Below are positions 1-64,000 of a DNA stretch of 64,000 nt, piece after piece. Numbering within the stretch: the first letter of the stretch is position 1; every line of letters begins with the position of its first letter. The translations under genes and the position numbers were made by a program. Origin of the DNA: a virus; the IMG/VR virus record IMGVR_UViG_3300027969_002881, positions 1 to 64,000 of that record, one strand, 5' to 3'. The notes under the pieces are model-generated. The model ran no database searches. It was not told the DNA's origin and saw nothing but the letters and a program-made list of their open reading frames with translations.

Positions 1-2582
1 AAGAAGATTTCCGTGATAATTTCTATAGAGATGCTGACATGGAAAGCGAATGGCTTGAAAGTGCTGATATCAATACCATGCAGGATGTCGAAGTTAAGTA
101 CAATATGACTTGGCCTCATTACTCTACCCCAGAAAGAGAAACAGGCGGAGTTAGTATAGAAGATGCCGCAGATAGTTTTAGTCGTGCTATTGGACGTGAA
201 GTGCAGGCCAGCAACAACTATCACAGCCGTAGTGTAACTAGGCCAGATGCTAATAATCTACACTATGTTGTAGAGCCGGATGGCAGTTTAGAAGCAGACG
301 AAGACGAAGACGGAGGTTTAGAGTTTGTTAGTCCAGCATTGCCTATTAATGAACTGTTAGACGACTTGAAAAAAGTTAAAGCATGGGCAGACAAAACTGG
401 TTGCTATACCAATGACAGCACCGGCTTACATATTAATGTCAGCGTTCCCAACTGGAAGGGCGACATGGCTCAGTTAGACTATGTTAAACTTGCTGTTCTA
501 ATGGGTGATGAATATGTGCTCAATGAATTTGGTCGTGCTGGTAATACCTATGCTAAGAGTGCCCTTATAATGGTTAAAGAACACATTGCTCAACGTCCTG
601 AAGATACAAAAGCATTGCTAGACAAAATGCGCGAACATTTAAACACCAGTGCTGCCAAAGCAATTCACAGCGGTAGCACCTCAAAGTATACAAGTATTAA
701 TACTAAAACAGGCTACATAGAATTCCGCAGTCCGGGTGGCGATTGGTTAAATGAAAACTTTGACAAGATTGAAAATACACTATATCGTTTTGTTGTTGCC
801 TTAGATGCCGCAGTAGACGAAACAAAATACAAACAAGAATACGCTAAAAAGCTTTATAAGTTATTAACAGGCAATGACAAAGATGCTACAAATACCATGG
901 CTTACTTTGCTAGATATGCGGCAGGTGAATTACCTCAGAGTGCATTAAAGAGTTTTATTAAACAAGCACAGTTTGAACGTAAGGCAGGTAAAGAACCCAA
1001 TGGTAAGAAAATGTGGTATAGGGTTGACAAAGAAGGACGTGGAAAATCTGGTGCCAGCGTTGAAGTTGTTGCTACATCAAAAGAAGAAGCATTACAAAAA
1101 GCAGCCAGTGAATGGAGCTTGAAATTAAGTGCATTAGGTGCTGCCGCTGTTTATCCTGTTCGCCCATTTGATAACAACGCAGACAACTGGGAAGTATATA
1201 ACGACCGTACTGGTGAAGTTGTTGGAACATTTAAAAGTGTAGATCCTGATGGAACATCGGATAACTATGACGCAACTGGTGATGATTATAGAAAATGGCG
1301 TTATCAAAATGGCATTAGTAATACGGAACCAAGAAGCTTTAGTCGTCGTCCTCGATTTGACAAGAACCGTTATGAATTGTTTAACTTAGATAGAAATAAA
1401 AGGTTAGATGAACCAGTTCCTGTAAGTGCTACTACAGATGAACAAGCATTGACTTTCTTAGATGATTATATTAATCACGGACCACACGGATTACAGCCAT
1501 TCCAAGCAAAACGTATGTTTGGTATAAGACGTTGGGGCGATAGTAATGCTGAACCTATACTAGCAACTCCAATTCGTGCCACGAGTGGTGAGCCACAACC
1601 TGCTGGTAGCGTAGGCCGTGCCGCTACAAGTCCAACAGAACAATGGAAAATTATTGATGGCTTAGGTCGCGAATTATATCGTTTCCGTCCTGCAGAAAAT
1701 ACAAGAGCAAGAGCCAATGTATTGGCAGCATCATGGATAAGCACAAATAACTTCAACGGTAACTATCAAGTCGAGCCAGTAGGAGAAAATGATCCAGCAC
1801 CACAACAGCAACCACAATCTCCGTCGAGTCTTGGCGCTAGAACAGATAGACCTTTTGTTTGGAAGGTTCAAGGCACTAATTCTGGATATCAAAGAACAGG
1901 CGTAGAAGTTATTGCTTCTAGTGAGTTCGAAGCAAAACAAAAAGCTAGACAACAATGGAATTTAAACACAAGTGGACAGTCTGAAGAAGAATACTTTAGA
2001 AATAATGGTTGGATTGCTACTCCTGTTCGTCCTGCACCGCCAAGACCTATTCCCGGCGTCACTGACATTGAGCCTGATATAGAACAAAACTTTACATCTG
2101 CGCCTGGTAGCACAACAGCATTGCCTAGTCGACTCATGTCACCTTTTGTTTGGAGGGTTTTCGGATCAAATGATTCTCCGCATCAAAGACAGGGTGCAGA
2201 AGTTGTTGCTTTTGATGAATTTGAAGCGATGCAACAAGTTAGGCGTGAATGGAATTTAAACACAAATGGGGCAACTGAAGCAGAGTTTTTTAGAGCTAAT
2301 GGATGGCGTGCAACTCCGCATCGTCCTGCTACTTCAGGAAGGCCTGGCGCTGTAAGACCTATACCCGGCAGCACTACAGACTTACAGCGACAACGTGCCG
2401 CTGGAGGCTTTACAGGTGCTTGGAAAATATTAGATACAGACACTGGCCGAGAATTATATAGATTCAGTGGAATTGGTAATTCACAGGCAGATGCTAATAG
2501 AGTTGCCGCAGACTGGCTAAGACAAAATGCTCCAGAAGATTCAGATATGACACAAATTGAAGTTGTGCCTATAATGAGATAA
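1..2582 (+). CDS. Putative amidoligase (COOH-NH2 ligase type 2 / Amidoligase_2-like) with repeated C-terminal modules; 5' end truncated by window edge
   Basis: The frame is open from the window start (EDFRDNFYRDADM...). Motifs EPDGSL, LEFVSP, YTNDSTGLHINVS and IEFRSPGG match the glutamine-synthetase-like amidoligase pattern. Confidence 0.7.
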   Translation, partial: EDFRDNFYRDADMESEWLESADINTMQDVEVKYNMTWPHYSTPERETGGVSIEDAADSFSRAIGREVQASNNYHSRSVTRPDANNLHYVVEPDGSLEADEDEDGGLEFVSPALPINELLDDLKKVKAWADKTGCYTNDSTGLHINVSVPNWKGDMAQLDYVKLAVLMGDEYVLNEFGRAGNTYAKSALIMVKEHIAQRPEDTKALLDKMREHLNTSAAKAIHSGSTSKYTSINTKTGYIEFRSPGGDWLNENFDKIENTLYRFVVALDAAVDETKYKQEYAKKLYKLLTGNDKDATNTMAYFARYAAGELPQSALKSFIKQAQFERKAGKEPNGKKMWYRVDKEGRGKSGASVEVVATSKEEALQKAASEWSLKLSALGAAAVYPVRPFDNNADNWEVYNDRTGEVVGTFKSVDPDGTSDNYDATGDDYRKWRYQNGISNTEPRSFSRRPRFDKNRYELFNLDRNKRLDEPVPVSATTDEQALTFLDDYINHGPHGLQPFQAKRMFGIRRWGDSNAEPILATPIRATSGEPQPAGSVGRAATSPTEQWKIIDGLGRELYRFRPAENTRARANVLAASWISTNNFNGNYQVEPVGENDPAPQQQPQSPSSLGARTDRPFVWKVQGTNSGYQRTGVEVIASSEFEAKQKARQQWNLNTSGQSEEEYFRNNGWIATPVRPAPPRPIPGVTDIEPDIEQNFTSAPGSTTALPSRLMSPFVWRVFGSNDSPHQRQGAEVVAFDEFEAMQQVRREWNLNTNGATEAEFFRANGWRATPHRPATSGRPGAVRPIPGSTTDLQRQRAAGGFTGAWKILDTDTGRELYRFSGIGNSQADANRVAADWLRQNAPEDSDMTQIEVVPIMR

Positions 2583-2585
2583 TAT

Positions 2586-4490
2586 ATGAGATTACTTGAA
2601 TTAAAAGAACAAACAATAGACGAAGCTCCAATGAATCCTGCTGCCTTTGGGCAGGCTATTGCCACTGGGCAAGAAGCAGGAGTATTAGTTGGCTACGAAT
2701 TTGAAGTTTGTATTCCTGAAGAAACTGTCAACTCTAATACAAAGAAAAAAACAGTGGCCGGTGTTACTAAAAATACAGTTGCTCGAGACATTTTAGATAA
2801 CCAATTATTTGACTATTTAGATTTTTATACTCTGTCTATAGAGAATTTTGACAATACTTTTAAATTTAAACGACCCGTAAATGGTTTTAATTCTATAAAA
2901 GAAGTTTACAATACGCTGGCCGCCGAAAAGTTAACAAATATTAGATCTATATTCAATAAAATTCCAGAAGATGTTCGAGCAAAATATGTAAAACGTGTCA
3001 AACAACAAACAGATCAATGGACAGCCAGCGACACTGTGCCAGGTGAGTTTGGCAAGCAATTAGACTTTGCAATGAGATTGGGCAGGACTATAGCGGGAAC
3101 TACTCCTGTACATAGAACTGTGAGAGACCTAGCAAATAAAATGGCACAAGAAAGCAATATACAATGGGGAGAATTGATTGGTAGATTGTTGGGTATCGAA
3201 CAGGGACCAGGCGGTTACGGATATGACATATCAGAGGATTTTGGAAGAAAGTTTAATCAATTGTTTGATTATGATCCCGATGAAGCCCACAGTATATTGA
3301 ATTTAGATGGCGATGACGAATACGATGAATACGATGAATACGATGAAGATCCCAGTTACGCTGATGCTGCCGAAGTTTTAAAATATCACGTAGCACAAAC
3401 CATGGGTACCAAGGTCAATGTATTCACTTCATATCATGAGAGAAATAAAAACATGAGAGACTGGTATATTGAACCAGATGGTAGTTTACAAGCTGACGAT
3501 GACATGGACGCAACAGCTGAAATTGTTAGCCCGCCACTGCCCGCCGTAAAAGCCATTGAAGACTTACAAAAATTCTATGCCATGGCTGGACAACTTAAAC
3601 TATATACCAATGACAGCACAGGCTTACACATTAATGTCAGTATTCCATTAAAATTAGATATATTAAAATTGGCAGTTTTCTTAGGCGATCAGTATGTATT
3701 GAAATATTTTAATAGACAGGATAATAGTTATGCAAGTAGTGTTACTACAAGTTTAAATAGACACATACAAAGCGAACCTGAAACTAATTTTAGTATGAAG
3801 GCGCTTCAAGGAATAGTGGCAAATTATAGCGGATCACACACAGCAAGTATCAGTAATAATGGAAAATACATTAGCTTCAGACATGCCGGCGGTAATTATC
3901 TAGCTGACTATAACGGAATTTACAATACAGTAGGACGATTTGTTCGTGCTATGATCATTGCCACTGATCCAAATATGTATGCCAATGAATATAAAACAAA
4001 GTTAGCCAAGTTAATGAATCAGGATAAACCTGCCAGCAAAGACACACCTGCTAACAAATTGGTACAGTATGTTAGAACGCATGGCGTTCCTATTTTAACA
4101 GTTCATGTTGCAAATATGTCAAGAGCAAAGACTGCAGATTTAATTTCAAATCAATTTGGACAAGCATTTATAGTTGATTCTATAACTGCTAATCCAAATG
4201 CCAAACAAGAATTATTAAAAGCCGGCGGCGGCACAGGCGGGACCAGATATACAAATCAATTGATAGACAATTTGACACCTAATAAGTTTTTTACAGCAGT
4301 ACTAAGTCCAAACCCATCACGGTTTTCAAGATTTCTACAAGGGCAGCCTGCGCCAGGTATTCATAGTATAGAAAGTAGAAACTGGAACACCCAGGGATAT
4401 TATAGTTCAGTAAAAGGAAATCTTCCTCCCACTGATCCAAGAACACAGACATATATTAAAGCGTTACTAAAGATGCATTACAAAGGATAA
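2586..4490 (+). CDS. Second putative amidoligase paralogue with N-terminal head-targeting-like tag
   Basis: VGYEFE, EPDGSL, AEIVSP, YTNDSTGLHINVSIP and ISFRHAGG align with ORF1. Starts MRLLELKE...IDEA. Confidence 0.7.
   Translation: MRLLELKEQTIDEAPMNPAAFGQAIATGQEAGVLVGYEFEVCIPEETVNSNTKKKTVAGVTKNTVARDILDNQLFDYLDFYTLSIENFDNTFKFKRPVNGFNSIKEVYNTLAAEKLTNIRSIFNKIPEDVRAKYVKRVKQQTDQWTASDTVPGEFGKQLDFAMRLGRTIAGTTPVHRTVRDLANKMAQESNIQWGELIGRLLGIEQGPGGYGYDISEDFGRKFNQLFDYDPDEAHSILNLDGDDEYDEYDEYDEDPSYADAAEVLKYHVAQTMGTKVNVFTSYHERNKNMRDWYIEPDGSLQADDDMDATAEIVSPPLPAVKAIEDLQKFYAMAGQLKLYTNDSTGLHINVSIPLKLDILKLAVFLGDQYVLKYFNRQDNSYASSVTTSLNRHIQSEPETNFSMKALQGIVANYSGSHTASISNNGKYISFRHAGGNYLADYNGIYNTVGRFVRAMIIATDPNMYANEYKTKLAKLMNQDKPASKDTPANKLVQYVRTHGVPILTVHVANMSRAKTADLISNQFGQAFIVDSITANPNAKQELLKAGGGTGGTRYTNQLIDNLTPNKFFTAVLSPNPSRFSRFLQGQPAPGIHSIESRNWNTQGYYSSVKGNLPPTDPRTQTYIKALLKMHYKG
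3318..3344 (+). repeat. 9-bp tandem repeat (GAATACGAT)x3 encoding an acidic E-Y-D tract
   Basis: Three perfect in-frame copies read directly. Confidence 0.9.
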
Positions 4491-4494
4491 TGGA

Positions 4495-4698
4495 ATGAGA
4501 TTAAACGAATTTATAAACGAAAGCATTGACGATGGCAGAGCATATATCAAACGCTACACACGCAAACGTATTGACGGATCCACAGAAGTTCGTTATAATG
4601 TCATTGACGGTAATGGTGTTACTAAAAAAGCATTTGATGATTTAGAATACGCCAAAGGTTACCTTAGAGCTAACAGAGATTTGTTAGACAAGATTTAA
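4495..4698 (+). CDS. Small hypothetical protein, probable head-internal protein
   Basis: 67 aa, starts MRLNEFINES. Confidence 0.7.
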   Translation: MRLNEFINESIDDGRAYIKRYTRKRIDGSTEVRYNVIDGNGVTKKAFDDLEYAKGYLRANRDLLDKI

Positions 4699-4702
4699 TT
4701 GA

Positions 4703-4710
4703 AATAAATA
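4703..4710 (+). promoter_or_regulatory. T4-like late promoter candidate (AATAAATA)
   Basis: TAAATA core in the short intergenic gap, 8 nt before the ATG. Confidence 0.5.
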
Positions 4711-4717
4711 TAACACT

Positions 4718-5824
4718 ATGAGATTACTAGAAATTAAACAGGCCATAACTGAAGGCGGCAAAAGCGGTGGCATTCGCTACAACAGCGAAGTGGGCTTGCT
4801 TTACGGCCTAGTGGGTAAAGGTCCGTTTGACCCTAAGAATCCTGAACTGTCTATTCCTGCCAGTATCTTAATGAATCCTGAACAGACATACAAAGATATT
4901 AAAAGCCTGTTAGCACCCAACTATGATGAAGCTACGTTTGATGCTTGGGCAGGCAAAGGCTCAATGGTACGTGAAAAGATTGTGGCTAAACAAGGAGCCG
5001 AGCCTACCAAGCTTGGCTGGGCAGGCGGACAAAATATTGCCGCCGGCGTTACTGACGTTGAGTTCGAAAGTGGTAAGACGGCTGGTATTAGTATCAAAGC
5101 TGAAGGCGGTATTACCTTGGCCAATTTAACTCCAAAGGCCCTGGGTATTGAAACAAGTCGCGGCATTGACGTGTTTGCCATGCACGCTGGCCAAGAGTAC
5201 AATGATATGAAGACCAAAGTCTTTACTGATGTACTAAAAGCCGCACAAGATACACCCGGTACGCAACTGATTCCATTAAATCGTTATGGCATTACCTATG
5301 ATGACAAGTCTACCAAATACACTATCAACTTGAAAGGCGACAAAAATGTTACCATGACAGCACAACAGATAATGGGTGCCATTAGTAAAAACTCACAATG
5401 GCAGCGTGTATTCGGCGATTGGTTCCAAGCTAACTGGACCACTAAGAAAAGCTATGCTACTCCTTTGTACTCTAAGATTGCTAAAGTTTTTGAAGTTACC
5501 ATAGAGCAAACACTAAACAAGTCTGGCAAGCTAGCCAGTATACTGCGCTTTGGAACAAAGCCTTACTACTACCTAAGTGCCAAAGGGTTGTACTATGTGC
5601 CAGCACAAGATGAAGTAGCTGACATTAAATTAAAAGGTTTGAAATACGCACAACCAGACGGTACCAGTCAGCGATTCATTGCTGTGATTGGGCGCCCTGA
5701 TAGCGAAGATAATGCTGAACTAGATATCTATGTACGCTATGCCAATGGCATGTTCGAAAGCAATCCAACTGTGCGTGTACAAAGTTTAAAGAATCCACAG
5801 TTCATTGGATGGGAACTACTTTAA
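4718..5824 (+). CDS. Hypothetical protein, possible PD-(D/E)xK-like nuclease, with head-targeting-like tag
   Basis: Contains TDVEFESGKTAGISIK, resembling the D...(I/V)S(I/L)K restriction-endonuclease-like motif. Starts MRLLEIKQAITEG. Confidence 0.45.
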   Translation: MRLLEIKQAITEGGKSGGIRYNSEVGLLYGLVGKGPFDPKNPELSIPASILMNPEQTYKDIKSLLAPNYDEATFDAWAGKGSMVREKIVAKQGAEPTKLGWAGGQNIAAGVTDVEFESGKTAGISIKAEGGITLANLTPKALGIETSRGIDVFAMHAGQEYNDMKTKVFTDVLKAAQDTPGTQLIPLNRYGITYDDKSTKYTINLKGDKNVTMTAQQIMGAISKNSQWQRVFGDWFQANWTTKKSYATPLYSKIAKVFEVTIEQTLNKSGKLASILRFGTKPYYYLSAKGLYYVPAQDEVADIKLKGLKYAQPDGTSQRFIAVIGRPDSEDNAELDIYVRYANGMFESNPTVRVQSLKNPQFIGWELL

Positions 5825-5847
5825 TTAAAATAAATCGAAACAAATTC

Positions 5848-5855
5848 GATAAATA
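5848..5855 (+). promoter_or_regulatory. T4-like late promoter candidate (GATAAATA)
   Basis: Intergenic, immediately upstream of ATG 5861. Confidence 0.55.
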
Positions 5856-5860
5856 AACTT

Positions 5861-6079
5861 ATGAAGATTCGAGAACTAACAGAAGATGCCAGTGACATGG
5901 GTTCAGGTAGCGTAGCTACAGTTTCCATGCCATTTATGCGAATGCACCGCAGAAGAAAAACAAGAAGTATGCGTAAAGAATCAGGTACTGAAATACTACG
6001 CAGAATACCATATGCAAATATTGCTGAAGAATTAGCATTAGCATTAGAAAAAAAATGGACAGGAAAAAAGGATTTATAA
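5861..6079 (+). CDS. Small hypothetical protein, probable head-internal protein
   Basis: Starts MKIRELTEDA; stop overlaps the next start (TAATG). Confidence 0.6.
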   Translation: MKIRELTEDASDMGSGSVATVSMPFMRMHRRRKTRSMRKESGTEILRRIPYANIAEELALALEKKWTGKKDL

Positions 6080-6705
6080 TGGATAAAGCAAAAGCCCGCA
6101 AAATGTATGAACTTGCAACTCGTTTGAGCAACGTTAATGCCAGCGAACTAACTGAACAACAACTCGGTGAACGCAATTTAATGATTACACGACTACAAGA
6201 AGAAATGAATAAACTACGCGAAGCTGGGTTGACTCCTTCAGTTAGCGACCCAGCTGACAATGGTCCAACCCAAGGCACACATTATAATGTTAACAAGCTA
6301 GGTGGTGAAATTGGTGTTGATCCTAGAGTTTTAAGAATAGCTATTCAGCGTAGTATGACTGGTAATCCAACTAGACAAGATACACTAACACTAGCTGATG
6401 CATTTTTAGGTATTTTGAAAAACGGCGATGACCAAACTATTCAAAATATTGCTAACATTATCAAATCTGGTAATCCTAGAAAAGAAATTCCGCAAGAAAG
6501 CACAGCGGCAATCGCAGAACGTAATGCCTTTGTTGATGCTATGCGTCAAGTTAAAAAAGGTGAGAAGTTTACAGTAGGCGGTAAAGAATTTACCAAAACA
6601 ACCAGCCATGGTATAGGTGGCAAGGAAGAAGTAAAAGAAGAAATAAACACAGAAGCTTATGATAGACTACGAAAAGTTTTTGACTTCAGCAATTATAAGG
6701 GTTAA
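6079..6705 (+). CDS. Hypothetical protein
   Basis: Start more likely at ATG 6079 (TAATG coupling) than at 6055. Confidence 0.65.
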   Translation: MDKAKARKMYELATRLSNVNASELTEQQLGERNLMITRLQEEMNKLREAGLTPSVSDPADNGPTQGTHYNVNKLGGEIGVDPRVLRIAIQRSMTGNPTRQDTLTLADAFLGILKNGDDQTIQNIANIIKSGNPRKEIPQESTAAIAERNAFVDAMRQVKKGEKFTVGGKEFTKTTSHGIGGKEEVKEEINTEAYDRLRKVFDFSNYKG

Positions 6706-6708
6706 ACC

Positions 6709-7956
6709 ATGAATTTATTTGAACTATTTGAAAGTCCAGTTATTGCTGGTGCAAACAATTTAAAAGCCATTGCCAATGCGGCAACTACCAGCACCAGTGC
6801 TACTATTACACTTGGTGGTGAGCCAATTACATTAGAGCATCCAGAAGCTACATTTGTATACGGTTTGTACAAAAAATCACTACAGAATGGTCGCCAGGAA
6901 CAATTCATGCAAATGCTGGCCGATCCAAGATCATTTGATCAATTAATGGCTGGTATGCGTAATATGATGAACAGAGATCGTGGTCCAGAAATGGCACAAG
7001 CGGCTGCTCAACGTATTGGTCAACCTGGCGTACAAGAAGGCATGCCAATTGCTGAAGCAGTCCCAGAACAAAACGACACACTAGCGCACATTGTCAAACG
7101 TTTCCCTAAGGAAGTTAAAGACTTTGCGGCAGGTCATGAACTAAGTGATGAATTATATCACGCACTATATGACTACTATTTCCTACATGGTGAAATGCCA
7201 TATGGTACAGCAAAAGCTAGAGATGGTGATCCTTATGAATGGATTCATCAGCGTTTCGATCAAGATGTTCATGACTATATTACAGAGTCCATCACAGAAG
7301 GCAAGAAGAAAGTCACTGAACGCTATGATGATGAAGACGATGATTGGTATGGTTTCAACGACAAAACTCGTAAAGCCGCTACTGGTGGTACTGTAACTAA
7401 AACTAGTTCAGGTGTAGTTCACAAAGGCAAATACGGCAGCGAATATCAAGGCGATGACGGTGACGAAGAAGATTATGATGAGTGGGGCAACAAAAAGCCT
7501 GCGGCCAAGGCAGCGGCTAAAGTTGCAAAAGCTGATGCTAAGGCTGCAGCCACGCCTAGAGCCGCTGGCCGTCCAAGTTCGAGTGTTCAAACAACCGACG
7601 CTGGTGAAAAGATCACTGATTATAGACTATGGTATCATAAGTCTAAGAGATTACACCCAGAACGTAAAATTGTAGGTAGTGCAGAAAATGCTGTAGCAGT
7701 TATTCCAACTGGTGATAAATTTGCTATCATTGGTTCCTGGAATTCAGGTGCGGGTATGTTGGCACAAAAAGCAGGTAAGAAAATATCCGCTGTGCAATTA
7801 CAAGCGTATAAAAGCGCAAGGGGACGTCCTGCTCGTCGTGCTGAAAGTGCTATGATGCCAAAGGGTCGTGGTCGTCCAGTGCGTGAGTTTATCGAACAAC
7901 TACGTTGTATCGCAGAAGGATACAAAACTAGAGAAGAGATAAGGTCAGTTCTATGA
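6709..7956 (+). CDS. Modular hypothetical protein, probable head-internal protein
   Basis: Starts MNLFELFES; several internal (V/I)xE-(G/A/S) sites separate distinct segments. Confidence 0.65.
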   Translation: MNLFELFESPVIAGANNLKAIANAATTSTSATITLGGEPITLEHPEATFVYGLYKKSLQNGRQEQFMQMLADPRSFDQLMAGMRNMMNRDRGPEMAQAAAQRIGQPGVQEGMPIAEAVPEQNDTLAHIVKRFPKEVKDFAAGHELSDELYHALYDYYFLHGEMPYGTAKARDGDPYEWIHQRFDQDVHDYITESITEGKKKVTERYDDEDDDWYGFNDKTRKAATGGTVTKTSSGVVHKGKYGSEYQGDDGDEEDYDEWGNKKPAAKAAAKVAKADAKAAATPRAAGRPSSSVQTTDAGEKITDYRLWYHKSKRLHPERKIVGSAENAVAVIPTGDKFAIIGSWNSGAGMLAQKAGKKISAVQLQAYKSARGRPARRAESAMMPKGRGRPVREFIEQLRCIAEGYKTREEIRSVL

Positions 7957-8564
7957 GATTATTTGAATTCGCACAAGAACACAGTTTAACTGAAAGCGAT
8001 AGCCCTGTAGCCAGTGCTATTACTCGTAGAATTTTATTACAACGCACAGACTTATTAAGTAAGTATGGTCCTGAAAAAGTTATGGCTGCAATCGATGATG
8101 TAGCGGACTTTGTAGGTGACACTGAAGAAATTGGTAGCAGTGACGTTAGCGGCTGGATCAAACAAGTTGAACAGTCATTGGCTGATATGACTGGTGAAGG
8201 TGTGGTAGAGGCCGGCGGTAGATATGGTAGCAATAATCCAGACACTATGAGTCCTAACAATTATGATCGTTATCAACAAGATCAAATGGATCAAGGCAAG
8301 CGTGATTTCAAACGTCAAGAACATGATGCTGAGTGGGAACAAGAAAAAGCTCACAGCGCGAATTTATCCGCACGTGATGCAGGTACTTGGTATATTCGCT
8401 TAAACGGTAAACTCATTAGAGACAAACAAGGCAATCCTTATTCATTCCGTGGAAAGGCTGCCGCAAATAAAGCCGCACTAACAATGCAGGCCAAACTGTT
8501 TAATCAGGGTAAAGAGTTTATGTTGACTACTAACCCCAACGATAAGCAACAAGGCATGGAGTAA
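7953..8564 (+). CDS. Modular hypothetical protein, probable head-internal protein
   Basis: Starts MRLFEFAQEHSLTES; internal GVVEAG. Confidence 0.65.
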   Translation: MRLFEFAQEHSLTESDSPVASAITRRILLQRTDLLSKYGPEKVMAAIDDVADFVGDTEEIGSSDVSGWIKQVEQSLADMTGEGVVEAGGRYGSNNPDTMSPNNYDRYQQDQMDQGKRDFKRQEHDAEWEQEKAHSANLSARDAGTWYIRLNGKLIRDKQGNPYSFRGKAAANKAALTMQAKLFNQGKEFMLTTNPNDKQQGME

Positions 8565-8569
8565 TACCA

Positions 8570-9256
8570 ATGAGATTACATCAACTTACTGAATCAAAAC
8601 AAAATGTAGCGGAAAGCGCCGAAGATCGAACAAGTTATCAGGTTGCCAAAATATTATCCGACAAAGGTATTAAGTACGAACGTGGCGGCGAAAACGAATT
8701 AATCAATACAATCGGTATGGTCCTTGTTAAAGAATTAAACATGAGTCCAAAACAAGCTCGTGGATTGATTAGCTATGATGAAGATTTTATCAGCGACACA
8801 ATGAGCGAATTACAGCATATGAGCCGGGGTGTGAAAGAAGAATTCAACGGTGAATACGATGATGAAGCAGGCATGGCTAAAAGTAATCTACGTACAATGG
8901 CTCGTGCTGTAAACGGTTTACTAGATACTATAGAAGACAATGACAACTTGCCAGAATGGGCACAGGAAAAACTTGCTAAAGCAGAAATGATGACAACTAG
9001 TGTTTGGGATTATTTACTAAGTCAAAAAGAACAAGGCATGGATCCTAAAGTAACAGAGGCCGATGCGCCACGATTTGATCCACTTGTTGCTAAAATAGCA
9101 GCCAAAATGAAAGGCCCAACAGAAAATGATGCTATAGCCGCATTAATAACTGTACTCGGCACTAGCGCATATAATGAACGCCCTGGTTTTTATAGGTTAT
9201 GGCTCGGCCAAGCGATTGACAAGTATAGTAAAGAAGGTATGGCGGCCGGCAAATGA
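8570..9256 (+). CDS. Modular hypothetical protein, probable head-internal protein
   Basis: Starts MRLHQLTES; internal VAES, VKEE and VTEA. Confidence 0.65.
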   Translation: MRLHQLTESKQNVAESAEDRTSYQVAKILSDKGIKYERGGENELINTIGMVLVKELNMSPKQARGLISYDEDFISDTMSELQHMSRGVKEEFNGEYDDEAGMAKSNLRTMARAVNGLLDTIEDNDNLPEWAQEKLAKAEMMTTSVWDYLLSQKEQGMDPKVTEADAPRFDPLVAKIAAKMKGPTENDAIAALITVLGTSAYNERPGFYRLWLGQAIDKYSKEGMAAGK

Positions 9257-9675
9257 GATTACACGAGCTTACTGAATCAATCCAAGACTTAGATTCTCAA
9301 TTTGATATCATTGAATCTTGGGTAGAACAACTTGCCGAACAACATGGTGTTGATGCTGATGTAATTTGGGAAGACTTTGAAGAACTAGGTGATAATGACT
9401 TACTAAACGAAGCTGCCGCTTGGCAAAAGAAATCAGGTAAAAACAAGAACGGTGGTTTAAATGCCAAAGGTGTTGCCTCTTATCGTAGAGAGAATCCTGG
9501 CAGTAAATTACAAACAGCAGTTACTACTAAACCTAGTAAACTTAAAAAAGGCAGCAAAGCAGCCAAACGCCGCAAATCATTCTGTGCTAGAATGGGCGGC
9601 ATGAAAGGTCCAATGAAGGGCGATAATGGCAAGCCAACTCGTAAAGCATTGGCTTTAAGAAAGTGGAATTGCTAA
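9253..9675 (+). CDS. Probable head-internal protein: acidic N-module plus basic C-module (GGLNAKG...RRKSFCARM...RKWNC)
   Basis: Starts MRLHELTES. The basic C-terminal module resembles one I recall as widespread in T4-like phages. Confidence 0.65.
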   Translation: MRLHELTESIQDLDSQFDIIESWVEQLAEQHGVDADVIWEDFEELGDNDLLNEAAAWQKKSGKNKNGGLNAKGVASYRRENPGSKLQTAVTTKPSKLKKGSKAAKRRKSFCARMGGMKGPMKGDNGKPTRKALALRKWNC

Positions 9676-9676
9676 A

Positions 9677-10681
9677 ATGAAAATACAAGAACTAATTGAA
9701 GCTAAACAACGTTTAGATCCCAAGTGCTGGAAAGGCTATAAAAAGCAAGGCACTAAGATGAAAGGCGACACTAGAGTTAACAACTGTGTGCCTGAAAGTG
9801 CTGATCAAGGTGTGGCGGAAGTTGCTGGACCTGCTGTCGATTCAAAAGGCCGCACACAACGTCAGTGGATTCAAGCTGTCAAGGCAAAGTTCCCCGATGC
9901 TAAAATTATTCAGTCTAAGATGATTGATGGTCCTTGCCAAGCAACATTAACTGACGGCAGAACACTTGTATGGAAAAAAGTAGACCAAGTTGAAGAGATA
10001 ATTGATCCAACTGGTGCTACAGCAAACGCATTACGTTATGTTGGTAGAAAAATAGCCACTGTTTTTCCATTGTTAGCAGTAGGTGGTGTAGGTGCAGGAT
10101 TGGCTTACGCTGGACTAATGGCTCCTATTGTAGCCTCAATGGGCGGCGTGGGTACTGCACTGGCTGGGTTAAGCACCGAGGTCATGGCCTACGGTGCTGT
10201 TGGCGGCATGGCGGCGACACCATCGTTGATACAAATTATCAAAGATTTATTTGCCGCAGATGAAAATAGTATTCAAGCAGGTATTAAGCGTTGGGTAGAA
10301 AAACATGTAGGTGACGAAAACGATGTACTAGAGTTTATGAATTTACATGCTCAGAGTGCATACTTGAAACAACGCCTATTCCGTTGGAGAGCCAAACAGT
10401 GGGAAGTTAAAATGAAACCCGATGAAGCAGAAGCCTACTTAGAAAAAAATAATAAGCATTGGTTAGACATGGAAAAGCAAAAAGTCATCGATGCCGAAAA
10501 AGCAAAAGTCGATGCCGCAAAGGCAGAAGTAAAACCAGGTATGGCAGAAGGATTAGATGCTGATCAAAAGAAAGCTCGTCAAGTTCCTGGAACTGAAATG
10601 CCAAAAAAGACTAGTCCAGTACTAGGTAAAGCACCCAAGCAACATCCTTTCAAAGGTCGTGCTGTTGGTGACGGTCTATAA
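9677..10681 (+). CDS. Modular probable head-internal protein with CWKGY...NCVP module and a Gly/Ala-rich hydrophobic segment
   Basis: Starts MKIQELIEA; internal GVAEV and GMAEG; hydrophobic stretch FPLLAVGGVGAGLAYAGLMAPIV... Confidence 0.65.
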   Translation: MKIQELIEAKQRLDPKCWKGYKKQGTKMKGDTRVNNCVPESADQGVAEVAGPAVDSKGRTQRQWIQAVKAKFPDAKIIQSKMIDGPCQATLTDGRTLVWKKVDQVEEIIDPTGATANALRYVGRKIATVFPLLAVGGVGAGLAYAGLMAPIVASMGGVGTALAGLSTEVMAYGAVGGMAATPSLIQIIKDLFAADENSIQAGIKRWVEKHVGDENDVLEFMNLHAQSAYLKQRLFRWRAKQWEVKMKPDEAEAYLEKNNKHWLDMEKQKVIDAEKAKVDAAKAEVKPGMAEGLDADQKKARQVPGTEMPKKTSPVLGKAPKQHPFKGRAVGDGL

Positions 10682-10684
10682 ATA
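10677..10684 (+). promoter_or_regulatory. T4 late promoter consensus TATAAATA
   Basis: Exact T4 gp55 consensus just upstream of ATG 10690. Confidence 0.65.
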
Positions 10685-10689
10685 AAACT

Positions 10690-11058
10690 ATGAGATTAGA
10701 AGGTTTTGTAGCCAAAGGCTGGGGCTCGGAAAACATTTGGGCTACCAATGACAAATACTGCGGTAAACTATTAAAGTTTAACCAAGGTGCTAAATTCAGT
10801 ATGCACTTCCATGCTGAAAAAGAAGAAACATGGTATGTACTCAGTGGTAGCTTTATTGTTCGCTGTATTGACACAGCCAACGCCAATCAATACGAACAAA
10901 CTTTAAAAGAAGGTGATGTATGGCATAACAAACCATTATTACCACATCAACTAATCTGTGTAGAAGAAGGTGTTATCATTGAAGTCAGTACACCTGATTC
11001 AGTGGAAGATAATTACAGAGTAGGCAAGGGCGACAGTCAAAATGCGAGTAATGGTTAA
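10690..11058 (+). CDS. Cupin-fold protein (sugar isomerase / mannose-6-phosphate isomerase-like)
   Basis: SMHFHAEKEETWYVLSG and PHQL cupin motifs. Confidence 0.7.
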   Translation: MRLEGFVAKGWGSENIWATNDKYCGKLLKFNQGAKFSMHFHAEKEETWYVLSGSFIVRCIDTANANQYEQTLKEGDVWHNKPLLPHQLICVEEGVIIEVSTPDSVEDNYRVGKGDSQNASNG

Positions 11059-11458
11059 TGGTACTTTTGATATCCTGCATCGCGGGCATATCGAAATGTT
11101 AAACTACGCAAAAAGCAAAGGCGATTATTTGTTAGTGGCAATTGATACGGATCGAAGAGTATCAGAATTAAAAGGTCCAACTCGCCCTGTTAATAATCAA
11201 GAAGATCGCAAGTTTCATTTAGAAAATTTAAAAGCAGTTGATCAAGTACTGTTCTTTGACAGTAAAGAACAGCTAATAGATATAATGAAATCATACAAAC
11301 CCGATGTATATGTCAAGGGCAGTGACTGGCAAGGCAAAAGTGTCGAAGCTGCCAATCACTGCGATGAAATAATTTTTTACAGCAGAGTCGGTGATTACTC
11401 TACTACCAACACCATACTTCGTATTAGTTCGTCAATTGAACAAAAGATAAATAATTAA
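11042..11458 (+). CDS. Nucleotidyltransferase, HldE/RfaE domain II-like (heptose-1-phosphate adenylyltransferase family)
   Basis: NGTFDILHRGH (HxGH), KGPTRPVN, YVKGSDW, YSTT. Confidence 0.75.
   Translation: MRVMVNGTFDILHRGHIEMLNYAKSKGDYLLVAIDTDRRVSELKGPTRPVNNQEDRKFHLENLKAVDQVLFFDSKEQLIDIMKSYKPDVYVKGSDWQGKSVEAANHCDEIIFYSRVGDYSTTNTILRISSSIEQKINN
11446..11453 (+). promoter_or_regulatory. T4-like late promoter candidate (GATAAATA) upstream of dps
   Basis: Followed by SD AAGGA and ATG 11471. Confidence 0.5.
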
Positions 11459-11470
11459 AAGGATATTATC

Positions 11471-11911
11471 ATGGACGAACTTTCACAAGCACTTAAAGTA
11501 GTTTTAGCAAATCACTATGCTTTTAGTTTAAAAGCACAAAACTTTCACTGGAACGTAGAAGGCCCTGACTTCAAACAATATCACGATTTGTTTGGCGAAA
11601 TCTATGAAGAAGTTTATGGCAGTGTAGATACTATTGCTGAACGTGTTCGTACTATTGGCTTTTACACACCTGGTAGTTTTAGACGTTATCTTGAACTAAG
11701 TCAAATTGAAGATCAAGTTGAGATTCCAAACTCTCGTTCAATGATTGAAAAACTATTAGCAGATATCAGTACTGTACAAACTAGTATTAAAGTTTGCTAT
11801 GACTTAGCCGAACAAAACAGTAATCACGGACTAAGTAACTTGATGGCTGAAAGACAGGATGCATTTGCAAAACATGCGTGGATGTTAACTGCTACATTAA
11901 AAAATAGATAA
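11471..11911 (+). CDS. dps: Dps-family ferritin-like protein
   Basis: KAQNFHWNVEG, HDLFGEIYE and DTIAER motifs. Confidence 0.9.
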   Translation: MDELSQALKVVLANHYAFSLKAQNFHWNVEGPDFKQYHDLFGEIYEEVYGSVDTIAERVRTIGFYTPGSFRRYLELSQIEDQVEIPNSRSMIEKLLADISTVQTSIKVCYDLAEQNSNHGLSNLMAERQDAFAKHAWMLTATLKNR

Positions 11912-12165
11912 TGCAACAAACTGAAAAGATAGTAAAAGATTTAGTTAAAGTAACATTAACAGAATCTCAAACTGCCGCGCTAGTATCATTTATTGACGAT
12001 CGCGGCCAAACAATATTCAAAAACAGCAACTTACTCAAAGTCATTAACAAAAATGATTTTGACGCTGTTCCTACTGAACTAAAAAAATGGGTAATTGAAA
12101 ATGGTAAAGTTCGCAGTGAACTTGAACTGTTACGCCAAAAAGAAATTTCTCTGTTTACCAAATAA
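11911..12165 (+). CDS. Lysozyme (GH24)-like C-terminal half only
   Basis: VKVTLTESQTAALVSF...SNLLKVIN...KKWV...RQKEISLF matches the GH24 C-lobe pattern; no N-terminal catalytic segment. Confidence 0.6.
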   Translation: MQQTEKIVKDLVKVTLTESQTAALVSFIDDRGQTIFKNSNLLKVINKNDFDAVPTELKKWVIENGKVRSELELLRQKEISLFTK

Positions 12166-12168
12166 CAC

Positions 12169-12197
12169 TTGACTGATGATGTGTAATACTATATAAT
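12169..12197 (+). promoter_or_regulatory. sigma70-type promoter
   Basis: TTGACT-17-TATAAT, followed by SD AAGGAG. Confidence 0.75.
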
Positions 12198-12226
12198 AGT
12201 AGAACACATTTTATTAAGGAGTGTTT

Positions 12227-12484
12227 ATGGAACCGCGTATGTTTTCCGGCGATGAAAAAGCCAAAATTAAAAAACTATTTGCCGAAGGCATTCAAGTTAT
12301 GGGTGAAGTTGCTGCCTTGTCCGAAGGCTTGAATGAAACTATTAAAGCCATTGCAGAAGAACTAGACATGAAGCCTGGCGTACTTAAAAAGGCATTGCGT
12401 ATTGCTTATAAGAATGAGTTTGCCAAAGAGCAAGATGCATTTACTGAGGTAGAAGAAGTTCTCGAAGTTGCAGGTCATCGTTGA
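12227..12484 (+). CDS. Double-stranded DNA-binding protein, T4 DsbA-like
   Basis: Small helical protein (IKAIAEELDMKPGVLKKALRIAYK) upstream of the polymerase; ATG 12227 follows AAGGAG. Confidence 0.5.
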   Translation: MEPRMFSGDEKAKIKKLFAEGIQVMGEVAALSEGLNETIKAIAEELDMKPGVLKKALRIAYKNEFAKEQDAFTEVEEVLEVAGHR

Positions 12485-12720
12485 TTAAATTCCTAAAAGA
12501 GCAAACATGGCAATTTTATTTTGAATGGCTATGTACGGCTGTTCTTATTATCGGAGTTGCCCTGACCAGTTATAATGTTTATCCTCTAAACATTTGGCTC
12601 AGTTGCCTAGGCAATCTAGGTTGGTTTGTTCTCGGTATACTATGGCGTAAGTGGAGTTTGATTATTGTTCAACTTATAGTTACATTAATCTATGTTGCAG
12701 GAATATATAATATACTATGA
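12481..12720 (+). CDS. Small three-TM membrane protein
   Basis: Three hydrophobic segments; similar architecture to 41260..41502. Confidence 0.6.
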   Translation: MIKFLKEQTWQFYFEWLCTAVLIIGVALTSYNVYPLNIWLSCLGNLGWFVLGILWRKWSLIIVQLIVTLIYVAGIYNIL

Positions 12721-15362
12721 GTTATGTTGACGCAATTTATGTAAAAGATAAAGACCTTATTAATGTAGTAGAACGAGTTGATGGAGTAAGAAAGTTTAAA
12801 AGTTTTCCTGCCCATTACCTGTTTTACTATGCTGACAATAAAGGTCAATACACAGGCATTGATGGTAAAAGACTGACTAAGGTTGCTGTGGCCAGTAACA
12901 AAGCTTTCGATAAAGAAAAGCGCATATATGGACACAAACAACTTTACGAAAGTGACATTAAGCCATTAAACAGATGTTTAGAATCAAACTATCTAAACAG
13001 TGACGCTCCACAAGTCAATAAGGCATTTTTCGATATTGAGGTTGCTTACAGTAAAGAAAAAGGGTTTGCTGATCCCAGCGATCCGTTTAATCCCATTACT
13101 GCTATCTCTGTACATTGTGGCTGGCTGGATAAACTAATTACATTGGTTATTAAACCTGACCTAATGGCACAGGATCAAGCAGAAGCTATTGTAGCTAGAT
13201 TTGATGACACTATACTTTGTCCCAACGAAGAAGATATGTTGGATACGTTTCTAACTATCATTGACGACGCTGACATTATCAGTGGTTGGAACAGCGAAGG
13301 CTATGACGTACCTTATACAGTTAATAGAATTATTAAACTCATGGGTGCGGATCATACTCGTAGATTTTGCCTATGGAATGCTAAACCTAAGAAGCGTGAA
13401 TACGAAAAGTATGGTAAGATTAGTGAAACATACGACTTTGTCGGTCGTGTACACTTGGACTATCTTGACTTGTATCGTAAGTATACCTATCATGAACTTC
13501 ACACATATCGACTTGACTATGTAGGTGAGATTGAAATTGGCGAAACTAAAGTTCACTATGAAGGCACATTGGATCAACTGTATAACAATGACTTTGAAAA
13601 GTTCATTGCGTATAACAGACAAGATACCATGTTGCTGTTCAAGATGGACGCCAAGCTACAATACATTGACTTAGTTAACGTGTTGGCCCATGCAAACACA
13701 GTTACACTACGCACAACAATGGGTGCGGTGGCTATGACTGATCAAGCTATTATCAATGAAGCTCACGGGCGAGGAGTAATGGTAATGGATCGTAAGCGTG
13801 GTGATGGTATTGAAACACAGGCCGCAGGTGCTTATGTAGCTTATCCTAAAAAAGGTGTACATGATTGGATCGGGTCAATGGACTTGAACAGTTTGTATCC
13901 TAGTTTGATCCGTGCTCTTAATATGAGTCCAGAAACTATTATTGGACAGGTGCGTCAACAACAAACTAAACAAGAACTTACAGCATGGCTGGACAGTGGC
14001 AAAGGCTTTGCTGACTACTGGGATGGAAAGTTTGCTGTACATGAATATGATCAAGTCATGGCTAAAAACAAAGCCTATGATGTTATCATTGATTGGGAGA
14101 ATGGCACCAGCACAGAAATGTCGGCCGCCGAAGCATACGAGTTAATTTATCTAAATGGTAACCCTTGGATGTTAACTTCCAATGGCACAATCTTTACTTT
14201 TGAAAAGCAAGGCGTTATTCCTGGATTGCTAGCACGTTGGTATAGTGAACGTAAAGAACTACAAGTCAAAGCCAAAGAAGCATATGGTACAGATATGTTT
14301 GAGTATTGGGATAAGCGACAGTTGGTCAAGAAGATTAATTTGAACTCGTTATATGGTGCGTTGCTCAATGCAGGATCTAGATTCTTCGACCTACGCATGG
14401 GACAGAGCACAACACTATGTGGTAGACAAGTTGCCAAGCACATGGCCAGTCAGGTAAATGAAATGTTTACTGGAGAATATAATCACTTGGGTGAAACTAT
14501 TATCTATGGTGACACTGACAGTTGTTACTTTAGTGCTTATCCAGTTTATAAAAATCAAATTGGCCGCAATGAACTTGAATGGACTCGTGATAAAATCATC
14601 GAGTTATATGATACAGTGGCAGATGAGGTCAATAATACATTTCCTGGCTTTATGAATCAAGCATTTAATTGCCCCACTAACTATGGTGAAATTATTAAAG
14701 CAGGACGAGAAGTTGTCGCCAGTAAAGGCTTGTTCATTACTAAAAAACGTTATGCCGTTCTTATCTATGATAAAGAAGGTAAACGCAAAGACAAAGATGG
14801 AGAGCTCGGCGAGATTAAAGCCATGGGACTCGATCTTAAAAGGTCTGATACTCCTGAATTCATGCAAAAGTTTCTTGAGCAAATTTTGCTTATGGTTCTC
14901 AATGGACAAGACAAGCAAGACGTTATTGATGCCATCAATGAATTTAGAACAGCATTCAAGGAACGTCCAGGTTGGGAGAAAGGTACACCCAAGCGTGTTA
15001 ACAACTTAACCAAACATACCGAAGTCTTTGCAAAGACTGGTAAGTGCGGAGTTGGACATGCTATGGCGGCTATCAATTGGAATAGATTTAAAAAAGCACA
15101 CAGTGATCAGCGCAGTATGGATATTACTGATGGTATGAAAGTTATTGTATGTAAACTTAAATCCAATCCAATGGGTATAACAAGCATTGCTTATCCAACT
15201 GATGAACTTAGACTACCAGAATGGTTTAAAGAATTATCGTTTGATAATGCGGCTATGGAATCTACTATTATTGACAATAAAGTGGACAACCTAATTGGAG
15301 TTCTTGACTGGGATATCAGTGCTAGTGATCAAAAAACTAGCTTCGATATGTTGTTCGGGTAA
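12717..15362 (+). CDS. polB: Family B DNA polymerase with 3'-5' exonuclease
   Basis: FFDIEV (ExoI), GWNSEGYDVPY (ExoII), YNRQD (ExoIII), DLNSLYPS, KINLNSLYG, YGDTDS. Confidence 0.97.
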   Translation: MSYVDAIYVKDKDLINVVERVDGVRKFKSFPAHYLFYYADNKGQYTGIDGKRLTKVAVASNKAFDKEKRIYGHKQLYESDIKPLNRCLESNYLNSDAPQVNKAFFDIEVAYSKEKGFADPSDPFNPITAISVHCGWLDKLITLVIKPDLMAQDQAEAIVARFDDTILCPNEEDMLDTFLTIIDDADIISGWNSEGYDVPYTVNRIIKLMGADHTRRFCLWNAKPKKREYEKYGKISETYDFVGRVHLDYLDLYRKYTYHELHTYRLDYVGEIEIGETKVHYEGTLDQLYNNDFEKFIAYNRQDTMLLFKMDAKLQYIDLVNVLAHANTVTLRTTMGAVAMTDQAIINEAHGRGVMVMDRKRGDGIETQAAGAYVAYPKKGVHDWIGSMDLNSLYPSLIRALNMSPETIIGQVRQQQTKQELTAWLDSGKGFADYWDGKFAVHEYDQVMAKNKAYDVIIDWENGTSTEMSAAEAYELIYLNGNPWMLTSNGTIFTFEKQGVIPGLLARWYSERKELQVKAKEAYGTDMFEYWDKRQLVKKINLNSLYGALLNAGSRFFDLRMGQSTTLCGRQVAKHMASQVNEMFTGEYNHLGETIIYGDTDSCYFSAYPVYKNQIGRNELEWTRDKIIELYDTVADEVNNTFPGFMNQAFNCPTNYGEIIKAGREVVASKGLFITKKRYAVLIYDKEGKRKDKDGELGEIKAMGLDLKRSDTPEFMQKFLEQILLMVLNGQDKQDVIDAINEFRTAFKERPGWEKGTPKRVNNLTKHTEVFAKTGKCGVGHAMAAINWNRFKKAHSDQRSMDITDGMKVIVCKLKSNPMGITSIAYPTDELRLPEWFKELSFDNAAMESTIIDNKVDNLIGVLDWDISASDQKTSFDMLFG

Positions 15363-15432
15363 CTAAATAAAAGACAGGATATGTTTGGCACATATCCAAC
15401 ACTTAGCAAAGTATATTTTGGTAATATACAAT

Positions 15433-15462
15433 TTGACTATCTAAACCTAAATATAGTATAAT
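15433..15462 (+). promoter_or_regulatory. sigma70-type promoter with a nested late-like CCTAAATA (15446-15453)
   Basis: TTGACT-18-TATAAT; SD CAGGAG before the TTG start. Confidence 0.6.
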
Positions 15463-15483
15463 ATACTATACAGGAGAAATAAT

Positions 15484-16221
15484 TTGAAAGACACAATTTT
15501 TGACATCGTCAGACACACAGCAAGCCTTGGCTTTTTTGACTTGGCTAAAATTACAGGCACAGATGAGGAAACTGAAATCTGGACTTGTGATGAAAAGAAA
15601 ACCGTTGTACTAGACGCAAAACTAAAATCACCAAACGCAGGACTAATTGGTGAAGTTGGATTAGGTAACTTAGGTTTCCTAAATGGTATTACTGGCCTTT
15701 ATAATAAGGAAGGCGCTACTGTAGAAGTTCTTACAGCGGCACGTAACGGTGAAACTATTCCCGACTATCTGCTATTTAAAGACGCTGATGGAAACAACGA
15801 CAAATATCGTTTGATGAGCAAAGAGATCATTGACACACAACTGCAACAAAGCAAGTTTAAAGGTGTTAAGTGGGACATTAGCTTTGATCCAAAGAAAAGC
15901 AAAGTAAGCGAAATGGCACAAAAGGCCAGTGTTTACTCTTCAATTGAACCAACGTTTACTGTAAAGACTGAGGACAATGATCTTGTTCTTGTTTTTGGTA
16001 GCGACACTGCTGGTAGCCACTTTGGGCGAATGACGCTTGCTCAGGGAGTTACAGGCAATATTAAAGAAGGCTATGCTTGGCCTATTGATAAATTTTTATC
16101 AATTCTTAAACTAGGCATGAGTGGCGAGTGTACTGTACATTTTAGCCAAGTTGCATGTATGATTACCATTGACAGTGGTATCGGTACATACAATTACATT
16201 TTACCAGGACATACACGATAA
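15484..16221 (+). CDS. Probable DNA polymerase sliding clamp (gp45-like)
   Basis: 245 aa, beta-rich, immediately after polB; TTG start with SD. Call rests on size and position, not a diagnostic motif. Confidence 0.5.
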   Translation: MKDTIFDIVRHTASLGFFDLAKITGTDEETEIWTCDEKKTVVLDAKLKSPNAGLIGEVGLGNLGFLNGITGLYNKEGATVEVLTAARNGETIPDYLLFKDADGNNDKYRLMSKEIIDTQLQQSKFKGVKWDISFDPKKSKVSEMAQKASVYSSIEPTFTVKTEDNDLVLVFGSDTAGSHFGRMTLAQGVTGNIKEGYAWPIDKFLSILKLGMSGECTVHFSQVACMITIDSGIGTYNYILPGHTR

Positions 16222-16520
16222 TGGCAACAAAAAAATTGACCCCAGTAAAGCGCAAGCCGGATCCAGTCAATGACGTTGACATTGACGAAGAAGTTACATT
16301 ACCCAAGGCAAAAGTTGTTGGAACTAAGAACACAGCTTCCAAAGATTCTAAGCCAGAGGTTACGCAGAAAGAAGTTCTCGACGAACTTAAAAAGCAAACA
16401 GAATATTTACATAGAGTAGACTGGAAGCTTTGGATGCTAATGAACATGGTTCGTATCATCGGTGAAGAAAATGGTTACACCTTTAAATTTGGTGGCATGG
16501 ATACTAAGGAGAATGAATAA
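16221..16520 (+). CDS. Hypothetical protein with DWKLW motif
   Basis: EYLHRVDWKLW. Confidence 0.7.
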   Translation: MATKKLTPVKRKPDPVNDVDIDEEVTLPKAKVVGTKNTASKDSKPEVTQKEVLDELKKQTEYLHRVDWKLWMLMNMVRIIGEENGYTFKFGGMDTKENE

Positions 16521-16780
16521 TGAATGATAAACAAGCAGATGCAATGTTAAAAAGTCTCAAGAGAATCGAAAGTTTTCTTGAGGCGATTGATTGGAAACTA
16601 TGGAACTTCCATCAAAAGGTTATCGGAGCAGGTACTACTGAAGCCGACGATATAACTGACGAAGATGAAGAGACGGAACAGTTAGCCGCTGTTATCGAAT
16701 CACCAAAAAAAGCGGTAGCCGCTGAAACTACAAAGTCAGCGGCTGTTCCTGGTTATCCTACCATCGAAAAATGGAATTAA
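16520..16780 (+). CDS. Hypothetical protein with DWKLW motif
   Basis: ESFLEAIDWKLW. Confidence 0.7.
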   Translation: MNDKQADAMLKSLKRIESFLEAIDWKLWNFHQKVIGAGTTEADDITDEDEETEQLAAVIESPKKAVAAETTKSAAVPGYPTIEKWN

Positions 16781-16781
16781 A

Positions 16782-17156
16782 ATGAAGAAGATGATTTGGG
16801 TTACCTTTCGTAAGGAAGGCATACACAAGTACCCAGCGGCTCTAACTGATCCTAACTTGGCTACCGGAGATGAATATGATGTCAGCTTTCTTGGCTATCC
16901 TCACAGACACATGTTCCATTTTAAAGTAGCCATTGAAGTGTTTCATGATGATCGTGACATTGAATTTATTCAATTTAAACGCTGGTTGGAAAATCTTTAT
17001 AAAGGTGCCATACTGGCATTAGACTTTAAAAGTTGCGAGATGATCGCAGAAGATTTGTACACACAAATTAATGCTCGCCATCCCGGCAGAGCAGTGACAA
17101 TAGAAGTAAGTGAGGACGGTGAAAATGGATGCTACATTCAATTTGAACAGAAGTAA
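16782..17156 (+). CDS. T-fold QueD-like protein, DpdL-like (LxxxHRHxF)
   Basis: FLGYPHRHMFHF replaces the QueD CxxxHGH motif; SCEMIAEDL and IEVSEDGENG match T-fold ends. Confidence 0.7.
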   Translation: MKKMIWVTFRKEGIHKYPAALTDPNLATGDEYDVSFLGYPHRHMFHFKVAIEVFHDDRDIEFIQFKRWLENLYKGAILALDFKSCEMIAEDLYTQINARHPGRAVTIEVSEDGENGCYIQFEQK

Positions 17157-17166
17157 GGTTAGAACA

Positions 17167-17526
17167 GTGCATAACAATAATAATTCTTATGTTAGTCGTG
17201 CAATGATTAATATCAATGATATTAAATATGACTTGCTAAAAATTGCCGAGTTATATGACGGTGTTTTACAAGAAGGATTGGGACACTTGCCCGCAGATAT
17301 GTTCCTGGCATATCTCAGTGATATGAGAAACGATCGGTGGATTCATAGTTATGAAATCACTGAAGTTATGCTCAAAGAGTATAGCTACACATATGATGTT
17401 GGTATTCAAATTACCAATGATCGCACTCCTAAGAAGCTAAAGATTCATGTTGGCTTATATAAGAGTACTTGGCCCGACTTGGCGTCTACCATGAAATATA
17501 ATGGTAGCGGTTATGTACGGTCTTAA
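17167..17526 (+). CDS. Hypothetical protein
   Basis: ORF from the track; start uncertain (GTG 17167 or ATG 17203). Confidence 0.55.
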   Translation: MHNNNNSYVSRAMININDIKYDLLKIAELYDGVLQEGLGHLPADMFLAYLSDMRNDRWIHSYEITEVMLKEYSYTYDVGIQITNDRTPKKLKIHVGLYKSTWPDLASTMKYNGSGYVRS

Positions 17527-17541
17527 TTTTTGTTTTAAAAA

Positions 17542-17549
17542 CCTAAATA
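17542..17549 (+). promoter_or_regulatory. Late-like promoter candidate (CCTAAATA) upstream of the TGT/DpdA-like gene
   Basis: Intergenic, followed by SD AAGGAG. Confidence 0.4.
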
Positions 17550-17573
17550 CAATCTCCAACAAAGGAGAAATAT

Positions 17574-19118
17574 ATGTTAAGTAAAAAAACTAGAATTGAC
17601 TTACAGGCAAGGAACAAAGATTATGCTGTGTTCCTTCCAAGTATCAGCGGCTTTTATCAAACCTTTATCAGTAAGGAAAGGAACAATCCTGGAGTGGATG
17701 TTCTTCCTGGTCGTGTTCCTGCTGAGTTTGAAAATGGTATAGAAGGATTTAACTTCCTTAACAAAGAAGAAGCATACTTCTACTATCCAGATTCATTATA
17801 TTCAGCAGGGCACGCCCAACTAGATATTGCCAAGAGTGACGTCGAAGAATCAATGATTCAAAAGCGCGATAAGAAAAATAATTTTATTCTCGGCGATAGT
17901 GGTGGATTCCAAATTGGCAAAGGTGTTATTAACTTTGATTGGCAACGCTTCTGGGAGAAACAAGGCGATGCTGGTTATATTGGCACTGCTGACAAAACTC
18001 GTATGTCTATCCTTAACTGGTTAGAACATACCGCTGACTATAGTATGGTACTTGATATTCCGACATGGAGTGCCGCCCCTATTAATCAAGAACGCACTGG
18101 CTTAAAGACTTTTAAAGATTGTCTAGATGGAACTTTGTTTAACAATGATTTTTTCTTAAAACATCGTAAAGGTCAAACTAAGTTTCTGAATGTTTTACAA
18201 GGCGGCAACAATGTTGATGCTGAGATTTGGTATGAAGCTGTAAAGCATTATCCATTCGAAGGTTGGGCCATGGGCGGTAATAATATGAAGGACGTAGACT
18301 TGATGTTACGTCGTTTAATTAAACTACGCGATGATAAATTGCTTGAACCCGGTCATGATGTTATCCACTTCTTGGGTACTAGTAAACTCGAGCTTGCTTG
18401 TTTGTTAACTGCGGTTCAGCGTAACATTCGTGAACATATTAATCCTAATATGAAGGTAACGTTTGACTGTGCTAGTCCATTTTTAGCTACTGCTTATGGA
18501 CAAGCGTATACACAACACGTTCACCAGAATAAACGTTTTAGTTATATCATGGATAAAGCTATCGATGACAGACGTCTTGCTGGTAATACAACTCCGTGGC
18601 CATGGAGTAGTCCCATTGGCGATAGAATGACCATGGGTGATATTTGTTATTACAAGCCCGGTGACTTGAACAAGCTAGGCAAAGAAAGCCGCACCAGCTG
18701 GGATAGCTTTAGTTATTTTATGATGATGGGACATAATGTCTTTCAGCATATTGAAAGTGTACAACGAGCCAATGCGTTACTAGATACTGCTTGTGCCTTA
18801 CACAAACCAGATCCAAGTAAGTTTAGTAAAGCCAAAGGTGTCAGTGCAGAGTTAAGTAACTGGGTTCCTCGTTCAGTAATTTATGGTGTCGAACTTATTA
18901 ATCGTGTGTTTACCAGCGAAACTCCTTATACTGAATTGGATAATGCTCAAGCATTACTGGCAGAACTTAATGGCAAGAAAACTCTTAAGACCACTGCTGT
19001 TAGTCATGGTATGTTGTTCGAAGACCTTGAGAAAGGTAACGACAATGATGCAGAAGCGGCTGAAGCATGGGATGAAGACCAAGCTGATGAAATTCTTGCT
19101 GAGGCATTAAATGGCTAA
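17574..19118 (+). CDS. dpdA: tRNA-guanine transglycosylase-like protein (DpdA-type deazaguanine DNA transglycosylase)
   Basis: GDSGGFQ, MVLDIP, VLQGG, GWAMGG, IHFLG and TFDCAS TGT-fold motifs; FolE, QueE and a QueD-like gene are nearby. Confidence 0.75.
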   Translation: MLSKKTRIDLQARNKDYAVFLPSISGFYQTFISKERNNPGVDVLPGRVPAEFENGIEGFNFLNKEEAYFYYPDSLYSAGHAQLDIAKSDVEESMIQKRDKKNNFILGDSGGFQIGKGVINFDWQRFWEKQGDAGYIGTADKTRMSILNWLEHTADYSMVLDIPTWSAAPINQERTGLKTFKDCLDGTLFNNDFFLKHRKGQTKFLNVLQGGNNVDAEIWYEAVKHYPFEGWAMGGNNMKDVDLMLRRLIKLRDDKLLEPGHDVIHFLGTSKLELACLLTAVQRNIREHINPNMKVTFDCASPFLATAYGQAYTQHVHQNKRFSYIMDKAIDDRRLAGNTTPWPWSSPIGDRMTMGDICYYKPGDLNKLGKESRTSWDSFSYFMMMGHNVFQHIESVQRANALLDTACALHKPDPSKFSKAKGVSAELSNWVPRSVIYGVELINRVFTSETPYTELDNAQALLAELNGKKTLKTTAVSHGMLFEDLEKGNDNDAEAAEAWDEDQADEILAEALNG

Positions 19119-19998
19119 AGCACTTATAATTGGATTAGGGTTTGGACAGGCTGTTTATCTGCCTGTGCTAACTGAACTTGGTTATGAGGTAATTACTGTT
19201 GACATGGATACATCTAAAGGTGCTGATTTTTCAAACCTAGACGATGCTATCCGTGTTCACGGTAAGTTTGATACTGTGAACATTTGTACACCAAACTTCA
19301 CACATATTAAATTAGCAAGAAAAGTAGCCGCATTAAGTAAAATTGTTTTTGTAGAAAAGCCAGGCGTAGCTAACAGTGAAGCATGGCGATGGCTTTGTAT
19401 TGATTATCCTCAGACTCGTTTTATGATGGTAAAGAATAACCAATATAGAGATACGATTGAACAGTTCAAAACACTAGCCAATCAAAGTCATACAGTTAGA
19501 ATTGTTTGGAATAATAAAAATCGTATTCCAAACCCAGGCAGTTGGTTCACTACCAAAGATTTGGCATTCGGTGGAGTTAGTCGAGATTTAATGCCTCATA
19601 TGTTAAGTTACTATGTGGCCTTGACAGACTATACAAAAGGTAATAAACTATACAGCAACGCAATACAACGACATGAACTCAAAGATCTTATTGATACTGA
19701 TTATGGTAGCGTCAATCATGATGGCACTTACAATGTCGATGACTTCTGTGAATTCGAATTTAAAAACGGCGATACAACTTGGGTCTTAACTGCCAACTGG
19801 AAAGACAATAAAGCCGACGATGTTTATATTAGTTTTGACATGAAGAATAGTGCTGCCAAGTTTGTTCTAGGATTATGTCCAGAAGAAGCATACAAGTCTA
19901 TGATAGAAAACGCTGTTACAAACCTAAATAATGATATGTTCTGGAAAGAACAATTACGACAGGATCTTTGGATTCATCGGCAAATAGAAAACTTATGA
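19111..19998 (+). CDS. Gfo/Idh/MocA-family NAD(P)-dependent oxidoreductase
   Basis: IIGLGFG Rossmann motif, ICTPNFTH, VFVEKPG, GGVSRDLMPH. Confidence 0.85.
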   Translation: MAKALIIGLGFGQAVYLPVLTELGYEVITVDMDTSKGADFSNLDDAIRVHGKFDTVNICTPNFTHIKLARKVAALSKIVFVEKPGVANSEAWRWLCIDYPQTRFMMVKNNQYRDTIEQFKTLANQSHTVRIVWNNKNRIPNPGSWFTTKDLAFGGVSRDLMPHMLSYYVALTDYTKGNKLYSNAIQRHELKDLIDTDYGSVNHDGTYNVDDFCEFEFKNGDTTWVLTANWKDNKADDVYISFDMKNSAAKFVLGLCPEEAYKSMIENAVTNLNNDMFWKEQLRQDLWIHRQIENL

Positions 19999-20900
19999 CA
20001 CGTATATTACAAACAACTGGCCAAGGTAACTTTACAGAAACAACTTGGATTAATCCAAAGTGCGGAGACTATGAAATTACTGTCGAAAGTATCATGACTG
20101 GTGTGTGTCGCAGTGACATCGATATGATGAATGGAGACTTTGGCCCGTTACCTATTAATATGCAGGGCCATGAAGGTCTAGGTCGCGTAATCAAAGTTGG
20201 TAAAAATATTGGTATGACGCAAGTAGGAGATATTGTAGCTACACGTGGTGAACCTGCTTATGCAGATGTATACAATGTTAGGGCCAACGAATATGTAGTG
20301 GTTCCAGAAGCACATCCAAAATATATATTAGAACCCGTTGCATGTGGAATTAATATTGTACAGCAACCTATTAGAGAAATTGCAGAACGTGCGGGTGCGA
20401 GTAAACGTTTACTAATACTGGGCAGTGGCTTTCTTGCGTGGGTTGCTTTCAATGTTATTCTTATTCATCATTTGGATTTTGAAATCACAGTAGTTGGGAA
20501 TAGTAATAAAGAACTTTGGGGTGAAGTTCTTCATCAAGAATATCAAGGCACATTTGATGTGGTCATTGATCTAAGCAGTAAGATGGATATTTTTGAGAAA
20601 CCTATTCTAAATAATGAAGCATTAGTAGTGTTTGGAAGTCAAAAGAAAGTAAGTACAGACTTCTCCAATTTACTTTGGAAAGCCTGTACTATGATATTCC
20701 CAAGTCCGAGAACAGACGGCTTTTATCATTGTATGAAGGATGCGGCATATTGGATTGAGCAAGGTGATATTGTAGTTGACAGTTTCTGGACTCGAGCGTA
20801 TAATAGAGACACTGAATGGCAACAAGCATTTGCTGATGGCCTCAACCGCCCTGCGGGTTATAGCAGGGGTTATATATATTGGAATAATAATGGCAATTGA
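19995..20900 (+). CDS. Zn-dependent (MDR) alcohol/sugar dehydrogenase
   Basis: GVCRSD, GHEGLG, VGDIV, EPVACG, LILGSG. Confidence 0.85.
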   Translation: MTRILQTTGQGNFTETTWINPKCGDYEITVESIMTGVCRSDIDMMNGDFGPLPINMQGHEGLGRVIKVGKNIGMTQVGDIVATRGEPAYADVYNVRANEYVVVPEAHPKYILEPVACGINIVQQPIREIAERAGASKRLLILGSGFLAWVAFNVILIHHLDFEITVVGNSNKELWGEVLHQEYQGTFDVVIDLSSKMDIFEKPILNNEALVVFGSQKKVSTDFSNLLWKACTMIFPSPRTDGFYHCMKDAAYWIEQGDIVVDSFWTRAYNRDTEWQQAFADGLNRPAGYSRGYIYWNNNGN

Positions 20901-21399
20901 TACAATAGGCCGTAAGGCTACAACTTATTTTATTGGTACAGAAGTAGAACGTACTGCTATGTATGGTGAACGTACATTGTTTGTAGTGGGTGTTCAGCCT
21001 GTGGATAAAATTGTTAGTTTACTTAATGAACATAAACTACGTCACATTTATCTTGGCACAAGTCAAAGTTTTACTCCCAAAGACTACGACGACTGGAAGG
21101 CATGGGATAAAATGATCATCGAATTACTAGAAGCTGGTTATTGGGTTACGTTAGACTTTGGCGTAGAATACGCCGATACATTTAACGAAGAGGGATGGAG
21201 TGAGTTCAATACATTTATTCCGATGATCAGTGTCAAACTTCCCTACATTAAACTATACAATTACAATGCTACATTAAAGATCGATGATACTACGTGGGGA
21301 CACAGTAACCCAGGAGTATGGTGTCATAGTCTACACGACTTAATGGATAGAAAAGTTTACACAGACTGGAAAGATTATGTAGGGGACGAAAATGTCTAA
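20890..21399 (+). CDS. Hypothetical protein in the dpdA-glycosyltransferase operon
   Basis: Coupled to its neighbours; start likely ATG 20890. Confidence 0.7.
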   Translation: MAIDTIGRKATTYFIGTEVERTAMYGERTLFVVGVQPVDKIVSLLNEHKLRHIYLGTSQSFTPKDYDDWKAWDKMIIELLEAGYWVTLDFGVEYADTFNEEGWSEFNTFIPMISVKLPYIKLYNYNATLKIDDTTWGHSNPGVWCHSLHDLMDRKVYTDWKDYVGDENV

Positions 21400-22450
21400 A
21401 ATCTTTCTAGTTGATTTAGAAGCAGTTAGCACACGTTATACTGGACAATGGAAAGAACATGTTCCACAATTACTTAGAGAAAAAGGCCATGAAGTTCAAG
21501 TTATCTCTGGTCCCACAGATATCCCTAGCGCCGCTACTCCTGGTGCATTTCTCAATTTTGGGGGCACTAATATCTATAAGGCAAACCAAGTTGAACAGCT
21601 TGGAAGACTTTTTTGCGAGGGATCCATTAATTCCGGCGATCACTTTGTGTTTACTGATGCATGGCACCCAGGTATTGTTAACTTAAAATATATGAGTGAA
21701 CTGCTGGGCATTCCAGTCGTTACACATGGCTTATGGCATGCCGGTAGTTATGATCCGCAAGACTTCTTAGGTCGTCTTGTTGGCAACAAGCCTTGGGTAC
21801 GCAATGCAGAGAAGAGTTTCTTTCACGCATTTGATCACAACTACTTTGCCACAGACTTTCACATTAACATGTTCTCAGATAATTTGTTTCATGATGAGGT
21901 TGTGGAGATGGAAGATGACAAAGTTATCCGCACTGGTTGGCCCATGGAATATATGGATGATACACTTAGTCCATATAAAAAATTAAACAAGCGTGATCTT
22001 ATTTTATTCCCGCATCGTCTTGCACCTGAGAAACAAGTTGAAATCTTCCGTGATTTAAAAACTCACTTACCGCAATATGAGTTTATTGTTTGTCAAGATG
22101 AACAATTAACTAAGAAACAATATCACACATTACTGGGACAGGCAAAGATGGTGTTCAGTGCTAACCTACAAGAAACATTGGGTATTAGTTGTTATGAAGG
22201 CGCTGTAGTAAATGCTATCCCAATGGTACCAGATAGACTAAGCTACAGCGAAATGTATTTAGATGTATTTAAATATGAAAGTAAATGGACAGAGTCATGG
22301 GAGTCGTACAATGTTTATCGTCCTGATCTATGCCGTGCCATTATAACACACATGGATTACTATCACACTCGATTACGTCAGCTTAAAGAACAAACAGAAT
22401 ATCTGGCTATGAATTTCTTTAGTGCGAAAGATCTGTTAAATAATCTGTAA
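21392..22450 (+). CDS. GT-B fold glycosyltransferase, GTDC1/QTMAN-like
   Basis: ILFPHRLAPEKQ, QETLGISCYEG (E-x7-E), PDRLSYSEMY. Confidence 0.8.
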   Translation: MSKIFLVDLEAVSTRYTGQWKEHVPQLLREKGHEVQVISGPTDIPSAATPGAFLNFGGTNIYKANQVEQLGRLFCEGSINSGDHFVFTDAWHPGIVNLKYMSELLGIPVVTHGLWHAGSYDPQDFLGRLVGNKPWVRNAEKSFFHAFDHNYFATDFHINMFSDNLFHDEVVEMEDDKVIRTGWPMEYMDDTLSPYKKLNKRDLILFPHRLAPEKQVEIFRDLKTHLPQYEFIVCQDEQLTKKQYHTLLGQAKMVFSANLQETLGISCYEGAVVNAIPMVPDRLSYSEMYLDVFKYESKWTESWESYNVYRPDLCRAIITHMDYYHTRLRQLKEQTEYLAMNFFSAKDLLNNL

Positions 22451-22893
22451 TGATTGTTATATATTTCTTATTATGGACGTTTACGTTGTACTGGATACAT
22501 CGTATTGGTCATAAAACGCCATTTGTAAAAAATTGGCACAGAGATCATCATAGTTACATAGTTAATTATGGATCACCGGGTTGGCAATGGAATAATTTAT
22601 TTTTGTTTAATGATACTTGGACTAGTACATTAGATTTATATGTAACCGAAGTTATTCCTACCCTACTGTTCAGTTTAATTACTGGGCAATGGTGGATCAG
22701 TGTATTCTATTATATATGGGCAGCCTTCTTCCAAGAAAGATTTGAACACAATAGTAACATAGATATGCCATTAGTTACTACAGGTAAATGGCATTTAATA
22801 CACCACCAGCAACCAACTAAGAATTACGGATTGTTCTTTCCCATATGGGATATATTATTTGGAACCTATAAACGTGTGGACCAGCGAAAATAA
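22450..22893 (+). CDS. Fatty acid hydroxylase / sterol desaturase superfamily membrane di-iron enzyme
   Basis: His boxes HRIGH, HRDHH and HLIHH plus hydrophobic segments. Confidence 0.8.
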   Translation: MIVIYFLLWTFTLYWIHRIGHKTPFVKNWHRDHHSYIVNYGSPGWQWNNLFLFNDTWTSTLDLYVTEVIPTLLFSLITGQWWISVFYYIWAAFFQERFEHNSNIDMPLVTTGKWHLIHHQQPTKNYGLFFPIWDILFGTYKRVDQRK

Positions 22894-23788
22894 TTGGTAT
22901 AAGTGGAGTTATGGCGCCATGGCTGCGTTTGAAAAACAAACCAGTGACTTGCCATTTAACACTAGTTACGACTGTGGCTTCGTTGGTGCCATTGGTTCTT
23001 TTAAAGAAGAACTTATAAGGGCGGCATCGAGTACACTAGATCATTATCCTGGATTAAAGCCATGTATATTCTTCAGTGGTGGGTCTGACAGTGAATTACT
23101 ACTGAGAACATATTTAGATATAGGATCAAATCCTGAAGTATATATTGTTAGGTATGAAAATGATTACAATATATACGATGTAAGCTATGCTATTACAATC
23201 TGTAATATATTAGGTGTTAAATATCATCTCATTGATTTTCAATTGGAAAAGTTTTATGATAGTGATGCTGAGAAAATATCTGAGCTTGCACAAATTGACA
23301 GGCCTAGAGCATTACCTTATTGTAAGTTTATGGAACTAGTTGACGGATTACCAATTCTAGGGCAAGGTGATCCACATTGGGTTAGATTGAATGATAATTA
23401 TTTACAGAAAGGTGAATGGAGATACCGAGACATGGAGGTATTTATTGGTTGGGACAAATACGCAAGATATTTAAACAGGCCAGCTATACCAGAATTTTTT
23501 AAATGGACGCCTGGTTTAATATTATCACATACTAAACTAGATTGGTTTAATAAATTGACAAATGATGAATACTCGGGCAAATTAGGTACTAATTCTACTA
23601 AATTGCAAGGTTACAAAGAAATATATTCAGACATGATTCACAGACAAAAACAAACTGGTTTTGAGAAAACCGACGCGATGATTAATAGTTTTGAACAATT
23701 TTTGTCAAAGAAATATAACGGTTTGCCTTATAGGCAACACCAAGATAGAACATTAGAAGAACTCAGGAAAGAAATATTAAATGATTAA
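22859..23788 (+). CDS. PP-loop (N-type ATP pyrophosphatase) protein
   Basis: FFSGGSDS motif. Confidence 0.65.
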   Translation: MEPINVWTSENNWYKWSYGAMAAFEKQTSDLPFNTSYDCGFVGAIGSFKEELIRAASSTLDHYPGLKPCIFFSGGSDSELLLRTYLDIGSNPEVYIVRYENDYNIYDVSYAITICNILGVKYHLIDFQLEKFYDSDAEKISELAQIDRPRALPYCKFMELVDGLPILGQGDPHWVRLNDNYLQKGEWRYRDMEVFIGWDKYARYLNRPAIPEFFKWTPGLILSHTKLDWFNKLTNDEYSGKLGTNSTKLQGYKEIYSDMIHRQKQTGFEKTDAMINSFEQFLSKKYNGLPYRQHQDRTLEELRKEILND

Positions 23789-24125
23789 AATACAAAGTTA
23801 TACTACAAGTCCTAGTTGGTATCAAGTAGACACCAGTCATAATCTACCCACTGTTACTGGCGCGGTACAATGGAACGGTAACAGTAAATGTTTTGAAGTT
23901 AGTATTGGTAATAGTTGGCAACGTATTGATAATACTGTTCAAGTTTCTCATAATTATGATATGAATATGGTTGCTCAATGGGTAATGAAAAAGATGTCGG
24001 AGGAAGAAGAAACTAAGAAACTGCGTAGTAAATATCCAGCACTAGACGAAGCATACAATCACTTAGAACTGATCAAAGCATTAGTAACTGTAGGGCCGGA
24101 AACAAATGATATTCAACAAAATTAA
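23781..24125 (+). CDS. Hypothetical protein
   Basis: ORF coupled within the operon. Confidence 0.7.
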   Translation: MIKIQSYTTSPSWYQVDTSHNLPTVTGAVQWNGNSKCFEVSIGNSWQRIDNTVQVSHNYDMNMVAQWVMKKMSEEEETKKLRSKYPALDEAYNHLELIKALVTVGPETNDIQQN

Positions 24126-24567
24126 AAAGTTAAAAGAAGATGGATTAAAAGTTGGCATAACTTTCAGTACCTTTGACTTATTTCACGCAGGGCATGTAGC
24201 AATGTTATCTGAAGCAAAAAATCACTGTGACTACCTTATTGCCGCATTACAGACTGATCCTACAATAGACCGTCCTAATACAAAAAATCCTCCCATACAA
24301 AGTATTGTAGAACGACAGATACAACTCAGTACCAATCGTAATGTAGATGAAGTTGTTATCTATCAAACAGAAAAAGACTTAGAAGACCTCTTGCTTATTT
24401 TGCCTATTGATGTTAGAATACTTGGAGTAGAGTACGCAGACAAAGAATTTACAGGAAAACAAATCTGTACAAATCGAGGAATTGAAATTGTATTCAACGG
24501 CAGGGATCATAGTTTTAGTTCAAGTAGTTTGCGTAAACGTGTAGCGGAAGCAGAAAGTAAAAAATGA
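24106..24567 (+). CDS. Cytidylyltransferase (glycerol-3-phosphate cytidylyltransferase/TagD-like)
   Basis: TFDLFHAGH (HxGH), RDHSFSSSSLR. Confidence 0.85.
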   Translation: MIFNKIKKLKEDGLKVGITFSTFDLFHAGHVAMLSEAKNHCDYLIAALQTDPTIDRPNTKNPPIQSIVERQIQLSTNRNVDEVVIYQTEKDLEDLLLILPIDVRILGVEYADKEFTGKQICTNRGIEIVFNGRDHSFSSSSLRKRVAEAESKK

Positions 24568-25370
24568 CAACAAAAATAGTAATTATTGGTTTAGGATTTG
24601 TAGGTAACGCTATCCACAAATCTTTAGATGGTTGGATGAGTAATGATACAATCAGTTTGATTGATCCGGGCAAAGGACTTAATACTCCTTATAGAGATAT
24701 CGAAGACTATGATGCTGCCTTTGTTTGTGTACCAAGTCCACAGAGCGCAGATGGTACTGCTGATACTAGCATACTAGAAAATGTATTGGCTACACTTGCC
24801 AGCGTTGACTTTAAAGGTGTAATCATTAGTAAAGTTACTGCACCACCTGGCGTTTATCAACGTCTACAAGAAAGTTATCCAAACTTAGTACACGCTCCGG
24901 AATTTTTAACTGCGGCCAATGCGGAAATAGATTATCGTAGTGGTAAGTTTGCTATTATCGGCGGTGCTGTGTCGGCATACAGAAACGAAGCTGAACGTAT
25001 TATTAAAATGACACAAACTAGTTTAAGTAGTGTTTTACATTGTAGTATTCAAGAAGCGGCATTGGCCAAGTATAGTATTAATTCTTTTCTAGCCACCAAA
25101 GTTGTTTTTATGAATGAGCTGGCATTGTTAGCCAACGAGTTAGACTGTGATTGGGAAACTATTCGTAATGCAATTACATTAGATAAGAGGATTGGGCAGA
25201 GTCATATGCAGGTACCCGGACCTGACGGTGATTATGGATTTGGTGGCATGTGCTTTCCAAAAGATACAACCGCATTACTCAAATGTGCGGAACAAGTCGA
25301 CGCAAAGCTAAGTGTTTTGGACACAGCAGTTAAAACTAACCTTATTTTACGCTTGACAGATCCTAAATAA
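24564..25370 (+). CDS. ugd: UDP-glucose/GDP-mannose dehydrogenase family protein lacking the C-terminal domain
   Basis: IIGLGFVG, FVCVPSP, PEFL, AKYSINSFLATK, GFGGMCFPKD; only 268 aa. Confidence 0.8.
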   Translation: MTTKIVIIGLGFVGNAIHKSLDGWMSNDTISLIDPGKGLNTPYRDIEDYDAAFVCVPSPQSADGTADTSILENVLATLASVDFKGVIISKVTAPPGVYQRLQESYPNLVHAPEFLTAANAEIDYRSGKFAIIGGAVSAYRNEAERIIKMTQTSLSSVLHCSIQEAALAKYSINSFLATKVVFMNELALLANELDCDWETIRNAITLDKRIGQSHMQVPGPDGDYGFGGMCFPKDTTALLKCAEQVDAKLSVLDTAVKTNLILRLTDPK

Positions 25371-25381
25371 TAGTGTATACT
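25353..25381 (+). promoter_or_regulatory. sigma70-type promoter with a nested late-like CCTAAATA (25362-25369) upstream of folE
   Basis: TTGACA-17-TATACT. Confidence 0.7.
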
Positions 25382-25428
25382 TAATACAACTGGCAACTAC
25401 CTCTGCCTTAACATAGGAAAAAATTATA

Positions 25429-26277
25429 ATGACAGCAACATTTAAAAAAGACGAATCCGTTCATGGAACAGCCTTTACATTTAAAAAAGACAACATTGTT
25501 GATACTGCGGAAATCAAAAACATGACTGAACCAGTAAAATTAGAAACAGGCCTGGACGCAATGGCAGGCGATGGCGGATACCAAGAAGAAAAGTATCTAG
25601 GAAACTATCTACGTTTTAAGATGAAACGTGACGGCAAAAGGTTCTGGGCAGGTGATAATATTAGTGAATATGTCAACGACCATAACAAAGAGCAACTGAT
25701 CGACGAAGCTGAAGAAGCATTTGAACTAGTGCTGGATCGTTTGCTTATTGACAGAGAGAACGATCCTAATAGTAAAGGTACCGCAAGACGACTTGCTAAA
25801 ATGTACTTTAATGAAATAATGGCAGGAAGATATGAACCAGCACCAGACGCAACAGCATTTCCAAACGACTCGCAGGATCGTTATGAGGGCATGTTGGTTG
25901 TTCGCAGTGAGCTTCGCAGTATGTGTAGTCATCATCATCAACCCGTTAGTGGCGTTGCTTATATTGGCATTATTGCCGCGGAAAAGCTCATTGGACTCAG
26001 CAAATACACAAGAATCGCACAATGGTGTGCCCGGCGAGGTACTCTCCAAGAGGAACTTGCTAATGACATTGCTAGGGAAATCGAAAAGGCCACGGGAGCC
26101 AAAAGCTTAGGCGTATATATACAAGCAGTACACGGGTGCTGTGAGAATCGTGGTATTATGGCACATAGCAGTCTAACACAGACCACAGTATTGAAAGGAT
26201 CTTTTAAAGAAGATCCGGGTGCAAAGAAAGAATTCTTTGACAATATTAAACTACAACAGGAGTTTGCTTCGCGATGA
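25429..26277 (+). CDS. folE: GTP cyclohydrolase I
   Basis: TARRLAKMY, SMCSHH, GLSKYTR, LQEEL, HGCCENRG. Confidence 0.92.
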   Translation: MTATFKKDESVHGTAFTFKKDNIVDTAEIKNMTEPVKLETGLDAMAGDGGYQEEKYLGNYLRFKMKRDGKRFWAGDNISEYVNDHNKEQLIDEAEEAFELVLDRLLIDRENDPNSKGTARRLAKMYFNEIMAGRYEPAPDATAFPNDSQDRYEGMLVVRSELRSMCSHHHQPVSGVAYIGIIAAEKLIGLSKYTRIAQWCARRGTLQEELANDIAREIEKATGAKSLGVYIQAVHGCCENRGIMAHSSLTQTTVLKGSFKEDPGAKKEFFDNIKLQQEFASR

Positions 26278-26483
26278 AAGATCCAGTAATAGAATCTAAT
26301 GCCAATGAATTAAAGTCATTAGTTGATCGAATTAATATTATTATGAGCGACCTACAAGATATGAATGTAGAAGTTAGGATTGCTTATATTGCCAAAGACG
26401 AGCCAGGACATCGTATTGATACAGATTCTGATAGACAGCGTATTAAACTTTGGAAAGTAGAAGAGCGTAATGGCTACATCTAA
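26274..26483 (+). CDS. Hypothetical protein
   Basis: ORF coupled to folE. Confidence 0.6.
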   Translation: MKDPVIESNANELKSLVDRINIIMSDLQDMNVEVRIAYIAKDEPGHRIDTDSDRQRIKLWKVEERNGYI

Positions 26484-26814
26484 GCCAGGCTATGGTGCTA
26501 TCCCGCCCGGCGGTACCAACGGATCCTTTCTAACTGCTAATGGCTTGAATGGTACTAATTGGTCAGCTCATAACATCCCGCAACATACTAATGCTGTTCA
26601 AATCGGTAATCCTGATCCTGTTATTACATTTAAATTGGACGGTGATATTGTTACCAAAGCAGGAACTATTACAGCAGATGATTGGATCTCTGTTATTAAA
26701 ATCACGAAACAGTTGATCATGGACATGAGCAATGATGAGGAATTAGTATCTAAATATCCATATATACGAGACGCGGCGCATATTTGGATGATGAACAAAC
26801 TTAAAGGAGAATGA
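26470..26814 (+). CDS. Hypothetical protein
   Basis: ORF from the track. Confidence 0.6.
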   Translation: MATSKPGYGAIPPGGTNGSFLTANGLNGTNWSAHNIPQHTNAVQIGNPDPVITFKLDGDIVTKAGTITADDWISVIKITKQLIMDMSNDEELVSKYPYIRDAAHIWMMNKLKGE

Positions 26815-26815
26815 T

Positions 26816-26989
26816 ATGAACGAAAATATTAAACAACTAGCCATAGAGTGTTATAACCCTTATGGCAATTTTGACACCAAAAAGTTCGCCGAGTTGATTG
26901 TGCAGGCATGTGCTAAACGCTCAGAAGAACTAGGACAACCTGAACTAGGAACAGGATTAATGAAACATTTTGGAGTTGACCATGAGTAA
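26816..26989 (+). CDS. Small hypothetical protein (57 aa, not in ORF track)
   Basis: MNENIKQLAIECYNPYGNFDTKKFAELIVQAC...; SD AAGGAG upstream; fills the gap exactly. Confidence 0.65.
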   Translation: MNENIKQLAIECYNPYGNFDTKKFAELIVQACAKRSEELGQPELGTGLMKHFGVDHE

Positions 26990-27155
26990 ATTTTTAAGTT
27001 GGTTTGAGCGTAATCGCAAATCCATTGGCTATGTAATCGGTGGCGTCAATTTAGGATCTGGCGTTGGACATATTATTAATGGCGATATTGCCAATGGTGT
27101 GGTATATGTTATATTAGGATTGGTACTAGTTTTAGATACAAGGATGTTCAAATGA
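26982..27155 (+). CDS. Small membrane protein
   Basis: Two hydrophobic segments. Confidence 0.55.
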   Translation: MSKFLSWFERNRKSIGYVIGGVNLGSGVGHIINGDIANGVVYVILGLVLVLDTRMFK

Positions 27156-27658
27156 GTAAAGTATATCTAATTAAGCCTCTACACAAGAAAAGTGTAGTAT
27201 GGCACGTAGAAATGTTTCGCGAAAATGCCGATGGTAGTATTAGCTGGTTTAACATTGACGAAACATATCGTTGGGGACAGGGCTTTATCGAAGAAGATCT
27301 AGACTGTAATCTTCCTTGGCAAGGTGACAATGTTGCTTACGCTCGAGCAGATGTAGGCTGGGGTTGCGAATTCGATGATAGTTGCAGTGTTGAATGGGAA
27401 TTCAGCGATGACATTCCAGAATTAGAACAACAAGAACTCAAAGAAGCATACTACGAAGGTGGTGCAGGTTGGTTGTATGATGGTGAACATGATTGGCAGG
27501 AAGAAGATTGTGCGGTACACATCATTGCACCATATCAAGTTGATTTGTGTGAAGAAGATGGTACGGTCATTGAAGAAAATATTAAACTTAAATCGCGGCC
27601 GGTAACAAGCAATGAATGGCCGTTTGTATTTCCAAAAGACAGCGAACAAGGAGGCTAA
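27152..27658 (+). CDS. Acidic hypothetical protein
   Basis: ORF from the track, ATGA-coupled. Confidence 0.7.
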   Translation: MSKVYLIKPLHKKSVVWHVEMFRENADGSISWFNIDETYRWGQGFIEEDLDCNLPWQGDNVAYARADVGWGCEFDDSCSVEWEFSDDIPELEQQELKEAYYEGGAGWLYDGEHDWQEEDCAVHIIAPYQVDLCEEDGTVIEENIKLKSRPVTSNEWPFVFPKDSEQGG

Positions 27659-27659
27659 T

Positions 27660-27902
27660 ATGGCAACACGCAAAAAGAAATCAGATCTTATAGGTAATTC
27701 AAAAATTATACTATCAGAAACTAAAATAGTTAAAGAAAGTCATTTAACAATTACATACAATAATGGTTATCCTGAAAAATTAGAATGGGATGACGAGGCG
27801 TTGTTACGGGACGTTAGACTTGCTATTCTGACAGCAGAAAGTAAGATACCCGTAAGTGAAGAATCAAAAGAAAGATGGACGCAAGAAGCAGGCGGCCTAT
27901 AA
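27660..27902 (+). CDS. Hypothetical protein
   Basis: Start at ATG 27660 after AAGGAGG. Confidence 0.65.
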   Translation: MATRKKKSDLIGNSKIILSETKIVKESHLTITYNNGYPEKLEWDDEALLRDVRLAILTAESKIPVSEESKERWTQEAGGL

Positions 27903-27909
27903 AATATAA

Positions 27910-28149
27910 ATGGGCAAGTCGCAACAACTGATATCTCTTAACTTTTGGGAATCCAAACAGTTAGAATATTGGATAGAAGATAATTTTCCAGATTGTCGAG
28001 TTCGTTGTCTTTACGATACTTGGAGTGATCCGGAGCAAAAAGAATGGTATGCCATAGAAGGTAATATTACACTTGACATGGAACTACTTCTGAAGTTAAA
28101 ATATGGTAATAAATTAAAAGGCTCTAACGCAGGAATAAGATATGGATAA
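27910..28149 (+). CDS. Hypothetical protein
   Basis: ORF from the track. Confidence 0.6.
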   Translation: MGKSQQLISLNFWESKQLEYWIEDNFPDCRVRCLYDTWSDPEQKEWYAIEGNITLDMELLLKLKYGNKLKGSNAGIRYG

Positions 28150-29002
28150 AATTAAAGTAAGTGAAATCTTTTATAGCGCACAAGGAGAAGGTCGATTTAT
28201 TGGCGTACCTAGTGTGTTCTTTCGAACATTTGGTTGTAACTTTAAATGTGGCGGTTTTGGCCTGCCCACAGGAGAAAAGACTACTGAGCCTGATGACATA
28301 GGCGCTAAAGTTCACTTGTATAAAACATTTATGGATCTGCCACTAGCACAAACTGGTTGTGATAGTTATGCTAGTTGGCATCCTGCATTTAAGCATCTAA
28401 GTCCTTATTATAGCATTGATGAAGCTATCGACGAGATGTTAAAGCTAACTCCCAACCATGCTTGGAAACAGGACAATGGCAATGACGTACATCTTGTCAT
28501 TACAGGCGGTGAGCCTTTACTAGGATGGCAACAACTATATCCAGATTTGCTAAGTGAAAACAAGATGCGCGATCTCGAAAACTTAACCTTTGAGACAAAC
28601 GGCACTCAACACTTGCATGAAGACTTTAAACGTTTCTTAACAAACGACTATCACTTGCGTAAAGATCAAATTACATTTAGTGTTAGCCCTAAGCTAAGTG
28701 CCAGCGGAGAATCTTGGAAAGACGCCGTCTGTCCAGAAGTAGTAGTAGAATATCAAACACGAGGTTTTACATATTTAAAGTTTGTTGTTGACAAGTTAGA
28801 GGACTTCAAAGAAGTAGATGCCGCAACAGCAGAATACAGAGAAGCAGGATTTAAAGGTCCTGCGTTTGTCATGCCTGTAGGTGGCACTGATGCCGCATAC
28901 TTTGCTAACAGTAAACACATTGCTGACATTGCTTTAGAACGAGGTTATCGATATAGTCCTAGACTACATGTAGACATTTGGAGTAATGGGTGGGGTAAGT
29001 AA
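28142..29002 (+). CDS. queE: 7-carboxy-7-deazaguanine synthase (radical SAM), with an insertion in the cluster motif
   Basis: SEIFYSAQGEG, FFRTFGCNFKC-x36-CDS, VITGGEP, FETNGT, SVSPKL, RLHVDIW. Confidence 0.88.
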   Translation: MDKIKVSEIFYSAQGEGRFIGVPSVFFRTFGCNFKCGGFGLPTGEKTTEPDDIGAKVHLYKTFMDLPLAQTGCDSYASWHPAFKHLSPYYSIDEAIDEMLKLTPNHAWKQDNGNDVHLVITGGEPLLGWQQLYPDLLSENKMRDLENLTFETNGTQHLHEDFKRFLTNDYHLRKDQITFSVSPKLSASGESWKDAVCPEVVVEYQTRGFTYLKFVVDKLEDFKEVDAATAEYREAGFKGPAFVMPVGGTDAAYFANSKHIADIALERGYRYSPRLHVDIWSNGWGK

Positions 29003-29376
29003 TGTTTGGAACAGGATATACCGGAGGAGATCCAATGAAAGCACAAACACCTGCAAAAGGTATAATGTTTGATGCAGATTATGGCAATAGTAAAACGTAC
29101 ACCATTGCCTGCGATTGTCAAGATGGTGATCATCAAGTTCATATGTGGATTGAACTGAACGGAGATAAAGATACACAGGACATTGAAATGACATTCTATG
29201 TAAATACTACCACGCCCTTCTGGAAAGAAGGATTTAGTCGTGTTAAGGCCGCATGGGATATTTTAGTACATGGCTATAGAGAAGATCAGCATTCATTGAT
29301 CTTAAACAAACAAGCGGCATTGAATGTCGCTAGTACAATTACAACTGTAATAGAAGAATTAGAAGGAATTAAATGA
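29002..29376 (+). CDS. Hypothetical protein
   Basis: Contains CDC...H, possibly metal-binding. Confidence 0.65.
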
Positions 29377-30473
29377 GTTATTTGTTTACCAGTGAGAGTG
29401 TGTCGGAAGGACACCCAGATAAAGTTGCTGATGCTATCAGTGATGCCGTATTAGATTTAGTTATGGCGCAACAAAATCCTTCACTTAGATGTGCTTGTGA
29501 AACTCTTGTTACAACTAATAGAGTTGTTGTTGCAGGCGAGTACAAAGGTGTTTTGCCTCCGGAAGAAGTAGAAGTTGCTATTCGAAAAGTTATCAAAGAC
29601 ATTGGCTACGAGCAAAGTGGGTTTGATTGGCGTACTGCGGAAATTACAAACTTACTTCACGGGCAAAGTGCTGATATTGCTTTAGGCACAGATAACTTCG
29701 GCGCCGGGGATCAAGGCTTGATGTTTGGCTATGCGTGTAATGAAACTGACACCTACATGCCTAGTGCAATTTATTGGAGCCATCGCATTGTAGAAGAGCT
29801 TACTCGTCTACGAAAAAATGGTATGATGGAATGGCTCGGCCCAGACGCTAAGAGTCAGGTTACATTTGAATACAATGATGATGGCTCACCTAGACGTATT
29901 GCCAAGATTGTATGTAGTACACAGCATAGAGAAAGCGTTAGTCTTGGCGATATTAGGACTAGTGTCAAAGATGTTATTAAAAATATTTTACCCGGTAAGT
30001 ATGTTGATGACAATACTGAGTTTTATATTAATCCTACTGGCAGGTTTGTTATTGGTGGCCCTGATGGTGATACAGGTCTCACCGGTCGTAAGATTATTGT
30101 TGATACTTATGGTGGGTATAGCCCTCATGGGGGCGGGGCTTTCTCAGGGAAAGATCCCACAAAGGTGGACCGTAGCGCCGCTTACTTAACTCGCTACTTG
30201 GCTAAGAACATTGTAGCAAGTGGCAAGGCGCCCTGGGCCACATGTCAAATTAGCTATGCTATTGGTATGGCGCAACCAATGAGTTTTTATATTGAAACAG
30301 CTGATACAAAACAAAGTCGTGAATTGACTAAATGGGTTCAAGAAAACGTTGATTTAACACCAAAAGGTATTATTGATCGTTTTAACTTATTTAGGCCTAT
30401 ATATAACTTAACAACTAATTATGGACACTTTGGTAAAGCATATTTGCCATGGGAAGAAGTGGACTTATTTTAA
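29373..30473 (+). CDS. metK: S-adenosylmethionine synthetase
   Basis: [47 protein letters not shown]. Confidence 0.97.
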
Positions 30474-30802
30474 TGTTAAACAAATTAAAAAACCTATTTG
30501 CTAAAAAAGAAGTACCAGGTAAGAACTGGAAAGAAAGCAAAGAACCACAAGTCCGAGTAATCAATACAGACTTTGATGAAAACAATCCAAGACAGGGGTT
30601 TATGGAATTGGAATGGAATCCAGCTTTCATTACTTTCCTTAAAGAGCACAACTACCAAGGTACCAATGAAGAAGAAATCGTCGACAAGTGGTTTACCGAT
30701 TTGTGTAAAAATATTGGACAACAATTAGATGAAGAATCCAAATTTGTAGCCGATGCTGACGTTTTACCAAAGAAGCGTAAAAAAGTTGACAAAAACGTTT
30801 AA
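30473..30802 (+). CDS. Hypothetical protein
   Basis: TAATG-coupled to metK. Confidence 0.7.
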   Translation: MLNKLKNLFAKKEVPGKNWKESKEPQVRVINTDFDENNPRQGFMELEWNPAFITFLKEHNYQGTNEEEIVDKWFTDLCKNIGQQLDEESKFVADADVLPKKRKKVDKNV

Positions 30803-30814
30803 AGAAGGTATAAT
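30786..30814 (+). promoter_or_regulatory. sigma70-type promoter
   Basis: TTGACA-17-TATAAT. Confidence 0.75.
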
Positions 30815-30817
30815 AGC

Positions 30818-31027
30818 ATGTCTTCTAAAAACTTAGCTTTTAAGGTTAATTGGGTCGGTGACAGCCATATTGTTGTTGCGCTCAAAAAACAAGAAGAAGA
30901 TAATTGGAAAGAGTTCTTAATGACAGTTAGAGAATACGCAGAGTTTATGTCTCTTATGCAAGAGTTTAATCTGGCTTTCAAAGAACAACTTGATCAGAAA
31001 ATTATTGAATCTTACTTTAATGAATAA
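30818..31027 (+). CDS. Hypothetical protein
   Basis: ORF directly after the promoter. Confidence 0.6.
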   Translation: MSSKNLAFKVNWVGDSHIVVALKKQEEDNWKEFLMTVREYAEFMSLMQEFNLAFKEQLDQKIIESYFNE

Positions 31028-32009
31028 AACTTACTTACTTGTGGATGCCGCTAATATGTTCTTTCGTGCTCGTCACGTTGTTCGCGGCGAGGATGCAGAA
31101 ACTAAAGCAGGTATGGCTTACCATATTATGTTTAACAGTATTAACAAAGTATGGCGTGACTTTAAAGGCAGTCATGTTGTGATCTGCCTCGAGGGCCGCT
31201 CGTGGCGCAAGGATATCTACGAAGGTTATAAACGTAATCGTACTGAAGCTCGTGCGGCTTTGAGTCCAAAAGAACAAGAAGAAGACCAAATGTTTTGGAA
31301 GGCATTCGATGACCTTAAAGATTTTTTTGAAGCCAAAAGTAATTGTACAGTACTTCAGCATCCTCGCTGTGAAGCCGACGACTTTATTGCTCGTTGGACA
31401 CAAGTACATCCGGATGATACCCATGTTATTGTCAGCAGTGACAGTGACTTTTACCAATTGCTTGCACCAAATGTAAAGCAGTTCAATGGTATTACTAAAC
31501 AGTTGATCACAGTTGATGGCATCTTCGACGAAAAAGGTAAACGAGTAAAAGATAAGAAAACCAAAGAGGATCTTCCTCCTCCCGATCCGCAATGGTTATT
31601 GTTTGAGAAATGTATGCGCGGTGATACATCTGACAATGTCTTTTCGGCATATCCAGGTGTACGTGAAAAAGGTACAAAGAACAAAGTCGGTCTTCGAGAA
31701 GCATTTGCAGATAGAGATACCAAAGGCTATAATTGGAACAACATGATGCTACAGCGTTGGGTAGACCACGAAGGCGTCGAGCACAGAGTTCGTGACAAAT
31801 ATCTATTCAATAAACAACTGATCGACTTGACAGAACAGCCAGAAGACATTAAAATAGCATTAGATGAAACAATTGCCACTGTGTCAGGAAAGGCTCCTGT
31901 TAAACAAGTAGGAATGCATTTTGTTAAATTTTGCGGTAAATGGAATCTTATCAATATCGCAGACAGAATGGCAGAACACGGCGAGTATCTAGGAGCAACA
32001 TATAAATGA
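31020..32009 (+). CDS. rnh: T4 RNase H-like 5'-3' exonuclease (FEN family)
   Basis: LLVDAAN, EADDFIA, SSDSDFYQL, GDTSDNV. Confidence 0.9.
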   Translation: MNKTYLLVDAANMFFRARHVVRGEDAETKAGMAYHIMFNSINKVWRDFKGSHVVICLEGRSWRKDIYEGYKRNRTEARAALSPKEQEEDQMFWKAFDDLKDFFEAKSNCTVLQHPRCEADDFIARWTQVHPDDTHVIVSSDSDFYQLLAPNVKQFNGITKQLITVDGIFDEKGKRVKDKKTKEDLPPPDPQWLLFEKCMRGDTSDNVFSAYPGVREKGTKNKVGLREAFADRDTKGYNWNNMMLQRWVDHEGVEHRVRDKYLFNKQLIDLTEQPEDIKIALDETIATVSGKAPVKQVGMHFVKFCGKWNLINIADRMAEHGEYLGATYK

Positions 32010-32470
32010 TTTTAGCTAAAAGTATTATTAAAGATAAATTTTGGATTCTTGAAGAGAATGCCAAACGGGTTGGTATGATGAACTTTAAGGATGATAACTA
32101 TACTATCAATCTTAAACGTAGAGATTTTGTTGTTCGTAATACTACTGAACTTAAAAATCTTGGCATCGAATTTGTTGTTCGTGATTTAACACAAGGCGGC
32201 AATATTGAAGTAATGGGTTATCCTACTGATCAAGAAGAAGTCTTTAACATCAAAGAAATGGACGGATATCCTACATTTACTAAAAAATCCACAAGTAAAA
32301 GTACTCATGTGGCAGGATGGTATGGATTGAAGTTCAAAAATGGGTGGGTTGCTAGCCTATGCCCTAGATTTACTACTATCAAAACCAATGTATTTGTGGG
32401 TCCTTACAAGACCAAGATGGATCTTAAAGTAGTTCTAAGCCAACAAAAAGAAACTATATTAGAAGATTAA
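32006..32470 (+). CDS. Hypothetical protein
   Basis: ATGA-coupled to rnh. Confidence 0.7.
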   Translation: MILAKSIIKDKFWILEENAKRVGMMNFKDDNYTINLKRRDFVVRNTTELKNLGIEFVVRDLTQGGNIEVMGYPTDQEEVFNIKEMDGYPTFTKKSTSKSTHVAGWYGLKFKNGWVASLCPRFTTIKTNVFVGPYKTKMDLKVVLSQQKETILED

Positions 32471-32493
32471 GTTAGCATTTAATCTGTTTCTCT

Positions 32494-32501
32494 GATAAAT
32501 A
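32494..32501 (+). promoter_or_regulatory. T4-like late promoter candidate (GATAAATA)
   Basis: Intergenic, followed by SD AGGAG. Confidence 0.55.
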
Positions 32502-32520
32502 ATAGTAGGAGAAACAGATA

Positions 32521-32838
32521 ATGGCTAGACCGAAACCTACTATACTTTTAACATATACAGATCCAACAAGTTACAAAAGCGAAGAGATTTTAGAAGCTGA
32601 AGCCATCTATGCTGTTTTCTTTCAAGGTAAACCGTTTAATCTTAGAACACACTTGAACAGTTTACAAGACTATCCGGGTCCAAAATATAAAAAAGTAAGT
32701 TTTAGCAATTCAGGTCATGCGTTTAATCTAATGGAAAAGATGAATAAACTTTTTAAATGTAATGATTTTACTGTAGTGGAACTTTTACAAGGCGCCGAGG
32801 TCAATGAATATGACCTTATCAAAAGAGCAGATAAGTAA
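32521..32838 (+). CDS. Hypothetical protein (MARPKP...)
   Basis: ORF with a good SD. Confidence 0.75.
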   Translation: MARPKPTILLTYTDPTSYKSEEILEAEAIYAVFFQGKPFNLRTHLNSLQDYPGPKYKKVSFSNSGHAFNLMEKMNKLFKCNDFTVVELLQGAEVNEYDLIKRADK

Positions 32839-33145
32839 ACTGGTTTTTGGTGAGATACAAAAATCAGTTGATACGCCATTGACCTTTTTTAGGGTTTATA
32901 AAAATAGCAAGGGAACAAGATTTACTGGCTTGGGTTTTGATCTAGCTAGTTTTTTATGGAAAACCTATACAGTAAAGCTTCCACAAGATTATAAAATTGC
33001 CAACAAAACTCTGCTAATGCTGGACAGCAGAATGGAATGGCCCTACTATCTTAGTAAGAAAAAACTTATATTATTCAGCGAAATGGATGCTTTTGAATTT
33101 ACTTTATACTCAGGTGATATAAATTTATGGGCGCACAAAGAATGA
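32804..33145 (+). CDS. Hypothetical protein
   Basis: ORF from the track. Confidence 0.65.
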   Translation: MNMTLSKEQISKLVFGEIQKSVDTPLTFFRVYKNSKGTRFTGLGFDLASFLWKTYTVKLPQDYKIANKTLLMLDSRMEWPYYLSKKKLILFSEMDAFEFTLYSGDINLWAHKE

Positions 33146-34305
33146 ATGCCAATGGATATTATTCAGTCAATGGTATAGAATTTGACAACAAAATTACTGC
33201 ACTGATTCGTGCTTCAGAATTAAACACTGAAGTTAAATGGCATTACTTTGATAATGTATTTGAAACTGCGAAAAACAATAATTTATTAGTAGATACTAAC
33301 TTAGAAGAATTATACAAAATAAGAGCACAACAACTTAGAGACAGCTATGATTATCTTATTTTAAATTATAGCGGAGGCAGCGATAGTCATAATATATTAC
33401 ATGTGTTTTTAAAGAACAATATCAAATTAGATTGTATCTATATACAATGGCCCGAGCGGCTGATGGACAAAGGTCTGTTCAATGTTAACACCAACGACAA
33501 ATCTACATTTAACTTTCACAGTGAATGGGAACTAGTATTAAAGAAAGACCTAGAGTGGCTAGCACAATCACACCCAGAAATAAAGATAGAACTATTTGAT
33601 TGGCTGGACTGTGTCGACGAAAACTTTTATACTGATAAAATATTTGAACAGAATGTTAGTAACTTGCCCAGCATGGCAAGAAGTATCAAGCAAAATAATT
33701 ACAGTAAAACCGAAACAGAACTAGCTGGCAAGGGTAAACGAGTTGCCAGTATATTTGGTATAGACAAACCTAATATTGTAAAGCATCAAGGTAAGTGGCA
33801 TTACTTTTTCGCAGACACAGCATTCATGGCACAAGCGAATCCTGGAAATCCCCATGGGCTGGAATATTTTTATAATACTCCTGCATTTCCTGAATTAACA
33901 ACAATACAATGTAAGAAACTAGCCAAGTGGTATGATTCAAATCCCAGTCATTTGTATTTGGTTAAATCACGCACAGACAGAATCGCAGAAAATCCTGCTG
34001 TAGCAAATTTCACGCACAGGCAGAACATGGATGAGTACCATCAAATGGCAGAAATTGCCAAACTTGTGTGTTACCCTTACTGGGACTTTACTAGATTTCA
34101 AGCAGAAAAGCCGTTTAGTGTCTTGGATAACTTACAACTAGGTGTACGAGCCTGGGATAACATTTTACATGCTTTGCCAAAATTTAAAAGAGCACAACAA
34201 GCATGGGAATATCATTGGACCAGCTATTTAAATAATATAGACATTGCAAAGATGCGAAGCAAAGATACGGTACCCGTAATAAGATCAAAATATTATAAGT
34301 TATAA
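33127..34305 (+). CDS. PP-loop (N-type ATP pyrophosphatase) protein
   Basis: YDYLILNYSGGSDS; N-terminus aligns with 36817..38055. Confidence 0.7.
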   Translation: MGAQRMNANGYYSVNGIEFDNKITALIRASELNTEVKWHYFDNVFETAKNNNLLVDTNLEELYKIRAQQLRDSYDYLILNYSGGSDSHNILHVFLKNNIKLDCIYIQWPERLMDKGLFNVNTNDKSTFNFHSEWELVLKKDLEWLAQSHPEIKIELFDWLDCVDENFYTDKIFEQNVSNLPSMARSIKQNNYSKTETELAGKGKRVASIFGIDKPNIVKHQGKWHYFFADTAFMAQANPGNPHGLEYFYNTPAFPELTTIQCKKLAKWYDSNPSHLYLVKSRTDRIAENPAVANFTHRQNMDEYHQMAEIAKLVCYPYWDFTRFQAEKPFSVLDNLQLGVRAWDNILHALPKFKRAQQAWEYHWTSYLNNIDIAKMRSKDTVPVIRSKYYKL

Positions 34306-34306
34306 C

Positions 34307-35494
34307 ATGGAACTTTTTAATCCACATTCCAATGATTGGTTGAAAAATAAATTTTCAATTTATAATGATCTCCGTAGTCGCGATACCGCGTATTGGAGCG
34401 ATACCTACAACATGTATATTATAACCAGATATGACGATGTTGTATTTGCGTTACATAATCCTGAAATTTTTTCGTCAGCCTATGGTAATCTTATTGTAGA
34501 GGATTCTCGAAGGTTTAATACAACGCTGGGTGCCAGTGATAATCCCACACATGATTTTCTAAAGAATATTGTAAGAAACGCTTATAGTAAAGACAACATG
34601 GATAGGATTACCTCATGCTTCTCTTATCATGCACGTCGATTATTATCGGATAAAGATAATCTAAATCTGTCAGATGTAATATCAGAGTTAAGTGCATGGT
34701 GTGTTGCAGAAATAATAAATTTTCCCTATGACAAAAAAGAAGTAGTGGATTTAATTATTGATATACAAAAGAAATCTAGTTTAGCAACAAACACTGATAT
34801 CGATGATAGTTCATATAAAAAATTTAGGCACATTTTAAAGAAACTATGGGTTTCTAAGACAGAGCCACATGGGCCGGGAATTTATAATGAGTTTTATTAC
34901 AATGATTCCATGGACCTTGATCCCGATGAACAGCACCCTAGATCTTCGTTGTTCATAGGACCTATAATCTCAGGAGCAAGTTCACTGGCTGGTGGATTAC
35001 AGTTTCTTACTTTAGATTTGTGTAGAAGCGGTAAATTACATAATTTATTAAATGACAAGTCACTAATACATTCTGCGGTAAATGAATCTTTGAGGTACAA
35101 TGCAAGTACAGGTAGGTTTAGTAGAACCGTTAATTCAGAGGTAGAATTACATGGCGTCAAATTAATGGCTGGCGACCGAGTTGCATTATGCCTGGATTCT
35201 GCCAATAGGGATCCTAGTGCTTTTACAAATCCAGATGTTTTTGATTTAGGTCGCCAGGGATCTAAATCCCTAGCTTTTGGGCACGGTATGCATGCCTGTA
35301 TTGCATTATCAATATCTAAAAACATTATGTCAACTTGGCTGGAATTGTTGTTTGATATATTTGGCAATTACCGCATAACGACATTGGACTCCGAGCTAGA
35401 ATATCTAATGACAGCATCCGGAAACAACGATTTGTTAACTAACCTACACCTAGAAAAGACGCAGAATATCACGAATAGTAATTCCTCAGCATAA
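34307..35494 (+). CDS. Cytochrome P450
   Basis: ESLR (ExxR), SANRDPSAF.NPD.FD, heme motif FGHGMHAC. Confidence 0.9.
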   Translation: MELFNPHSNDWLKNKFSIYNDLRSRDTAYWSDTYNMYIITRYDDVVFALHNPEIFSSAYGNLIVEDSRRFNTTLGASDNPTHDFLKNIVRNAYSKDNMDRITSCFSYHARRLLSDKDNLNLSDVISELSAWCVAEIINFPYDKKEVVDLIIDIQKKSSLATNTDIDDSSYKKFRHILKKLWVSKTEPHGPGIYNEFYYNDSMDLDPDEQHPRSSLFIGPIISGASSLAGGLQFLTLDLCRSGKLHNLLNDKSLIHSAVNESLRYNASTGRFSRTVNSEVELHGVKLMAGDRVALCLDSANRDPSAFTNPDVFDLGRQGSKSLAFGHGMHACIALSISKNIMSTWLELLFDIFGNYRITTLDSELEYLMTASGNNDLLTNLHLEKTQNITNSNSSA

Positions 35495-35497
35495 ATA
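35490..35497 (+). promoter_or_regulatory. T4-like late promoter candidate (CATAAATA)
   Basis: Upstream of SD AAGGAG and ATG 35528. Confidence 0.5.
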
Positions 35498-35527
35498 TAT
35501 ATAGTAACTAACCCCTAAGGAGATTAT

Positions 35528-35845
35528 ATGTTTTTAGTAACTAGAACACAAGTCAGACCCAACACGTCTGTAGAATTTTTTGGTCAAGATAATTCTGCTA
35601 TAACGCCCGAAGCTATCGCCCATATGCGTGAGAATTATATCACTACCGGCAAACAAATTAATTCTGATCGAATTGTATCAGAAGATGGATTAACTTTGAC
35701 TGTCGCTACGATTTGGCAATCAGAGGAAGCATTTAACGACTATAGAAATGACCAATTCGTAGTAGACAATCTAATTAACGTTAGCAACGCTTATTGCCAA
35801 GCTAATGGTATTGCTTCTACATTAGTCGGCAAAGAACAATTATAA
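35528..35845 (+). CDS. Small protein, possibly dimeric alpha/beta-barrel (ABM-like)
   Basis: TIWQSEEAF-type motif; strong SD. Confidence 0.6.
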   Translation: MFLVTRTQVRPNTSVEFFGQDNSAITPEAIAHMRENYITTGKQINSDRIVSEDGLTLTVATIWQSEEAFNDYRNDQFVVDNLINVSNAYCQANGIASTLVGKEQL

Positions 35846-35860
35846 AATAATATTCCCGCA

Positions 35861-36820
35861 TTGTTTTCTGTATTTGATCAGCATCATATTTTTGTTGTGT
35901 TCAATCCTGGAAGTGGCGGGAATTTCCTTGCCGGAATCATTAACAACTTACTTAATTCAAATTTAACAGACTTAGATATATCCTCGACTGGCAGCAGTCA
36001 TACTGTATTGCGTGACAAATCAACTGGCACAGATTATCTATCATTTGGCACATTAATGGAGGAACATGACTCATTTAAGTCTGAAGAAGATCGTGAGCTG
36101 TTCTATCTAGAAAATATCAAGAAAACATATACATCGGAAAATAATAAACCCGAAGTTATATGGACACATGATTTTACAAACATTCCTCTTTACCGTAAAT
36201 ATTTTAAAAATTCTAAGATATTGGTTATTAACAATACATCACATGATGAACAGTTGACTGCACTGTTTATGTTGGCTAAGAAAACTCTTTTAGACAAAAA
36301 TTGCCTGTTGCCTATGTCAAGAGCCACATGGGAAATTGTCATGGAGAGATGGTCGATACATTGTATGAAGCAATTATTGCTGTTCAAGAACAGTGATGAT
36401 GCTATCAAAATGGTAAACGATCGTTTCAATGCTGAGTACAACAATGACCTACACTATGCAACTATAAGAATGATACTGGGCTTTTATGGCATGTTACACT
36501 TAGTAGAAGAAGTTCCAGCACAAAGAAGTGTATATGAATATGTTATATATCCTGCTACAAAAACAACAGGAAAAAGATTAGATCATTATGTCGACGATGA
36601 GTGTGTAATATTACCATACAACTATCTTTCCACTGGTGACTATGAGTTATTAGTTGAAAAGATATCTGCAACATTAGAACGACCACTGAACAGTGATGAG
36701 CTGGGTTACATTAGATCGTCTTTTGATAGGTATAGGTCGTGTCAAGATCAACTATTATTATCAAACCCCAAGAGTTACTATAAAAATTTAAGAGCCGCTG
36801 TATTAAATAAAGTACAATGA
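35861..36820 (+). CDS. P-loop / sulfotransferase-like protein
   Basis: N-terminal VFNPGSGGNFL resembles sulfotransferase PSB loops. Confidence 0.45.
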   Translation: MFSVFDQHHIFVVFNPGSGGNFLAGIINNLLNSNLTDLDISSTGSSHTVLRDKSTGTDYLSFGTLMEEHDSFKSEEDRELFYLENIKKTYTSENNKPEVIWTHDFTNIPLYRKYFKNSKILVINNTSHDEQLTALFMLAKKTLLDKNCLLPMSRATWEIVMERWSIHCMKQLLLFKNSDDAIKMVNDRFNAEYNNDLHYATIRMILGFYGMLHLVEEVPAQRSVYEYVIYPATKTTGKRLDHYVDDECVILPYNYLSTGDYELLVEKISATLERPLNSDELGYIRSSFDRYRSCQDQLLLSNPKSYYKNLRAAVLNKVQ

Positions 36821-38055
36821 ACAAAACGGACCTAGGATATTACACCGTAAATGGTGTAAGTTTCAACACCAATAAAGTCGCGGCCATTTTAGAAGCACAA
36901 AGAGTAGGTGCCGATATAGAATGGCATTTCCATGATACAATCTTTAATTCTGTCGACTGGACTAAAGAACCTGAACCCTCACTGGACATGATGTACGAAG
37001 CCAGGGCGCGGCAAATCAGAGAAAAATATGATTATGTTATTGTATTTTGCAGCGGTGGTGCAGACAGTACGAATGTGATTAGAACATTTATGAATCATAA
37101 CATTCATGTTGACGAAGTTGTTGCAATGATTCCAGAATCTGGTCTAAACAACTATGATTCCAATGACAAAGATTTATCACCAACAAATCTGATGTCAGAA
37201 ACAAAATATGCACAATACCCAATTTTACATGAAGTATCTACACGTAGTCCAAGAACAAAAATTACGGTTATTGATATATTTAAAAATGTAGAGGCTGCAG
37301 AATCCGACTCGTGGATATTTGAAACTGAGGGTGATATGATCGATCTAGTAAGCCATAGTTATGGCAAATTAGATTCTGTGCCGCACTTAGTTGATATGGC
37401 GGAACGTGGTGTAAGTATTGCCGCTGTATGGGGTACAGATAAGCCGATTATTTCATTTATAGGTGATACTGTTGCTACTGTACTTGCAGATGGTCCCGCA
37501 TATCTGCCCAAATATCCGTTTAAAACAGCGTATCCAAATGTAGACAGAGTACTATTCTATTGGTCACATGATATGCCAGAATTAATGGTCAAACAGGCAC
37601 ATGTTGTTGCTAGAGAATTATTAAAGCCTGAAAATATAGCAGTTTATCAGGCTTGTATTGATATGACAAATTTCAGTAAAAGGCCACAGGTTGTAAATTC
37701 TGCAGATGATATTATTTCAAATATGCACAAGCCAAAATTTAATCCTGCAGGATACTATTCACCTAAGACAATTTTCCAACGTGGCATAGTACCATTTGTA
37801 TATCCAACAACCTGGGATAATAAAGTATTCCAAGTTAATAAATTTGATCTCACACAGACCTTCCTACCTGCGTTCGCAAGCTGGGTTTCAGAATTACATC
37901 TAGGGTCTAGGATAACTCAATTAATAGAAAGCGATTTCAAATCGTTCTATTCACAAATTTCACCAAAATACCTGAATCCAAATAAGTCAGGTTTTAGAAT
38001 GTGTGTTAAAATATTTCCTATTGGAAATAAATACAACTTTAAAAAGAAACTATGA
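36817..38055 (+). CDS. PP-loop (N-type ATP pyrophosphatase) protein
   Basis: YDYVIVFCSGGADS; paralogue of 33127..34305. Confidence 0.7.
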   Translation: MNKTDLGYYTVNGVSFNTNKVAAILEAQRVGADIEWHFHDTIFNSVDWTKEPEPSLDMMYEARARQIREKYDYVIVFCSGGADSTNVIRTFMNHNIHVDEVVAMIPESGLNNYDSNDKDLSPTNLMSETKYAQYPILHEVSTRSPRTKITVIDIFKNVEAAESDSWIFETEGDMIDLVSHSYGKLDSVPHLVDMAERGVSIAAVWGTDKPIISFIGDTVATVLADGPAYLPKYPFKTAYPNVDRVLFYWSHDMPELMVKQAHVVARELLKPENIAVYQACIDMTNFSKRPQVVNSADDIISNMHKPKFNPAGYYSPKTIFQRGIVPFVYPTTWDNKVFQVNKFDLTQTFLPAFASWVSELHLGSRITQLIESDFKSFYSQISPKYLNPNKSGFRMCVKIFPIGNKYNFKKKL

Positions 38056-38996
38056 AACAATTTAAAAAATTATTACTGTCATCTGTGCTGGCATTATCTA
38101 CACTGTTGTCTCATGCAGAACCCATCAAGTTAATAGTACCAGTGGCACCTGGCGGACTGGTAGACAATCTTGCCAGACTAGTTGCACCTGAACTAGCTAA
38201 AAAACTCAACACCACTATTGTAGTGGAAAATAAAGTAGGTGCCAGCGGATCTATTGGTACTGCATTCGTTGCAGGATCTGCTGCCAACGGTCAGACATTG
38301 GTAATAGGTAATAGCGGCACAATTAATGTGTACCCCATGTTGAATCCTGGCTTTGATGGATACAATTCAAAATCTTTTGTACCTGTATGTTTAATCGGTG
38401 GAGGCCCATTGGTATTAACTGCCAGTGGAGAAATACCTGCAACTAATTTAAAGGAATTACTGCAATACTTTAAAGAAAACCCAACTGCGGCAAGCTGGGC
38501 AAGTCCAGGAGTTGGAACACCACCGCACCTATTAGGCGAACAATTAAAATTTCAGTATAATATAAATTCCATGGTACATGTTCTTTACAAGGGCATGGCA
38601 CCAGCAGTGGCGGATGTTATAGGTAACAGAGTATCGTTGATGTTTGATCTATATGGTCCACAAATGGCGGGTCTAATTAATACGGGTAAATTAAAACCTA
38701 TCTTTGTAACAGACAGTAAACCTTTGGGAAATATCAGTGCCGCACCAGATGCATCTTTTCACGTAAGGGGCTGGCAAGGTTTATTTGTACCGGCAAGCAC
38801 TCCAGAATCAGTGTTAACAAAATTGCGGTCAGCTTGTGAAAGTGCCGTCAATGAATCTACAGTCAAGGACCAATTAGTTACACTAGGAACTCCGCCATTA
38901 AATATCAAGCCCAGTGATGCACAAAGCTACATTGACAATGATACTAAGAGATGGACTACCATTATTAATAGATTAGACCTCAAAGAAAAGAAATAA
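38052..38996 (+). CDS. Bug/TctC tripartite tricarboxylate transporter substrate-binding protein
   Basis: Signal peptide, PIKLIVPVAPGG..D..AR, VVENKVGASGSIG, HVLYKG, W.GLFVPASTP. Confidence 0.9.
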   Translation: MKQFKKLLLSSVLALSTLLSHAEPIKLIVPVAPGGLVDNLARLVAPELAKKLNTTIVVENKVGASGSIGTAFVAGSAANGQTLVIGNSGTINVYPMLNPGFDGYNSKSFVPVCLIGGGPLVLTASGEIPATNLKELLQYFKENPTAASWASPGVGTPPHLLGEQLKFQYNINSMVHVLYKGMAPAVADVIGNRVSLMFDLYGPQMAGLINTGKLKPIFVTDSKPLGNISAAPDASFHVRGWQGLFVPASTPESVLTKLRSACESAVNESTVKDQLVTLGTPPLNIKPSDAQSYIDNDTKRWTTIINRLDLKEKK

Positions 38997-39001
38997 ACTT
39001 T

Positions 39002-39928
39002 ATGAGCTTTGCATTTATTTTTCCAGGACACGGATCCGAAATGGCAGTAATGTTGGATTCATTGTCTTCAAGACAGGAAGTAAAGGATACTTTACAGGAA
39101 GCATCTGACATACTAGGGAGAGACTTCAATAAAATAATTGAAGAAGGATTACAAACATCCTTTTCCTTGCTACCAACAGCGGCGCCCGCCATGCTCACTG
39201 CTGGTGTTGCTGGATTTCGGGCATGGCAGGCATCCGGAGGACAACAACCTAGCATTGTTGCCGGACACAGTCATGGAGAATATTCTGCGTTAGTAGCATC
39301 TGGTGTTCTTTCTTTTAAAGATGCACTGGAAGCAGTTCAATATCGTGCAACACTCATGCAGGCCATCAAAGGCAGCATGGCTGCTGTAATAGGGCTCAGT
39401 GCTGTTAAGGTCTTAGAGTTATGCGCTAATATTAGAGATGAAACGGGAAAAGTTGTTGAAGCTATTAACTTTAACGCACCAGGACAAATATTAATTTCAG
39501 GCGACAAAGAGGCAGTAGAGTCAGCCATTATTGCCGCTGATGCCGCAGGGGCAAAAATAACTCGTAGACTGGGACTTGCTGTTCCTGCACATTCTTCCTT
39601 ATTAAGACCAGTTTCAACAAAGCTACACGAGTACTTTCAACAAATAGAGTTCCGCACTCCGTTGATACCTATTATTAATAATGTTGATGTTGCTGTACTA
39701 ACCAATCCAATAGATATCAAAGATGCAATGGCTAGACAAGTTTCAAGGCCTGTTCGCTGGCAGAAAATTATAGAATCAATGTCGTCTCAGGGAATTAAAC
39801 AAGTGGTTCAATGTGGGCCTGGTAATGTTCTACATGAGTTGACTATACGTATTGATAAAAACCTACACAGTATGGCTATTGTGGATGAATTAACTCTCAA
39901 CGAAGTTCTGCGAACTTTAAATACATGA
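39002..39928 (+). CDS. fabD: Malonyl-CoA:ACP transacylase-like acyltransferase with altered motifs
   Basis: FAFIFPGHGSE (canonical PGQGSQ), GHSHGEY (canonical GHSLGEY), conserved Arg, INFNAPGQ, AHS, GPGNVL. Confidence 0.85.
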   Translation: MSFAFIFPGHGSEMAVMLDSLSSRQEVKDTLQEASDILGRDFNKIIEEGLQTSFSLLPTAAPAMLTAGVAGFRAWQASGGQQPSIVAGHSHGEYSALVASGVLSFKDALEAVQYRATLMQAIKGSMAAVIGLSAVKVLELCANIRDETGKVVEAINFNAPGQILISGDKEAVESAIIAADAAGAKITRRLGLAVPAHSSLLRPVSTKLHEYFQQIEFRTPLIPIINNVDVAVLTNPIDIKDAMARQVSRPVRWQKIIESMSSQGIKQVVQCGPGNVLHELTIRIDKNLHSMAIVDELTLNEVLRTLNT

Positions 39929-40647
39929 CCAAAGAAAAATTAATTGACCTCTTTACTACGACAGGCTATGACGTTTTTAAAAATATTGTAGATGTTAAAC
40001 TTATAGAATCAATTAATAGAAAAGTAGATCTATTGGTGCCGCATCGTGGTCATGCCATGGATCACAAATACTACCCTGCTGATAAAGTAGCGGAATGTAA
40101 TGATCTGGCAGTGTGGTGGAGTCAAGAACTAAGCGGGTGGCCAGAGGTTCAAGAGATTACTCGTCAACTTATTGATGTAATTGGAGTAATGTTCGACGAA
40201 CCTAGCTCGTACATTGCAGACATCATTACCAATGAACCAGGTAATACGCATATCAAACCTCACATAGACAGTCCTTACCGATTCCCCAAATGGTGGAATG
40301 AAGATGAATTACTGGGCGTACAATGTATATTGCCATTGTGTGAATTCACCAAAGAGAATGGCAGTACTGGAGTGCTACCAAATAGTCATAATACTCGCTG
40401 GGTAGTCAAAGATAGTTATGCCGGAAAGTACAATGAAGAATTTTTGGCGGGTGTGGACCAACCAAAAATGGCACCAGGTGACGCACTAATTTATCATCCA
40501 CGCACACTTCACAGCACAATGCCAAATAATACTGATGTTCCACGTAGAGCTTTGCTTATCCATATAACCAGCAAAGAAATGGCTCGCCTGTTAAAATTGG
40601 AAGATACAATTTGGCAAGAAGAATCAAAAAAGATGTCATCTGTGTAA
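39925..40647 (+). CDS. PhyH-family 2OG-Fe(II) dioxygenase
   Basis: PHID (HxD), TLHSTMPN (distal His), RRALL. Confidence 0.85.
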   Translation: MTKEKLIDLFTTTGYDVFKNIVDVKLIESINRKVDLLVPHRGHAMDHKYYPADKVAECNDLAVWWSQELSGWPEVQEITRQLIDVIGVMFDEPSSYIADIITNEPGNTHIKPHIDSPYRFPKWWNEDELLGVQCILPLCEFTKENGSTGVLPNSHNTRWVVKDSYAGKYNEEFLAGVDQPKMAPGDALIYHPRTLHSTMPNNTDVPRRALLIHITSKEMARLLKLEDTIWQEESKKMSSV

Positions 40648-40727
40648 ACGAAATACCGAGCTGCCGCGTTATATATATGTAGGGACAAAAATGTCACTAT
40701 AGTTCATTAATCAAAAGGAAACTTAAA

Positions 40728-41024
40728 ATGAAAAATCTTATCGCTACACTAATCGTTGCAGTTGCCGCAACATCTGCTTTTGCTCAAGCACCTGCTAAGA
40801 CAGAAGAAATTAAGAAGCCTGCTGCCGCTACAGCAGCCGCTCCTGCACCTGCTACACCAAAGGAAATGCCTAAGGTTGATAAGCCAAAGACAAAAGCTGA
40901 AAAAGAAGCTGAGGCAAAGGCAGCTAAACCAGCAGACACTAAAAGTGCTACACCTGCACCAGCACCTGCTGTCAAAGCAGACGAAAAGGCTCCTGCTAAG
41001 CCTGCCACAGCACCAACTAAGTAA
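40728..41024 (+). CDS. Secreted Ala/Pro/Lys-rich disordered protein
   Basis: Signal peptide MKNLIATLIVAVAATSAFA followed by low-complexity A/P/K; SD AAGGA. Confidence 0.8.
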   Translation: MKNLIATLIVAVAATSAFAQAPAKTEEIKKPAAATAAAPAPATPKEMPKVDKPKTKAEKEAEAKAAKPADTKSATPAPAPAVKADEKAPAKPATAPTK

Positions 41025-41193
41025 TTTAGAATTAAACGATGAAGACTATGATGGTGGTTCCGACGACATAGTTCTTCATTGTGGCTACGTTAGACCTAGA
41101 CTTATTACTGTTGATTTAGACAATGATGATGTCAGTGATTATGTAGCACAGAGATTGGCAATAGCCCGTGAAAAGGCTATGATGGCATATAAA

Positions 41194-41224
41194 GAAAAAT
41201 GGGCTTAATTGCCCATTTTCTTTT
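41194..41224 (+). terminator. Rho-independent terminator
   Basis: AAAATGGGC-TTAATT-GCCCATTTT followed by CTTTT. Confidence 0.75.
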
Positions 41225-41225
41225 A

Positions 41226-41254
41226 TTGACACAAATTGATTTTGGTGCTATAAT
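41226..41254 (+). promoter_or_regulatory. Early sigma70 promoter cassette 1
   Basis: TTGACA-CAAAT...-17-TATAAT. Confidence 0.85.
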
Positions 41255-41259
41255 ATAGC

Positions 41260-41502
41260 ATGACTAAAGAAAAAGTAAACGATATTATTCAATGGTCCGG
41301 TGCGTTTTTTATCACAGCCGGACACGTTCTTAATACACTTGGTAGCTCATATCACCAGGATCTGTGGAACATTGCGGCATTTGCAGTTGGAACAACCTTG
41401 TTCCTAACATGGACAATCCGTGTTGTAAATAAGCCACAGATGGCTGTGAATATAGCCGCACTGGCTACGATGGCTGTGGGCTTGTATAAAGCCTTTAATT
41501 GA
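41260..41502 (+). CDS. Small three-TM membrane protein
   Basis: Hydrophobic; architecture like 12481..12720. Confidence 0.65.
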   Translation: MTKEKVNDIIQWSGAFFITAGHVLNTLGSSYHQDLWNIAAFAVGTTLFLTWTIRVVNKPQMAVNIAALATMAVGLYKAFN

Positions 41503-41527
41503 CACAAATTGGTTTTGGCGTTATAAT
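41499..41527 (+). promoter_or_regulatory. Early sigma70 promoter cassette 2
   Basis: TTGACA-CAAAT...-17-TATAAT. Confidence 0.85.
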
Positions 41528-41557
41528 ACATATATAGTAACAAAACAGGAGCAAAAG

Positions 41558-41839
41558 ATGTCCTACGTAATCGTTTCCAAAGGCACAGGCCTTATTGTAA
41601 CAGATGGCCCTAATTACACTAAGGCTTACAAAACTTTTAGTGCCGCTAAAGCCACTCGCACTCGTTTGTGCAACAAAGCAGGCTGGAGCGAAAGCGACTT
41701 GAGCATTGTTGCTCGTGAAACTTATCGTGCGCCAGGTAGGATCACTGTTAAGAACTTGATGACTGGCAAATTGGTAGAAATCGATGCTGATACTCCTTGG
41801 GCTTGCCGAGTTGACAGCGAATCTTTTTGGTGTAATTGA
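41558..41839 (+). CDS. Early hypothetical protein
   Basis: SD CAGGAG; C-terminal VKNLMTGK...DTPWAC...SESFW. Confidence 0.75.
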   Translation: MSYVIVSKGTGLIVTDGPNYTKAYKTFSAAKATRTRLCNKAGWSESDLSIVARETYRAPGRITVKNLMTGKLVEIDADTPWACRVDSESFWCN

Positions 41840-41864
41840 CACAAATTGGCAATTTTGCTACAAT
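41836..41864 (+). promoter_or_regulatory. Early sigma70 promoter cassette 3
   Basis: TTGACA-CAAAT...-17-TACAAT. Confidence 0.85.
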
Positions 41865-41891
41865 ACATATATTAACAAAACAGGAGTCAAA

Positions 41892-42101
41892 ATGACAAAA
41901 TTTTCCATAGTTAAACCCGAACTGATTAAACAAGCCCTTCGTAAGAAAGCAAACGGTCAAAAGCATATTGCTCGTACAAAAATTGTCGAGGTCGCAGAAC
42001 ATATTACAGACGAAGTGGTTACATTTCTGACAGTAGACAATATGAACGAACTTGCTATGGCAGTAGGCGGCACTTATAAAGACGGCAAAATCATATTTTA
42101 A
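41892..42101 (+). CDS. Early hypothetical protein
   Basis: Start ATG 41892 after SD CAGGAG, downstream of the promoter. Confidence 0.7.
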   Translation: MTKFSIVKPELIKQALRKKANGQKHIARTKIVEVAEHITDEVVTFLTVDNMNELAMAVGGTYKDGKIIF

Positions 42102-42105
42102 TATT

Positions 42106-42366
42106 ATGATTAATATCAACGGATTAACTCATGAACAGGTCGAGATGCTGGATATCATCTGGGGTTTCGACACCAAAGAAGAATACAACGATTGGATGGA
42201 AAACTTGGATATTGAAGAATACAACATGTGCCGTGGCCTGATGGAATTGCTGACTTTGGCTATTCTTGATGAATCTCTTGAGAGCCGAGGCCGGCCGGCA
42301 GATCGCTATAAAGATGCAAACAAAGTTATCAATCAAGTTAAATCAAAGTTGACACAAAATAAATAA
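42106..42366 (+). CDS. Early hypothetical protein
   Basis: ORF from the track. Confidence 0.7.
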   Translation: MININGLTHEQVEMLDIIWGFDTKEEYNDWMENLDIEEYNMCRGLMELLTLAILDESLESRGRPADRYKDANKVINQVKSKLTQNK

Positions 42367-42377
42367 TCCATTATAAT
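42349..42377 (+). promoter_or_regulatory. Early sigma70 promoter cassette 4
   Basis: TTGACA-CAAAA...-17-TATAAT. Confidence 0.8.
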
Positions 42378-42397
42378 ATGGATTGTTAGGAAGAATT

Positions 42398-42562
42398 ATG
42401 AAACGAGAAATTATCACTGCTAAAGTTCCAAAACAAAAGCGACGTGCTGACTTCTTGTTCCATGATGGGCAGTTCAAGCCAAAGTGTGTTCAAAGCAAAG
42501 TTTTATACAATCGTAAAAAATTGGTAAAACTTAACATTGACACAAATGGTAAAGACTGCTAA
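42398..42562 (+). CDS. Small basic protein (54 aa, not in ORF track), possibly ArfA-like
   Basis: MKREIITAKVPKQKRRADFLFHDGQFKPKCVQSKVLYNRKKLVK...; SD AGGA. Confidence 0.55.
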   Translation: MKREIITAKVPKQKRRADFLFHDGQFKPKCVQSKVLYNRKKLVKLNIDTNGKDC

Positions 42563-42565
42563 AAT
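42537..42565 (+). promoter_or_regulatory. Early sigma70 promoter cassette 5
   Basis: TTGACA-CAAAT...-17-TAAAAT. Confidence 0.75.
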
Positions 42566-42631
42566 AACGGTATGATAAGCAATAGTGCATGTCATACATT
42601 TTACACACACAGAGAAAAGGTAAATTTCAAA

Positions 42632-42889
42632 ATGGCTACTTCTAAACTTTTTACAGTTATCGGCGTTTCAACACTTGCAGGCAAAACTAAAGTTCGCTTT
42701 GCTAACGACCTCGCCACTCGTATTAAAAACTTGGTCAAGAACGGACACACTAATATTGAGTTGTTCGAACTGCCAACAGCAATGACCAAAGAGGCTGGTC
42801 TTGCTTATGCTAAGGCAAACTCCTTGTTTGCTATTCCTGCAGACACAGACACTTCTGCAGAAGATGTTATTGCCGCAGTTAGTAAGTAA
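42632..42889 (+). CDS. Early hypothetical protein
   Basis: Start ATG 42632 (MATSKLFTV...) lies downstream of the promoter. Confidence 0.7.
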   Translation: MATSKLFTVIGVSTLAGKTKVRFANDLATRIKNLVKNGHTNIELFELPTAMTKEAGLAYAKANSLFAIPADTDTSAEDVIAAVSK

Positions 42890-42902
42890 TAGCATATTAT
42901 AT

Positions 42903-42928
42903 GCAGGGGTGTTCTGCCCCTGCTTTTT
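42903..42928 (+). terminator. Rho-independent terminator
   Basis: GCAGGGG-TGTTCTG-CCCCTGC-TTTTT. Confidence 0.8.
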
Positions 42929-42944
42929 AATTTTATAAGGAAGT

Positions 42945-43175
42945 GTGATGCTGACTAAACAAGAGATAGAATATATACAGGCTGCACCTGCTCCTGGCAT
43001 AGTATTCCAAACATTAAATGATATATTACAGTGGGAAGGTTGGAACAGTCCAACTCATAAAGGCTGGGTCTGCTGGGCTGTAGAACAAAGCCTAATTGCC
43101 AAAGGCTTACTTGTTAAAGTAAGTGGCGGCCGTGGTCGCGGTCGTAAAAATCATTTCATGTTAAAAGCCTTTTAA
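42945..43175 (+). CDS. Hypothetical protein
   Basis: ORF from the track. Confidence 0.6.
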   Translation: MMLTKQEIEYIQAAPAPGIVFQTLNDILQWEGWNSPTHKGWVCWAVEQSLIAKGLLVKVSGGRGRGRKNHFMLKAF

Positions 43176-43184
43176 AAAGGAAGC

Positions 43185-43406
43185 GTGATGAGCAGACTCC
43201 AATTACATGGTAGACAATTTATGGTGTTCGATCCCAGTGACAAACAACACCGCAAGTGGTTCGCCGATTTTAACAAGAACAGATCATGGTCTCGCTGTCC
43301 AGTTCGTTTTGTGGTCAATGACGACCATGGTGATTTGGTCACCCAAATCCAAAGAGAGTTAATCCAACATTATGTTGACAAAGAATTTAAATCCATTAAA
43401 GAATAA
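43185..43406 (+). CDS. Hypothetical protein
   Basis: ORF from the track. Confidence 0.65.
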   Translation: MMSRLQLHGRQFMVFDPSDKQHRKWFADFNKNRSWSRCPVRFVVNDDHGDLVTQIQRELIQHYVDKEFKSIKE

Positions 43407-43407
43407 T

Positions 43408-43518
43408 ATGACACAACCTGTTACACACAAAGTCGGCGACAAAGTTCGCAGTTCAACTGGCGGCACGATCACTTACACAACGACAGGTCTAATCCATACA
43501 ATGTCGAAGAATCGTTAA
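43408..43518 (+). CDS. 36-aa mini-protein (not in ORF track)
   Basis: MTQPVTHKVGDKVRSSTGGTITYTTTGLIHTMSKNR; fills the gap between a stop codon and the next promoter. Confidence 0.5.
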   Translation: MTQPVTHKVGDKVRSSTGGTITYTTTGLIHTMSKNR

Positions 43519-43547
43519 TTGACACAAATTAAGATTTTAGATATAAT
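43519..43547 (+). promoter_or_regulatory. Early sigma70 promoter cassette 6
   Basis: TTGACA-CAAAT...-17-TATAAT. Confidence 0.85.
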
Positions 43548-43577
43548 AGACACATAGTTTAACAAAAGGAGTTAGTA

Positions 43578-44687
43578 ATGGCAAAGCGTGAACAGGCAAG
43601 TGAAGCCCGTACAGTAAAAATTAGTGAGGCAAAGCGGTACATCCGCCATGCTATGAAGGCTAAACGACCCGTATTTCTATGGGGTCCTCCAGGCGTAGGT
43701 AAATCCGACCTTGCCGCACAATTGGCAGAAGACATGGGCGGCGCACTTATTGACGTGCGTTTGAACTTGTGGGAACCTACAGACATTAAAGGTATCCCTT
43801 ATTACAATGCTAAAGAGAATGTTATGAGCTGGGCTCCCCCAGCAGAACTGCCCACTAAAGAGTTTGCTAAGAAGCATCCCGTGGTAGTCTTGTTCTTGGA
43901 CGAGCTAGCAGGTGCCGCACCTGCGGTACAGGCCGCGGCTTACCAACTTATCCTTAACCGCAAGGTAGGCACATATGAACTGCCAGACAATGTTGTTATT
44001 ATGGCGGCTGGTAACCGGATGTCCGACAAAGGTGTAACTTATCGTATGCCAACGCCGTTGGCTAACCGTTTTGTACACTTTGAACTTCGCGTGGACTTTG
44101 CGGACTGGAACGTGTGGGCTTTGAAGAACCGTATACATCCAGACGTAGTTGGTTATTTGAACTACCAAAAAGGTGACCTCTACAACTTTGATCCCACAGT
44201 ACACGACCGTAGCTTTGCTACTCCACGTAGCTGGAGTTTTGTGTCGGATCTTATTGATGACGAGATGACAGACAACGAGCAGACCGATATGGTATGTGGT
44301 TGTATTGGTGAAGGACTTGCTATTAAGTTTATGGCTCATCGTAAGATTAGCGCAGACTTGCCTAACCCCGCAGACATTCTTGCTGGTAAAGTTAAAGAGC
44401 TTAAGGTTAAAGAAGTGTCCGCTATGTACAGTTTGACAACTGGCATGTGCTACGAGCTCAAAGACAACTACGAGAACGCTAAGAAGAGCGGCAAGCTGGA
44501 CACATGGCACTCTAACTGTGAAAACTTTATCCAGTTTATGATGGATAATTTTGAGGCAGAGATGGTTATTATGGGTGCCCATACAGCACTTAAGAATTAC
44601 AACTTGCCCTTTGACCACAAGAAGCTTAAGAACTTCCCGGACTTCTTTAAACGCTATGCTCACTTGGTAGTGGATGTATCCAATTAA
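43578..44687 (+). CDS. MoxR-like AAA+ ATPase
   Basis: GPPGVGKS (Walker A), LFLDE (Walker B), AAGN, PLANRF. Confidence 0.88.
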   Translation: MAKREQASEARTVKISEAKRYIRHAMKAKRPVFLWGPPGVGKSDLAAQLAEDMGGALIDVRLNLWEPTDIKGIPYYNAKENVMSWAPPAELPTKEFAKKHPVVVLFLDELAGAAPAVQAAAYQLILNRKVGTYELPDNVVIMAAGNRMSDKGVTYRMPTPLANRFVHFELRVDFADWNVWALKNRIHPDVVGYLNYQKGDLYNFDPTVHDRSFATPRSWSFVSDLIDDEMTDNEQTDMVCGCIGEGLAIKFMAHRKISADLPNPADILAGKVKELKVKEVSAMYSLTTGMCYELKDNYENAKKSGKLDTWHSNCENFIQFMMDNFEAEMVIMGAHTALKNYNLPFDHKKLKNFPDFFKRYAHLVVDVSN

Positions 44688-45054
44688 AGAATCTGAGAAC
44701 AAACGAAAGGCCTTGGAAGTGTTAAACTTCTGGGTGCCTGACGAAGAGAAGAAAGACTTAATTCCTTTTTTGGATGGTACAGTAGACTTAGTATATGGTG
44801 GATTGGATTATGCCAGAAGTGTGATAGGTACTGACAAAATTACAAGAAGCATGATCATTGACTACTTTGAACATGCTCAAACTACTTGGCCAAAGACAAC
44901 TATGCCTATAGGTGTTTCTAGGGCGTTAGTAAAAAGTTGGTGTAAAGAACTAGGCATTAAACCTTTACACTATTATTCTACAATGCATAATAGATATATT
45001 TGGTTTAAAGAAGAGCAGGACTCTTTTGCTTTCAAATTAAAATTTGGTTTGTAA
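44674..45054 (+). CDS. Hypothetical protein
   Basis: ORF from the track. Confidence 0.6.
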   Translation: MYPIKESENKRKALEVLNFWVPDEEKKDLIPFLDGTVDLVYGGLDYARSVIGTDKITRSMIIDYFEHAQTTWPKTTMPIGVSRALVKSWCKELGIKPLHYYSTMHNRYIWFKEEQDSFAFKLKFGL

Positions 45055-45083
45055 TTGACACAAATATATTTTGCATATATAAT
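45055..45083 (+). promoter_or_regulatory. Early sigma70 promoter cassette 7
   Basis: TTGACA-CAAAT...-17-TATAAT. Confidence 0.85.
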
Positions 45084-45106
45084 ATATACATTAGTAAGGA
45101 ATACAT

Positions 45107-46327
45107 ATGAAACTAGATGTCAGAGACCGTTTAACTAAAGCTCGTGTTAAGATGCTACTAAAGCATCCGTTTTGGGGTAACTTAGCTACCCGCATGAAGA
45201 TTGTAGAAGCAGGAGACTGGTGCAAGACTGCCGCAACAGATGGTCGCCACTTTTACTACTGTGAAGAATTTATTAACAGCCTAGACGATGATGAACTAGT
45301 GTTCCTGTTTGGACACGAAGTCGGACATTGCGTTTATAACCACATGGGACGTCGCGGAGAACGAGACCCTGCTTTGTGGAACATGGCCGGTGACTATCTT
45401 ATTAACGACATGCTTATCACAAATAATGTAGGTAAGAAGATTACTAAGGTGCCAATCCTATGGGATCCTAAGTACCGCGACATGACCGCAGAAGAAGTCT
45501 ATGACGAGCTGTTTAAGAACGCTGTTAAGATCCAAGTTACTTTGGACATGCACATGGACGGTACTGGAGAAGAAGGCGAAGGCGACGCTGATGGTAACGG
45601 CAAGAAAAAAGGTATAGGCAGTGACGGCAAGAGTGGCAGCTCGGGTATCAAAATTGATGACGAGACAATGAAGAAGATCCGAGATGAGGTCAAGGAAGCT
45701 GTTCTTCAAAGTGCTCAAGCCGCAGGCGCTGGTAACACTCCGGTAGGCATTAAACGCCTTATCCAACAATTTACTGCTCCTAAAATGCGTTGGCAGGATC
45801 TGTTACAGATCCAATTAGAGTCTAGCTTAAAGAATAATTATAGTTTTACACGACCAAGTCGCAAGGGCTGGCATACTGGCGCGGTACTGCCAGGTATGTT
45901 GCCAGCAGAACATTTGGATGTTGCTATTGCCATTGACATGTCGGGTAGTATTAGTGCAGAGATGGCACAGGACTTTTTGTCAGAAGTTAAGGGCATGATG
46001 GATATGTACACAACTTACAGTATCCACGTATTTTGCTTTGACACAGAAGTGTACAATCCTGTAACATTTACAGACGACAGTGGAGAAGACATTTACGAAT
46101 ATGAACCACAAGGTGGTGGTGGTACAGACTTTGACTGTGCGTTTAGGTACATGAAAGATAATGACATTAACCCTAAACAATTTGTAATGTTTACAGATGG
46201 ATATCCGTTTAACAGCTGGGGTGATGAAAACTACTGTGACACAATCTTCATTATACATGGTAATGACCAAATTGAAGCACCATTTGGTGTCACTGCTCAC
46301 TATGAATTAGACAGGGCTACAGCATAA
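45107..46327 (+). CDS. Putative metallopeptidase + VWA domain protein (DUF2201-like), MoxR partner
   Basis: TAATDG, HEVGH (HExxH), IDMSGS (MIDAS), GGGGTDF, FTDG. Confidence 0.85.
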   Translation: MKLDVRDRLTKARVKMLLKHPFWGNLATRMKIVEAGDWCKTAATDGRHFYYCEEFINSLDDDELVFLFGHEVGHCVYNHMGRRGERDPALWNMAGDYLINDMLITNNVGKKITKVPILWDPKYRDMTAEEVYDELFKNAVKIQVTLDMHMDGTGEEGEGDADGNGKKKGIGSDGKSGSSGIKIDDETMKKIRDEVKEAVLQSAQAAGAGNTPVGIKRLIQQFTAPKMRWQDLLQIQLESSLKNNYSFTRPSRKGWHTGAVLPGMLPAEHLDVAIAIDMSGSISAEMAQDFLSEVKGMMDMYTTYSIHVFCFDTEVYNPVTFTDDSGEDIYEYEPQGGGGTDFDCAFRYMKDNDINPKQFVMFTDGYPFNSWGDENYCDTIFIIHGNDQIEAPFGVTAHYELDRATA

Positions 46328-46341
46328 AAAACTTAGTTTTT

Positions 46342-46367
46342 ATAGACCTTTCGGGGTCTATTTTTTT
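46342..46367 (+). terminator. Rho-independent terminator with UUCG tetraloop
   Basis: ATAGACCT-TTCG-GGGTCTAT followed by a T run. Confidence 0.85.
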
Positions 46368-46414
46368 GACTTTATAATTTAATTAGTGTATAATAAGACT
46401 ATGTACTATAAATA
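46366..46414 (+). promoter_or_regulatory. sigma70 promoter (46366-46394) followed by T4 late consensus TATAAATA (46407-46414)
   Basis: TTGACT-17-TATAAT, then an exact TATAAATA. Confidence 0.7.
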
Positions 46415-46445
46415 TTTATGGTATATTATATAGGAGTTACCGAAC

Positions 46446-46679
46446 ATGAACATTCAAGATTTATCTATTTTACTTGCAGCCGTTGAGTTGGCTGTCAAGC
46501 GTGGCACATTCAGCATTTTTGAAATTGGTGCTGTTGGCCAAACTGCGGACAAACTAGCCGCTTTCCTTAAGGATGCTAACGAGCAAGCCGAAGCTGCCAA
46601 AGCTGCCGCTGAACAAGCTAGTGCCGAAGGTCAAGCACCTGCTGAAGCCGCTCCAGAAGCCCCGGCCGAGCAAGCCTAA
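46446..46679 (+). CDS. Hypothetical protein
   Basis: SD AGGAG; Ala/Glu/Pro-rich tail. Confidence 0.75.
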   Translation: MNIQDLSILLAAVELAVKRGTFSIFEIGAVGQTADKLAAFLKDANEQAEAAKAAAEQASAEGQAPAEAAPEAPAEQA

Positions 46680-46692
46680 TTAGGAGATTACT

Positions 46693-47298
46693 ATGCCCGA
46701 ATTTATCAAGCATGTTGGGCAGGTAAACAGCACAGGCAAGAAGTGTGTTGTAGTGTTCAGGGAAATCCCTGGCGCTACTGATTCTTGCCTTGTTGTTGAA
46801 ACTGAAACATTGCCACAATTATATCATGATGATGTGATCTCTGCTATCGAAAGTGCGGCGGCGCAAGAAGATATGGATTTCTTCAAGTATGCCACACGCA
46901 GTACTCTTCATGATGGTAGAAATATGCTGGAAGCCATGCACCTAAGTGGTTGGATGAAAAAACTTCCCACCAGTGAAGTCACTATGATGCCCACAAGAGA
47001 AATTAAGATTAGTTTACATGATCTTAATAAACAATTATCATCTTTAAACAAGGACAGTAAATCGACAAGTGGAGATATTTCTGCTGATGAGGGAACAAGC
47101 ACTCCAGCTGGTGTACTTGACGATACAAAAATTGCCAATCAAATGCGTAGTCAAGCGTCATTCTTTCACAAAGAATCACAGCGATTATTAGCTGAAGCTG
47201 AAGCACTTGATCCAAGTAAAACTAAAACTACTGTTAAAGAATCTGTTACCGCAGATCCAGAGGTTAAAGTTAAAAGAAAATATACTAAAAAAAAGTAA
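46693..47298 (+). CDS. Hypothetical protein
   Basis: SD AGGAG. Confidence 0.75.
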   Translation: MPEFIKHVGQVNSTGKKCVVVFREIPGATDSCLVVETETLPQLYHDDVISAIESAAAQEDMDFFKYATRSTLHDGRNMLEAMHLSGWMKKLPTSEVTMMPTREIKISLHDLNKQLSSLNKDSKSTSGDISADEGTSTPAGVLDDTKIANQMRSQASFFHKESQRLLAEAEALDPSKTKTTVKESVTADPEVKVKRKYTKKK

Positions 47299-47314
47299 TT
47301 AAGGAACCCACGAC

Positions 47315-47632
47315 ATGGCAATTAGGAGAAAGGATCGAAGTTTTGAAGAGATCCTTAAAGATGTGGTCATGGAAGAAGTTCCAATAGAATACATCACACA
47401 CATTCAACTAAAATTGAATGATGGGAATACTTTAGAATTTAGTCAAGAAGAACTATCGGGCATGAAAGATGCCAGAGAAGTTTTAAAGGCACAGGGACTT
47501 GAACATTTAAAAGAACAGGTACAAGACATTGAAGTTTTTATTGACAGTGCTAAAATCAAAGGCAAAGTTATTCAATATGTAAGAACTTTATTAACTAGCC
47601 AATTTGGCGATGAAAATGACACTAAGAACTGA
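47315..47632 (+). CDS. Hypothetical protein
   Basis: ORF from the track. Confidence 0.7.
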   Translation: MAIRRKDRSFEEILKDVVMEEVPIEYITHIQLKLNDGNTLEFSQEELSGMKDAREVLKAQGLEHLKEQVQDIEVFIDSAKIKGKVIQYVRTLLTSQFGDENDTKN

Positions 47633-48500
47633 AATTGATTTTGAAAAAGATACGAACTATGTTCCAGTATTGGATCATGGTTTTGTAGGTCTTGTTGACC
47701 ATATGGGCAGTGATAACGCTATTGTTCAGGCTGCTCGTGTTAGCTATGGTGCTGGCACAAAACAAGTTCAAGACGATAGAAACCTAATCCGTTATCTAAT
47801 GCGTCATGAACACACAACACCATTTGAGATGTGCGAAGTAAAGTTTCACATTAAACTTCCTATCTTCGTTATGCGACAACTTGTACGGCATCGTACTGCC
47901 AGCATGAACGAATATAGTGCTCGTTATAGTGTGCTTACAGATGAGTTTTACATTCCCGAACTAGAACAAATCCAAAAGCAAAGCACAACTAACAAGCAGG
48001 GTCGTGAAGATGCTGAATGGGGCTTTGAAGAAAAACGCGGTGTACAACATGCCTTCCAACGTAGCTTTCATAATGCTTATAAAGAATATGCAAGTTTGCT
48101 AGGAAAAGAAGACTCTGGACTGGCTCGTGAGTTGGCTAGAAGTGTGCTTCCAGTAGGCGGATATACAGAATTGTATTGGAAAGCCAACTTGAAGAACTTC
48201 TTACACATGGCTCGCTTGCGTATGGATCCACACGCACAATGGGAAATCCGAGAGTTTGCAGGTGCTATGTATGACTTGGTTAAACCTTTGTTTCCTGAAG
48301 CCTGTTCGGCATTTGAAGACTACGCTGTTAATACTGTCAAGTTCAGTGCCGGAGAGTATGACTTATTAAAGAATTTAATCAGCTACGAAAAATGGATTAC
48401 ATTAATTGAAAAATACGGTAATGACGAAAAAGCCCTGGGACAAGACGCAGGGCTTGGTGTTCGTGAACTAAAAGAATTTAAAGAAAAATTAGGTTTGTAA
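47610..48500 (+). CDS. thyX: Flavin-dependent thymidylate synthase
   Basis: AARVSY, HTTPFE, RHRTASMNEYSARY (ThyX motif), ARSVLP, HAQWEIR. Confidence 0.95.
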   Translation: MKMTLRTEIDFEKDTNYVPVLDHGFVGLVDHMGSDNAIVQAARVSYGAGTKQVQDDRNLIRYLMRHEHTTPFEMCEVKFHIKLPIFVMRQLVRHRTASMNEYSARYSVLTDEFYIPELEQIQKQSTTNKQGREDAEWGFEEKRGVQHAFQRSFHNAYKEYASLLGKEDSGLARELARSVLPVGGYTELYWKANLKNFLHMARLRMDPHAQWEIREFAGAMYDLVKPLFPEACSAFEDYAVNTVKFSAGEYDLLKNLISYEKWITLIEKYGNDEKALGQDAGLGVRELKEFKEKLGL

Positions 48501-49043
48501 CGGATCAATACTTATCTCATTTATGTGCAGATAAGCTGGTTGTTCAGTTAACCATTTAATATAATTGGCGGCATCCTGAATTGTAATTGTTTTACGTCCA
48601 GGATGTTTCTCTTGCATGTTACTTAAAGTACCGAAGCTAATATAGCTTACTCTAGGTCCTTCATTCCATACTCCGTTAAGACATAGACTATTACAATAGT
48701 CACGCAATGCTTTCTTTTCCGCATTGTATAACCAATCTGTGGCTTTCATTACTCTATCAGTTGTACTACCAATAGCAATAATATGAGTTTTCTTTCCTAA
48801 TGCTTTTAACTTTTTGTACGTTGCTTCAAGTAATAGTGTTTGATTAAACTTCCACAATGCGCTACATAATATAACAACATCATATTCATGCGCTGATTCA
48901 GAAAACCTCTGTTGCTGTTCTGCTTTGGTTAAATCATAACCACAGCTTCTACTTATAAAGGTAACGTCGTGTTCTGCTAGAGATTCTTTTAATCCTTCTG
49001 CTAGACCATAATTGCTATTGCCTGCTATTAATATTTTTTTCAT
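48489..49043 (-). CDS. Short-chain dehydrogenase/reductase-like protein
   Basis: ILIAGNSNYGLA and YNAEK (YxxxK). Confidence 0.65.
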   Translation of the reverse strand: MKKILIAGNSNYGLAEGLKESLAEHDVTFISRSCGYDLTKAEQQQRFSESAHEYDVVILCSALWKFNQTLLLEATYKKLKALGKKTHIIAIGSTTDRVMKATDWLYNAEKKALRDYCNSLCLNGVWNEGPRVSYISFGTLSNMQEKHPGRKTITIQDAANYIKWLTEQPAYLHINEISIDPLQT

Positions 49044-49753
49044 AATTCTTTCATTTTTTCCATATCATAATATAAATTAGGATCTTCATCCGGACAAGGA
49101 TTAAAATCACTTCTATTTATTTTAAATTCTTCTCCATTGATGATTCTGGTTAATAACTTAGCAAACACCAAATTATTTTCATCAGTGATGTGATTTTGTA
49201 ATCTAAGTCTTTCTAAATACATACGATTATCTGGAATACCAAAATGCTTTCTTTCTTCAACGTTTACGTAATCAAGAAAGAATTCTAATCCGCTATACTT
49301 CATAATTTCTATGTTCTTAGATTCACCTAATGACGGTAACATAATTAATTTTTTATCATTTTCAATTGATAATTTAACAATTTTTTCTATTAACGCTATA
49401 TGAACAAAATTGTCGAATTTAGAATCTTGTAAATGCAAATAATATTGTATCGCCGCTTTAAATAATTCTTGTTCTTTATGCTGATACGGCTCGCAAGTTT
49501 TCAATCTATATTCTACCGAAGAGAGATTTGGAATTGCTTCTTCGTGGTATAGTCTACCTGGGGCAGTGACTAAAAATACTATAATATCAAAGTTCTTATA
49601 ATTTTCTATAAATTTTAAATAAGAATAAAATAAACTTGTTCCTCTTCTGGCAAAATTTTCAACTTGACATCTGTTCATTGTAGATAGCAATGAACCCCAA
49701 CTTGTTAGACCAGTGCTGGCGGCATAGCTATCACCAAATATTGCTATTTTCAT
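49040..49753 (-). CDS. SGNH/GDSL-like hypothetical protein
   Basis: N-terminal IFGDSY. Confidence 0.5.
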   Translation of the reverse strand: MKIAIFGDSYAASTGLTSWGSLLSTMNRCQVENFARRGTSLFYSYLKFIENYKNFDIIVFLVTAPGRLYHEEAIPNLSSVEYRLKTCEPYQHKEQELFKAAIQYYLHLQDSKFDNFVHIALIEKIVKLSIENDKKLIMLPSLGESKNIEIMKYSGLEFFLDYVNVEERKHFGIPDNRMYLERLRLQNHITDENNLVFAKLLTRIINGEEFKINRSDFNPCPDEDPNLYYDMEKMKEL

Positions 49754-51063
49754 TTAAACAATCTTGTATATTCAGGTACAATGTCTAGTATGCTATGCCC
49801 ACGTGCATGATCTAGGTAGTTGGTAAACTTAACAAACTCTGGAAGTTTATCGCTAAAGTCTGCACCCAACATGTATTTTGTAATACTGTTTAAAATATTT
49901 TCTGCGTTCTTAGCAATATCTTCTGGATATTCTGCGTTGAACTCAGTGATACATTTAGCATAGTATTCAACAATCTGTTGTTTCATATCAGCAGGTAATA
50001 CACGCACATTAACACGCTTTGGGCCGTGAGCTACATGATGTGTAATGATGGGACGCTTCTTTGTGCTGTTAATCTTAGTAAATCCGCTACTGTTTAACTT
50101 CCACTTCATAAAACGTGGTATGTGCCAAATATTATATGCTGTTACTGTACAAGCCAACCAAGCAAGTATGTTTGGATTCTTTTCTGCGTATTCATCTAAC
50201 TTTTGTAAATTCTTGTATGCTTGATTCCACTTTAATGGCCAACGCTGATATTCAACTGTTTCGCCCATGCCATCCATACTGGCACCAACACGAACTTGCT
50301 TAAACTGTGTCCACATATCTAATACACGGTTGGGCAAGTTACTCATATTGGTATTGTATTCAATAATCATCTTCTTACTATGACCTGCATCAATACATTT
50401 TTGTAGAAACTCGTAGTGACGTTCGATCATCATAGGCTCACCGCCTGCCATATAAACGTGCTTGATGTTTGGAATGTTTGCTTCTATCTGTGTCCAGAAA
50501 CTTTCACTGTTATGCCAGTCATAGTCTGTAGTAGACAATCTACCATTATCATTACGAGCTAATTTAACTGTTCCATGCGTATCTTTGTATTCATCACTGC
50601 CATGATATTCAGTCCATTGCTCGTACCAAGTATGACTATCAGTAGGGCCACACATGCGGCAAGCAAGATTACATAAGTTACCAAAACGCAGATCGTAGTA
50701 TTCTAAGTTTCTGTCTTTGATACTACCATCTTCTTCTGTGATATAACGAGCATCATCGATGTTAAACTTCCAGTTTTCTAATTCATATTGTCTGCGACTA
50801 TTAAGACCACTAGCTTCTTCTTGTTGACAACGTCCGCACTCTTGACTCCACTCACCTACTAACATGTTCTTGCGAACTTCTTTCATTAGTGTAGCATTAC
50901 GGGCAGTTTCCATATTGTCTCTACCAGCATTATACGGAGTTCCATCTTCGTGTCTAACAACACCTTGGTTATCCGTTACATTGGCTTGACAACAAACTCG
51001 AATGTCTCCATTATTGCGAACAGCCTGGAAGTTCCAAGGTATCGGGCAAAATGTATTACTCAT
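49750..51063 (-). CDS. Radical SAM protein with N-terminal twitch/SPASM-like Fe-S motif
   Basis: FCPIPW...VCC...CGRC, CNLACRMC, GGEP. Confidence 0.9.
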   Translation of the reverse strand: MSNTFCPIPWNFQAVRNNGDIRVCCQANVTDNQGVVRHEDGTPYNAGRDNMETARNATLMKEVRKNMLVGEWSQECGRCQQEEASGLNSRRQYELENWKFNIDDARYITEEDGSIKDRNLEYYDLRFGNLCNLACRMCGPTDSHTWYEQWTEYHGSDEYKDTHGTVKLARNDNGRLSTTDYDWHNSESFWTQIEANIPNIKHVYMAGGEPMMIERHYEFLQKCIDAGHSKKMIIEYNTNMSNLPNRVLDMWTQFKQVRVGASMDGMGETVEYQRWPLKWNQAYKNLQKLDEYAEKNPNILAWLACTVTAYNIWHIPRFMKWKLNSSGFTKINSTKKRPIITHHVAHGPKRVNVRVLPADMKQQIVEYYAKCITEFNAEYPEDIAKNAENILNSITKYMLGADFSDKLPEFVKFTNYLDHARGHSILDIVPEYTRLFK

Positions 51064-52444
51064 TGATTCTTCCTTTATATTCTATTATATCCTCGAATTG
51101 TTTCCATAAGTCAGGTAAGTCTGTTCTAATATCTTGTCTTCTAATCTTGTCAAGATCCACCGTGTATTGTATAAAAATCGTTATTTGTTCGCTGTTGCAT
51201 TCTTCGTTAATTGAACCAATTACTTTATTATACATAGTATTTAAATCTAATTCAGCTTCATGAATATCTTTTTCGTCAATTACATTTGATTTTAACTCTT
51301 CTAGTAAATTATTTTTATGCGCTAATAATTTTTCTATATGAACTTTTTTAGAAAACAATGGAAATATTAAAGATGGCTTTAAAAACTTAGGATCGTGTAC
51401 AATATTAACCATATAATTTTTACTATCCCACCATGGCTTACCTCTAAATTCTTGTTGTAAACCAAACCACCAATCAATCATAATATGAAAATGCCAAACA
51501 TTATATATACTAACGCATGGAACCCATTTTACTATATATTTTCTTGTTAAAAACGGTCCTTCTCCATTTGCTTCATAATACTTTCCTGTATATTGTTTTT
51601 CTAACTTTAACCATTCACAAACAGACTCATTGACAGTAGACCATTCACTGGGATAACGTATATAGTCATTTACTTTACCTACACCGTCGACACTTAAATT
51701 AATATAAACTTTAAAAAATTGATCTAAACGTGTTAGAACTTTTTCTTTCGGAACCCAACTTGCATTAGTAAAAATGTCTAACGTTATTTGATCAGCCCTG
51801 CCTGACTGTATTAGAATATCTAAGATTTTAATAAAATTTGGATGTAGCATGGGCTCGCCGCCTGTGAACTTAATTTCTTCAATGCTAGAAAAATCTTCTA
51901 TATTCCATTCTTTTTCTATATTATTAATTTTAGTTACTTTTCGTTCTTTGTAATAATTACTTAAAATAGCATCATCATCTTCCCAAGTAGTGCTCAAATC
52001 AGAGCCACATGTTCTGCATTTTAAATTACAATAATTACCCATGGTAATTTCTAAATATCTAATTTCTATAGAATTATCTTCTGGAGATGTTAAATTTTTA
52101 TTGTTACGAGTCCAGTTTTCTTTTTCTCTAAGACTTTTAATTCTCCTACGAGGATTTTTGTAGTTGTTGTTAAATGCAAATTCTTCTTCTTGATAACATT
52201 TTCTGCATCCAGGAACTTTTTTATCCTTTAACATTGTTTCTCGAATTTCTTGCCATTCAGATGAGCCTAATGCAAAAGTAAATGAAGTATTTTCATCGTT
52301 AATATTAAATTTGTCAAATTTATAAGTTTTATCAGGTAATTGATAATCTACATGTTTGGTATCAAATCTGCAACAAGGTTTTATTTGTCCGTTGGGTTTA
52401 GTTTGTGCGTGTATCCATGGCAGGACACAAAAAGTTTTACTCAT
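51056..52444 (-). CDS. Radical SAM protein with N-terminal twitch/SPASM-like motif
   Basis: FCVLPW...PCC...CRKC, CNLKCRTC, GGEP; start likely ATG 52444. Confidence 0.9.
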   Translation of the reverse strand: MSKTFCVLPWIHAQTKPNGQIKPCCRFDTKHVDYQLPDKTYKFDKFNINDENTSFTFALGSSEWQEIRETMLKDKKVPGCRKCYQEEEFAFNNNYKNPRRRIKSLREKENWTRNNKNLTSPEDNSIEIRYLEITMGNYCNLKCRTCGSDLSTTWEDDDAILSNYYKERKVTKINNIEKEWNIEDFSSIEEIKFTGGEPMLHPNFIKILDILIQSGRADQITLDIFTNASWVPKEKVLTRLDQFFKVYINLSVDGVGKVNDYIRYPSEWSTVNESVCEWLKLEKQYTGKYYEANGEGPFLTRKYIVKWVPCVSIYNVWHFHIMIDWWFGLQQEFRGKPWWDSKNYMVNIVHDPKFLKPSLIFPLFSKKVHIEKLLAHKNNLLEELKSNVIDEKDIHEAELDLNTMYNKVIGSINEECNSEQITIFIQYTVDLDKIRRQDIRTDLPDLWKQFEDIIEYKGRINE

Positions 52445-53603
52445 AACTCTTGTCCCCAGGGAACAATGGCAACTTGGTGCCTGGCGCACGTTTTGGTATC
52501 TTACTGTCGGCACTACTCACACAACTTGTTCCACCGCAGGGCATAGGCTTGTCGTACAACTTAAAGCCTGTTTCAATATGCCCTAATGGCACTTCGCTAC
52601 AGCTATAACTACGCTTTACGGTGCCATCTGGCTCACGAATAATAATACTGCGATAGCCACTGCTACATTCCCAGCCGTGAAAGTTGTTAAAGTTAAACGC
52701 ATTAAAACGTTCTGCTTGGTCCATGAACCAGGGATTGCCATCTTTATCTACAAATTCAATTTGATAATGCGGATCAATATCCACTTGTTTCTTACGCTGA
52801 GTATCTGCTTTGTCAATCATAAATGTTGGCTTTGGGCGTTTGACTAGTCCAGACTTTAATGCCTTTTCTTCTGTGTAAGCACGTTGTGGCATACCATTGT
52901 GTAACTTAGCCAACATCTCAGGTGTATACCCATCTACTACTCTGCTTGCGGTTGGATCGCTTTGTGGCTTGAGTGTTACGTTAATACCTCGGTTATGAAA
53001 GTATAAACTTAGATCATATATCTCATTAAACTGCTCCGGAACCATGACCATGTTGATAGTTATCTGTGTGTCGTATTCTTGGCATAAGACTAGTTTGTCA
53101 GCAAACTCTTCTACCTTCTTATCTGTATCAACGTGTTCACGATGGCAACTTGCTGTGATGCTAGCACGGTGGAAGTTCTTAACTGCTGGAACATATTGTT
53201 CTTCAAACCATTTAAGAGGGCGACTCATATTACTGGTCATGTGTACGCTGGTATAGTTTGTATTGGCAGCATCATCATTTAAATGATTAAGGATATCAAT
53301 GTAAGCAGGATGGAATGTAGGCTCGCCGCCACTTAGACTAAAGTGGAAACTATTAAATCCGTTTTCTCTTGATTGACGTTTAATCTCATCTACTGTGTGT
53401 AGCATTAGTGGAGTAGGACGATGATCCTTTGTATCACTGCGAGCATAGGGCCAGCAATAGCTACAACGATAGTTACAGTAGCGTCCTAAGAGCCAAGATA
53501 CAGTAAACATATCGCGGTATAGCATTGTTCTCTGTCCAACTCTAACTAAGTCACTGTAAGGTATCTTAGTAAAGTCGTATTCACTGGTTTTTAAATCACT
53601 CAT
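52437..53603 (-). CDS. Radical SAM protein with C-terminal Cys cluster
   Basis: CNYRCSYC, GGEPT, C-terminal CSSG...SYSC...CGGTSC. Confidence 0.9.
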   Translation of the reverse strand: MSDLKTSEYDFTKIPYSDLVRVGQRTMLYRDMFTVSWLLGRYCNYRCSYCWPYARSDTKDHRPTPLMLHTVDEIKRQSRENGFNSFHFSLSGGEPTFHPAYIDILNHLNDDAANTNYTSVHMTSNMSRPLKWFEEQYVPAVKNFHRASITASCHREHVDTDKKVEEFADKLVLCQEYDTQITINMVMVPEQFNEIYDLSLYFHNRGINVTLKPQSDPTASRVVDGYTPEMLAKLHNGMPQRAYTEEKALKSGLVKRPKPTFMIDKADTQRKKQVDIDPHYQIEFVDKDGNPWFMDQAERFNAFNFNNFHGWECSSGYRSIIIREPDGTVKRSYSCSEVPLGHIETGFKLYDKPMPCGGTSCVSSADSKIPKRAPGTKLPLFPGDKSYE

Positions 53604-53829
53604 TTTGTTCGTATATAAATTTTATTTCTTTACCTGGTCCGACTTCACTGGGCAAGCCGCCATATTCTTTTACATACCAAGTTATAGCAGCCTTGTACCA
53701 TCCGGTACTATCGTGTCTGCTTTCCTTGTTAAACTTGTATATGTTATCGTTAGTAGCTTCCATACTACTGATAATTCTGGCAGCTTCTAATTGTAGCATT
53801 CTTAAAGGCATATTGTCAATATCAATCAT
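53596..53829 (-). CDS. Small hypothetical protein between radical SAM genes
   Basis: 77 aa, coupled to neighbours on both sides. Confidence 0.7.
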   Translation of the reverse strand: MIDIDNMPLRMLQLEAARIISSMEATNDNIYKFNKESRHDSTGWYKAAITWYVKEYGGLPSEVGPGKEIKFIYEQNE

Positions 53830-55031
53830 AGGTCTAAATTATTCATCAATCTAATTAATTTGTCAGTTTTCTTTACTGCTTGTTTACGCACCAAAAAATC
53901 TTCGGCTATTTGTTTGTAATCAGGATTATATGCTGCCGCTAGTCGTTGCTTCATTGTGTCGATGAATGTTATAAAATTCTCTTTGAAAACATGTTTGGTA
54001 TTACCTGCTTCTTTTAGTATAGCCTGTTCTGCCAGTTCTATATATTTAATATATTCTATCGGCAAATGTGAGATATCCATTTCATCTGGCCAACTGACAA
54101 AGTTACCGTACCATGTGAATTCTTTTTCTGGAGCATATAATTTGAATTGTTCGTAGACCCATGTAATATACAAGTGAAAACTTTTCAAATTAAAAATATT
54201 AATAGTGGGGCTCATTACAATTAATTCAGTTTTGGGATGTTGAATATATCTTTTAAAGTTTTCTCCGAAACGTTGCCAATCTAAACCATGGCGAAGACCT
54301 TCAGCATCTTCGCCAAACGCTTCATTACTAACTCCGATACCCCATGTTAGTTTACTGGTATCCATTCTAGTAATAACTTTGTCCATTAAGAATTTTTTAC
54401 TATTAGCATTAGTACATATTTCAAGTCTAATCTTTTTATCAGTTAATTTAGCTACATCTTCAATGTAATCTACCAACTCATAGAAACGTTCACTGGCTGT
54501 GGGTTCGCCACCTAAAAAGATAAAAATCAATTGAGTAGCAGTGACATCTTCTCGTAATATATAATTTTTAATCCAAGACTTGAAAATAATATAATCATCT
54601 TCTTTTGTAGAATCCCTAACAGGCAATCCTTCCTCTTGAGCAATTTTACTACTGCTATTTGGACTACAATATAGGCAAGCCAAATCACATGTACTATCTG
54701 TTTTAATTTCTATATAATGAACAAACTTATCATCGTCATTGACTTTGATTTGATTGTCTTTGAGAAAAATATTATCCCATCTATTGGCCCAATCTCTGTA
54801 TGCCGAGTTTCCTTTAGTATAGTCATCCCAACATGCATTACAATCACTGTGCGCGATGTTCTCCAAGCTTTGCTGCCTGCGCTCTTTAATTACATCACTT
54901 AGACTAATAAATTGTTCTGTTAATTTTTCTGGAAAACTATGTCCTTTTGCTTTACAGCAATGGCGTAGAGTTCTTGATTCGAAATCAATGTTTATATCAG
55001 TCCAGCTTTTGGAGCAGTAAGTTGTATTCAT
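53826..55031 (-). CDS. Radical SAM protein with N-terminal twitch/SPASM-like motif
   Basis: YCSKSW...HCC...CNAC, CDLACLYC, GGEPT. Confidence 0.9.
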   Translation of the reverse strand: MNTTYCSKSWTDINIDFESRTLRHCCKAKGHSFPEKLTEQFISLSDVIKERRQQSLENIAHSDCNACWDDYTKGNSAYRDWANRWDNIFLKDNQIKVNDDDKFVHYIEIKTDSTCDLACLYCSPNSSSKIAQEEGLPVRDSTKEDDYIIFKSWIKNYILREDVTATQLIFIFLGGEPTASERFYELVDYIEDVAKLTDKKIRLEICTNANSKKFLMDKVITRMDTSKLTWGIGVSNEAFGEDAEGLRHGLDWQRFGENFKRYIQHPKTELIVMSPTINIFNLKSFHLYITWVYEQFKLYAPEKEFTWYGNFVSWPDEMDISHLPIEYIKYIELAEQAILKEAGNTKHVFKENFITFIDTMKQRLAAAYNPDYKQIAEDFLVRKQAVKKTDKLIRLMNNLDL

Positions 55032-55034
55032 ATG

Positions 55035-55778
55035 TTATATGTTAACTATCATTGTTTCTTGTTTTTTATTAATAAAGAAACTTTCTTCTCTACCACTGCG
55101 TTTATAATGAGTCTCACCGTCTAAATATTCTTCTTCTATAGACGAATCTATACCAGCATATATATCTAGAATCTTTTGTTCCTTGGGTCCGATACAAACA
55201 GCAACGATTGCTTCAATTGGCTGTGATTTAAAATCGCTGCCAAACTCTTTGGCCAATAAGCTAGTAAATCTATCATTAAATAAAACATCTTCCATACCAC
55301 AGGCAACAAATGCTGTTCCGTATCCCAAATCTTCCGCTGTTAGTTGTGCGTATGTTGCGCTAATCATTGCGTCACGAACTGAGCCTTTGACCATGACATA
55401 ACGATCAGCTTCACTTTTGACTTCACTATAAACTCTGTCGTATACTTCTGTGCCATTGTTTTCTTTAATATCAACCATTTGATGCTCGGGGGCTGGATTA
55501 GTTACGTAAAGTAAAACTAAAGGTGCTTTGGTTTGTAACAGATAAACTTGTTGTCCTTTATCACCTTCACATGAAGTAATGTGATCACACAATTCTAATT
55601 TTAGTTGTTTACCCAAATCTGATTCCGTTAATGCAAAAACTTTGTAACCATAAATTTTGTTTTTACTAGGAGCACGTCTGGCGCTATCCAAAATTGTTTG
55701 TATATCATTTTCATCTATACTATTTTTCATTAAACGAGTAGTATGTCTCGCCTTGATTAATTTATTAACTGTTGACAT
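55035..55778 (-). CDS. Nitroreductase-family flavoprotein
   Basis: LIKARHTTR, ARRAPSKN, LGYGTAF. Confidence 0.75.
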   Translation of the reverse strand: MSTVNKLIKARHTTRLMKNSIDENDIQTILDSARRAPSKNKIYGYKVFALTESDLGKQLKLELCDHITSCEGDKGQQVYLLQTKAPLVLLYVTNPAPEHQMVDIKENNGTEVYDRVYSEVKSEADRYVMVKGSVRDAMISATYAQLTAEDLGYGTAFVACGMEDVLFNDRFTSLLAKEFGSDFKSQPIEAIVAVCIGPKEQKILDIYAGIDSSIEEEYLDGETHYKRSGREESFFINKKQETMIVNI

Positions 55779-55805
55779 TGTGGATCCTTAAATATTAAAT
55801 GCTCT

Positions 55806-55819
55806 GATAAATATTTAGT
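55806..55819. promoter_or_regulatory. Overlapping divergent late-like promoters
   Basis: GATAAATA on + (55806-55813) and ACTAAATA on - (55819-55812) in the only divergent gap of the window. Confidence 0.55.
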
Positions 55820-55839
55820 AAATATAACCTGGATAAATT

Positions 55840-56577
55840 ATGACCGAGCACCTAAATGACTATGGTATCAGTAATGAACCTATAGATAGCTTTTCAAAAA
55901 GAAATAGCTACCCTGCATCTTGCAAATACCCTCAGAATTTAGAAATACCTAGAGATGTCAATATGAATTCTACCATTCCATTTTTACCAATCGACGACTG
56001 GAAAGACACTGAAGATTGGACAGAAATGCATAGAGAAGCGAAGGCATTAGAAAAGCATTTTGTTCCTCACAGACATCATGAAAGTCACAGCGGATGGAGC
56101 AGTTTGTGTATACACGGTATCACTAGTGTTCACACTGAAAGCCCGCATACATATGGATACACCGACGACAATTGCCCCTGGAGATGGACCGATGTCGCTG
56201 ATGTATGTCCGACTATTACTAAATTTTTTAAAGATAAATTTGACTATAACAAGTATTTTAGAGTTAGAATTATGAAACTTGCACCCGGGGGATATATAAT
56301 TCCACATCGCGATACGTTGGATATTAATCAAAGCCATATTGGTCCTGTTAATCTAGCATTAAATCACCCCGAAAATTGCAAGTTTTACATGGATGATATT
56401 GGTATGTTGCCATGGACAGCCGGGCGAGCTATCAAATTAAACTTATACAATGTTCATGCTGTAGTTAATCACAGTAATGAGGATAGGTATCATATCATTG
56501 TTCACGGTCATATGGGCCCCAGTTGGAATGACCGTATATATCAAAATTATTTAAATTGGAAAACTGTATATGCGTAA
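55840..56577 (+). CDS. Aspartyl/asparaginyl beta-hydroxylase-like 2OG-Fe(II) oxygenase
   Basis: MKLAPGGYIIPHRD, HAVVNHSNEDRYH. Confidence 0.8.
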   Translation: MTEHLNDYGISNEPIDSFSKRNSYPASCKYPQNLEIPRDVNMNSTIPFLPIDDWKDTEDWTEMHREAKALEKHFVPHRHHESHSGWSSLCIHGITSVHTESPHTYGYTDDNCPWRWTDVADVCPTITKFFKDKFDYNKYFRVRIMKLAPGGYIIPHRDTLDINQSHIGPVNLALNHPENCKFYMDDIGMLPWTAGRAIKLNLYNVHAVVNHSNEDRYHIIVHGHMGPSWNDRIYQNYLNWKTVYA

Positions 56578-58036
56578 GACTTATGTAAATGCTCTTGTAT
56601 TTGACAAGAGCGGGATCGGCGTTGATGAAGTTGTAAGGGATAGCCTACGAACATTTTATAAAAGAAATTTGTATATTGATAAAATCGAAGGAAATCCTTT
56701 AGACAGTATTATAGAAGACACTGAAGATAAATGTTTAGAAAGAGCATCAGAATCAAATTTTGATTATCTAATTTTAACATGGGAAGGTAATATAATTGAT
56801 ATACATGCCTATCATGATGAGTGTATCAACTATATAGATACGTCGGGCGGTGACTGGTTAGTTGCTGGCCATATTATGGATCAATATCAAAATAGACTAT
56901 TGCATAATGATCCAAAGGCCGCAGAATGGGCTGACAGCTTTTGGTTGTTTCCTATTACTGCTATTGTAAATGTCAAAATGTGGGAGAAATTAGGAAAACC
57001 AAAATGGGGAGAGGCCATGGGAATTCAAACTGTTACTAAAGGAATTCCAGACGAAAGCTGCGTTCATGATAATTATACTCCTCTGTCATTGACTTTTAGC
57101 GATCATACAGTTTCCGCCAACACTAAAAAAGGCTGGAATATTATCAATACATCATTGTCCAATGGCATAAAAGTAATTAACTTAAACAACGGCATACGAA
57201 CCAGTCAAACTTATTTGTATCCTGAAAACGATGTAGATAGATACAACAAATATTGGCAATCATTGTACATGATGCCAAAGCTAACAGATCAATATAAAAA
57301 AGTTTTAGAAAAGATCTTACCCAGCAAATATCCTAGACGAATCAATGACATAACATGGCAATGTTTCATTCGCAATACAGAAAATTATTTTCCCGAAGAA
57401 ATAAATTATCCTGTTAACATTAATTGGGAAGAAATAGATACTATTGCATTGCCTTCCAGCGGATTTAAAGACTTTATCGTCAGCATGAGTAAAAATTCTG
57501 CTCGTAAAACAGTAGATGTAGTACATTTTGATATCATTAAACAATGTACAGAAATTCGTAGAAAAATAATAGAACGTTGGGATGGATCTAGAGAAACATT
57601 TTCTGACACATTATTAGGTATCGGCAAGGAATATAGAAACGACCCGTTACATGCTTTCCACATGAATTCAATGAAGGATATTATTGAAGCATATGAACAC
57701 TTATTACCGTTTTTTAACAGCGAAGAAGATTTAAAAGAATGCTGGCAAAAATTTAAATCATTTAAACATAGCTATATAGAAGCAGACTTATTGGACGATC
57801 CATGGCCAGCTATTAAATTAATCAACAATAAAAGACTTTATATTTGTTTAAGTGATATTGCAGGTTGGAGAAATAATATCATTGGTTATGGATATAAAAA
57901 CTTACGCAATGAGATTTCAGGCTGTATAGAGAAGTTACAGAATAAAGGTATCACTGGATATATAGATTATAAAGATCCAGGAACAGACTTACAAATGTGG
58001 CAAACATTCGAAGATGCTATCACGCATTTAAAATAA
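56570..58036 (+). CDS. Hypothetical two-domain protein
   Basis: C-terminal half resembles the N-terminus of 58038..60101. Confidence 0.7.
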   Translation: MRKTYVNALVFDKSGIGVDEVVRDSLRTFYKRNLYIDKIEGNPLDSIIEDTEDKCLERASESNFDYLILTWEGNIIDIHAYHDECINYIDTSGGDWLVAGHIMDQYQNRLLHNDPKAAEWADSFWLFPITAIVNVKMWEKLGKPKWGEAMGIQTVTKGIPDESCVHDNYTPLSLTFSDHTVSANTKKGWNIINTSLSNGIKVINLNNGIRTSQTYLYPENDVDRYNKYWQSLYMMPKLTDQYKKVLEKILPSKYPRRINDITWQCFIRNTENYFPEEINYPVNINWEEIDTIALPSSGFKDFIVSMSKNSARKTVDVVHFDIIKQCTEIRRKIIERWDGSRETFSDTLLGIGKEYRNDPLHAFHMNSMKDIIEAYEHLLPFFNSEEDLKECWQKFKSFKHSYIEADLLDDPWPAIKLINNKRLYICLSDIAGWRNNIIGYGYKNLRNEISGCIEKLQNKGITGYIDYKDPGTDLQMWQTFEDAITHLK

Positions 58037-58037
58037 A

Positions 58038-60101
58038 ATGACTAATAAAAAATATAAAATTATTTCCAAAAATATTGTAGCAAAAGGAAAAGGCATTCTT
58101 AACAATACTTGTATAAGGTACATAGGCCATGCCAGTAGTCTTTTTAGTTTATTTTATAGAGCATATGCAGATCGTCATTTAACATCACTGACTGACGATT
58201 TCTATGACAATTATAATTTTATTATATATGATAATAATCAAGCCAATATAGAAATGTTTCAAGCCATTCTGAAGTGGGATGGTGTTTTTGATCATGATAA
58301 CAAATATGATTCTACAGCATTTCATGCTCACTTAGATATTTTTAAATCTCAGATTGGCATTAGTATAGAAAAGTTTAATTGGCACGAAACGGTTGGATTG
58401 AACACAAGACATAATTTTTTAGATTTTAAAAAAGCATGGGATCACTTTAGATCTCGTCAGTTTAAATTCGTCAATATTGATATTATTAAAGAAACCAATA
58501 GGTTTATAGAAATAATAGATAGCCTAAGGCCTATAGGTAAGTCTACGCAATTTTTAAAATTAGATATATCTTATCATGATACACCTGAATACAAAGAAGC
58601 GATAGATAATATTTTACATAGAGTGTGGCTTAAAAACATTAAAGAATATCTTACTGTGGTAGAGCTATCAGACAAAGATAATAACCCAATCGAAGACTAC
58701 GCCGGTAAATTATATTCTGAACGAAATCCTTCTTTCTGTATTCTGCCATGGATGCATATCCAATATAAACCAACAGGGCAAAGTAAACTTTGCTGTAGAT
58801 ATGATATCGGAAATGAAACATACAAAGCTAAACAAGAACCAAATAGCACTGATAAGCTATTACAACTAAGCCATGTTAGAGAAGAGTCAATGATACAGAC
58901 AACTACCATGGAAGAAAGCTTCTTTGGAGACTATTGGAGTGCCGCAAGAGAATATACTGAAAATAATACTCCTTTAGTAGGATGTCATAAATGCTATAAA
59001 GAAGAACGAGGGAATAAAGGTGAAGTATCTCAAAGTATGAGACTAGGATCTGCTATCTTATATAACGGTGGACTATTGCACAAGCGATCAGAGTCTGAAA
59101 GACCTAAGTTAGAATTCTTAGAAGTGGGTTTCGGTAACTATTGCAATCTGGCTTGTCTAACATGTAATAGCTCGTTGAGCACGACATGGCATACTGATGA
59201 ATTAGAATTAAATCAAGTTGTAAATAAAAATATTAAACGTCAAGTGTTTAAAAAATTGGATAACTTAAAATTCGTTCCTAACGAAGAAACGCTACGTACT
59301 CTGCGTGTTATTAAATTCACCGGCGGCGAGCCTATGATTAATCCGGAGTTTATTAAGTTCATTGACTTAATCTGTGAACAAGGTAAGCCTGAACAAATTA
59401 GTCTAGAAATATATACAAATTGTAGCTATATTCCTAGCCCCAAGCTACTGGAAAATTTAGCTAGATTTGAAGCAGTTCAATTAAATCTCAGTATAGATGC
59501 GTACGGTCATGTCAATGATTATGTTCGCTATGGTAGCACATGGGAAGGTGATGCAAAACAAACAGTTAGCAATGCTATCGACCATTGGCTAGCATATGGT
59601 AAACAATATGAAAATATTAGCATCATAATGTCAACTACACTAAGTGTACTAAGCGTATTAGAAATACCCAAGTTAATGACATGGTGGATGGACAAATATA
59701 AAGATTCCGGCAATAAGATTACTGTCTTTAGATCTGGGCTTCTTGCCACAGAATATGATGGTTTCTTTAAATTGCAACCAGCACATGATCCTAGTTATAT
59801 TAATTTGAATATACTTCCCGCAGAATATTACAACAAAGTCCTGGACTGGGTAGAAGAGTATCGCAACAATTTTACTTTAAATTATCCTGATCTAGAAGGT
59901 ATACCAGAATGTATTAGTGCTAGTTTGCTCAAATTGACACAAATTATCAATAAAGCAAAAGGTAATGCTGAAGAAGCAACCAATTTATTAAATTATTTGT
60001 CTAACATAGACAGTATTAGAAAAAATTCATGCGAAGCTAGTATACCTGAAATAGTATCTAAAGTTAAAGAATACTTGCAAGCTCAGGGTACACCAACTTA
60101 A
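58038..60101 (+). CDS. Fusion: unknown N-terminal domain + radical SAM with twitch/SPASM-like motif
   Basis: FCILPW...LCC...CHKC, CNLACLTC, GGEP. Confidence 0.88.
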   Translation: MTNKKYKIISKNIVAKGKGILNNTCIRYIGHASSLFSLFYRAYADRHLTSLTDDFYDNYNFIIYDNNQANIEMFQAILKWDGVFDHDNKYDSTAFHAHLDIFKSQIGISIEKFNWHETVGLNTRHNFLDFKKAWDHFRSRQFKFVNIDIIKETNRFIEIIDSLRPIGKSTQFLKLDISYHDTPEYKEAIDNILHRVWLKNIKEYLTVVELSDKDNNPIEDYAGKLYSERNPSFCILPWMHIQYKPTGQSKLCCRYDIGNETYKAKQEPNSTDKLLQLSHVREESMIQTTTMEESFFGDYWSAAREYTENNTPLVGCHKCYKEERGNKGEVSQSMRLGSAILYNGGLLHKRSESERPKLEFLEVGFGNYCNLACLTCNSSLSTTWHTDELELNQVVNKNIKRQVFKKLDNLKFVPNEETLRTLRVIKFTGGEPMINPEFIKFIDLICEQGKPEQISLEIYTNCSYIPSPKLLENLARFEAVQLNLSIDAYGHVNDYVRYGSTWEGDAKQTVSNAIDHWLAYGKQYENISIIMSTTLSVLSVLEIPKLMTWWMDKYKDSGNKITVFRSGLLATEYDGFFKLQPAHDPSYINLNILPAEYYNKVLDWVEEYRNNFTLNYPDLEGIPECISASLLKLTQIINKAKGNAEEATNLLNYLSNIDSIRKNSCEASIPEIVSKVKEYLQAQGTPT

Positions 60102-61320
60102 AATCTGTGTTATTATGCTTGTCCATGAAGTTTATATAATTTGCAGTTTCAATTAATTCTGTCGAGTAATCTTCTGCATTCATATAATTAATCGCATAAT
60201 CACCGTAGCGAATAATCCGCTTCTTTTGTTGGTTAACTAGTCTAGTACTAGACCATTGTGTGTGCGTCCATAGCGTGGGTTCATCTAACGTTAATTTAAA
60301 CGCTGTCCACTCAGCAGTAATTTTATCTTTAATGTCTTTTGGTAACACTTTGGGATTGATTGCTTTTGGAAACTGTACTATGCTAGTATGGAACAATCCG
60401 CCTGCGTTGTTAACAAACTTAACAATATCAACAAGTCTGCTTATATTGTAAATGCTAATAGTTGTAGTCAGACTCATTTCGATATTTTTAAGTTCGTGTA
60501 ATTTTTGAACATTGTCTACTATCTTATTAATATCACCATAGGTTCTAAAGTAACTGAATGTAGTATCATCACCATCGATACTTACACGTAGAATAATCTT
60601 TTTAAACTTAGGCCAATGATCCAATACGTTATAGTAACCCAATCCCAGTGCCACTAGATTACTGTTATAACTTAGTGTTATGTTATGTGCGTGATCAGCC
60701 ATTGCATCAATCATTTCCCAATGACGCTTTTGTTGTAGAGGTTCGCCGCCAGCAATCAATACTTCACGTAGATGCGGGATGGCATTTTTAAACTCTTCAA
60801 AGCTACGTTCAGGCAAACTGATATGTTTCTTTTCTAATCTTCCAGCACCATGCTTGATAAAAAATGTTTTTACTTCAGGATCTTTAAATGCCAATACTTC
60901 CCATTGACTACTGTAAGTAGGACTACAATGTCTACAGCGTAGATTACAAGTATTATCAAAACGTATTTCAATGCTCTGAGGCTCGTAGGGCATTGAATAG
61001 TCTTCTGCTACCTTACTTACTACTTTGTCAAAATCAATATTATAGCTATCTTTATATGTTTCATTACATGTTTGTCTAGTACTAGCAACTCCGCTGTCTT
61101 CAAAGTCCCAGCAACTACGGCATCCAGTAGGACGCTCGTCATTTAATACAGCTCTACGAAGTTCTCGAGTTTCGTTACTGTTCCAAATTTCACTTAATGT
61201 TTGACTACGATAGTCTCCGATACGATCTGGATAACGCCAGCAAGCACCGACTTTGCCCTCGTGCTTGATGTTTTGATGTATAAAAGGCATTATACAGAAT
61301 GTTTTGCTGTCTTTGTTCAT
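60064..61320 (-). CDS. Radical SAM protein with N-terminal twitch/SPASM-like motif
   Basis: FCIMPF...ACW...CRSC, CNLRCRHC, GGEP. Confidence 0.9.
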   Translation of the reverse strand: MNKDSKTFCIMPFIHQNIKHEGKVGACWRYPDRIGDYRSQTLSEIWNSNETRELRRAVLNDERPTGCRSCWDFEDSGVASTRQTCNETYKDSYNIDFDKVVSKVAEDYSMPYEPQSIEIRFDNTCNLRCRHCSPTYSSQWEVLAFKDPEVKTFFIKHGAGRLEKKHISLPERSFEEFKNAIPHLREVLIAGGEPLQQKRHWEMIDAMADHAHNITLSYNSNLVALGLGYYNVLDHWPKFKKIILRVSIDGDDTTFSYFRTYGDINKIVDNVQKLHELKNIEMSLTTTISIYNISRLVDIVKFVNNAGGLFHTSIVQFPKAINPKVLPKDIKDKITAEWTAFKLTLDEPTLWTHTQWSSTRLVNQQKKRIIRYGDYAINYMNAEDYSTELIETANYINFMDKHNNTDFKLVYPELASIL

Positions 61321-62627
61321 AATTTGGCTTGTATGTTATTCCACCATTCTTGTAAAAATGGATAATCTTTTATTACATCTTGTGTTGTTGGATATTGATC
61401 AATGGTATCTATCTTTTTCGCATATGAGAATGCCCTGCGTATCTGTTTGACTCTATTATCATTTAAATTTGTTAAATCTAATTCACTGATATCTAATGTA
61501 GAATGTTGTTTAATTAATTCTAACGCAGAATATAAGTCATTGGCTATAGATTCTTTTAACTGCGATTTGTATTCATCTAATATTTTTTTAAATTCATCTA
61601 CCCATTGTTCTTTATATTTTCCTAGATAATCAAAGCATAGATACTTATTGTTATTGTTATGTTTAACTAATGTGATATCGTGTGTAGGTAAATCTTGTTC
61701 TATAATAAATTCTAACCATTCTTTAAATCCGCATAAAGTAAAGATTGTTATAGTCAGTCCTGAACCTAAATTCCTGTTTTTACCCTGAGCCTGTGATTGC
61801 TTAAAATGTTTATTAAGTTCATCAAAATTACTTTTCCATTTCTCCCAATTTAATCCTCTGCGTATATATTCTCCGGCTAGGCCGCCTGCTTCACAACTTG
61901 CATGAATATTAACATCTGAGAAAGGTTCTAGTAAATCTACTAATCTCGTACCTTTAAATTTAGTTATGCTAAGATTTGTTATGTAAGAAACCGACAAGTT
62001 AGTATTGTTAGTTTCTTTTAAGTAGTTCATAAAATCCCAATGCTGTTGCTCAAACAACGGCTCGCCACCAATCCATTGTAATGTTTTAAGTCTACGCTCA
62101 TCAGCCGCTAATATTAGTTCTTGATAAAGTAAATTATTTCGTTCATCTGAGTCTTCTATCGAATCATCGTGGCTTGCGTGTTCTAAATTATGTATGCGTT
62201 CTTCTAATTCAATTTGACTACTAGAACTAGAACTACAATGTCTACATTTAAAATTACAAGTTTTACCAAATCTATAATCATAATAAACAGGTTCAAACGT
62301 AGTTGATCCATCTACTTCTGTTTTTGTCATGGCATCATCATAATATTTAGAATAGTAAGTATTCCAATGGTCTTTAAATAAATTAATTTTATTTGCATCA
62401 CCTACAGTAACATCACATTGATGACAAGCGGCTGGAAATTTATTGTTCATTAGAGATGTTCTGATCTCTTTCATATACGTAGAGTTTTGAAATTCTACAA
62501 AAGTTTTTGCTGTTCTGGTATTCTTATCTGTGGGTATTTCTGCTGTACAGCAAGCCTTTCTGACATACTGACTATCATGCATTGCATGAACCCAGGGTGC
62601 CATACAAAAATTTTCGGGCATTGTCAT
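61317..62627 (-). CDS. Radical SAM protein with N-terminal twitch/SPASM-like motif
   Basis: FCMAPW...ACC...CHQC, CNFKCRHC, GGEP. Confidence 0.9.
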   Translation of the reverse strand: MTMPENFCMAPWVHAMHDSQYVRKACCTAEIPTDKNTRTAKTFVEFQNSTYMKEIRTSLMNNKFPAACHQCDVTVGDANKINLFKDHWNTYYSKYYDDAMTKTEVDGSTTFEPVYYDYRFGKTCNFKCRHCSSSSSSQIELEERIHNLEHASHDDSIEDSDERNNLLYQELILAADERRLKTLQWIGGEPLFEQQHWDFMNYLKETNNTNLSVSYITNLSITKFKGTRLVDLLEPFSDVNIHASCEAGGLAGEYIRRGLNWEKWKSNFDELNKHFKQSQAQGKNRNLGSGLTITIFTLCGFKEWLEFIIEQDLPTHDITLVKHNNNNKYLCFDYLGKYKEQWVDEFKKILDEYKSQLKESIANDLYSALELIKQHSTLDISELDLTNLNDNRVKQIRRAFSYAKKIDTIDQYPTTQDVIKDYPFLQEWWNNIQAKL

Positions 62628-63685
62628 TGTTTTAAAATATTTTCCTTGTCAAGATTGTTTGAAACATATAGAGTAGTATTTTCTTTACTACCGCAGGTAT
62701 GCAAACAAGTAATAAGATTTCCATCTTCTACAGTATTATTCCATTTAGAACTAATATTATACTGTTTATTTAAAATTTCGTCAACCGAATATATATTCAA
62801 ATCAAAATCGGCAAGATTGTAATTCTCATTGAGATTCCAAGAGCCTGGGCTATCATGTGTATGTGTACCTAAATAACAACAAGGCATTAATAAGCCATTG
62901 GCTGCCAAATATATTTCTTTACGTTCTAAACTTTTACAAGTAATTTTATTTTCATTTAGCTTTTTATAGTTGTTTATTTCAAATTTAAATAATGTAATCG
63001 GTACATGTTCTTCGATGCCCACATTAGTATGCCTGAATTGTTCATGAGCAGGAGGCTCCAATGTGAACACATGTTTGCCTTCTACCATAACCTTAAAGTC
63101 TTTTTTGCCTCTAAATTTTTGAGTAACTTTAAGTCTAAACTTAACGCCTAAGTCTTTGGCCAACTGTTTGGCCGTTTCAACTTGATGTTCATTGTGTCTG
63201 AATACAATAAAGTTCCATTGAGCATTTCCACCGGCCGCCACAAAGGCTTGTAAGTTAGCATAAACTTTATCATACTTAACACCAATTCTATATTTCTCCA
63301 ATGATTCATTGTCTGTGCCATCTAAGGCAAAGTTAATTAGTACATTGGGACGAGCAAGACTGGCCCACCAATCTTCACTGCGGTAGCCGCCATTAGTATC
63401 TATGCTAACACTTTTACAGCCGTTGTCCATTAAGTAGTTAACAAACTCTGGTAATAGTTTGTTTAAGCAAGGATCTCCATAAACCCCGCTGAAGTAGACA
63501 TGATCCAATTGACTAGTAAACTCTGGAGTGAACAGTTTATAAAATACATCTGCTGTTAAATCGCCTTCTGCTAAGTCCGGCTGCACGTAACCATGCCCGG
63601 TGTATCTGCTACACATAGGACATTGGCTATTACATCTACTACTAGACTCGACGTGAACTATTTTGATTTCATCGTAGGCAATCAT
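62624..63685 (-). CDS. Radical SAM protein with C-terminal twitch/SPASM-like motif
   Basis: CNSQCPMC, GVYGDP, C-terminal CKS...PCCY...CLHTC; ATG at 63685. Confidence 0.88.
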   Translation of the reverse strand: MIAYDEIKIVHVESSSRCNSQCPMCSRYTGHGYVQPDLAEGDLTADVFYKLFTPEFTSQLDHVYFSGVYGDPCLNKLLPEFVNYLMDNGCKSVSIDTNGGYRSEDWWASLARPNVLINFALDGTDNESLEKYRIGVKYDKVYANLQAFVAAGGNAQWNFIVFRHNEHQVETAKQLAKDLGVKFRLKVTQKFRGKKDFKVMVEGKHVFTLEPPAHEQFRHTNVGIEEHVPITLFKFEINNYKKLNENKITCKSLERKEIYLAANGLLMPCCYLGTHTHDSPGSWNLNENYNLADFDLNIYSVDEILNKQYNISSKWNNTVEDGNLITCLHTCGSKENTTLYVSNNLDKENILKQ

Positions 63686-64000
63686 TGAAGTCACCGTTAC
63701 GTAGTATATAAAAGAATGAATTAAGGTCTACTGTTAATACTCTATTGTTTCTATTGCCATACTCGATTACTGCTCGAATGACTTCAGGACAATGATAGCC
63801 AAAATCATCTCCGCATATAACTGGAACACCATTAAACTTTATCAATTCCTTTGATACGTTTTCATAAGTATGGTCTCCATCTAAAAATACAATATCATAG
63901 TTATCACTGTTCAGCGTCAGTGATTCTTGCTGAAATATATTTTTAATTAAATTAAAGTTAGCACTTTTAGAGACATGTAGTTCCCATACTTGCCTAATAG
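63669..64000 (-). CDS. Class I SAM-dependent methyltransferase (Methyltransf_24-like), 5' end truncated by window edge; not in ORF track
   Basis: Manual translation: ...NYDIVFLDGDHTYENVSKEL...VICGDDFG...CLR-stop. Confidence 0.75.
   Translation of the reverse strand, partial: IRQVWELHVSKSANFNLIKNIFQQESLTLNSDNYDIVFLDGDHTYENVSKELIKFNGVPVICGDDFGYHCPEVIRAVIEYGNRNNRVLTVDLNSFFYILRNGDFNDCLR

What the first reader, a model, noticed from the sequence alone, without database searches (positions are those of the whole stretch)
2586..10681. Nine consecutive unrelated proteins share an N-terminal capsid-targeting-like tag
Seen: MRLLELKE..IDEA (2586), MRLNEFINES (4495), MRLLEIKQAITEG (4718), MKIRELTEDA (5861), MNLFELFES (6709), MRLFEFAQEHSLTES (7953), MRLHQLTES (8570), MRLHELTES (9253), MKIQELIEA (9677). 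The bodies behind the tags are otherwise dissimilar, and no gene elsewhere in the window has the full tag. Known: T4 internal proteins carry a roughly 10-aa N-terminal capsid-targeting sequence (MKTYQEFIAE in IPIII) that gp21 protease removes after Glu. Inference: this is a zip-coded cargo locus from which the phage loads an interchangeable arsenal of proteins into the head for co-injection. It could also be used for engineering.
Basis: partly seen in the sequence, partly recalled or inferred. Interest (0 to 1): 0.8.

Follow-up and report, generated by a model that had tools for sequence, protein, structure and literature searches.

The report
Capsid-address tags on jumbo-phage proteins
Nine neighbouring, unrelated genes of an uncultured freshwater giant phage start with the same short peptide, a close cousin of the tag phage T4 uses to load proteins into its head; proteins with this tag are over-represented in the published particle proteome of a cultured relative, so this is a new example of a known mechanism.

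Summary
Nine of ten consecutive + strand genes (2586-10681) begin M-[R/K/N]-[L/I]-x-[E/Q]-[L/F/I] and reach an aliphatic-x-Glu site 8-14 residues in. No other of about 150 ORFs on the 128-kb contig does.

The signal is in the protein, not the DNA. Upstream DNA is unrelated and codons vary.

In two large cargo families the leader is kept while the body diverges, and it ends just before the conserved body:
- 368-aa family: 109/118 tagged; L/I/V-x-E before G/A/D in 114/118.
- Amidoligase family: 102/104 tagged; V/I/L/M-x-E before A/V in 104/104.

This fragment has no head genes. Three related contigs and Agrobacterium phage Atu_ph07 encode a T4 gp21-type (S77) prohead protease.

In Atu_ph07, 8 of 13 tag-bearing ORFs, plus the amidoligase homologue gp196, are in the published virion proteome (about 2.4 expected).

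Best reading (about 0.7): a T4-style capsid-targeting, protease-removed leader on a fast-changing block of late cargo genes. Packaging, cleavage and injection are untested for this phage.

This is a new member of a known kind. The scan has already reported such arrays on other DNA, apparently including the close relative G001 (e1-5921221).

The parts
3..2582 (+). 5'-truncated amidoligase-family ORF (Pfam Amidoligase_2) with C-terminal repeated modules. It probably belongs to the tagged set, but its N-terminus lies off the contig.
   Evidence: Pfam PF12224, 1.2e-9. It is the orthologue (76% identity) of a tagged 784-aa protein of G001, aligned from about residue 173 of that protein, so at least 170 N-terminal residues are missing here.
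2586..4490 (+). Tagged cargo gene 1: 634-aa amidoligase-family protein. Leader is residues 1-13; predicted cut after I-D-E, before A-P-M-N-P.
   Evidence: In its family 102/104 leaders are tagged, and 104/104 have [V/I/L/M]-x-E before A/V directly ahead of the conserved body. The homologue gp196 of Atu_ph07 is in the virion proteome.
4495..4698 (+). Tagged cargo gene 2: 67 aa. Predicted cut after I-N-E, before S (residue 9).
   Evidence: Its body equals the last 51 residues of a tagged 206-aa protein of G001 (82% identity), so there is a modular deletion behind the tag.
4704..4710 (+). ATAAATA, the core of a T4-type late promoter, 14 nt before the 4718 start.
   Evidence: By my count of the upstream stretches printed, about 23 of the roughly 31 tagged orthologue loci carry the same motif about 12-15 nt upstream of the start. 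It also lies upstream of the portal gene in G005.
4718..5824 (+). Tagged cargo gene 3: 368 aa, the most widespread cargo family. Leader is residues 1-12; predicted cut after I-T-E, before G-G.
   Evidence: 109/118 homologues are tagged and 114/118 have L/I/V-x-E before G/A/D. The AlphaFold model has pLDDT 87.6 with residues 1-15 below 50. Fold matches to PD-(D/E)xK nucleases are only weak.
5849..5855 (+). ATAAATA late-promoter-like motif, 12 nt before the 5861 start.
5861..6079 (+). Tagged cargo gene 4: 72-aa basic protein. Predicted cut after L-T-E, before D (residue 8).
   Evidence: A tagged 74-aa orthologue is present in G001.
6079..6705 (+). The one untagged gene of the block (208 aa from the conserved ATG at 6079). 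Its start overlaps the stop of the tagged 72-aa gene (TAATG).
   Evidence: conserved start and overlap in G001. (82% identity to the G001 orthologue).
6709..7956 (+). Tagged cargo gene 5: 415 aa, no known family. Predicted cut after L-F-E, before S (residue 8).
7953..8564 (+). Tagged cargo gene 6: 203 aa. Predicted cut after L-T-E, before S (residue 14).
   Evidence: The G001 orthologue has an insertion of about 85 aa.
8570..9256 (+). Tagged cargo gene 7: 228 aa. Predicted cut after L-T-E, before S (residue 8).
   Evidence: No BLASTP match among the ORFs of the G001 block compared.
9253..9675 (+). Tagged cargo gene 8: 140 aa with a very basic C-terminal DUF6321 module. Predicted cut after L-T-E, before S (residue 8).
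   Evidence: Pfam PF19846, 3.6e-22. The module occurs between the scaffold and capsid genes of pelagiphage HTVC022P. It also ends a 614-aa protein encoded between gp16 and gp17 of cyanophage ACG-2014f.
9677..10681 (+). Tagged cargo gene 9: 334 aa with a small Cys-x...Cys knuckle and a Gly/Ala-rich hydrophobic stretch. Predicted cut after L-I-E, before A (residue 8).
   Evidence: G001 has an 85-aa version made of the tag, the knuckle and the C-terminal 44 residues. The knuckle matches cyanomyophage proteins.

Best explanation
The shared N-terminus is a T4-type capsid-targeting leader. It has two parts.
- An N-terminal hexapeptide with hydrophobic residues at positions 3 and 6 around a Glu at position 5. 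This would dock the protein to the scaffolding core of the assembling prohead.
- A spacer of 0 to about 10 residues ending in aliphatic-x-Glu. There the phage's gp21-type (S77) prohead protease would cut, releasing the mature protein inside the head.

The block 2586-10681 is a late-transcribed, rapidly changing set of such cargo genes. The cargo includes amidoligase enzymes, a possibly nuclease-like protein, very basic small proteins and others.

Shown here:
- the tag, its enrichment at N-termini and its conservation at protein level;
- the position of the cut-site motif at the leader/body boundary;
- S77 proteases in relatives;
- presence of tagged proteins in the virion of a cultured relative.

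Inferred: docking to the core, cleavage after Glu, packaging in this phage, and ejection into the host with the DNA.
For: 1. Enrichment and clustering of the tag on this contig.

2. Selection acts on the protein.
- Upstream DNA is unrelated.
- Arg is coded AGA/CGA/CGT, Lys AAA/AAG, and the hydrophobic positions use many codons across 22 distinct orthologue starts.

3. The leader is a separable module.
- In the 368-aa family (46-92% identity), 109/118 members are tagged. Leader length varies from 8 to 17. P3 is L 63, I 46, V 4. P1' is G 95, A 14, D 5, right before the conserved body.
- In the amidoligase family, 102/104 are tagged and 104/104 have V/I/L/M-x-E before A/V.
- Members with an extra N-terminal GGCT domain still carry the tag at the extreme N-terminus.
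- A few gene calls start exactly at the predicted mature end.
- The tagged DUF6267 protein of G001 matches Pfam only from residue 14. Its untagged cyanophage counterpart starts at the body.

4. In the AlphaFold model, residues 1-15 are unanchored (pLDDT below 50) with a short helix at 3-7.

5. T4 comparison, read from the T4 record.
- IPII/IPIII, gp24, gp22 and the alt.-1 remnant share hydrophobic-x-x-hydrophobic around Glu, then (I/L)-x-E before A/S.
- In T4, positions 4 and 7 target and positions 8 and 10 direct processing (PMC9026906).
- The same layout appears here, shifted by one residue.

6. Peptidase_S77 is present in G005, G006 and G009, contigs that also carry the tagged 368-aa orthologue. 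Atu_ph07 gp204 matches T4 gp21.

7. The small protein encoded right after the portal gene bears the tag in G006, G009 and Atu_ph07.

8. Experimental data from a cultured relative.
- A whole-genome scan of Atu_ph07 found 13 tag-bearing ORFs.
- Eight of them match entries of the published virion proteome (PMC6102473, Table S5) by mass to 0.01 kDa and by gene order: gp47, 63, 199, 394, 487, 548, 561 and 672.
- About 2.4 would be expected; hypergeometric p is about 7e-4.
- The amidoligase homologue gp196 has 14 unique peptides.

9. An ATAAATA late-promoter-like motif lies 12-15 nt upstream of 4718 and 5861 and upstream of most orthologues. It also lies upstream of the portal and other head genes in G005.

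10. Block content differs between G000 and G001 by gene gain or loss and by module indels.
Against: - No head gene, S77 protease or major capsid gene lies on this 128-kb fragment, which CheckV rates 35% complete. The protease is therefore inferred from relatives.
- No data exist on virion content or N-termini for this phage.
- The Atu_ph07 proteome shows presence in the particle, not cleavage, not location inside the head, and not injection. Five of its 13 tagged ORFs were not detected.
- The tag is not identical to the T4 sequence. It is one residue shorter before the Glu, and P3 is mostly Val in the amidoligase family.
- The late-promoter motif is short and AT-rich, and it also precedes non-structural genes.
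- One gene of the block has no tag.
Confidence: 0.7

Rival explanations
1. The leader marks virion proteins and may be cut by the prohead protease, but the proteins are structural or assembly parts (core, scaffold helpers, DNA-condensing proteins). They would not be an injected arsenal.
For: - The Atu_ph07 proteome shows only presence in particles.
- T4 structural proteins gp24, gp22 and gp67/68 also carry such leaders.
- The tagged small gene next to the portal gene is conserved like a structural gene.
- Several cargo proteins are small and very basic.
Against: - The block includes large enzymes (amidoligases of 634 and at least 859 aa) that have no obvious structural role.
- Its content changes quickly between close relatives, unlike core structural genes.
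Confidence: 0.15
2. The leader is a recognition sequence for some other machinery. Examples: one of the many radical-SAM enzymes of this phage (RiPP-like leader), a chaperone, a degradation signal, or membrane targeting.
For: - The contig and relatives carry many radical-SAM genes: 17 matches in G005, 5 in G009, 4 in Atu_ph07.
- An earlier scan case, e1-127136, linked a shared phage N-terminal tag to a radical-SAM enzyme rather than to capsid sorting.
Against: - G006 (184 kb) has tagged genes and no radical-SAM match.
- The leader has no Cys, Ser or Thr pattern typical of radical-SAM substrates.
- It ends in the protease motif.
- Tagged proteins are enriched in virions of Atu_ph07.
- A tagged gene sits inside the head module.
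Confidence: 0.07
3. The shared start reflects a nucleic-acid-level feature with no role for the peptide. This could be a translation-initiation or downstream-box element, or a recombination cassette at gene starts.
For: - Six of the nine genes share ATG AGA TTA.
- Most have a weak or no Shine-Dalgarno sequence.
- Gene-start cassettes that shuffle genes are known in T4-type phages (my own knowledge, not checked here).
Against: - Upstream sequences are unrelated.
- Codons at positions 2, 3, 5 and 6 vary widely among orthologues while the residue class is kept.
- The conserved Glu at the leader/body boundary lies at variable distance from the start.
Confidence: 0.05

Closest known systems
Capsid targeting sequence (CTS) of phage T4 internal proteins IPI, IPII, IPIII and Alt, removed by the gp21 prohead protease (Mullaney and Black 1996; reviewed in PMC9026906 and PMC3012670)
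   Same: - A short N-terminal leader is shared by otherwise unrelated proteins.
- Hydrophobic residues lie three apart around a Glu, and the leader ends in aliphatic-x-Glu followed by a small residue.
- The cargo set is diverse and fast-changing, with only the leader conserved.
- Large enzymes can be cargo (Alt in T4).
- Late expression is likely.
   Different: - The consensus is one residue shorter before the Glu (M-R/K-L/I-x-E-L/F, against M-K-T-Y-Q-E-F in T4).
- The spacer to the cut site varies from 0 to about 10 residues.
- P3 is often Val.
- The genes sit in one tight array of nine to eleven rather than being scattered.
- The host phage is an uncultured jumbo phage related to Atu_ph07, not a T-even phage.
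- Nothing has been tested at the bench for this phage.
Propeptide-bearing ejection and inner-body proteins of phiKZ-like giant phages (phiKZ, 201phi2-1, SPN3US), cut at (S/A/G)-x-E by a homologous prohead protease (PMC5694885)
   Same: Giant phages load many proteins into the head. The protease cuts after Glu at a three-residue motif.
   Different: In those phages the propeptides are mostly over 100 residues long and the P3 residue is small. Here the leaders are 8-17 residues with an aliphatic P3, as in T4.
Virion proteome of Agrobacterium phage Atu_ph07 (Attai et al. 2018, PMC6102473)
   Same: Atu_ph07 is the closest cultured relative by DNA polymerase (47% identity). It has a T4-like portal, protease and capsid. 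Its amidoligase homologue gp196 and eight tag-bearing proteins were found in particles.
   Different: The word searches I ran in the main text of that paper ('prohead', 'internal', 'late promoter') found no mention of prohead processing or internal proteins. The Table S5 rows carry no such note. In Atu_ph07 the tagged genes are scattered over 490 kb rather than arrayed.

Membership tests
T4-type capsid-targeted, gp21-processed head proteins | A short N-terminal leader shared by proteins whose bodies are unrelated | tested here: met
   Nine genes carry the leader, and BLASTP finds no similarity among the bodies.
T4-type capsid-targeted, gp21-processed head proteins | The leader ends in (L/I)-x-E followed by a small residue, at the boundary with the folded body | tested here: met
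   All nine genes have such a site at residue 8-14. The boundary position is confirmed in two families: 114/118 and 104/104. P3 is often Val in the second family.
T4-type capsid-targeted, gp21-processed head proteins | The phage encodes a gp21-type (Peptidase_S77) prohead protease | tested here: inconclusive
   None was found on this 35%-complete fragment. The protease is present in the related contigs G005, G006 and G009 and in Atu_ph07 as gp204.
T4-type capsid-targeted, gp21-processed head proteins | Tagged proteins are present in purified virions | not testable with these tools
   No data exist for this phage. In the cultured relative Atu_ph07, 8 of 13 tagged ORFs plus gp196 are in the published proteome.
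T4-type capsid-targeted, gp21-processed head proteins | The leader is removed after Glu in mature particles | not testable with these tools
   This needs semi-tryptic or N-terminomic mass spectrometry. Table S5 gives coverage only.
T4-type capsid-targeted, gp21-processed head proteins | The leader alone suffices to load a foreign protein into the head | not testable with these tools
   This is a bench test (tag-GFP fusion).
T4-type capsid-targeted, gp21-processed head proteins | Late (virion-programme) expression | tested here: inconclusive
   An ATAAATA motif lies 12-15 nt upstream of two genes of the block and of most 368-aa orthologues, and also upstream of head genes in G005. The motif is short and AT-rich, and no transcript data exist.
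PD-(D/E)xK restriction-endonuclease-like fold (for the 368-aa cargo protein only) | A fold match to solved nucleases, with the catalytic D...(E/S/Q)-x-K motif conserved | tested here: inconclusive
   Foldseek found nothing. VIA-align gave weak rows: HinP1I Z 4.4 over 169 aa, MspI Z 3.9 over 152 aa, Dna2 Z 4.8, a Cas4-like protein Z 4.6. D113, S125 and K127 are invariant in the family.

The most novel reading that the evidence does not exclude
The tag is a readable 'cargo code' for a whole lineage of uncultured freshwater and marine jumbo and T4-related phages. With it, the injected proteome could be predicted from sequence alone.

In this phage the cargo would include pre-made enzymes. One would be a restriction-like nuclease that spares the phage's own 7-deazaguanine-modified DNA. 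Others would be amidoligases that modify a host target on entry. Together these would amount to an offensive, phage-borne restriction-modification strategy delivered with the DNA.
Probability: 0.2. Interest if true: 0.7.

Novelty: new member of a known kind. Interest (0 to 1): 0.45.

Why it matters
If the tag works as in T4, the proteins a phage brings into the cell at the first moment of infection can be listed from sequence alone for uncultured giant phages. Here the list contains enzyme families, amidoligases and a widespread 368-aa family, that have no assigned role in infection.

The tag also gives a second, natural loading signal for engineering phage heads.

The mechanism itself is textbook for T4. 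This scan has already met similar arrays, so the gain is breadth and new cargo, not a new principle.

Tried and rejected
- Programmed -1 frameshift, or a homopolymer error, at the A8 run 6048-6055 that would fuse the tagged 72-aa ORF to the untagged ORF. Rejected: G001 lacks the A run. Both phages keep a conserved downstream ATG (6079 here) that overlaps or adjoins the upstream stop.
- Complex prediction of the tagged 72-aa protein with the untagged 208-aa neighbour, to test piggy-back loading. Verdict: no answer, score 0.02. This is not evidence either way.
- Megablast of the block against phage records: no match.
- tblastn of the 368-aa and 415-aa proteins against phage records: no match.
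- PHROGs, NCBIfam and Pfam gave nothing for six of the nine cargo proteins.
- Two ESM Atlas look-ups gave nothing usable.
- A PDB sequence-profile search with the 368-aa family found no hit. Foldseek found no hit.
- Exact TATAAATA occurs only once near the block, before the cupin gene 10690. Only the 7-mer ATAAATA precedes tagged genes.
- Searches for Peptidase_S77 and Gp23 on this contig found none.

Full report
WHERE THE WINDOW LIES

The window is the first 64 kb of a 127,886-bp IMG/VR virus contig that CheckV rates 35% complete. Its family-B DNA polymerase (12717-15362) is closest to the jumbo phages Phosso and Atu_ph07 (47-49% identity) and next to Rak2-like phages (42%). Earlier notes of this scan call it a freshwater jumbo phage.

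THE OBSERVATION

- Each begins M-[R/K/N]-[L/I]-x-[E/Q]-[L/F/I] and reaches an aliphatic-x-Glu site at residue 8-14, followed by S (five times), A (twice), G or D.
- On the whole contig, 9 of 150 N-termini match, against 0 of 844 internal Met positions and 15 of 38,853 positions of any kind.
- All nine lie within ten adjacent genes (P at most 1.7e-11).
- Upstream DNA is unrelated, so this is not a repeated DNA cassette.
- With the first 16 residues removed, the nine bodies show no BLASTP similarity to each other.
- The truncated ORF 3-2582 upstream is a paralogue of 2586-4490; both are Pfam Amidoligase_2.
- ORF 3-2582 is the orthologue of a tagged 784-aa protein in the close relative G001, so its tag is probably just off the contig.

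THE TENTH GENE

ORF 6055-6705 has no tag. I first suspected a -1 frameshift at an A8 run that would join it to the tagged 72-aa ORF. G001 lacks that run. Both phages keep a downstream ATG (6079 here) that overlaps the upstream stop. It is therefore a real, untagged, translationally coupled gene. A complex prediction of the pair gave no answer.

THE LEADER IS A PORTABLE PROTEIN MODULE

368-aa protein (4718-5824). It has hundreds of relatives in metagenomes.
- Of the 118 relatives in which my script found the conserved body motif, at 46-92% identity, 109 start with the tag.
- Four of the nine exceptions carry the tag at an internal Met of an over-long gene call.
- 114 have L/I/V-x-E immediately before the conserved G-G-K-S body.
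- Leader length varies from 8 to 17.

Amidoligase family.
- 102 of 104 leaders are tagged.
- All 104 have V/I/L/M-x-E before A/V just ahead of the conserved M-N-P motif.
- Members with an additional N-terminal GGCT domain still carry the tag at the very N-terminus.

Other observations.
- Across 22 distinct orthologue starts the codons differ while residue classes are kept.
- The AlphaFold model of the 368-aa protein is confident (pLDDT 87.6) except for residues 1-15, which form a loose short helix.
- In G001, a tagged DUF6267 protein matches the Pfam model only from residue 14.
- The apparent cyanophage S-H9-2 counterpart starts directly at the same conserved N-terminal motif, as read from its N-terminus. 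I did not run it against Pfam.

LINK TO THE HEAD

This fragment has no S77 protease and no Gp23-type capsid gene.

Three related contigs that carry the tagged 368-aa orthologue do have a Peptidase_S77 gene (G005, G006, G009). It lies in a T4-like order: portal, small protein, gp67-like protein, protease, scaffold, capsid.

The small protein right after the portal gene bears the tag in G006, in G009 (from an internal Met) and in the cultured phage Atu_ph07.

Read from the T4 record, the N-termini of IPII/IPIII, gp24, gp22 and the alt.-1 remnant have the same layout, shifted by one residue. The review PMC9026906 states that T4 CTS positions 4 and 7 serve targeting and positions 8 and 10 serve processing.

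EXPERIMENTAL SUPPORT FROM A RELATIVE

Attai et al. 2018 (PMC6102473) list 131 virion proteins of Atu_ph07 in Table S5.
- I fetched the 490-kb genome and found 13 ORFs with tag plus cut site.
- Eight match Table S5 entries by mass to 0.01 kDa: gp47, 63, 199, 394, 487, 548, 561 and 672.
- Gene order, checked through accession numbers, agrees for gp47, 63, 199, 394, 548 and 561. I did not check it for gp487 and gp672.
- About 2.4 matches are expected by chance; hypergeometric p is about 7e-4.
- The amidoligase homologue gp196 lies next to the portal gene and starts with a variant tag. It is present with 14 unique peptides.

These data show presence in particles. They do not show cleavage or injection.

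TIMING AND PLASTICITY

- ATAAATA, the core of the T4 late promoter, lies 12-15 nt before 4718 and 5861.
- By my count of the upstream stretches printed, it also lies before about 23 of the roughly 31 tagged orthologue loci.
- It also lies before the portal and other head genes in G005.
- The other genes of the block abut or overlap, so they are probably co-transcribed.
- Between G000 and G001 (87% identity in the 368-aa protein), genes are gained or lost, and modules behind the tag are inserted or deleted.

CARGO

- Two amidoligases.
- The 368-aa protein. Its fold gives only weak matches to PD-(D/E)xK nucleases, and I leave that open.
- A basic DUF6321 protein. Its module sits between the scaffold and capsid genes in a pelagiphage.
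- A protein with a Cys knuckle and a hydrophobic Gly/Ala stretch.
- Five proteins with no family assignment: 4495, 5861, 6709, 7953 and 8570.

RIVALS

- A radical-SAM leader cannot be excluded, because such enzymes abound in this lineage. However, G006 has tags and no radical-SAM gene, and the virion data point elsewhere.
- A nucleic-acid-level explanation fails on the codon data.
- A purely structural role for the cargo remains open.

VERDICT

This is a T4-style capsid-targeting leader on an array of late cargo genes. It is a new member of a known kind. This scan has already seen it on other DNA, apparently including G001.

Noticed in passing
window 10677-11058: The gene after the block (a cupin, Pfam Cupin_2) starts MRLEGF, a partial look-alike of the tag with no cut site. 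It is preceded by the only exact TATAAATA near the block, which may mark the start of a separate late unit.
   Followed up: partly
window 1500-2582 (ORF 3-2582, C-terminal half): The truncated amidoligase protein ends in several copies of two short modules of about 50-60 residues. One starts W-K-I-(I/L)-D, the other V-W-(K/R)-V. The G001 orthologue matches them in shuffled order (multiple BLASTP segments).
   Followed up: no
G005 contig about 29,900-40,000 (locus L016:9900-20000): About 10 kb next to the baseplate and tail genes has no ORF longer than about 250 aa on either strand under table 11. This is odd for a densely coded phage. Possible causes are a broken giant gene, another genetic code, or non-coding DNA.
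   Followed up: no
L119 (Synechococcus phage S-H9-2, 84-89 kb): A T4-like cyanophage has three genes side by side without the tag: one whose N-terminus matches the conserved start of the DUF6267 domain, an annotated cytidylyltransferase, and a Cys-knuckle protein. The same kinds of genes are tagged in G001. The cargo set may therefore be older than the tag, or the tag may differ there.
   Followed up: partly
L039 (Pelagibacter phage HTVC022P, 19.2-19.9 kb): Four tiny genes lie between the scaffold and capsid genes of this T7-like phage. Two are extremely Lys/Arg-rich peptides of 41-48 aa, and one is a DUF6321 protein 84% identical over the last 31 residues to the window's 9253 protein. They are possibly DNA-condensing head-internal proteins shared across phage families.
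   Followed up: partly
L033 (Atu_ph07, 162.4-165.2 kb): Annotation slips in the public record. The gene named 'topoisomerase IV subunit A' (gp200) starts like the gp67-type prohead core proteins of G005, G006 and G009. The gene named 'prohead core protein' (gp204) is the one that matched T4 gp21, the protease.
   Followed up: partly
window 4495-4698 and 9677-10681 versus G001: Behind an unchanged tag, G000 keeps only the last 51 residues of a 206-aa G001 protein. Conversely, G000 has a roughly 250-aa insertion in what is an 85-aa protein in G001. Cargo genes seem to evolve by module indels behind a fixed leader.
   Followed up: partly

Follow-up and report, generated by a model that had tools for sequence, protein, structure and literature searches.

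The region 16782-30473 of the window (the whole stretch of 64,000 nucleotides that was analysed), which belongs to the genome of an uncultured giant phage, adjoins the genes of a family B DNA polymerase (polB) and a sliding clamp, and its gene content supports an assignment as a 7-deazaguanine DNA-modification module (Table 1). All genes named in a preliminary description of the DNA were found there on the plus strand, and the module it placed beside polB and the clamp was supported by a DpdL signature, a TGT fold, FolE, QueE and MetK. The genes form one same-strand and mostly overlapping run, as described, with stop/start overlaps at most of the computed junctions: -8 for DpdA-like to Gfo, -8 for o207 to the glycosyltransferase (GT), -1 for GT to FA_hydroxylase, -8 for PP-loop to o114, -20 for o114 to the cytidylyltransferase (CT) and -4 for CT to the UGD-like gene, followed by +58 to folE. 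The MDR dehydrogenase reading frame opens at 19968 but the likely start is the ATG at 19995, giving a junction of -4 (ATGA) with the Gfo gene, while the frame of o207 opens at 20776 and a start at 20890, taken from the family alignment, would give a junction of -11. What had been left as an insert before the cytidylyltransferase could be resolved into an FA_hydroxylase-family protein, a PP-loop protein and the 114-aa protein.

Table 1. Genes of the modification module and its flank in the window.
Feature	Position	Strand	Basis or remark
Family B DNA polymerase	12717..15362	+	Context; 46% identical to PA5oct DNA polymerase
Sliding-clamp-like protein	15484..16221	+	Context; homologue of Phosso "sliding clamp beta" and PA5oct EST35_0314
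DpdL-type T-fold protein, 124 aa	16782..17156	+	LGYPHRHMF motif; phrog_17812, E 6e-36
Unassigned protein, 138 aa	17110..17526	+	No family match
Candidate DpdA-like DNA-guanine transglycosylase, TGT fold, 514 aa	17574..19118	+	AF2 model and Foldseek
Gfo/Idh/MocA NAD(P) oxidoreductase, accessory	19111..19998	+	PF01408, E 1.8e-7, above cut-off
Zn-dependent MDR dehydrogenase, accessory	19995..20900	+	PF08240 ADH_N, E 1.9e-9
Orphan core protein o207, ~170 aa	20890..21399	+	Family start from alignment
GT4-type (GT-B) glycosyltransferase	21392..22450	+	EX7E motif; family-level Pfam matches
FA_hydroxylase-superfamily membrane di-iron protein, 147 aa, rare accessory	22450..22893	+	PF04116, E 2e-17
PP-loop ATP-pyrophosphatase, 309 aa, rare accessory	22859..23788	+	SGGSDS at residue 73
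Unassigned protein o114, 114 aa	23781..24125	+	No family match
TagD/ECT-like cytidylyltransferase, accessory	24106..24567	+	PF01467, E 1.3e-9
UDP-glucose/GDP-mannose-dehydrogenase-like (UGD-like) protein, 268 aa, accessory	24564..25370	+	PF00984, E 1e-22; PF03721, E 1e-10
GTP cyclohydrolase I (FolE)	25429..26277	+	PF01227, E 8e-38, residues 96-273
QueE-like radical-SAM CDG synthase	28142..29002	+	phrog_2076, E 2e-51
Unassigned protein after QueE, 124 aa	29002..29376	+	No family match
S-adenosylmethionine synthetase (MetK)	29373..30473	+	Three MetK Pfam domains, E 4e-32 to 3e-57

The first gene of the module had been described as QueD/DpdL-like. The DpdL part of this name holds, as LGYPHRHMF fits the DpdL signature LxxxHRHxF, while the QueD signature CxxxHGH (PMC10516641) is missing and Pfam PTPS gave no match. 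The protein is 36% identical to CGPG_00067 of phage phiST (E 1e-11), and the motif is kept by every DpdL homologue in a comparison set of 81 related loci (80 IMG/VR contigs and PA5oct, many of them truncated). DpdL has been put forward, as a proposal only and for phiST too, as a CDG decarboxylase yielding 7-deazaguanine (PMC10516641). FolE carries an N-terminal extension of ~95 aa, and QueE, which the NCBIfam QueE models match below their cut-offs, is homologous to its counterparts in all eight compared phages; MetK is a plausible supplier of SAM for QueE. No canonical QueD or QueC was found in 127,886 bases (~35% of the genome). The PP-loop protein was considered as a QueC orthologue and rejected, with only its P-loop stretch fitting the QueC models, below cut-offs, and no match to PF06508.

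For the 514-aa protein, previously called a dpdA-like TGT, the fold was recovered by modelling but the family assignment was not, as no Pfam, PHROG or NCBIfam match was obtained. The AF2 model is good (pLDDT 82.8, pTM 0.83) and every one of its top Foldseek matches in PDB is a Z. mobilis TGT (E 5e-8, probability 1.00), which is what identifies the protein as a TGT. Matches in BFVD are phage TGT/DpdA proteins, including that of nt-1 and the DpdA3 of phiST. Within the family D108 (in DSGGFQ), D161 and D298 (in FDC) are invariant, and hhalign against E. coli Tgt aligned the FDC, QG and GG motifs. From the model, the protein is a candidate DpdA-like DNA-guanine transglycosylase.

A synteny survey, one of the checks named in the preliminary description, revealed that the gene order recurs in the 80 IMG/VR contigs and in PA5oct, and the arrangement is not due to chance, although the IMG/VR loci owe much of their synteny to common descent and to that extent are not independent evidence. 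The conserved core consists of the DpdA-like protein, o207, DpdL, GT, FolE and QueE, in the order DpdA-o207-DpdL-GT-FolE...QueE; polB precedes the DpdA-like gene in 73 of the 81 loci, and the sliding clamp is present in 80. Counts for o207 (68/81), GT (62/81) and FolE (46/81) come from a set in which many loci are truncated; few genes accompany the DpdA-like and DpdL genes as faithfully as GT. The remaining sugar genes and the dehydrogenase pair are optional extras outside the core: the cytidylyltransferase occurs in 9 of 81 loci, the UGD-like gene in 10 (always of the same short length), and the Gfo and MDR dehydrogenases in seven, always paired and always between DpdA and o207. The place given earlier to two dehydrogenases in the pathway was therefore not supported as stated. 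MetK is found in four of the loci, the FA_hydroxylase and PP-loop proteins in only two (L004 and L008), and homologues of the 138-aa protein in 20 (adjoining DpdL), of the 114-aa protein in five and of the 124-aa protein in L003, L004 and L008. The variable slots are also filled by unrelated genes encoding peptide deformylase, thymidine kinase, redoxin and subtilase.

Alignment A3 of o207 shows invariant E18, E20, K130, D132 and D133. The family comprises 837 clusters in the 50% library and has homologues in ACP17 and in PA5oct, where the gene lies away from this locus, while no Pfam, PDB or Atlas assignment was found. Among the accessory enzymes, the Gfo/Idh/MocA protein shows EKP and D-x3-H motifs, and PDB alcohol dehydrogenases align to residues 30–91 only of the MDR protein. 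In PDB the cytidylyltransferase matches an ethanolamine-phosphate cytidylyltransferase at E 4e-13 and a glycerol-3-phosphate cytidylyltransferase at E 4e-11. The protein first read as a UDP-sugar dehydrogenase belongs to that family and shows the catalytic-Cys motif GFGGMCFPKD, but it is only 268 aa long; it aligns to residues 81–301 of a 446-aa UGDH and lacks the C-terminal UDP-binding domain. A search for Tet_JBP gave no match, and neither did its control.

That the module contains a genuine glycosyltransferase was borne out by its recurrence among the 81 loci and by its presence in seven other phage lineages, again inside deazaguanine clusters. Glycos_transf_1 and Glyco_transf_4 give weak matches across the family, in which E261-x7-E269 is invariant; the GT of the window falls below the Pfam cut-off, whereas its homologues in L030 and L036 exceed it (32.8 and 27.0 bits versus 26.4). 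As hhalign relates the window GT family to these two (probability 98%, E 6e-14) and Atlas sister clusters carry the name GT family 1, the enzyme is, by way of its relatives, classified as GT4-type. Its own structure model is poor (pLDDT 52). The lineages counted as seven are cultured ones (PA5oct group, Phosso, ACP17, X1/BUDD, BCSR5 and BUCT-ZZ01) with differing gene orders, and in them GT lies 0–3 kb from DpdL or DpdA, adjoining DpdL in four and DpdA in two. NDP-sugar enzymes abut GT in three configurations: here Gfo and MDR, CT and UGD; in other clades an SDR epimerase/dehydratase overlapping GT in 12 loci, or a CTP_transf-cupin (nucleotidyltransferase-cupin) fusion abutting it in four.

The explanation that we favour, at about even probability, is a post-replicative and QueC-free modification of guanine in DNA, of the DpdL/DpdA3 kind and extended by sugar chemistry. 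FolE would form dihydroneopterin triphosphate, which a QueD of the host, or one encoded outside the 35% of the genome examined, would convert to CPH4, and QueE, supplied by MetK, would then produce 7-carboxy-7-deazaguanine. The DpdL-type T-fold protein would process this compound, in the literature proposal by decarboxylation to 7-deazaguanine, and the DpdA-like enzyme would swap guanine in DNA for the deazapurine. GT may add a sugar to the inserted base or its precursor, with the Gfo/MDR pair, the cytidylyltransferase and the UGD-like enzyme tailoring the sugar or its donor in this phage. The analysis establishes the gene identities, the TGT fold, the GT4 membership by way of relatives, the tight packing of the run and its linkage conserved across lineages; the chemistry past CDG we infer, including the sugar, its acceptor atom and the sequence of steps. 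Against a sugar decoration stand the lack of an obvious hydroxyl acceptor in 7-deazaguanine and the occurrence of the Gfo/MDR, CT, UGD, FA_hydroxylase and PP-loop genes in just 2–10 of 81 loci. The hydroxymethyl handle suggested earlier is purely conjectural, and the cyclitol variant found no support, since the proposed cyclase search revealed no sugar-phosphate cyclase or inositol-phosphate synthase in 128 kb and the relatives carry NDP-sugar enzymes beside GT.

The closest described system is that of the Cellulophaga phage phiST (PMC10516641), which shares FolE, QueE, a DpdL with LxxxHRHxF, a TGT-superfamily DNA transglycosylase candidate, the lack of QueC and a location among replication genes, and whose product is 2'-deoxy-7-deazaguanosine. 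It differs in having no GT4 glycosyltransferase and no o207 homologue and in the length of its DpdA3 (259 aa versus 514 aa here), and the window has in addition the two dehydrogenases, the cytidylyltransferase, the UGD-like protein, the di-iron hydroxylase and the PP-loop enzyme. Bacterial Dpd and phage DpdA1/DpdA2 systems (preQ0, ADG, G+, preQ1) likewise insert, by a TGT-superfamily enzyme, a deazaguanine made from GTP via FolE, QueD and QueE, but need QueC (and DpdB, DpdC, QueF, Gat-QueC or ArcS), whereas the locus here has no QueC orthologue and the 514-aa protein gave no match to Pfam TGT. The Pseudomonas jumbo phage PA5oct (Wroclawvirus) has the order polB, clamp, DpdA-like, GT, DpdL, QueE, RNaseH (identities 38% for DpdA-like, 44% for GT, 59% for DpdL and 32% for QueE) but lacks the dehydrogenase pair, CT, UGD, FA_hydroxylase and PP-loop genes at the locus, and FolE and two PTPS genes are encoded there at a distance of 50 kb. 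The resistance of PA5oct DNA to five restriction enzymes follows a pattern pointing to a modified G, and the END-nuclease preprint, which did not identify the base, names QueE and PTPS but not the DpdA-like gene or GT (PMC12191111). When ACP17 dpdL and dpdA were expressed in E. coli by themselves, no dDG was obtained, and other enzymes may be needed according to the authors (PMC10516641).

It is possible, though rather unlikely, that the DNA carries a known base only (dDG/dCDG, as in phiST or phi-Grn1-type phages) and that GT, like the sugar-nucleotide genes, is directed at another target, for instance host envelope glycans or virion proteins, these genes being placed here since early/replication-region blocks collect auxiliary genes. 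PhiST contains plain dDG with DpdL and DpdA3 present (PMC10516641) and no GT. GT is also absent from the DpdL clusters of RHph_I1_18, D479 and Ahp1 and missing from four loci with full flanks, and in PhiXhv phages a distant relative of GT lies among amino-sugar genes, with no deazaguanine genes around it; the patchy accessory sugar genes and the unrelated genes in the variable slots point the same way. This is countered by the linkage of GT to DpdL or DpdA across seven lineages of differing gene order, by its translational coupling inside the run and by a conservation across the 81 loci that equals that of FolE and QueE. Pteridine glycosides in cyanobacteria are made with FolE, a PTPS-type T-fold protein and a glycosyltransferase, ingredients that are all present here, and the host of BUCT-ZZ01 is Synechococcus elongatus PCC 7942. 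GT might then glycosylate a small molecule (pterin or free deazapurine) instead of DNA, the glycoside being a metabolite or the substrate of DpdA, for which the long DpdA-like proteins of GT-bearing phages (416–540 aa versus 259 aa in phiST) leave room in a larger pocket. We regard this as improbable: the cluster invariably includes QueE and a TGT-fold enzyme, so that the pathway continues to deazapurines and nucleic acid, and a PDB search with the GT-family profile gave chance-level matches only at E <= 10.

TGT-fold enzymes are classically tRNA enzymes, and the GT4-type QTMAN glycosylates 7-deazaguanine in tRNA. A DpdA-like enzyme acting on tRNA, with GT making a glycosylated queuosine-like base as QTMAN/GTDC1 does in animals, is nevertheless very improbable. 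QTMAN shares with the GT here a GT4-type GT-B fold and, as proposed, a 7-deazaguanine derivative in nucleic acid as acceptor, but searches of the GT family and the genome revealed no QTMAN_N domain (PF12038), and the acceptor of QTMAN is the cyclopentenediol of queuosine, which cannot be made here because the pathway has no QueC, QueF, QueA or QueG. The cluster lies between polB/clamp and RNaseH, it is the DNA of PA5oct that withstands restriction where the sites contain G, and all phages with deazaguanine DNA in a published survey encode a DpdA (PMC10516641). The target here is most likely DNA. The least probable alternative, scarcely to be expected, is a glycosylation of hydroxymethyl-pyrimidines in DNA by GT that is unconnected with the deazaguanine genes. 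The T4 alpha- and beta-glucosyltransferases are GT-B enzymes of similar size, are encoded together with base-modification genes and shield DNA post-replicatively, as hypothesised here, and PA5oct and Phosso encode a thymidylate-synthase-family gene. ACP17, BUCT-ZZ01 and X1 have GT but no hydroxymethylase of that family, which rules out hydroxymethyl-pyrimidines as its acceptor in these phages; the window encodes ThyX. T4 also differs in its acceptor, hydroxymethylcytosine and not a purine analogue, and the family here is GT4-type with EX7E.

In the searchable literature no description of a glycosylated deazaguanine in DNA was found. Under the favoured explanation, a sugar-extended deazaguanine modification, the outcome would be a lineage-specific decoration shielding the DNA from restriction, and the gene set thus predicts a sugar-bearing purine in DNA.

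The contig from which the window is taken (127,886 bases, viral in IMG/VR) was estimated by CheckV to be about 35% complete, and is therefore a fragment of a jumbo-phage genome. The preliminary description had placed one tightly packed + strand gene run directly after the polymerase and clamp genes, and this run was recovered: family scans assigned eight of its genes, and all junctions from the DpdA-like gene to the gene of a UDP-glucose-dehydrogenase-like (UGD-like) protein overlap or abut (-8, -4, -11, -8, -1, -35 or later, -8, -20 and -4). No phage record matched the region in megablast, and a 138-aa protein was without match in Pfam, PHROG and NCBIfam scans.

Features of the window and of related loci, with the minimum number of the 81 surveyed loci carrying each gene
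Feature	Position	Strand	Assignment or context	Loci (of 81)
Family B polymerase	12717-15362	+	upstream of the run	
Sigma-70 match	15433		before the clamp gene	
Clamp-like gene	15484-16221	+	between polymerase and run	
DpdL-type protein, 124 aa	16782-17156	+		at least 74
DpdA-like protein, 514 aa	17574-19118	+		
Gfo/Idh/MocA oxidoreductase (Gfo)		+	PF01408	at least 7, as pair with MDR
Zn-MDR dehydrogenase (MDR)		+	ADH_N	at least 7, as pair with Gfo
Sigma-70 consensus	20776-20804		within 3' end of the MDR gene	
Orphan protein o207	20890-21399	+		at least 68
Glycosyltransferase (GT), 352 aa	21392-22450	+		at least 62
FA_hydroxylase protein		+	family scan	at least 2, with PP-loop
Cytidylyltransferase		+	PF01467	at least 9
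UGD-like protein		+	family scan	at least 10
Sigma-70 match	25353		before FolE	
FolE N-terminal extension	25429-25713			
FolE				at least 46
Sigma-70 match	28073		before QueE	
QueE				at least 37
MetK		+	family scan	at least 4
Sigma-70 match	30786		ahead of a gene at 30818	
Second operon	33127-40647	+		
PP-loop paralogs	33127-34305; 36817-38055		second operon	
PA5oct DNA polymerase	L001:5605-10831		two annotated pieces	
PA5oct phosphoribosyltransferase	L001:15946-16380			
Phosphoribosyltransferase/HIT region	L040:16052-16771; L068:16792-17262; L003:18689-19761		three related loci	
HhH-GPD domain protein	L041:16888-17343		inside modification region	
Distant GT relative	L093:3669-6903		Xanthomonas phage PhiXhv-15	

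When analysing the region for promoters, a perfect sigma-70 consensus (TTGACA, 17 nt, TATAAT) was identified some 85 nt before o207 begins, together with four further sites matching at 11-12 of 12 positions, and the run may be transcribed from several early-type promoters. The polymerase of the window is uninterrupted, in contrast to the PA5oct annotation where a Hef-like homing endonuclease separates two pieces. The second tightly packed operon encodes two paralogous PP-loop proteins (29% identical), a cytochrome P450, a TctC/Bug-type solute-binding protein, a FabD-like acyltransferase and a PhyH dioxygenase, and looks like a small-molecule tailoring pathway.

The 514-aa protein had no match to any Pfam, PHROG or NCBIfam model, and both single-sequence and profile searches of its family against PDB sequences gave chance-level matches only. 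Its AF2 model, built with 25 relatives (pLDDT 82.8, pTM 0.83), showed a TGT-type TIM-barrel fold, and in Foldseek against PDB the best 50 matches were all TGT (E 5e-8 to 3e-7, prob 1.00, target-normalised TM 0.43-0.55), while among the predicted viral structures of BFVD phage TGT/DpdA proteins were found, such as those from Vibrio phage nt-1 and DpdA3 of the Cellulophaga phage phiST. Across 25 sequences D108 (DSGGFQ), D161 and D298 (TFDCASP) do not vary, and D108 and the FDC nucleophile D298 presumably have the catalytic roles that their counterparts hold in the TGT of Z. mobilis. Alignment with hhalign placed TFDCASP on MFDCVMP of E. coli Tgt, with QG and GG motifs also aligned, and joined the family to a 424-aa ACP17 protein across the catalytic region (E 1.8e-4). 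The TGT model PF01702 did not match the 514-aa protein and reached one of 25 relatives at E 0.046; the family is too divergent for this model, as is DpdA3 (PMC10516641). The proposed identity of a dpdA-like TGT is thus upheld by the fold and by the intact catalytic-type Asp residues. The DNA of PA5oct is restriction-resistant, which bears indirectly on guanine exchange (PMC12191111).

The 124-aa protein, previously called QueD/DpdL-like, reads LGYPHRHMF, which is the DpdL signature LxxxHRHxF and not the CxxxHGH of QueD, so that the DpdL half of the name stands and the QueD half is dropped. This signature was defined for DpdL of phiST, a proposed decarboxylase of 7-carboxy-7-deazaguanine (CDG), an activity unproven even there (PMC10516641). 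It is kept by all homologs in the 81 loci, with PA5oct reading HFH. The protein is 36% identical to the phiST DpdL, CGPG_00067, over 93% of the query (tblastn, E 1e-11), a blastp comparison of eight phages places the two in a single family, and the genomic context also agrees, with DpdA, FolE and QueE present and QueC absent. FolE scored 130 bits against PF01227 (cut-off 27); its cyclohydrolase domain begins at residue 96, behind an extension of about 95 residues that has no family match. The QueE-like protein matched phrog_2076 'QueE-like' over its full length (E 2e-51) and is homologous to annotated QueE in seven other phages, the NCBIfam QueE equivalogs scoring 31-46 bits, below cut-offs of 200-300. 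The module is accordingly predicted to hold the enzymes from GTP to CDG, QueD excepted. The absence of QueD from the incomplete contig is not meaningful, since in the complete PA5oct genome FolE and two PTPS genes lie 50 kb away from the cluster. PF06508 (QueC) found nothing at the locus. A 309-aa PP-loop protein was rejected as QueC, for which a full-length match to PF06508 or TIGR00364 was required: only residues 57-144, the PP-loop stretch, matched (E 5e-4 to 2e-3), with scores well short of the cut-offs. With the two PP-loop proteins encoded downstream it shares the P-loop motif alone, so that close paralogy was rejected as well.

The 352-aa protein had no match when first scanned against Pfam, PHROG and NCBIfam; it reaches Glyco_transf_4 at E 0.096 only, has no above-cut-off match to Glycos_transf_1, and its family gave only chance-level matches to PDB sequences in single-sequence and profile searches. 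PF00534 was matched by five of 21 close relatives (best E 0.0094), and more divergent homologs in the loci L030 and L036 exceed the Pfam cut-off (32.8 and 27.0 bits versus 26.4, the former at E 6e-8) and are joined to the family by hhalign (prob 98%). The EX7E motif of the C-terminal domain, with E261 and E269, is invariant in 21 sequences and also found in PA5oct and in relatives of 40-57% identity. The AF2 model was poor (pLDDT 52) with a visible beta-alpha-beta pattern; its longest VIA alignments were to the GT-B enzymes starch synthase, sucrose-phosphate synthase and sterol glucosyltransferase, at Z 8-9 and tied with CheY-like folds, and at this pLDDT the search does not separate GT-B from CheY-like Rossmann folds. 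The protein is accepted as a GT4-type GT-B glycosyltransferase. A resemblance to QTMAN/GTDC1 failed on its single testable feature, the QTMAN_N domain (PF12038), which was found neither in 21 family members (E <= 1) nor in the genome (E <= 10). In phage PhiXhv-15 the distant relative (26% identity, 64% of the query) lies behind genes for a GlmS-like aminotransferase and an LmbE/BshB-type deacetylase, with no deazaguanine genes nearby, and it may belong to a different glycosylation system.

The survey across 80 IMG/VR loci and PA5oct, in which genes were counted within 10 kb and the counts are lower bounds since many contigs are cut, revealed a usual order of polB, clamp, DpdA-like gene, o207, DpdL, (o138), GT, FolE and then QueE and RNaseH. 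These counts and this order place the GT and o207 in the core. The Gfo and MDR genes were never found apart and always occupied the interval between DpdA and o207; of the sugar and redox genes earlier described as one module, the GT is therefore a core member and the Gfo/MDR pair an optional insert. A scan of a genome collection with the GT, which reaches close relatives only, recovered nine MAG contigs (GTDB) from bins of Crocinitomicaceae, Fischerella, Neomarinimicrobiota (one of 335 kb), Erysipelotrichaceae, a Methanobacteriota archaeon and Legionellales. All nine (L097-L105) carry polB, clamp, DpdA, o207, DpdL, GT, FolE, QueE and RNaseH in phage synteny; mis-binning of jumbo-phage DNA, and not bacterial islands, is the most likely explanation.

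Among other phages, tblastn revealed GT homologs in the PA5oct group, Phosso, ACP17, X1, BUDD, BCSR5 and BUCT-ZZ01, in every case with a DpdL homolog at 0-3 kb. In the annotated regions the GT lies within a deazaguanine cluster whose gene order differs between phages: QueD, FolE, o207 homolog, DpdA3, GT, DpdL, QueE in ACP17; FolE, ..., GT, 'queuine tRNA-ribosyltransferase', DpdL, QueE in X1; DpdL, ..., GT, 446-aa protein, ..., QueE, FolE in BCSR5; QueE, XGPRT, QueD, FolE, two long ORFs, DpdL, GT in BUCT-ZZ01; and clamp, ..., DpdL, GT, FolE, QueE in Phosso. A GT4-type transferase is locked to DpdL-type and TGT-fold genes, with sugar-nucleotide enzymes around it.

The orphan o207 (207-aa ORF, protein of ~170 aa) had no match in Pfam, PHROG and NCBIfam scans, its family gave chance-level matches only to PDB sequences in single-sequence and profile searches, nothing above 0.9 was found in the ESM Atlas, a deep profile search recovered its own family alone, and a Pfam scan of 20 members showed no consistent family. 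Comparisons by hhalign with phiST CGPG_00066 and with the Phosso 'glycosylase' were negative. Longer members were considered as DpdL fusions, but the extra length consists of low-complexity tails; in P0270, P0274, P0285, P0290, P0298, P0309 and P0348 these are acidic or proline-rich, comprise 100-180 residues and end in a conserved basic motif of the type '...DPLGK...KKPKAKK'.

Between FolE and QueE, a purine-type phosphoribosyltransferase, annotated XGPRT in BUCT-ZZ01, was found in 35 related loci and a HIT-domain protein in 24. The window has neither at its o96/o79 junction. The phosphoribosyltransferase may plausibly salvage guanine freed in base exchange. In five loci, a protein with an HhH-GPD (EndoIII/Ogg-type) DNA glycosylase domain lies inside the modification region, which deserves attention because END nucleases sense modified bases through an inactivated EndoIII domain.

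Enzymes that could supply the sugar differ between loci. In 12 related loci the gene immediately downstream of the GT, which it overlaps, encodes an NDP-sugar epimerase/dehydratase (PF01370, E 1e-50); in four, a fusion of a CTP_transf-like domain with a mannose-6-phosphate-isomerase cupin abuts the GT upstream. The cytidylyltransferase of the window is closest to ethanolamine-phosphate and glycerol-3-phosphate cytidylyltransferases, and its UGD-like protein matches the N-terminal and central domains with the catalytic-Cys region kept, lacks the C-terminal UDP-binding domain and stops at a point corresponding to residue ~301 of 446, its relatives being equally short. Three different donor-tailoring arrangements around one GT family speak for sugar transfer as a genuine function of the module, and one that diversifies. 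In the proposed pathway DpdL would convert CDG to 7-deazaguanine (DG), the DpdA-like enzyme would put DG into DNA, the GT would add a sugar after insertion or beforehand, and Gfo/MDR, the cytidylyltransferase and the UGD-like protein would tailor that sugar.

The weakest point of this proposal is chemical, as 7-deazaguanine has no evident hydroxyl group that could accept a sugar. Either the base put into DNA differs from plain DG, or a handle is created by o207 or some other enzyme, or the sugar is attached through an N-, C- or acyl-glycosidic bond. For the cyclitol route of the preliminary description, a search of the 128-kb contig, about 35% of the genome, found no DHQ-synthase-type cyclase or inositol-phosphate synthase, which with 65% of the genome absent is weak evidence against it. 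Taken together, sugar-decorated deazaguanine in DNA is given about an even chance. The DNA of phiST was shown to contain plain dDG, the DG deoxynucleoside (PMC10516641). In an all-against-all comparison DpdL and QueE were found in eight of eight phages and the GT in seven, phiST being the one without it; DpdL clusters free of GT are also found in RHph_I1_18, D479 and Ahp1. That the DNA carries a known base while the GT serves another purpose is regarded as rather unlikely. The remainder falls to glycosylation of a precursor, a tRNA target or a pyrimidine target; for the last, a T4-like hydroxymethyl-pyrimidine acceptor is unlikely because ACP17, BUCT-ZZ01 and X1 lack a thymidylate-synthase-family gene. 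A Tet_JBP search, blank like its controls, carries no information.

No description of a glycosylated deazaguanine in DNA turned up in the literature searched. To our knowledge, 7-deazaguanine DNA modifications all carry small substituents at C7, and all glycosylated DNA bases are hydroxymethyl-pyrimidines or, in the case of base J, hydroxymethyluracil. The 2023 paper defining DpdL and DpdA3 never mentions a glycosyltransferase and reports that dpdL and dpdA alone gave no dDG in E. coli (PMC10516641), a failure for which a sugar step would account. A preprint on END nucleases names QueE and a PTPS gene for PA5oct and applies mass spectrometry to other phages only (PMC12191111).

The joint reading, to which we give slightly less than an even chance, is that the virion DNA of this phage and of phages sharing the DpdA-like/DpdL/GT core bears 7-deazaguanine with a sugar, the decorations being lineage-specific and o207 supplying the missing step. 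As several carriers are cultured (PA5oct, ACP17, Phosso, X1, BCSR5 and BUCT-ZZ01), the prediction is directly testable, and the module family is abundant, the DpdA-like protein and the GT each having >8,000 clusters of relatives at 90% identity in metagenomes. If true, DNA would for the first time be known to contain a glycosylated purine analogue; donor tailoring by dehydrogenase pairs, epimerase/dehydratases, nucleotidyltransferases and UGD-like proteins would yield a family of decorations, the UGD-like enzyme without its nucleotide-binding domain might oxidise a sugar already on DNA, and o207 would perform a missing chemical step such as making the acceptor. A sugar on a deazapurine would then constitute a new class of DNA hypermodification, with bearing on restriction, on Type IV and END-nuclease recognition, on the sequencing of such genomes and on enzymes useful for DNA labelling.

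Follow-up and report, generated by a model that had tools for sequence, protein, structure and literature searches.

The window, by which we denote the whole analysed stretch of 64,000 nucleotides, contains towards its end eight genes coding for radical SAM (rSAM) proteins. This array is the edge of a predominantly minus-strand island of about 52 kb, located at 48.5-100 kb of a 127.9-kb contig, and constitutes, with its eight genes, the third of this cargo island farthest from the promoter. The island belongs to an uncultured phage, a jumbo myovirus of the same kind as Atu_ph07 and Phosso. As anticipated, the cluster continues past the window edge, reaching approximately 100 kb on the contig and totalling 16 rSAM genes. 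All 16 CxxxCxxC-containing ORFs of at least 100 residues on the contig fall between positions 49750 and 94441, with none elsewhere, and control genomes contain no match above cut-off to the NCBIfam model NF033640, which describes many of the island proteins, and we thus conclude that the clustering is not due to chance. The island is located directly downstream of baseplate wedge and giant-fibre genes, which precede it on the same strand, likewise in the complete related phage genome G001 and in the culturable Agrobacterium phage Atu_ph07, and its position behind fibre genes is conserved in these three phages. It continues the direction of transcription of the baseplate and fibre genes, opposite in strand to genes of replication and nucleotide metabolism. 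At its distal end it abuts the gene for ThyX (47604-48500, plus strand), which is convergent with the last island gene. A phage SAM synthetase (MetK, 29373-30473, plus strand; PF02773 S-AdoMet_synt_C, E 2.8e-59) is encoded outside the island and might supply co-substrate for its rSAM enzymes; MetK is also found in relative G002 and is missing from G001, which encodes an IscU scaffold.

The genes in the window are tightly packed, overlapping or abutting, with a single sizeable gap at 53604-53825. Each of the eight predicted rSAM proteins contains the CxxxCxxC motif once and all match PF04055, six above its gathering score of 29.5 bits, with the proteins encoded at 49750 (27.7 bits) and 53826 (22.8 bits) falling below. 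Both nevertheless belong to the six proteins that the original prediction had singled out for their N-terminal cysteines, all of which match NF033640 end to end above its curated cut-off of 170 bits. The most conserved of these N-terminal-twitch (N-twitch) enzymes (49750-51063, minus strand, 437 residues, 385 bits) has relatives of 68-94% identity in over 120 clusters and occurs in every one of 16 related viral loci, and three bacterial MAGs contain members of its orthogroup (SH-aLRT 95). Its neighbour (51056-52444, minus strand) scores 270 bits over residues 25-471 and shows a match of residues 29-107 to the SPASM model PF13186 that at 19.9 bits remains below cut-off; because the NF033640 match begins at residue 25 of the listed ORF, the ATG at 52444 appears a likelier start than the listed GTG at 52513. 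The divergent protein encoded at 53826-55031 (minus strand, 401 residues) is borderline with 170.5 bits and sits in a phage-only clade. The gene at 58038-60101 (plus strand) encodes a 687-residue protein, in which an N-terminal extension of 230 residues with no family match precedes an N-twitch rSAM module (residues 231-672, 239 bits), and whose orthologues in G002-G004 comprise 697-701 residues. The clearest SPASM/twitch signature is found in the protein encoded at 60064-61320 (minus strand, 418 residues, 321 bits), where PF13186 is covered over its full profile by residues 9-71 (E 7.2e-10, 39.4 bits) and where the N-terminus aligns with C-terminal positions of the SPASM families TIGR04303, TIGR04311 and TIGR04082. 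The sixth member (61317-62627, minus strand, 436 residues, 235 bits) forms a long branch in this phage-only clade, with related loci giving paralogue-level hits only.

The remaining two rSAM enzymes are not of the N-twitch type, scoring 40 and 34 bits with NF033640, and carry the predicted C-terminal cysteine groups. The first (52437-53603, minus strand, 388 residues; PF04055, 49.3 bits), with cysteines at positions 313, 335, 356 and 361, has orthologues of 56-58% identity in arrays of Bacteriovoracaceae and Parcubacteria MAGs, and the second (62624-63694, minus strand, 356 residues; PF04055, 38.7 bits; phrog_21308, E 2.8e-23), with cysteines at positions 253, 272, 273, 330 and 334, has island paralogues at 67571, 68244 and 72177. 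Among the interspersed genes, Pfam matches confirm a nitroreductase-family flavoprotein (55035-55778, minus strand; PF00881, E 8.4e-8, 33 bits), an Fe/2OG oxygenase of the Asp/Arg beta-hydroxylase family (55840-56577, plus strand; PF05118, E 3.1e-12), a homologue of which with 38% identity adjoins rSAM genes on a Neisseriaceae-binned contig, and a class-I methyltransferase (PF13578 Methyltransf_24, E 2.9e-9 for the full 210-residue protein), whose C-terminal part is encoded in the window (63669-64000, minus strand) and whose full gene spans 63669-64301 of the contig. The oxygenase gene overlaps by 8 nucleotides with a gene for a virus-only protein of 488 residues (56570-58036, plus strand) with no match in Pfam, NCBIfam or the PDB. 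The Atlas neighbours of this protein are viral clusters, and one 688-residue Atlas cluster containing PF05118, which scores 0.84 to it, offers only a lead towards a fusion with the oxygenase. The two genes at the end of the island were less firmly assigned than originally proposed. The putative SDR (48489-49043, minus strand, 184 residues) finds no match in Pfam and a weak partial match to the SDR family NF038213 (E 6e-8, 32 bits compared to a cut-off of 300), and is here termed SDR-like; it resides beside the orthologue of the 49750 gene in 14 of 16 related loci and its G001 copy shares 62% identity. The adjacent SGNH-like candidate (49040-49753, minus strand, 237 residues), which recurs in six of the 16 related loci, matches no family in Pfam or NCBIfam and is named for its N-terminal GDS motif and for DUF6071/GDSL hits in other island genes.

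In total, ten of the 16 island rSAM proteins are of the N-twitch type, of which nine (the six in the window and three elsewhere on the contig) score above the NF033640 cut-off while the tenth reaches 150 bits. The N-terminal motifs FCxxPW, CC/CW and CxxC are present, whereas the motif following the SAM cluster had to be revised from S..(S/T)(W/I) to CxxxCxxC-x4-S-x2-(W/I), with Ser 143 being invariant. Four N-terminal cysteines (C6, C24, C76 and C79 in the numbering of the 49750 protein) are invariant in the ten paralogues and again in a set of 38 sequences, as is the GGE motif at residues 207-209, the SAM-binding motif of the partial TIM-barrel core. The AF2 model of the 49750 protein (pLDDT 93.1) predicts the order Cys, beta-hairpin, Cys, helices and CxxC, with the hairpin (residues 12-22) placed between C6 and C24, and with C76 and C79 opening a helix (residues 74-84). 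Positions 5-76 of the whole-profile alignment match residues 166-238 of BtrN weakly (E 2e-4), and a search of the PDB with a profile of the N-terminus only yielded no match, BtrN included. Together with the alignment to PF13186 and the SPASM families, the predicted fold and the weak whole-profile match to BtrN support the assignment of the N-terminus as a twitch domain. Its four conserved cysteines do not include the SPASM signature of seven or eight cysteines containing CxxCx5Cx3C. The permuted arrangement was thus correctly recognized in the original prediction but is not new, since by sequence it is already catalogued as NF033640. In the fold search, the predicted rSAM core aligns with anSME, viperin and MoaA at Z scores of 11-12.7, the top matches being anSME (12.7), CteB (12.3) and SkfB (11.9) over about 220 residues. 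The sugar- and nucleotide-modifying enzymes BlsE, DesII, viperin and MoaA are found at Z 11-11.6 (BlsE and DesII at 11.2-11.5), level with the peptide-modifying enzymes, and BtrN is absent from the top matches.

All five related phage contigs, including a complete 383-kb genome, carry 12-16 matches, with zero internal stops in those above cut-off. The paralogues share 17-35% identity, their genes are intact, and in a phylogenetic tree they group by orthogroup and not by genome, with four orthogroups being common to phage and MAGs (SH-aLRT 95-100). This distribution indicates that the N-twitch set is an old and differentiated toolkit. Orthologous rSAM sets are found in a Parcubacteria MAG, with at least 14 CxxxCxxC ORFs on a contig of 1.27 Mb, and in a Bacteriovoracaceae MAG; the presence of viral DNA in such contigs, through integration or mis-binning, is conceivable, and contig sizes of 1.27 Mb and 160 kb alone argue against it. 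The neighbours of the Parcubacteria array encode GT1/GT4 and GT28 glycosyltransferases, a TagF-like protein, an aminotransferase and YrdC and Kae1-like parts of a carbamoyltransferase. Clustering at 50% identity divides the NF033640 family into about 7,600 clusters, and about 30 of the 50 top-scoring representatives examined are fusions of two or three modules, one of which joins modules resembling the proteins encoded at 92864 and 91426, arranged as are these neighbouring genes in our contig. With 16 rSAM genes, the contig is far above the cultured relatives checked, in which PF04055 counts amount to four in Atu_ph07, four in Phosso and one in RsoM2USA. The smaller cluster of Atu_ph07 occupies the same genomic position, but as BLAST detects no similarity between the proteins of the two clusters, that of Atu_ph07 might provide an experimental entry to the site rather than to these enzymes.

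Further sugar-related functions are encoded elsewhere in the island, which contains three NDP-sugar (NAD) epimerase/dehydratases, an RmlC-FkbM fusion, a carbamoyltransferase, methyltransferases, SGNH-like (GDSL/DUF6071) proteins and a split ThDP enzyme composed of a transketolase-like pyrimidine-binding domain and an E1/ThDP domain. The sugar-nucleotide genes are located 15-40 kb away from the genes of the window and are missing from the 10-kb flanks on either side of related loci. Pfam glycosyltransferase families, PF00535 among them, find no match on the whole contig. Outside the window, the island encodes four paralogues (74196, 74884, 75881 and 94451) that match neither Pfam nor a curated glycosyltransferase sequence family and whose predicted structure (pLDDT 89.8) resembles GT-A enzymes, including B4GALNT1, a Leptospira glycosyltransferase, SunS/ThuS and WrtF (Z 8-10.2 over about 140 residues), with PBCV-1 A64R listed among the Foldseek matches. 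Their DxD motif (D67, D69) is invariant. As the Z scores are moderate and nucleotidyltransferases of the same fold match as well (Z 8.4-9.1), we classify these proteins as GT-A-fold, putative glycosyltransferases.

Family membership, cysteine pattern, predicted fold, gene context, conservation and orthology were all computed here, and from these we infer the sugar substrate and the chemistry of the rSAM enzymes. We consider it probable, without great certainty, that the island constitutes a pathway for building or tailoring sugars or glycans, in which the 16 rSAM enzymes serve C-H activating steps. In the proposed mechanism, an N-twitch enzyme would bind SAM on the [4Fe-4S] cluster held by CxxxCxxC and cleave it to a 5'-deoxyadenosyl radical, which would abstract a hydrogen from a sugar carbon. 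The four invariant cysteines of the twitch domain would hold a fully ligated auxiliary [4Fe-4S] cluster, which might accept the second electron as proposed for BtrN, with a two-electron oxidation or a cross-link as net outcome. The resulting keto or radical-derived sugars could then be processed by the SDR epimerase/dehydratases, the RmlC-FkbM fusion and the split ThDP E1-like subunits, and further by the carbamoyltransferase, methyltransferases, SGNH-like proteins and the 2OG oxygenase, before the GT-A-fold transferases would install the product, probably on a fibre or baseplate protein of the virion, a target suggested by the location of the island downstream of the respective genes.

Characterised SPASM/twitch enzymes mostly act on peptides, and the rSAM enzymes could thus modify proteins, either in virion-protein maturation by anSME-like oxidation, epimerisation and thioether or C-C cross-links, or in the production of a RiPP-like peptide, with the sugar genes being part of a separate neighbouring pathway. 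The identity of the top structural matches of the core and the proximity of the island to structural genes are in line with such a role. We regard it as unlikely, since the Z scores of sugar- and nucleotide-modifying enzymes are within about 1 of those of the peptide enzymes, no RRE/PqqD or peptide-binding domain was detected by Pfam in the eight proteins (E <= 0.01), no candidate precursor was seen among the closely spaced window genes, and the bacterial counterparts are found among glycosyltransferases, an aminotransferase and parts of a carbamoyltransferase. An RRE domain is not universal among rSAM enzymes of RiPP pathways. Of the two functions originally proposed, glycan tailoring fits the sugar genes, the GT-A-fold proteins and the glycosyltransferases in the MAGs, whereas its post-translational counterpart on peptides gained no positive support. 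Gene clusters for sugar antibiotics typically encode BtrN-type twitch rSAM enzymes along with ThDP branching enzymes, carbamoyltransferases and methyltransferases, and the counterparts of these enzymes in the island, together with its occurrence in cellular MAGs, would suit a free small molecule (an aminoglycoside-like or orthosomycin-like pseudo-oligosaccharide) or the remodelling of a host surface polymer during infection instead of virion decoration; we find either improbable given the conserved position behind fibre genes in three phages, and as the scanned proteins, many of which have no family match, included none recognisable as an exporter, a resistance gene product or a scaffold-forming cyclase. 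Similarly improbable is the attachment of an exotic activated sugar to phage DNA (e.g. on 7-deazaguanine or hydroxymethylpyrimidine) as anti-restriction hypermodification, which would agree with the adjacent ThyX and the established glycosylation of DNA by phage glycosyltransferases (Pyle et al. 2024, as cited in PMC12619734) but is at odds with the orientation of the island, which follows baseplate and fibre genes, and with the surface-polymer type genes (TagF-like, GT4, GT28) in the bacterial arrays.

If the tailoring of sugars is indeed their role, phages and some bacteria would apply radical chemistry to glycans at a scale not described before, and the enzymes would represent an extensive, as yet unexploited source of biocatalysts for C-H functionalisation. 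More speculatively, N-twitch arrays might mark a glycan class not yet described, with sugars extensively altered by radical chemistry to keto, branched, cross-linked or epimerised forms and with a portable biosynthetic toolkit common to giant phages and to bacteria (e.g. Patescibacteria and Bdellovibrionota). In the phages, fibres or baseplates might be decorated with such glycans, which might diversify in the manner of O-antigens, with the paralogues acting as position-specific C-H activating enzymes within multi-enzyme assemblies, as suggested by the natural two- and three-module fusions.

The closest relation is to NF033640 itself (N_Twi_rSAM, 'twitch domain-containing radical SAM protein'), with which the island proteins share end-to-end matches and the invariant four N-terminal cysteines in addition to CxxxCxxC, and from which they differ by the assembly of ten old paralogues in one phage island and by the extra 230-residue N-terminal domain of the 58038 protein; a literature and structure search found no substrate, solved structure or paper for this catalogue entry. 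In virion glycosylation systems, such as those of mycobacteriophages and chlorovirus PBCV-1 (A64R), virus-encoded glycosyltransferases reside beside structural genes, as the putative ones of the island would, and radical SAM enzymes are not known from these systems. The mycobacteriophage glycans are located on capsid and tail tube (as cited in PMC12619734). BtrN, which is the type enzyme of the twitch rSAM group and acts in butirosin biosynthesis as 2-deoxy-scyllo-inosamine dehydrogenase, performs a two-electron oxidation of an aminocyclitol and holds its auxiliary cluster by four Cys ligands (PMC9012708). It resembles the N-twitch proteins in its single four-Cys site with the order Cys, hairpin, Cys and CxxC, and would resemble the island in its sugar-like substrate within a sugar-tailoring cluster. 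Its twitch domain follows the barrel whereas that of the island proteins precedes it, and the sequence similarity is marginal; the reaction type may be shared. The SPASM-domain enzymes anSME, CteB, SkfB and PqqE provide the best structural matches of the core and the model that recognises the N-terminus of the 60064 protein, but their domain is C-terminal, contains two clusters and seven to eight cysteines and mostly serves peptide substrates, unlike the N-terminal four-Cys domain of the island proteins, which lack an RRE. Finally, BlsE and DesII, from nucleoside and deoxysugar pathways, share with the island proteins both the structural resemblance of the core and a context of NDP-sugar SDRs, methyltransferases and a carbamoyltransferase, with one or two rSAM genes in their clusters compared to 16 in the island of a phage.

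The eight open reading frames proposed as radical SAM genes between positions 48489 and 64000 are real, each encoding a single CxxxCxxC motif and matching PF04055. Six of the proteins (designated, like all genes here, by the left coordinate of their reading frame: 49750, 51056, 53826, 58038, 60064 and 61317) contain the N-terminal cysteines described in the original prediction and give full-length matches to the NCBIfam model NF033640 (N_Twi_rSAM, 'twitch domain-containing radical SAM protein'), with 385, 270, 170.5, 239, 321 and 235 bits at a cut-off of 170 bits. This N-twitch family is itself already catalogued under NF033640. In the two remaining proteins, 52437 and 62624, cysteines were expected at the C-terminus, where four or five are found in each. 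In alignments of the ten members from the contig (the whole record) and then of 38 sequences, numbered according to the 49750 protein, the invariant residues comprise C6, C24, C76 and C79 of the N-terminal unit, the SAM-cluster cysteines 131, 135 and 138, and S143, GGE207-209, N239, S262 and R274. The motif proposed to follow the SAM cluster is present and reads x4-S-x2-(W/I), differing slightly from its initial description. Among the interspersed genes, a nitroreductase, an Asp/Arg-hydroxylase-type oxygenase and a methyltransferase were recovered as anticipated, the support for an SDR is weak and the SGNH assignment has a motif as its sole basis.

The longest reading frame of 51056 starts with GTG and overlaps with the upstream gene by 77 nucleotides (52437-52513). 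Since residue 25 is the first one covered by the family match, the ATG at 52444 is the likelier start, leaving an overlap of 8 nucleotides as at the 49750/51056 junction. The predicted complex of the 49750 and 51056 proteins scored 0.00, which gives no verdict and is evidence neither way. A plus-strand trio at 55840-60101 forms an inverted block within the island, which otherwise runs on the minus strand; here the genes of a 2OG oxygenase and of a 488-residue protein without family (56570), both within 55840-58036, overlap by 8 nucleotides, and the 3' end of 58038-60101 (+) overlaps by 38 nucleotides (60064-60101) with that of the convergent gene 60064-61320 (-). The 488-residue protein resembles an Atlas cluster of 688-residue viral PF05118 proteins (score 0.84), a mere lead that a fused form may exist elsewhere; a domain comparison of 56570 with the N-terminal extension of 58038 detected no meaningful similarity.

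Residues 9-71 of the 60064 protein match the Pfam SPASM model with 39.4 bits and also align with C-terminal positions of several SPASM radical SAM families, thus indicating that the N-terminal domain is a SPASM/twitch module placed ahead of the barrel. Because merely four cysteines are conserved, it would hold one cluster and is hence predicted to be a single-cluster twitch rather than a SPASM domain. In the AlphaFold2 model of the 49750 protein (pLDDT 93.1, pTM 0.90), a cysteine is followed by a β-hairpin, a second cysteine, helices and the CxxC motif, preceding a partial TIM barrel. This barrel is similar to those of anSME, CteB, SkfB, viperin, BlsE, DesII and MoaA (Z 11-12.7), none of which stands out, and a profile search of the PDB found no solved structure belonging to NF033640. 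The N-terminus alone, used as a profile against the PDB, gave only chance matches. The 62624-type C-terminal domains share a similar cysteine spacing with the N-terminal twitch domains (C-x17/18-CC followed by C-x2/3-C), which is a likeness in pattern only. A relationship of the two by permutation is not supported: a profile-profile comparison (A5 for the N-terminal against A7 for the C-terminal domains) detected no homology (probability 0.3%).

The array was expected to run beyond the window and is in fact the margin of an island on the minus strand that extends much further: the contig contains 16 CxxxCxxC reading frames, all within 49750-94441, of which ten are of the N-twitch type and nine of these exceed the NF033640 cut-off. 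Downstream on the same strand follow genes for a methyltransferase, a carbamoyltransferase, a transketolase-like pyrimidine-binding protein with an E1/ThDP protein, three NAD epimerase/dehydratases, an RmlC-FkbM fusion and GDSL/DUF6071 proteins. Many further genes of the island lack a family match. Four paralogues (74196, 74884, 75881 and 94451) define one family with at least 7,740 relatives and no Pfam model, whose predicted structure (pLDDT 89.8) adopts a GT-A fold and whose DxD motif is invariant. The island is placed after a baseplate wedge gene and that of a 2,844-residue fibre-like protein, and its terminus is convergent with ThyX. The G+C content is 0.33-0.38 over 48001-64000 compared to 0.39-0.43 upstream (38-48 kb), compatible with a cargo island having its own history. 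The window contains two copies of the T4 late-promoter motif TATAAATA, where 8.6 are expected, and both lie outside the island; sigma-70-like promoters and terminators occur about as often as expected by chance.

The window corresponds to bases 1-64000 of an IMG/VR virus record of 127,886 bp with an estimated completeness of 35% (CheckV). The family-B DNA polymerase encoded there has its nearest counterparts in Sinorhizobium phage Phosso (48.7%) and Agrobacterium phage Atu_ph07 (46.9%). This, together with the baseplate wedge subunit gene at 110901-114368 of the contig and a related phage of 383,411 bp rated complete, assigns the record to the Atu_ph07/Phosso kind of jumbo myoviruses. Five related viral contigs contain 12-16 matches each, with no internal stops in any match above the cut-off. 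In the complete relative the equivalent place is occupied by a shorter version of the island, which spans about 24 kb with 13 radical SAM genes and has orthologues of 27-86% identity. The 49750 gene is found in all 16 related loci, whereas its flanking genes change like cassettes. No GenBank phage matched the region by megablast, and tblastn against plasmids was likewise without a match. For the two members tried, 49750 and 65869, tblastn against 50,697 phage records yielded distant matches in only very few of them, namely RsoM2USA, Vibrio phages K566/K567 and a single contig of a marine virus.

The window also encodes a SAM synthetase (MetK, 29373-30473 (+); PF02773, E 2.8e-59; phrog_1569, labelled as unknown function in PHROGs), which is present in the related contig G002 and missing from the complete relative G001. 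The latter, with its 13 radical SAM genes, encodes an IscU/NifU_N-like Fe-S scaffold (G001:C1:16406-16780, E 7.3e-54) that was not found on the partial contig studied here, and no flavodoxin was found in these three genomes.

Orthologues of 65869 (54-72% identity), 52437 (56-58%), 72177 (44-46%) and 49750 (37-44%) are arranged in tandem on MAG contigs binned as Parcubacteria (1.27 Mb), Bacteriovoracaceae (160 kb) and Neisseriaceae. At about 822-849 kb of the contig G006:C2 (L026/L027/L028), from a MAG labelled Candidatus Parcubacteria, a single plus-strand run of at least 14 CxxxCxxC reading frames, seven of them N-twitch members above the cut-off, is a cellular counterpart of the phage island. 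Its neighbours include GT1/GT4, GT28, a TagF-like protein, an aminotransferase, an AKR-ferredoxin, an AsnB-like protein and split carbamoyltransferase parts, of the YrdC plus Kae1-like kind. The N-twitch family comprises 7,632 clusters (E ≤ 1e-30) and was found in 3 of 301 sampled Pseudomonadota. In a tree of 34 members, paralogues cluster by orthogroup and not by genome, with one phage-only clade. Of the 50 representatives with the highest scores, all examined, about 30 are fusions of two or three modules. Among the proteins P0121-P0169 such natural fusions are frequent and reach 1,203 residues with three modules; in P0123, 92864-like and 91426-like modules are joined, following the arrangement of the two neighbouring genes in the island.

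Judged by the gene context in both phage and MAGs, the island probably serves to tailor sugars or a glycan, in line with one part of the original prediction. Its other part, a modification of peptides or proteins by the radical SAM enzymes, appears unlikely next to this context, and we give even less credence to a supply of sugars for DNA hypermodification or, equally, to a free metabolite or host-surface product. For glycan tailoring, we infer the virion as target solely from gene position.

Literature searches found no paper describing phage radical SAM arrays and nothing relevant on an N-terminal SPASM/twitch domain. In the RadicalSAM.org paper, certain members of the SPASM/twitch megacluster were noted to contain conserved N-terminal cysteines, without structures (PMC9477430). 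Positions 5-76 of the whole-protein profile align weakly to the twitch region of BtrN. With its four cysteines, the predicted auxiliary cluster may accept electrons in a BtrN-like manner (PMC9012708). The culturable phage Phosso has a cluster of four radical SAM genes at the site syntenic with the island. The cultured jumbo phage Atu_ph07 (MF403008.1, L042) also contains four clustered radical SAM genes at 116.6-123.6 kb, all annotated as 'hypothetical protein'. While their products lack BLAST-level similarity to the proteins described here, the gene order is the same, leading from the wedge via a giant structural protein to the radical SAM cluster.
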